DNA from: Paramoeba atlantica | Taxonomy: Eukaryota > Protista > Discosea | Assembly: GCA_977017575.1 (NCBI GenBank) | Contig: CDRNVI010000232.1 | Location: forward strand, 1-22,833 | Direction: 5' to 3' | DNA length: 22,833 nucleotides | Shown here: one piece after another, positions 1 through 22,833 of the stretch | Position numbering within the stretch: position 1 is the first letter of the stretch | Layout: every line of letters starts with the position of its first letter | Position numbers and translations under genes: made by a program | The notes under the pieces: generated by a model | What the model was told of the DNA's origin: nothing | The model's database searches: none | What the model saw: the letters and a program-made list of their open reading frames with translations, nothing else

Positions 1-492
1 AGGATTACCACATTATTTACTGGACTTTTTTTGTTTGCAACGATCATGGTTAGCGCCCAAGATATTTCAGAACATGCATTAGGGCTCCGACTTGGGGACA
101 GTGATGGTTTTGGGGCGGAAATTTCCTATCAAAAATCTATAGGCCGTTATAACCGGGCCGAGTTTAACCTTGGTTGGCGGGACAGTCGGAATTTTGATGC
201 TTTTAAGTTATCCGGTGTGTACCAGTGGGTGCATCAATTGGATGGAAATTTTAACTGGTACTACGGTGTAGGTGGCGGTTTGGGAAGTGTAGAATTTGAT
301 CCCATACCCGGAGGAAATGACAATGATGGCCTTTTTGTATTTGCCGCTGGGGATATCGGGGTCGAATACAATTTTGACATCCCTTTGTTACTTTCCTTGG
401 ATTTTAGACCTGAAATAGGGCTTATTGGATATGATGGATTCAACGATGATTTCGATTTTGACATTGCCCTAGGGATTCGATACCAATTTTGA
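1..492 (+). CDS. Outer-membrane beta-barrel protein (Bacteroidota type), 5' end just outside the window
   Basis: Frame is open from base 1 (RITTLFTGLFLFATIMVSAQ, signal-peptide-like). Alternating aromatic/Gly beta-strand pattern (NWYYGVGGGLG, GDIGVEYNF) and C-terminal GIRYQF with terminal Phe, typical of BAM substrates. Confidence 0.7.
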   Translation, partial: RITTLFTGLFLFATIMVSAQDISEHALGLRLGDSDGFGAEISYQKSIGRYNRAEFNLGWRDSRNFDAFKLSGVYQWVHQLDGNFNWYYGVGGGLGSVEFDPIPGGNDNDGLFVFAAGDIGVEYNFDIPLLLSLDFRPEIGLIGYDGFNDDFDFDIALGIRYQF

Positions 493-512
493 TAAGTAAG
501 AACAAATTGTTG

Positions 513-547
513 GCCCTTGACGTTTAAGAAAAGTTAAGGGCTTTTTT
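513..547 (+). terminator. Rho-independent terminator
   Basis: Stem GCCCTTGAC (513-521) / GTTAAGGGC (533-541) with one G-U pair, followed by TTTTTT, about 20 nt after the beta-barrel stop. Confidence 0.7.
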
Positions 548-590
548 ATGCCACAAGTATTAAATACCTTAGCGACTTAAAATAGCTAGA

Positions 591-1698
591 ATGAAAAAAA
601 TATTGACGATTACTTTGGGGGTCTTGTTTTTGGCTTCATGCAATTCAAAACCGGAAGGTTTCACCCTGAATGCCACTGTTACTGGTGATTTGGACAATGG
701 TACCCAAGTTTTCTTAAAAACAACAGATTCTGTGAATCAGTTGATTGATGTTGATACAACCACCGTGGAAAATGGTGCCTTTGCGTTCACAGGTTCGCAA
801 AAGAGCCTAAGCTGTACTATATTTTTGTTGAATCCAATAGAGGTAACGTACCCTTGGTTTTGGAAAATGGGGATATAGACCTAAGATTCCAAAAGGATAG
901 CATGAACTATGCCCGGTTAAAAGGTACGTCTCAAAATGATTTCTTTATGAATTTTTGGGCGAATCCAGAAAACTTTCTGAGCGTGCAAGATCCATGCAAG
1001 ATGATATGAGGGTGGCTGCACAGCAGCAAGATACCGCTTCGGTTACAGCACTTCGGGAAGAGTACATCGAGTTTCAGGATGAGGTAAAAACTTTCAACAT
1101 TGATTTTGCCCGGGAAAATCCAGATGCCCTTATATCCGTGTTGATCATCAGCAACCTAATGATGAGCAAGGCGGTTCCCAACCAGGAAATCAAAACACTC
1201 TATGAAGCACTTTCACCCGAAATGAAGGCTTCCTCCCCTGGCTCAAGATTAAAAGAGCAATTGGATAAGAACAAATCAACGGAGATTGGTGGCGTTGCCC
1301 CAGAATTTTCTGCACCCACGCCAGATGGCAGTACATTGGCGCTTAGTGATGTTAAGGGCAAGGTGACCCTGGTCGATTTTTGGGCCGCATGGTGTAGACC
1401 TTGCAGGGCAGAAAACCCAAATATAGTTTCCGTTTACAACAAATACCATGAGAAGGGATTAAATGTTATCGGGGTTTCTTTAGATACACGTGCCGAGGAC
1501 TGGACAAAAGCAATTGAGGCAGATGGATTGGCTTGGAACCACATCTCAAACCTAAAACGTTTTCAGGATCCCGTGGCTCGCTTATACAACATCAATGCTA
1601 TCCCAGCTGCATTTCTTTTGGATGAAAATGGAGTTATCGTTGCCAAAGATTTACGTGGACCGGCTTTGGAACAAAAGGTGGCTGAACTTCTTAATTAG
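591..1698 (+). CDS. TlpA-like thiol:disulfide oxidoreductase lipoprotein (DUF4369-type N-domain plus redoxin domain); two -1 homopolymer frameshifts
   Basis: Lipobox-like FLASC. DFWAAWCRPC thioredoxin motif and INAIPAAFLLDENG. ORFs 591-878 and 955-1698 join through an intermediate frame (EPKLYYIFVESNRGNVPLVLENGDI...) if one A is added near 800 and one T near 955. Confidence 0.88.
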
Positions 1699-1720
1699 AA
1701 TTCAAAAAACAAACATGTGT

Positions 1721-1752
1721 AAAGCCGAAGGTTACCACCCTTCGGCTTTTTT
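1721..1752. terminator. Intrinsic terminator between convergent genes, possibly bidirectional
   Basis: Perfect 11-bp stem AAAGCCGAAGG (1721-1731) / CCTTCGGCTTT (1739-1749), 7-nt loop, T-run after it; lies between the redoxin and rhomboid stops. Confidence 0.85.
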
Positions 1753-1765
1753 GATTTATCCCTTA

Positions 1766-2416
1766 TTATATTTTCCCCATCTTCTCCAAAACAAAAAGAA
1801 TAAGAATGGGTATGGCCAACAAGACCACAATAAAAGTATCGGTTGCAAAGAGTTCAGGTCTAAAAAGCAAAGTCGTTGCATAACCGCCGATTGCCCCACC
1901 AAAATGCGCAGTATGCCCTATATTTCCCAATCTGCTTTTCATACCATAAATGGAGTACAGTAGATATGCAATCCCCAGCACATAGGCAGGTACAGGGATG
2001 GGTATGAACATAATCCCCAAGCGCATATCTGGATTAAGTAAAATTGCGGCATATAGAATTCCGGTAACAGCTCCGCTGGCACCCACTGCGCTGTAATAGG
2101 GTTCATTTTTGTGAAAAAAAAGCGCCAAAAGGCTTCCCCCTACAAGGCTGATAAAGTAAATAATCAAAAATTTTCCGGCACCAAACGAACTGATGACCAC
2201 ATTGGCAAAAAAATAGAGCGTGAACATATTAAAAAACAAATGGGATATGTCCACATGCAGAAAACCAGAGGTCACCGCTCTTTCCCTTTGTCCAGCTTGT
2301 ATTCCGCCTATGCTAAACTTATATCGGTCAAAAAAAACAGCATCTTTAAATCCCCGTAAAGAGATTAAAATATTGGCCGCAATGATAGCAATGGTAGCGG
2401 CGTGCAAATTGTACAT
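1766..2416 (-). CDS. Rhomboid family intramembrane serine protease
   Basis: HLFFNMFTLYFFA, catalytic GASG, and HTAHFGGAIGG motifs; multiple hydrophobic segments. Confidence 0.93.
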   Translation of the reverse strand: MYNLHAATIAIIAANILISLRGFKDAVFFDRYKFSIGGIQAGQRERAVTSGFLHVDISHLFFNMFTLYFFANVVISSFGAGKFLIIYFISLVGGSLLALFFHKNEPYYSAVGASGAVTGILYAAILLNPDMRLGIMFIPIPVPAYVLGIAYLLYSIYGMKSRLGNIGHTAHFGGAIGGYATTLLFRPELFATDTFIVVLLAIPILILFVLEKMGKI

Positions 2417-2435
2417 AGGCTATAAGGTTTGGGCC

Positions 2436-2453
2436 CAAATATAGCTATATTTG
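2436..2453. promoter_or_regulatory. Back-to-back Bacteroidota -7 promoter elements (TAnnTTTG) forming an 18-bp palindrome
   Basis: CAAATATAGCTATATTTG is a perfect palindrome. TATATTTG reads on + (2446-2453) toward the acyltransferase ATG at 2469 and on - (2443-2436) toward the rhomboid ATG at 2416. Confidence 0.6.
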
Positions 2454-2468
2454 CCACAAGATTTACGT

Positions 2469-3357
2469 ATGCAATTAGTAGTTTTTCATCCTTGCCTATC
2501 CCCTACTCTGGTTGATTTCCAGACTTCCATTTAGAATACTTTATTTCATTTCTAATATTGTATATCAAATGCTTTACCATGTCTTCGGTTATCGAAAAAA
2601 GTGGTTCGAGGAAATTTGGCATTGGCATTTCCAAATAAAACAAGTACAGAGCGTTTAACCATCGAGAAAAAGTTCTACAAACATCTTTGTGATATGTTTT
2701 TGGAAATGGTAAAAACATTGGGAATCAGTAATGCACAAATGAAAAAAAGGTATGTTTTTACCAATGTGGAAGAGGTTATACAGTTTGAGAAAAAAGGTAA
2801 AAATGTAATGATAATGATGCCCCACTATGCAAGTTGGGAATGGGTTTTTTCCTTAAACTCTCAACTAAGTTCCAGGGCATATGCGATATACCAAGCCATT
2901 CAGAATAAGCACTTTGACAAATTGGTGCGTGATATCCGTAGTAAATACGGCACAACACTCATTCGGACTAATGAAAGTCGGAAAATAATAAACGAAGCAA
3001 AGACAAGTGGTCAGTTGATTACCGTTGGCATTATAAGCGACCAATCTCCTATGTTGAATAGGGCGAGACATTGGGCCAAATTCATGAACATTATGGTTCC
3101 AGTTCATGTTGGCGGGGAAGAGCTTTGTAAAGAACATGATATTGTACCGATTTATCTTAAAGTTAAAAAACTAAAACGCGGGTACTATCAAGGTACTTTC
3201 AAGGTACTTGCCGAGAAACCCAGAGAAGTTGATAATTACAAAATATCCGAGGCATTTTTGAGCGAGACGGAAAAATCGATTTATGAAGCACCCGAATATT
3301 ATTTTTGGACGCATAAAAGATGGAAGCACAAAGACAAAATGCCAAAGAAATTTCTAA
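2469..3357 (+). CDS. Lipid A biosynthesis (LpxL/LpxP-family) lysophospholipid acyltransferase; homopolymer frameshifts
   Basis: MQLVVFILAYPLLWLISRLPF start recovered by fixing a T-run (~2482) and an A-run (~2595). Motifs PHYASWE, IISDQSP and YYFWTHKRWKH. Removing one T at 3351-3353 gives KKF-TAA at 3355-3357; as written the frame runs on to 3560, so the 3' end is inferred. Confidence 0.85.
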
Positions 3358-3395
3358 ACTCACCCGGTGCCCATGCCGGTAAGAAAAGCAATTTA

Positions 3396-3560
3396 AAAAC
3401 CCTTACATTTTTATTGCTTTTGTTTTCGGTTACCTACTTTTTGAAACACCATAGAATCCTGGCCTCAGACCGGCCTGGATTTGGAAAAAGTCGTCCGTTG
3501 AGAAAGAGAATCATTTTATCGTTTGGAGTCAAGAAAAACTGGTTAAGGAAATCCTATTAA
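3396..3560 (+). pseudogene. Possible relic of an alpha/beta-hydrolase gene
   Basis: Frame reads KTLTFLLLLFSVTYFLKHHRILASDRPGFGKS. The last part matches the alpha/beta-hydrolase xxIAxDxPGFGxS motif. No start codon, and it stops about 23 codons after the motif. Confidence 0.35.
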
Positions 3561-3659
3561 GTTGGGTGGGCACGGATTAAATTCTTCTATTGATAAGTTC
3601 CGCAAAGTTGTTGGTCTAAATTAAATGGGAATACTTAACAAATTCCATATACTTCCTGT

Positions 3660-4653
3660 ATGGAAATTTTATCGACACTTTTGAACGAGGTTCTAGGCTT
3701 TTTAGGAATATCCCAAGTTTTGGAAATCCTCAAAACCGGTGACTATGCCGCATTTAGAACTTATGAAGGAATAGCATCACTTATATATCCCAATAATACC
3801 ACTACTCTTATTATTGGAATTGGCTGTAGGATTGATCTACAAGAAACCGCAGATCAAGGTCTACAAAGTTAATTTCCTGATTTACATATTCAATCGGTTT
3901 GTAGGACGGTTTATTTCTATCGCTATGGTCGCCTTCAGTATTGGTGTTTTTAGTGCTTATGCACCTTTTAAAACAAGTAACACCTGGTATTGGTTCATCT
4001 ATGCCTACATCGTTTGGGAGCTTGGTCATTTTGTGTATCATTATTTAGGACACAAAGTGCGGCTTTTTTGGTGTCTGCACTCTACCCACCACGCTCCAGA
4101 AGAAATGAACCTATCTGTAACCCATGCCCATTTTTTCTTGGAGGCTCCCTACGCAGACATCATCAGAACCACCGTCTGTATCCTTCTTGGTGTACAGCCT
4201 GAACTTTTGTTTACCGTTATGTTCATTGATGGTACGTATGGGGCCTTTATCCATATTGGAGAAAATATGATCAAGGATGCCCGTTTTGGTTTTTTGAACA
4301 AATTGATGCTCACTCCGTCGCACCATCGAGTACATCATGCAAGAAACCCGTTGTACATGGATACCAATTTTTGTAATCTTTTAAACATTTGGGATAGGGT
4401 GTTTGGTACCTATCAAGAAGAGCAAAGAAATGTTCAAATAGAATATGGGATAACCCGAGAAATGGACTCCGGAAATTTTATGGATGTATATTTTGGTGAA
4501 ATCACCGCTTTGGCAAAGGATGTTATAAAAGCACCAGGACTTGGGAACAAACTGCTTTATTTGGTCAAGCCGCCGGGGTGGAGCCATACTGGCGAACATA
4601 AAACCGCAAAGATGGTCAGGAGTGACTACCTAAAAGCTGGGCCTGGAGTTTAA
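3660..4653 (+). CDS. Sterol desaturase / fatty acid hydroxylase superfamily membrane protein; one +1 frameshift at CCC ~3789-3791
   Basis: Histidine boxes HYLGH, HSTHH and HHRVHH, then DTNFCNLLNIWDRVFGT. ORF 3660-3872 joins 3814-4653 by removing one C. Confidence 0.9.
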
Positions 4654-4720
4654 ATTTTTCTTAAAGTTTGGACGTTGGCTGTTTTGTTTCCTAAATTGAA
4701 CTTAATTCAAAAACCAAGAA

Positions 4721-5260
4721 ATGAAACAGTTAATCACCTCCCTCTTCTTACTTTGTAGCATATTATCCTTTGGGCAAAAAGACAATACCGTCTCCAAGGA
4801 AATTGTTGATGCCATTAAACAAGACGTTTGGATTCCCTTTATGGAATCGTATGTAGAATTGAACCCCAATAAGCTAAAATCCATTCATTCCCAGGAAATT
4901 GTTCGGGTAACCATTGACCAGAATGAGATTAAATCGGGTGAAAGCTACCTGGAACATTTTGGTGGTTTCTTGGTCAATGTAAAACAACGTGGAAGTAAAG
5001 TGGGCATTGCCTTTGCCATTTTATCCACCGCTATTGATAAAAGTGAGGAAATGGCCTACCAAACTGGCTACTATCGCTTTAGCTCCCAAGGTAAAAAGGA
5101 TGACGAAATGGTGGTTCGAGGCTATGGTTATTTCAACGTTGGCCTAAAGTTGGAAGATGGAATATGGAAAATATGGCTAGACTCGGATAAGAAATCGGAC
5201 ATCTCCCATTCAGACTTCAGCAAACTAAAAACCCTTTACGAAATAGAAGGACCTTCCTAG
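4721..5260 (+). CDS. Secreted NTF2-like / SnoaL-fold (DUF4440-like) protein
   Basis: Signal peptide MKQLITSLFLLCSILSFGQ. MAYQTGYYRF and LKLEDGIWKIWLDSD resemble NTF2-fold C-terminal strands. Confidence 0.6.
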   Translation: MKQLITSLFLLCSILSFGQKDNTVSKEIVDAIKQDVWIPFMESYVELNPNKLKSIHSQEIVRVTIDQNEIKSGESYLEHFGGFLVNVKQRGSKVGIAFAILSTAIDKSEEMAYQTGYYRFSSQGKKDDEMVVRGYGYFNVGLKLEDGIWKIWLDSDKKSDISHSDFSKLKTLYEIEGPS

Positions 5261-6647
5261 GCCAGCCCTGCAACTTCTTTTATTTCTTCAATAATCCGGT
5301 CTGCTAACCCATCTGCTTCTGCTTGGGATTTAGCTTCCGTGTAGATTCGTATAATGGGCTCGGTATTTGACTTGCGCAAGTGCACCCAGTTTTCCGAGAA
5401 GTCAATTTTTACCCCATCTATGGTGGATACTTCTTCTCCTTTGTACTTATTGTACATGGCTTCTAAAAGTGCATCAACGTCCAACTCCGGGGTAAGTTGA
5501 ATTTTCTTTTTGCTCATAAAATAGCTGGGGTAACTTGCTCTTAATTCAGCTACTGTTCCTCCTTTTTCTGACATTAGCATCAAAAACAACGCGGTCCCCA
5601 CCAAGGAATCACGTCCATAATGGCTTTCGGGATAAATAATTCCGCCATTGCCCTCTCCACCAATAATGGCTTGGTTTTCCTTCATTTTGGTCACCACGTT
5701 TACTTCACCTACCGCTGCAGCTTCATACGTACCTCCATGTTTTTGGGAGATATCTCGTAGGGCTCTGGAAGATGATAAATTGGAAACGGTATTACCTTTT
5801 GTTTTACCCAAGACATAATCTGCACAGGCCACCAAGGTATATTCTTCCCCAAACATTTCTCCATCATTGCTAATGAATGCCAAGCGGTCCACATCTGGGT
5901 CCACTACGATCCCAAAATCCGCCTGCTCTTTAACAACCATTTCGCAAATATCTCCAAGGTGCTCCTTTAAGGGTTCAGGATTGTGCGGAAAATGTCCAGT
6001 GGGTTCGCAATATAGTTTAACCACCTCTACGCCCAATTCCTCCAAGAGTTTTGGGATGGCAATTCCGCCAGTAGAATTTACACCATCTACAACTACCTTA
6101 AATCCGGCTTTTTTGATGATTTCCTGGTCAACCAAGGGTAGATTAAGTACTTCGTCTATATGGATATCGATATAGGAATCGTTTTTGGTGATAGTACCTA
6201 AATCATCCACTTCTGCAAAATTAAAATCTTCTCTTTCTGCCAATTCCAGTATAATTGCTCCTTGTTTGGCGTCCAAAAATTCACCCCTTTCGTTCAAAAG
6301 TTTTAGGGCATTCCATTGTTTAGGATTATGACTTGCGGTCAAAATAATTCCTCCGTCCGCCTTTTCCAAGGGCACCGCAATCTCTACCGTAGGTGTCGTT
6401 GACAATCCTAAGTCAACTACATCAATACCAAGTCCAACCAGGGTGGACACCACCAAATTTTGGATCATTTCCCAGATAACCGAGCATCACGACCAATTAC
6501 AACGGTCAAATCGGTCTTTCCAGAATATTCTTTTAGCCAGGTACCATATGCGGCCGCAAACTTAACGGCATCAATTGGGGTTAGGTTATCATTGGTTGTT
6601 CCTCCTATGGTTCCTCGAATTCCAGAAATGGATTTGATTAGCGTCAT
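5257..6647 (-). CDS. glmM: Phosphoglucosamine mutase; one -1 frameshift near 6468
   Basis: MTLIKSISGIRG start, GRDAR, phosphoserine motif TASHNP, metal-binding DPDVDR, GGEGNGG and SNTEPIIRIY. Confidence 0.92.
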
Positions 6648-6665
6648 GTGTTAAAAAAGTTTTTG

Positions 6666-6673
6666 CAAATATA
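6666..6673 (-). promoter_or_regulatory. Bacteroidota -7 promoter element for glmM
   Basis: TATATTTG on the minus strand, 18 nt upstream of the glmM ATG; no clear -33 TTG seen. Confidence 0.45.
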
Positions 6674-6734
6674 GAACGCTGTTGGCGATTCCATGTTTCG
6701 AATTTGTAAATTTCAACTGAAAAAAATTGCACTG

Positions 6735-7329
6735 ATGAACTTTTTGGCACATATCTATCTTTCCTTTGATGACAAGGAAATTACCTTGGGCAATTTTCTT
6801 TGCGGACCACATACGTGGAAATAAATTCAAACATTTTCCGGAACGCATCCAAAAAGGAATCTTGTTGCACAGGGAGATAGACACATACACCGATTCTCAT
6901 CCCATAGCCAAACAGAGTAGCAAAAGACTTCATAAAAACTACAGCCATTACAGCAGAGTGATTGTGGATATTTTTTATGATCATTTTTTAGCAAAGAATT
7001 GGATGCAATATTCCTCAACCCCTCTTCAAGATTATGTAGAGAATTTTTACGACCTCTTAGAGGATAATTATTCCATTTTGCCCTTGGCCACCCAACGAAT
7101 CATGCCCTACATGGTTGCAGACAACTGGTTATATAGTTATGCTGACCTTAAAGGTATTTCTAAAGTGTTGGACGGAATGAACCGAAGAACCAAAAACAAA
7201 TCCAAGATGAATTTTGCCATTTTTGACTTGGAGGAGCATTACAGTTCCTTTGAAAATGAATTCACCAGTTTTTTTGAAGAATTGATTACCTTTTCCCGAG
7301 AAAAATACAATTCCTTATGCGAAAATTAA
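6735..7329 (+). CDS. acpH: Acyl carrier protein phosphodiesterase (AcpH/DUF479 family); one +1 frameshift in T-run ~6795
   Basis: True start at 6735 gives MNFLAHIYLS...GNF, which joins ADHIRG...LHREIDTYTDSHP, IVDIFYDHFLA and the rest of ORF 6766-7329. Confidence 0.85.
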
Positions 7330-8959
7330 TACTAGTACTCCCACTCTTACTGTTCCTACATTGTAAAAAGCAACCCGCAACTCCAACCGGATTGGTTACC
7401 GAAAAGGCTATGGTGGTCACCGCACGGAAAGAAGCATCTGAAATTGGTTCCGCTGTCATGCAAAAAGGAGGCAATGCTTTTGACGCCATGGTGGCAACTG
7501 AACTTGCTTTGGCCGTTGCCTATCCCTTTGCTGGAAACTTAGGTGGTGGTGGATTTATGGTGTATAGAAAAAATAACGGTGATGTTGGTGGACTGGATTA
7601 CCGGGAAAAAGCTCCTTTATCCGCCCATAAGGATATGTACTTGGACTCATTGGGCAATGTAATCCCCGATATGAGCACGATAGGAGCTACCGCAGTAGGC
7701 GTTCCTGGTACAGTTGCTGGAGTAATGGCGGTTCATGAGAAGTTTGGCTCCTTACCCCTATCCGAATTGTTAAAACCAGTAGTTGCCTTGGCTGAAAAAG
7801 GGGTTGTGGTCACCCAAAAACAGGCTAAAAGATTGGAAGCGTATAAAGAACGTTTTGTACAAGTAAATGGGGACAGCACCAAGTTTGCACAGGATATTAA
7901 AGCTGGAGATACCCTTAAGTATCCGGCATTGGCCAAAACGCTAACTAGTATTCTCGAAAAAGGAAAAGATGGATTCTACGCAGGTGAAGTAGCTCAGAAA
8001 TTAGCCACTTTCATTCAAGAAAATGGGGGATTTGTAACTGAGGAAGACTTAGCAAAATATGAAGCCATATGGAGAGATCCTATTGTTTTTGAGTATAAGG
8101 ATCTTAAAATGATTTCCATGAGCCCTCCCAGTAGCGGCGGGTTACCATAAATCAAATATTTAAAATGATGGAGCCCTACGACATAGCCAAGTTTGGGCAC
8201 AACTCGCCAAAGGCCATACAACTTTTTACGGAAGCTTCAAGAAGAGCTTATGCCGACCGGAACTATTTTTTAGGCGATCCTGATTTTGTGGATATCCCAC
8301 TTGAGACCATTTTAAACGACACCTATTTGGAAGAACGAATGCATGATTTTTCCTTTGATAAAGCTACCCTATCTTCAGACGTTAGTCATGGAGCAGTAGA
8401 AATCGTTGAAAGTATGGAAACCACCCATTATTCCATTGTCGATGCCGATGGGAACGCCATTTCTGCCACCACAACCTTAAATGGAGGTTATGGGTCCAAG
8501 TTGTATTCCGCTGAACTGGGCTTCTTTCTAAACAATGAAATGGATGATTTTAGCGCAAAACCTGGAGTGCCTAACATGTTTGGACTTATAGGTGCGGAGG
8601 CCAACAGTATTGCCCCTGAAAAAAGAATGTTAAGCAGTATGACCCCAACTATTGTAGAGAAAGATGGAAAACTATATATGGTGGTTGGAACCCCAGGCGG
8701 GTCAACCATTATAACGGCAGTGGCCCAGACCATTCTTAATGTTTATGAATTTAACTTAAGCATGCAGGAGGCTGTGAATGCCCCACGTTTCCATCACCAA
8801 TGGTTACCAGATATGGTCATTTTTGAACCAGAAGGTTTTCCCGAAGCTCTCAAAACTGGGTTAAAGTCCAAGGGGTATATCATTAACGAAAGTAGAACTC
8901 CAATCATAGGAAAAGTAGATGCCATTCGCGTTTTGGAAAACAATAAACTAGAAGGCGGG
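7317..8959 (+). CDS. ggt: Gamma-glutamyltransferase, one -1 frameshift (~8140), C-terminus truncated by the junction
   Basis: GGNAFDA, GNLGGGGF, DYREKAP, PPSSGG, catalytic ETTHYSIVD, NNEMDDF, LSSMTPT and GTPGGSTI. Homology ends at KLEGG; the usual terminal ADxRG-type residues are replaced by antisense nad1 sequence. Confidence 0.93.
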
Positions 8960-8960
8960 T
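8959..8960. other. Bacterial / mitochondrial junction (probable chimera)
   Basis: ...GAA GGC GGG | TTGTATATAACC...: ggt codons on the left, antisense nad1 (GYIQ) on the right; base composition changes abruptly. Confidence 0.9.
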
Positions 8961-9079
8961 TGTATATAACCCATAACTTTTCTTTCAAAAACTGTAAAAA
9001 TAACTACAGTTACTAATACAGGTACTATTAAAATTAAATATTTTAATATTGTTATAATTAAAGTTAACAAAAAATTCAT
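8960..9079 (-). CDS. nad1: NADH dehydrogenase subunit 1, first 40 codons only (cut by junction)
   Basis: MNFLLTLIITILKYLILIVPVLVTVVIFTVFERKVMGYIQ; ERKVMxxxQ is the conserved Nad1 motif preceding RRxGPN. Not in the ORF track. Confidence 0.9.
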
Positions 9080-9092
9080 ATTTTAAAATCTT

Positions 9093-11123
9093 TTAATGAA
9101 AATTATTATATATTTTTTTAGAATTAATTAAACAACTGTTTAAAATTTTTGATGATTGTAAAAATTTATTATTAGAATATATATTAGTCATATTTTTATA
9201 TAAATTTTTATTTTTCAAAACCATAATATTTTTATAATTTGATATTTCATTATTATTATATATATTTAATATAGTATTTATATTTATATTATAAGAACTT
9301 AATAATAATCTAATATTACTAAAAGATAATTTCATAATCTTTTCATCACTAATAATTGTTTTAAATAATATATATAATATTTTTCAATCATTTCTTGCAT
9401 TCTTCGGCGGAAATAAAATAAATTTTGTCGATTGACAATAACCAAATATATTTATAAATAAACTTTTTTTTTCATAATGAGTTATTGATGGTAATAATAA
9501 ATCATAATTATTAATTTCTTTTAATATAGGTAAATAACAACCTTGAAAAATATTATAATCACAATTATAATTTAAATAATTATAATTATAATTATTTAAA
9601 TTATATAAAATATTATTTTCTTTATAAATCATTTTTTTAAAACTATAATCATTAAATTTTACTAATGAATTAAATAAATTTAATTCATTAGCTATAATAT
9701 TTATATTTAAATTATTTAAAAACCCTATATTAATACTTGATTCTAAATTTAAATTTTTCAATGTTGTAATTAAAAAATTAAATAAAGTATTATCATTTAA
9801 TAAAATTAAATTTTTAGATGATGCTTTTAATACAATATTATTTAATAAAGATTTTCCCTCTATAAATTTTTTACTTCTAATAAATTAGATGAATAATTTA
9901 TATTTTTATAATTTTGATTATAAGAGGTCCCTATATTATAAATATTTAATAATTTTAAATCTTTAAATCGTTTTAACTTTATATTTAATAAAGGATATTC
10001 TAATCTAATATTTATATTAATTAATATAATATTTTTAAATTCATTTAATTCTTTATATATATTATAATCTAAAATATAATTTTTACGATTATTTGAATTC
10101 CTAGTTAATTTTTTATAATTAATAGTAAATTCATGATTATTAAAATAATTTTTTCCTTTTTTTATTACTAAAGCAGTTTCACTATCTATATTATCACCTA
10201 TTAAAAATGTAAATTACTATTTAAACATTTTTTTAATATTAAATTTAATACTTTTTCTCAACTATATATAATAAATTTATTTGCACCTTCCTTTTTTAAA
10301 GGATTAATTATTCGATTATTCTTTTGATTATCATAAGAAAAACGAGTTAGATCTGAGATTCAGATCTCATGTATATAATCATTAAATAAAGGTAAAACTC
10401 TTAATATTTCACTATCTCTAATATCTATTCTAATATTTATATGTAATAAATCATTAATATCTATAGTATTTCAAGAAATAAGTTCTCAAGTCTAGAAATG
10501 AATGAATAAGGTTTAGAAGTTAAAGCACCTACAGGGCATAAATCAATTAAATTACCAGATAATTCCGAATTAATATTTTTTGATAAAAAATTACTTATTT
10601 CTATATTTTGTCCTCGACCTATCAAACCAAAATATTTATAACCAATAAACTCATCTATAAAACGTATACATCTAGTACAATGAATACATCTTGTCATAAT
10701 AGTTTTTATTAAAGGTCCACAATCTTTATCATTAACAGATCTTTTATTTTCATAAAATCTACCTCTATCATTACCAAAAATTAATGATTGATCTTGTAAA
10801 TCACATTCACCTCCTTGATCACAAATAGGACAATCTAATGGATGATTTAATAATAAAAATTCTAAAACACCTTCTCTAGTCTTTTTAACTAATTTAGTAT
10901 TAGTTAATATATGCATATTATTATTTAAAGGGGATGCACAAGAAGCTATAGGTTTTATAGCTCCTTTTACTTCAACTAAACACATTCTACAATTACCTGC
11001 TATAGATAATTGTTCATGATAACAAAATTTTGGTATATCTATATTAATCATATTACATAATTGTAATATAGTTTTCATATTATTATCTTTAACTGCAATA
11101 TTATTTATTTTATAATTATTCAT
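9093..11123 (-). CDS. nad11: NADH dehydrogenase subunit 11 (75-kDa / NuoG homologue), full length; three -1 homopolymer frameshifts
   Basis: Fe-S motifs [36 protein letters not shown] and CPVGAL. The downstream part is recovered across shifts (~10489, ~10205, ~9870): [33 protein letters not shown] and ARNDW(TGA). About 677 aa. Confidence 0.93.
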
Positions 11124-11124
11124 T

Positions 11125-11712
11125 TTATGGATTCTTTATAAACCTTTTATTTTGTTCAAAAATTACCTGTTCTTTTAGATAATATGTTCTTTTACATGTT
11201 AATATAATAACACCAATCATAGCTAATAATAATATAAGACTAAGTATTATAAATAATATATAATGCTTATCGTATAATATTAAAGATATCAAATTTAAAT
11301 TTGATATATTATATAAAATATTATAATAATTTATATAATTATTATTGTTTGAGGAATCTATATTAAAAATTACATTAATCGGTATATAATATAAATAAAT
11401 TAAAAATATTATTAATAAAGTTAATAATATAATACCTATCAAATATTTTATATTTAATTCATTCAATTCTATAACTTTTATATTTAACATATAAATAATA
11501 AATAAAAATAATACTGCTATTGCACCTATATAAACTATTAAAAACACCATAGACATAAATTCCAACTCCAACAATAATAATATAAAAACTATATTACAAA
11601 AAACTAATATTAAATAAATAATAGAATGTAAAGGATTTTTAGAAATTATTACTAAAATAGCCGATACAATACTTATTATAAAAAAAAATATATAAAATAA
11701 ATTTTGATCCAT
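11125..11712 (-). CDS. nad6: NADH dehydrogenase subunit 6
   Basis: [34 protein letters not shown] and [11 protein letters not shown] motifs. Confidence 0.95.
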
Positions 11713-11729
11713 ATGTTTTAAAAAAAATT

Positions 11730-13747
11730 TTACTTATTTTTATATTTATTTATTAAAATTATAGCAATTAATATAAATAATAATTCACTATTTAAATTAT
11801 TTATAGGTAATATATAGAATATAATTAAACTAACAGATGAAATAATAAATAAGAACAAATAATTAAAAATATAACCTGTTGGGAAAAAATATTTATAATT
11901 AATACTTAAAGAATTTCATAATCTAACTAAACCTAAAGGCCCTATTAATTCTATAATACCTCTATCAATATTTTTAAATACTATATAGGATAATTTAATA
12001 AAACCTCCTAAAATTATTTTATTATAAATAGTATCCACATACCATTTATAAGAAAAAAAACTTGCAATATTATTATATCTTTTAAAATATAAATAATTAT
12101 TACTTCTTAAAACTTTATATAAATAAGTATAATAATAATTTATTAAAAAAATAATTATTATACCAGACATACTAAAAAAAAAAGGAATATTTTTTATATA
12201 TCAAGGTAAAAATTCTGATTCTAAAATTAAAATATTTCTAGTTGAAATTATATTTAATCAATTTAATCAAGTATCATTACCTAATCCTATAAATAAATCT
12301 TTATTAATATAACCAAAAAATATACTATTTAAAGCTAATATAAATAAAGGTAAAGACATAAAAATATTAGATTCATGTATTAATTCAAACATTTTTCTAT
12401 AACCATTAGGTGATGTTATAAAAACATATACTAATAACCTAATACTATATAATGATGTAAACAAAGCTGCTATAACACTTAATCAATAAATAAAAGAACT
12501 ATCTATTATATATGATATATAAGTAATTTCAATTATAACATCTTTAGAATAAAACCCTGTTAAAAAAGGTATACCCATTAATGCTAAAGAACCTATTAAC
12601 ATCATAATATAACTATAAGGTAATAATTTAATTAACCCTCCATATTTTCTTATATCTTGTTCATCAGATAAAGCATGTATAATAGCCCCCGCACTTAAAA
12701 ATAATAATGCTTTAAAAAAAGCATGATTAGTTAAATGAAATAAACTTAGTGAATAATTTGATAACCCACATATAAACACCATATAACCTAATTGACTACA
12801 AGTTGAATATGCTATAACCTTTTTTATATCATTTTGAAATAAACCTATAGTTGCTGCAAAAAAACTAGTTAAAACACCAACTAAAGTTATAATTCATAAA
12901 CCAATAGCTGAATATTCAACCATTGGTGATAATCTTATTAAAATAAATACTCCAGCTGTAACCATTGTTGCTGCATGTATAAGAGCAGAAACTGGTGTTG
13001 GACCAGCCATAGCATCCGGTAATCAAGTATGTAAACCTAATTGTGCAGATTTTCCCATAGCTCCAATTAATATAAAAATAGTTATCAAAGTTATTGTATT
13101 AAAATAATTATTTATAAAATAAATATAATCAAATTGACACATATCACTTATTGCGAATATTATACTAAAATTTAATGTTTTATATTCTAAATATATTAAA
13201 CATATACCTAAACCAACTCCAATGTCACCTATTCTATTCATAATAATAGCTTTAATTGCAGCTTTGTTTGCATCTGCTATTGTAAATCAAAAATTAATTA
13301 ATAAATAAGATACTAAACCAACACCTTCTCAACCTAAAAATAATTGTAATATATTATCAGCTGTAACTAACATTAACATAAATCATGTAAATAATGATAA
13401 ATAAGATACAAATCGAGAAGAAAAAGGATCATTATACATATAACCTATTGAATAAAAATGAACTAATAAAGATATTGTATTTACTACAATTAACATAACA
13501 CCTGTTACAGGATCGAAAATAAATCCTCATGTTACATTAAATAAACCTATATTAAATCATGAAAATAATTTTAAAAAACATACAGAACCTTTTAATACAG
13601 TTTCATAAAAAATATAATATGATAACAACACTGTTAATAACATATTAAAATTCGCAATTATAAAACTACCTTTATTTCCTAATAAACGCCCAAAAAACTT
13701 ATAATTAAAAAACTTATTAATGGTAAATATAATACTAATAAATACAT
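11730..13747 (-). CDS. nad5: NADH dehydrogenase subunit 5; one -1 frameshift (~13695)
   Basis: [10 protein letters not shown] start; GW(TGA)[20 protein letters not shown](TGA)[21 protein letters not shown] and KWYVD. Four track ORFs lie in one frame, separated only by TGA. Confidence 0.95.
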
Positions 13748-13766
13748 AAAAAGTATATAAAAAAAT

Positions 13767-14087
13767 TTAACCTTTTATAGTACTAATATAATCTATAGAT
13801 ATAATACCTCTTAATCTATAATAAATAACTATTAATCCTAAACCAATAGCTGATTCAGAAGCTGCTATAGTTAATATATATAAAGCAAATATCTGACCAT
13901 ATATATCATCTAAATATATTGATAAAAAAATAAATAATAAATTTACAGATGCTAAAATTAACTCTATAGACATTATTATTATTATTATATTTCTACGTGT
14001 AATAAAAATACCCGCTATACCTATAATAAATAAACTAAAACTTAAAATAGGTATAAATGTTTCAAAAGGAATTAAGATATTAAACAT
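13767..14087 (-). CDS. nad4L: NADH dehydrogenase subunit 4L
   Basis: IIMSIELILASVNL, GQIFALYILTIAASESAIGLGL. Confidence 0.95.
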   Translation of the reverse strand: MFNILIPFETFIPILSFSLFIIGIAGIFITRRNIIIIIMSIELILASVNLLFIFLSIYLDDIYGQIFALYILTIAASESAIGLGLIVIYYRLRGIISIDYISTIKG

Positions 14088-14105
14088 TGTTAAAATAAAT
14101 GTTTT

Positions 14106-14858
14106 TTAATGTCCAGCTTCGTAAGAATCTTTTAAATAAATAGAAACTAAAACAATAAATACATAAGCTTGTAAAAATGAAATACCAAACTCTAATAAAA
14201 AAATTACAGTTATTAATAATATTCCTAAAATACCTATAATATAATTAAATTTTAATATTTTTACAATAAAAAATAATAAAATATGTATTAATGAATGTCC
14301 CGACATTAAATTTGCAAATAACCGTATAGATAAACTAAAACCTCTTGCAATATAAGAAATAACTTCGATACCTATTAACATAGGTAATAAAATATTAGGA
14401 ACACCTTTTGGTATAAATAACTGTATAAAATGTAATTTTTGTTTTAAAAAACCTATTATAGTTAATCCTATAACAGTAATTGATCCTAATAAAAATGTTA
14501 AAATTATATGACTTGTAATAGTAAAAGAACTTGGTACTAAACCAATAAAATTTGCTATTAATATAAAATAAAATAAGCTAGCTATATAAACAAAATATGG
14601 TTCACCTCTTTTACCTACTTGTGTAACTAAAACATTTAACGGAAATAAATATATAAAATTCTCATATATGTATTGTCATAACGATTTATAAACTAAATTT
14701 AATTTAGATAATAATACATTACTTGTTATAATATTTATTATAAAAAAAATAATAAATAAATATATAAATAAGTTTGTTATATAAAAATCACTAAAATAAA
14801 AATTTATATATAAAGAAAATATATCAAATTGATCTAATGGTTGAAAAAATTTATTCAT
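14106..14858 (-). CDS. atp6: ATP synthase subunit a
   Basis: ATG at 14858 (MNKFFQPLDQF). One frame through a TGA; ANFIGLVPSSFTITSH, IEVISYIARGFSLSIRLFANLMSGH and LQAYVF. About 250 aa. Confidence 0.95.
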
Positions 14859-14875
14859 AATATATAAAATAATTT

Positions 14876-15232
14876 TTACTCTCAGGTTAAAGCACCTTTT
14901 AATCATTCATATATGAAACCTATAGTTAATATAGTAATAAAAATCAATACTACTAAAAAACCACTTGTTCCTAAAAAATTAACTAAAGTCAATCATGGAA
15001 ATAAAAATATTATTTCTAAATCAAAAATTAAAAATAAAATAGATACTAAATAAAATCTTACATTAAAATTATGTCTAGTATCTTCAAAAGGGTGAAAACC
15101 ACATTCATATGCTGAAACTTTTTCTATCTCAAATTTTGAATAAATAAGAAGTAAAATAATAGAAAATAATACTAAAGAAATAATCATACTTAATGATATA
15201 GAGATAATAATTATACTATATTCAAAATTCAT
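14876..15232 (-). CDS. nad3: NADH dehydrogenase subunit 3
   Basis: [27 protein letters not shown](TGA), and YEW(TGA)LKGALTW(TGA)E-TAA. Confidence 0.95.
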
Positions 15233-15235
15233 ATA

Positions 15236-15738
15236 TTATTTTTTTATAGTAAAATATTTTTTAAAAATAAAATTTTTATAGTTTATTTGATTTAATAATT
15301 TAAATTTAATACTAAATATAAAATAATTATTAATATAAAAAGTATTTAAAAAATTATTATATAAATAACTATATAAATTTGATATAGAATTTAATAATAT
15401 ATTTAAATTAATATTATAAAATAAAATTATAAATTTAAAATAATAATTTTGAAATGTAGATATTAAAATATTTTGAAATATTATATTTTTATATAAATAA
15501 AAAATATAATATAGTTTTAATAATTTTAAATAATATTGTTTATATATTTCATTTTTTTTATAATTAAGAAATTACTTTTTAACGAAGAAATATAAAAAGT
15601 AAATAAAGATATAATTAATAATATAATTATAATTAATAAATTACCAACAGAATTAAAAAAAAATAAATGATTTGAAAACATATTAACTAAAAATAATATA
15701 GAAATATAAAAAATTATAAAATTAAAAATTTTATTCAT
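15236..15738 (-). CDS. ORF of ~167 aa, possible ATP synthase subunit b (atp4/ymf39-like); one -1 frameshift in A-run ~15555
   Basis: Two hydrophobic N-terminal segments, then ~100 stop-free codons after adding one A. Ends 3 nt before the nad3 ATG. Identity is inferred from size and architecture only. Confidence 0.45.
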
Positions 15739-15742
15739 ATGT

Positions 15743-16893
15743 TTAAGTAATATTTTTATATAATGATTTTTCTAATTTAACAATAACAGGTAACAATATA
15801 ATAAAATATATAAAATAAAAACTTGTAGCCATTTGACCTATAAAATAATAAGGTTCTTCTATAGGTTTACCTCCTATTCAGGTTAATGTAATAAAATCCA
15901 TAATAAATAATCAAAAACCTAAATTATAAATAGGTCTAAAATAACCACTAACTATAGGTGCTTTCACATAAAATGGAAATATTATTAAAAACAATAATAG
16001 ATAAAACTAATAAGATAAAACCACCTGCTTTATCTGGTACAGATCTTAAAATTGCATAAAAAGCTTTAAAATATCATTCTGGTACGATATGTACGGGTGT
16101 TACTAAAGGATTTGCTTCTAAATAATTATCTGCGTCTATTATACTTGGAGTATGTTTTATAGCATACATATTAAAACCAAATAATAATAATAATGAACTA
16201 AATAAATCTTTAAAAACAAAATAAGGATGAAATGGTATTTGATCTACCTTATGATTAATACCTAATATATTATTAGAACCAACTTCATGTAATAATATAA
16301 TATGAACTCCAGCTAAAGCTGCTATAACAAAAGGTAATAAATAATGTAAACTAAAAAAAACGATGTAATGTAGCTTCATCAACAGAAAATCCACCTCATA
16401 ATCATAATAATATATCATTACCTACAAAAGGTATAACTGACACTAAATTAGTAATAACAGTTGCTGCTCAAAAACTCATTTGACCCCAAGGTAAAACATA
16501 ACCTACAAAAGCTGTTATAATCATAATTAATAATATTATAACACCAGATACTCATACAAATTGTCTAGGATAAGTATATGAACCATAATATAAACCTCTA
16601 AATACATGTAAATATATTACAAAAAAAAAAACTGATGATCCACTAGCATGGTACATTCTTAGCATATCACCAAAATGTACATCATTAACTATATGTCTAA
16701 CACTAGCAAAAGCTAAATCAGCATTAGGTGTATAATACATAGCTAAAATAACACCTGTTAAAATCTGAATAATTAAAAACAAACCAGCACTAACTCCTAA
16801 ATTTCAAGCATAAGTTATATTAGCAGGAGCTGGATAAACTACTAAAGCATTATAAAATGCATTTACAAAAATATCTTTTTTAACTAATCTCAT
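15743..16893 (-). CDS. cob: Apocytochrome b; two +1 T-run frameshifts (~16355, ~15990)
   Basis: [11 protein letters not shown](TGA)N, heme His ligands ([26 protein letters not shown]), PWGQMSFW, W(TGA)LW(TGA)GGFSV and PEW(TGA)Y. About 382 aa after correction. Confidence 0.96.
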
Positions 16894-16896
16894 TAT

Positions 16897-17274
16897 TTAT
16901 ATATTGTTTTTTATTATAAAATATTTTTTATTTAATAAAGATTCTTTTTTTAAGAAATTTAAACCTAATATATATAATTTACTAAAAATAATAATTTTAA
17001 TATTATTAATTTTAGATTTTAATAAAACAACAAATTTATTTAATAAAAAATTATTATTTAATAAAATACTTAAATTTAATTTTATAATAAATAAAATATT
17101 TGATTCTAATAATAATAATCTTTTTATTATAGATTTTAATTTATATTTTCTTAATTTAATAGTTTTATTTATTAAAGGGAATATATATCTTGCATAATAA
17201 ATATAAATTAATCAAAAAAATATAAAATTTAAAACTAATTCTAAAAATAAAATTCCTAAATCTAATTGTGGCAT
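16897..17274 (-). CDS. atp8: ATP synthase subunit 8 (long protist type, 125 aa)
   Basis: MPQLDLGILFLELVLNFIFFW(TGA)LIYIYYARYIFPLINKTIKLRK; uninterrupted frame to TAA 3 nt before cob. Missed by the track. Confidence 0.88.
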
Positions 17275-17304
17275 AATAATAATTTTTTTTTTTATTACTA
17301 TAAT

Positions 17305-20300
17305 TTAATTACTAAATAATTTTCTTAATCATTTTTTCACGTTTATTCTTTTCTTTCTTTTTCTATACAACATCTTGAAGGTGCAAACATATATAAGATA
17401 AAAATATTTTTTTCTTTTTACCTTATTTTAAAAATATTATTATTATTCAAATTAATAATAATATTCAAATTTAAAAATTTCTTTTTAAATTTATTAATTA
17501 AATATTATTTAATTAATATTTTTTAGAATTTAATAAAGTAACAGTATTTAATTTATAATTTATTAAGCTATTATTATTTAATAAACTATAATCATAGTCA
17601 TAAATATTATTAAAAAAATTTATTTCATTTAATTTTGAATAATAATTTAAATTTTTTTTATTTGAATACTTAATACTATATATATACTTATATATTATAT
17701 TTAAATTTTTCATAAATTTAGTAATAAATAAACTAATATCACAATTTATTTTTTTAGTATAATTATTTTTTAAAATCAAATTATTAAATAATACTAATTT
17801 TAAAAAATATTTATAATAACTATATATAGAATTATTATATTTCAAATTATTTATATTTTTATAATTATTAGTATAATCATTAATATTATTAAATAATATA
17901 TAATTTTTTATTGATACATTTTTTACTAAAAATTTATTATAGTAAACTTTATTTTTAATAAAACTTTTGAAAGTCTTATTTTTGTTATAAAAATATTGTA
18001 ACAAATTACTTCTAATATTAATTAAAATTTTTGAATAATTTAGTTTACTAAAATTTTTATATTGATTAATTCGTTTTAAAAATAATAAATCAATATTATA
18101 TATTTTTCTATATATATTATAAATTTTAAAATGTATATATTTTGATAAATACGACATTATATTATCTTCATTACGTTTAAAATAATTTTCTTTTATTAAT
18201 GATCATTTAGGATATTCTACTAATAATGTTCTTCTAAAAAAATACATACTACTTTTTTTAAATAAACCTTTTTTAAATAAAATTTTTAATTTTTTTTTCA
18301 TTTGTTTAAATAATAATGTTTTATTATTATTAATAAACTTATAATTTAAAAAAAAAAGATGTAATATTATTATACCTATAGAATCTTCTCTTTTTTCCTG
18401 TTAAATATAAATTTAATAATTTTTTTTCTCTTTTCTTTAAATTATTTTTTGAATTAATATAAATACTTTCTTCTTTCTATTATAAAATTTTAAATATGAA
18501 CTCTTCTGAGTAAAAGATTTATTTATAAATCAATTTCTTTTTTTTCATAAACAAATTGAGTTTTTAATATTTTTTTTTCTTTTATTGGTTTTAAAATTAT
18601 TTTTCTCTTTTCTTTTATTAAATTATTATTTATAAATAAATAATAAGTTCAAGATTTTAAATTTTTCTCTTTTCTTTTATTTAATTTTAAATTATCAATT
18701 AAATTACAATTATAAGATATAAAATTTCTCTTTTTTAAACTTTTATTCTCTTTTCTTTTAGATATAATTGAATTATTATTTAATAAATTTTTTGAATAAA
18801 AAATATAATTCTTTTTAATCTTAGTTAAAACTTTTATTAAATAATTTTCACAATTAATATTACAAGAAAATACTAAAAAATTATTATAAGGTATCTTTAT
18901 AGATTTTCATTTATAATATAAATCATTCTTTTCTTTTTCATTTATAATATAAAAATTTCATTTTTTTTTATGAAATTTATTTATTATATCGTAATAATCT
19001 AATTCATAACTATTAAATATAAAATTTTTATATTTATAAACTTTAAAATTTTTATATTTATGAGAACAATAATCTTTATTAAATTTATTATATTTACAAT
19101 TATAATTATAAATATTAAAATTCAATAAATCTTTATTATTATAATTGTAAATATAATAATTTATTAAAGATTTCATATTTTTATTATTATTAAAATAATT
19201 TTTTTTCTTTATTCCCTTTTTTTTATGTAATTTATTTAATTTAATTAAATTTAAAGAAATATTATAAAAAAAATTTATCAAATTTATATATTTTTTTTTC
19301 TTTTGTTGTTGATTTTTTAATAATAAAAAATTTTGAATTTTTTCTTTTTATATTTATAAATTTTTTAATTTTTTTCTTTTTATATTTATAATTATTAATT
19401 TTATTATAATTATATTTATTAAAAATACGAAAATATAAATATTTATTTATTTGTTTTCAATTTCTTTTTTTTAATATGTTATTAAAACTATTCTTAAAAA
19501 AGAAATTTTTAACATTTTTAGAAATTTTATAATTATTTAATAATTTAATATTATTTAATATTATTAAAAATATTTTTAATATTTTATAATCAATATTCGA
19601 ATTAATAGTATATAAAAATTTATTCATTATATAAAATTTTTTATAATTTTTATATAAAAATTTATTTTTAATATTATTATAAATACTATTAATATATAAA
19701 TTTTTTATAAAATATAAAAAATTATAATTTAATAATTTTTTTTCTTTTAATTAAATATGAATAATTATATAATTTTATTCTTTTTTCTTTTCTTTTATAT
19801 AATTTTAAAGAATAAAAGTTATTTTTTATTCTTTTTATATAATCTAAAAATTTCTCTTTTCTTTTATATTTTTTTCATAAATTAATATTATATATTTTAT
19901 AAAAAAAATTATATCTAATATTAAATAAATTTCTCTTTTCTTTTTTATTTTTAAATAAATTTAGTTTATTTAAAAATAAATTATAATTATATAATTTATT
20001 TTTAAATTTTTTTTTAATTAAAATTTTTCTCTTTCTATATAATTTATTTTTATTTTTTTTATACAATAATTTTTTAAATAAAAAATAATAATTATTATAA
20101 AAATTTTTTATATTAAATTTTTTATATTTTAAATATTTTTTATTATAATATTTTAATAAATTTTCTTTTCTAAATAATAAAAATAAATTTTTTTTATTCT
20201 TTTCAAGACAATATTTTTTTCTTATATAAAAATTATTATTAAATTTTATATAATCTAAATTAAATAAATTTAATTTTGATAAAGACTTAAAATTATAACC

Positions 20301-20993
20301 TAAAAATACTTGACCTTTTTTTAAAAAAATAGTTTTTTTTATTATATTATTATTATAATGAAATAATTGTTGTTTTCTTCTTCTCTTTTCTTCTCTTTTC
20401 TTTCTAAAACTATTACTTATAGTTTGAAAATATAAACCATTTTCTGGTCCAAAATTTAAAAAATCTTCATTATCTATATTATTAAAACGAGTTTGCTTTA
20501 AAAACAATTTTTTTCTTAATTTATTTTTATATGATAATAAAAAATTATAATTTTTATACCTTAACTTTCTATTATATATAAATTTTTTATTACAATCTAA
20601 AAAATTCATAAAAGAATTTGAAAAAAAATTATTATAAAAATTTTTATAATTATCTTTTATAACAAAAAACGATTTAGAATTATTTAAATTCAATAATAAA
20701 TATTTATTATTTAAATACTCTAATTTATAAAATTTTTTATTAATATTAAATTTAAAAAATTTATTCATTAAATAATAAATATTTATTATTAAATTAAGAT
20801 TGAAATTTTTTATTTCTGAATAAATATTATCACTAATAACATCAATAACATTATTTAATAATAAAAAATTTTTACTCTTATAATTTAAATTATATAAAGA
20901 TAACTCATTATAATCTGTTTTATTATCAAATAAAACTATTTTATTATTTTTTATATTATGTTTTATTATATTATTATATCATGTAGTTTTCAT
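17305..20993 (-). CDS. Very long Lys/Asn/Tyr/Phe-rich ORF region at the rps11 position (one or several ORFs; possibly expanded rps11)
   Basis: ATG at 20993 (MKTTW(TGA)YNN...) is in frame with track ORF 19875-20768. Long stop-free segments continue through TGA codons and apparent homopolymer shifts to ~17513; the 3' boundary is uncertain. Confidence 0.5.
18428..20403 (-). repeat. Dispersed 12-nt motif CTCTTTTCTTTT (minus strand AAAAGAAAAGAG, mostly encoding KRKE)
   Basis: Full copies at 18605, 18667, 18748, 19854 and 19933; near-copies at 18428, 20383 and 20393. Confidence 0.55.
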
Positions 20994-20996
20994 CAC

Positions 20997-21311
20997 TTAT
21001 ATTATTTTTTTTCTCGATGATCTATTATTAGTCTTTGATCGTTGATTATACATAGGTAACCCTCTAATACGTTTATAACCAAAATAAGAACCATTAACTA
21101 TTTTTTTCATAATATTATTATATCTAATATGTTTAATTTGTTCCTTCCTTTTAAAAAAATATAACAAATTTTTTTCTAACTGTTTTAATAAACCTTTATT
21201 ATTAATATTTTTATAAGATTTATTATATAATAAACCAAATTTAAATAATATTATAGATAATAAAGATAAACCAATATTATAATTATTAATTATATAACGT
21301 TTTATATTCAT
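20997..21311 (-). CDS. rps13: Mitochondrial ribosomal protein S13
   Basis: GSYFGYKRIRGLPMYNQRSKTNNRS matches the S13 signature; position in the spc/alpha-derived cluster. Confidence 0.92.
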   Translation of the reverse strand: MNIKRYIINNYNIGLSLLSIILFKFGLLYNKSYKNINNKGLLKQLEKNLLYFFKRKEQIKHIRYNNIMKKIVNGSYFGYKRIRGLPMYNQRSKTNNRSSRKKII

Positions 21312-21316
21312 ATTTT

Positions 21317-21505
21317 TTATTGTTTATTTATAATACCCATTTCATATAAATAATTTTTAACTTGAAGTCAATTATTATCGAAAATTAATTTTAAATTATA
21401 ATTATGTATATAAATTAAATTATAATTATAATTTAATAATACCTTAAAACTTATTGCTGAATTAATAAGTTCCTTTTTTTCAATTTTTTTTAATATATAA
21501 TTCAT
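21317..21505 (-). CDS. 62-aa ORF between rpl6 and rps13 (rpl18 position), or a frameshifted rpl6 extension
   Basis: ATG 21505, MNYILKKIEKKELINSAISFKVLLNYNYNLIYIHNYNLKLIFDNNW(TGA)LQVKNYLYEMGIINKQ, TAA 5 nt before rps13. Confidence 0.35.
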
Positions 21506-22001
21506 TTTTTTCTTTTATTCCTTTCAATTTATATGCATTTAATTTTCTAAATTGTTTTATTTCCACAGATACTTTTTTTAACAAAAAATAAGAATTACTA
21601 AATAAAAAAAGATTTCTTCTAGATCTAGATTTAACTAAAATACCTTTAGGTATATTATAATAAATCAAATGATTATAACCTATATTAAATCTTAATTCAT
21701 TATCTTTTCAAATAGTCATAGTAAAACCTAAACCTATAACATTTAAAATTAGGCAATAACCTCTTATCAAATCAATTAAATTTTTTTTTATATATCTTTG
21801 AAATAAACTATAATATTTCTTTCTTTTAATAATTAATGTTTTATTATTTAATATAAATATATTTTTTTGATTAAATAAAGTTAAGATAGTTAAATCTATA
21901 TTTTTTTTATAATTACTTATTATATTTTCCATAAAAATATTATTATTATTATGTATAATATTTAATAAAGAACTTTTTCCTAAATATAATTTTTTTTTCA
22001 T
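21462..22001 (-). CDS. rpl6: Mitochondrial ribosomal protein L6
   Basis: LIRGYCLILNVIGLGF, FNIGYNHLIYYNIPKGI and FRKLNAYKLKGI; two track ORFs in one frame joined by TGA. Exact stop uncertain. Confidence 0.88.
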
Positions 22002-22004
22002 TTA

Positions 22005-22396
22005 TTATAATATATTTTTATATAATAGATGTACTTTTAATAAGGCTTTACCACCACTTTTATAATATAAGCTTCATCGTGTGTTAACAAACCTTTATTA
22101 CTACTATAAAAACAAGGATTAAAATAAAATTTAGAAAAATTTTTATTAAAAGTTTTAAATTTTAAATATTGTTTATTACCTCCTGAAGATAATTGTTCTA
22201 AAAAAATTAAAGGCTTATTATTATAATATTTTAATGTTATTTTTATTTGGTATTTATTACATATTATAAAACTATTTATCAAATTTAATTCGTATAAACG
22301 TGATAATATAGGTAAATACTTTTTTTTTAATGGTATATATAAACTTTTTAAATTAGCTATATACCCATTATTAATTTGACTACAAAAAAAATTCAT
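22005..22396 (-). CDS. rps8: Mitochondrial ribosomal protein S8; one -1 frameshift (~22060)
   Basis: SQINNG, IKITLKYYNNKP and SSNKGLLTHDEA, then SGGKALL after adding one A; position between rps14 and rpl6. Confidence 0.88.
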
Positions 22397-22399
22397 AAC

Positions 22400-22669
22400 T
22401 TATCAAGATATTTTTTTTTAAACCATTAATTTGTTTCATATTAAGAGATTCTTTTATATTCATTCTAGATAAAGAAAAATCTCGAAAAACAGATCTCTTT
22501 AAACCAGTTTCTATACAAAAATTCTTTCTTAAAATATTCTGTATAGGAAAATTCAAAAAAATATTTTCTTTTTCCTATATATTTTTAAAATTTTTAATAA
22601 TAATACTAATGTATTATTATTATTATATATTCTTTCATTTTTATAATTTTTTAAAAAATATTTTTTCAT
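22400..22669 (-). CDS. rps14: Mitochondrial ribosomal protein S14; compensating -1/+1 homopolymer shifts
   Basis: RKNFCIETGLKRSVFRDFSLSR and terminal GLKKISW(TGA)-TAA, matching the S14 C-terminal Trp. Start at 22669 is inferred. Missed by the track. Confidence 0.85.
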
Positions 22670-22833
22670 GTAATTTATTATTATTATTATTAAAATTTAT
22701 AATAAAATTTAATTTAAAAATTAAATTATTTACCAATATATCTTCATCACTATTTAATCCTAATAAAAAATTAAAATTTTTTAATTCTATTATATATTTA
22801 TTTTCTTTTCTATAAATTAAACTACTTTCATTA
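22641..22833 (-). CDS. rpl5: 3' end of a gene, probably ribosomal protein L5 (runs off window)
   Basis: Open frame NESSLIYRKENKYIIELKNFNFLLGL...KKL-TAA directly upstream of rps14. Identity mainly from conserved rpl5-rps14-rps8-rpl6 order. Confidence 0.5.
   Translation of the reverse strand, partial: NESSLIYRKENKYIIELKNFNFLLGLNSDEDILVNNLIFKLNFIINFNNNNNKLHEKIFFKKL

Follow-up and report, generated by a model that had tools for sequence, protein, structure and literature searches.

Chimeric reads, in which unrelated DNA molecules are joined, made up 3.17% of reads in ligation-based nanopore libraries in one benchmark, compared with 0.02% in rapid kits (PMC8495745), and misassembled contigs seeded by single chimeric reads are known (PMC7500977). 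The locus analyzed here shares with such cases a blunt joining of unrelated molecules at arbitrary positions, parent molecules that are intact elsewhere, the participation of abundant organelle DNA, a frequent partner, and long-read homopolymer indels in the consensus; it differs in that we infer the physical origin of the join (ligation, amplification, or software). A related phenomenon is the contamination of xenic protist assemblies by cobionts or food bacteria. Paramoeba-type cultures, in which the host carries a Perkinsela endosymbiont, are xenic, and 5,595 scaffolds of the Paramoeba pemaquidensis assembly were discarded as bacterial (PMC5601477). Our locus likewise places a Flavobacteriaceae segment in a protist assembly, the bacterium itself being closed in a public assembly; here, however, the contaminant is welded to organelle DNA instead of forming a separate contig, and hence taxon-based contig filters could either miss the contaminant or discard genuine mitochondrial DNA. 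Finally, in genuine NUMT-type insertions and inter-domain transfers, organelle DNA also abuts foreign DNA sharply and without homology. Genuine insertions, in contrast to what is described below, replace the empty allele, recur in independent data, and come to diverge from the organelle sequence; at our locus the intact alleles are the dominant ones, the join occurs in none of the listed contigs of four sequencing runs, and the two halves are effectively identical to free replicons.

We analyzed a stretch of 22,833 nt (the window) from the Paramoeba atlantica assembly. Positions 1–8958 (plus strand) are a segment of a marine Flavobacteriaceae chromosome, as judged from blastn, Pfam matches, and synteny. 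The genes recognized by Pfam encode a TlpA-like thiol-disulfide protein (redoxin), a rhomboid protein, a lipid A acyltransferase, a fatty-acid hydroxylase, a glmM-like phosphoglucosamine mutase, an ACP phosphodiesterase, and gamma-glutamyltranspeptidase (ggt). An exact-protein look-up with the rhomboid protein and its 179-aa neighbor led to a 3,459,028-bp contig (ENA ERZ24900291 ctg4026c, also present in NCBI; hereafter L092), whose positions 5281–14239 correspond to window positions 1–8958 with 0 mismatches and nine one-base indels. We interpret the letter "c" that ends the contig name as the assembler's mark for a circle and accordingly read L092 as a circular chromosome. In it, ggt (560 aa), glmM (463 aa), and the ACP phosphodiesterase gene are intact, and a RimK-like gene follows ggt. 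The gene order of the bacterial half is syntenic with that of Flagellimonas and Croceitalea. The fatty-acid hydroxylase gene (window positions 3560–4720; 330 aa in the accurate chromosome) lies between the lipid A acyltransferase gene and the 179-aa open reading frame (ORF), and this insertion is missing from a syntenic Flagellimonas locus (L007).

The last bacterial gene of the window, ggt (7317–8958, plus strand), is present in two frames, 7317–8150 and 8165–8959, which cover positions 2–232 and 241–504 of the 512-position PF01019 (G_glu_transpept) profile, position 504 being reached at window position 8959. The split is due to a one-base consensus error at 8138, where the contigs of all runs have an additional G. 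Because the N-terminal ORF ends at this window-specific error, its exact-protein look-up returned 0 matches. Relatives of the protein among GTDB species representatives are 71–86% identical, and all belong to the Flavobacteriaceae (for example, Croceitalea, Flagellimonas, and Maribacter). Downstream of the motif LEGG, nine flavobacterial relatives read ADKRGDDxAVG(F/Y) followed by a stop codon. The chromosome of the same strain does likewise, its ggt ending in LEGGADKRGDDTAVGF. Thus, the last 12 codons and the stop codon are missing from ggt in the window.

The remaining 13.9 kb (8959–22833, minus strand) come from a very AT-rich protist mitochondrial genome (~13% GC in this half), as established by blastn, ORFs called with translation table 4, and the identity of the genes. 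All of these lie on the minus strand (code 4): the 5′ end of nad1, nad11, nad6, nad5, nad4L, atp6, nad3, orf167, cob, orf126, a giant 1159-aa ORF, and ribosomal protein genes. The preliminary description had proposed that TGA encodes tryptophan in this DNA, and nad5 indeed contains 12 TGA codons versus a single TGG. By blastn, the half is collinear throughout with a 39,429-bp contig (ENA ERZ24900291 ctg3923c; hereafter L088) at 99.83% identity, with 4 mismatches and 20 gap letters. L088 belongs to the same assembly as the bacterial chromosome and is a contig separate from it; from the same "c" at the end of its name we interpret it as circular.

At the very start of the mitochondrial half lie the first 40 codons of nad1 and the first base of codon 41 (8959–9079, minus strand). 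Translation of the minus strand from 9079 to 8960 yields the first 40 residues, which end in ERKVMGYIQ; the native, intact protein (328 aa) continues with RRQGPIKVG beyond the break in the window. The neighboring nad11 (9096–11123, minus strand) is distributed over four frames in the window, owing to consensus indels at 9817–9823, 9866–9872, 10202–10207, and 10489–10490, and is intact (676 aa) in L081, L083, and L084. Exact-protein look-up recovered the nad6 and nad4L products from contigs in five ENA assemblies and in two Logan runs. The mitochondrial DNA is present in ERZ24900291 and in three further ENA assemblies (ERZ26167977, ERZ24894578, and ERZ26867466), with nad1 whole wherever a contig reaches it. 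The public mitochondrial contigs carry nad11 (676 aa) and, after it, intact nad1 (328 aa), nad4, nad2, rps4, atp1, and cox2. Logan contigs of ERR14835898 and ERR14835899 carry the mitochondrial DNA as well and end inside nad11, short of the junction.

The blastn alignments of the two halves to their native replicons stop exactly at 8958|8959, and it is here that the loose ends of the run contigs described below begin on both sides. The preliminary description had ggt homology running to LEGG and giving way to antisense nad1 at 8959|8960; the junction is of the kind described, but the native alignments place the break one base earlier. In the bacterium, 8958 is followed by A, which makes the ggt codon GGA; in the mitochondrial genome, 8959 is preceded by C, and codon 41 of nad1 (CGA) begins with the base that pairs with G8959. 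G8959 therefore belongs to nad1, and it is only by coincidence that the ggt glycine codon still encodes glycine. Codon 40 of nad1 (GYIQ), at which the antisense segment had been said to end, is recovered by translation, to which the single base of codon 41 has to be added. The two genes do meet tail-to-tail, both broken and both without their 3′ parts. Past the join, the ggt frame runs into antisense nad1 for 18 codons and a stop codon (8960–9016, plus strand), and translation reproduces the spurious C-terminal tail given in the preliminary description, LYITHNFSFKNCKNNYSY.

The join is blunt. Alignment to the native replicons shows 0 nt of shared sequence, where at most 1 nt had been allowed for, and no filler bases. 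The composition changes in a step, as had been claimed, and not in a gradient: in 100-nt windows GC is 0.39, then 0.18, then 0.11 over ~100 nt at the join, dropping from a level of ~41% up to ~8960 to 5–26% beyond. The reported lack of a target duplication, inverted repeat, or integrase agrees with our searches, in which no direct or inverted repeats bracketed the junction (there were AT-rich chance matches only) and Pfam recognized no mobile-element genes on the bacterial side. Of the signatures of integration, neither a target-site duplication, nor terminal repeats, nor microhomology, nor a nearby recombinase was found at the junction, whose neighbors are housekeeping genes only. Scans of the whole window, including the 13.9 kb of mitochondrial DNA, with ARAGORN (bacterial code) and Rfam (gathering thresholds) gave 0 matches, so that the join has no tRNA or rRNA landmark in its vicinity.

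We compared window positions 5960–11959 with the Logan contigs of four public runs. Three of these (X1, X2, and X3) come from one study with one organism label, the study of the source organism; X5 comes from another study with another label. In X1 (a 57-kb contig), X2, and X3, the bacterial-side contig fits the window up to 8958 and then continues for at least 255 letters that translate as ADKRGDDTA, the normal end of ggt. In X2, X3 (nine contigs), and X5, mitochondrial-side contigs fit the window from 8959 onward, and the reverse complement of the sequence that precedes this position reads RRQGPIKVG. The mitochondrial contig of X5 is 2,165 nt long, with 1,528 nt beyond the break. None of the listed Logan contigs of X1, X2, X3, and X5 bridges 8958|8959, contigs being constructs from which rare variants are dropped. 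L092 and L088, like the run contigs, pass 8958 and 8959 without interruption. The junction is thus not reproduced in any of the four runs, while the mitochondrial DNA with whole nad1 is found in four ENA assemblies and the chromosome with whole ggt in one. Intact ggt and intact nad1, for which the preliminary description had suggested a search, are therefore the dominant forms, and a rare joined molecule is compatible with data at the contig level. Within the same stretch, an AT-rich, near-palindromic segment lies at window positions 9543–9628, and at 9576 in it the Logan contigs from several runs are all interrupted; these breaks probably reflect a k-mer repeat, not a biological end.

The two halves also differ in abundance from sample to sample. 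Word depths, which are coarse when taken from contigs, were 477 for the bacterial versus 473 for the mitochondrial side in X1, ~6,900 versus at least 25,000 in X2, ~345 versus ~1e5 in X3, and ~0 versus 2.2–2.5 in X5. The ratio of bacterium to mitochondrion is thus ~1:1 in X1, ~1:4 or more in X2, and ~1:300 or more in X3, and X5 is essentially without the bacterial half. Across samples, the amount of one half is independent of that of the other.

Several genes on both halves of the window are split between reading frames. Wherever runs cover the affected sites, all of them disagree with the window, at 6470 (+C), 6794 (−1), 8138 (+G), 9817 (−3), 9866 (+T), 10202 (+A), and 10489 (+G), and at two substitutions. 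All seven indels in the 6-kb compared stretch are thus specific to the window; five of the seven alter the length of a homopolymer, and the seven sit at, or a few bases from, switches of reading frame. Over the whole bacterial half, one-base error sites are located at 798, 951, 2482, 2594, 3384, 3789, 6470, 6794, and 8138; the mitochondrial half contains ~20 error sites within 9003–22561, nearly all of one base and mostly in homopolymers. The resulting false frameshifts affect the TlpA-like gene, the lipid A acyltransferase gene, glmM, the ACP phosphodiesterase gene, ggt, nad11, cob, and others. Since the indels are contradicted by run contigs, lie at frame switches, and mostly concern homopolymers, we attribute them to an error-prone consensus of long-read type drawn over normal genes. 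Decay of pseudogenes was considered as their cause and rejected: run contigs contradict all of the frameshifts within the 6 kb, and the circular contigs contradict every one. Hence the mitochondrial DNA is not decayed, as the preliminary description had maintained; its frameshifts are consensus errors, and the half remains 99.83% identical to the free mitochondrial DNA. Other contigs of the assembly may carry similar errors, and apparent pseudogenes in them need to be treated with caution.

We conclude, with a probability of roughly 95%, that the 8958|8959 junction is artefactual, that it reflects no biological joining within the dominant DNA population, and that one contig was written from two unrelated replicons. 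As part of this explanation, both replicons almost certainly came from one xenic culture or sample that contained a marine Flavobacteriaceae chromosome and a very abundant protist mitochondrial circle. A ligation chimera or mis-join had been favored in the preliminary description, and the evidence bears this out: ggt is intact in three runs, nad1 is intact in three runs, and both are whole on separate circular contigs. The most likely route appears to be a physically chimeric long read. Two fragments would have been joined end to end during ligation- or amplification-based library preparation, the assembler would have retained the chimeric read and built a short contig on it, and normal reads would then have polished each half of that contig. 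Such a route would explain why the join is blunt and falls at arbitrary sites within two genes, why it is devoid of homology, target duplication, and filler bases, and why the consensus on both halves is correct save for a few substitutions and mostly homopolymeric one-base indels. In accidents of this kind, the very abundant mitochondrial DNA (word depth ~1e5 in X3) is the partner most to be expected.

A variant of the artefact would do without any chimeric molecule: separate contigs, for example circular ones linearized at arbitrary points or rotated to dnaA, could have been concatenated in silico without N spacers by scaffolding, gap closing, or file handling. This is not a biological alternative, and we regard it as possible but rather unlikely. 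In its favor, the join is blunt and shows neither overlap (0 nt) nor filler, but common scaffolders insert Ns, and, if the window is the whole contig, its bacterial part (only 9 kb) and its mitochondrial part (13.9 kb) are of the size of reads and not of replicons. Graph and overlap assemblers, moreover, require a read across a join; as a blunt join without overlap could not arise in overlap-based assembly unless a read crossed it, a chimeric long read is the most economical cause.

Biological readings of the junction would have to accommodate the intact alleles. One is that some flavobacterial cells, a rare subclone, truly carry at least 14 kb of mitochondrial DNA within ggt, inserted 39 nt before the end of the gene after, for instance, uptake of DNA from lysed protists and illegitimate end joining, and captured by long-read assembly. 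Non-homologous end joining would leave just such a blunt, homology-free junction, and a variant of low frequency would agree with the contig-level data; contigs from three runs and the closed chromosome, however, show ggt in its intact form only, the bacterial-to-mitochondrial depth ratio changes more than 100-fold from run to run, and signs of selection or adaptation are absent, the mitochondrial half keeping 99.83% identity to the free molecule, TGA for tryptophan, and ~13% GC. The empty-site allele, far from being absent or in the minority, is thus represented by intact ggt in the 57-kb contig of X1, in X2, in X3, and in the closed chromosome. We consider this insertion highly improbable. 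With intact alleles dominating, the join not reproduced, and the halves varying independently, the reading of the junction as a real transfer fails.

The other is a nuclear locus of the protist in which a NUMT and a bacterial insert lie side by side, and this we find scarcely credible. The record is a protist assembly, and the frameshifts on both halves resemble pseudogene decay at first sight; yet the bacterial half shows 0 substitutions relative to the free chromosome over 8,958 nt, and the mitochondrial half has 4 in 13.9 kb, of which the two within the compared stretch are contradicted by every covering run. Apart from these, the window differs only by indels, most of them in homopolymers and nearly all one base long, which are absent from the run contigs where these were compared. 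The window contains no nuclear-type sequence, the word depth of the mitochondrial half reaches ~1e5, and in place of a nuclear flank and divergence from the organelle copy the locus has a bacterial flank and the near-identity to free mitochondrial DNA given above.

The junction, then, is not a real biological feature and does not represent gene transfer; what it offers is of value for curation and not for biology. We recommend splitting the contig at 8958|8959. The preliminary description had warned that the record would be contaminated if it were labeled a bacterial genome; contaminated it is, but it is a protist assembly, so that it is the bacterial half that is the contaminant or cobiont and should be flagged as cobiont contamination. 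The mitochondrial half is best regarded as a redundant, error-bearing copy of the circular mitogenome of 39.4 kb. If it is not removed, the join could pass for gene transfer from organelle to bacterium or from bacterium to eukaryote, and it creates a false GGT C terminus and false pseudogenes.

The free mitogenome itself merits a short description. The 39,429-bp molecule (L083 and L088) has a GC content of ~16% over the 16 kb read and is shorter than the mitochondrial DNA of P. pemaquidensis (48,522 bp; PMC5601477); in the ~24 kb examined the called genes all lie on one strand with TGA as almost the sole tryptophan codon. The gene order is rpl16-rpl14-orf185-rps14-rps8-orf179-orf62-orf104-orf1159-orf126-cob-orf167-nad3-atp6-nad4L-nad5-nad6-nad11-nad1-nad4-like-nad2-like-orf201-rps4-atp1-cox2. 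Look-up of its atp1 in the Atlas yielded only generic ATP synthase clusters of bacterial type. Window positions 17305–20993, which appear as broken, basic, low-complexity ORFs, correspond to one uninterrupted ORF of 1159 aa at positions 3097–6576 of L088, the breaks in the window being consensus indels; this ORF contains 9 TGA codons, has no Pfam match, and is located between the ribosomal protein genes and orf126/cob. A second mitogenome with identical gene order and 80–88% nucleotide identity is present in another metagenome (ENA ERZ25074695 ctg243506, L090) and presumably belongs to a sister species of the protist.
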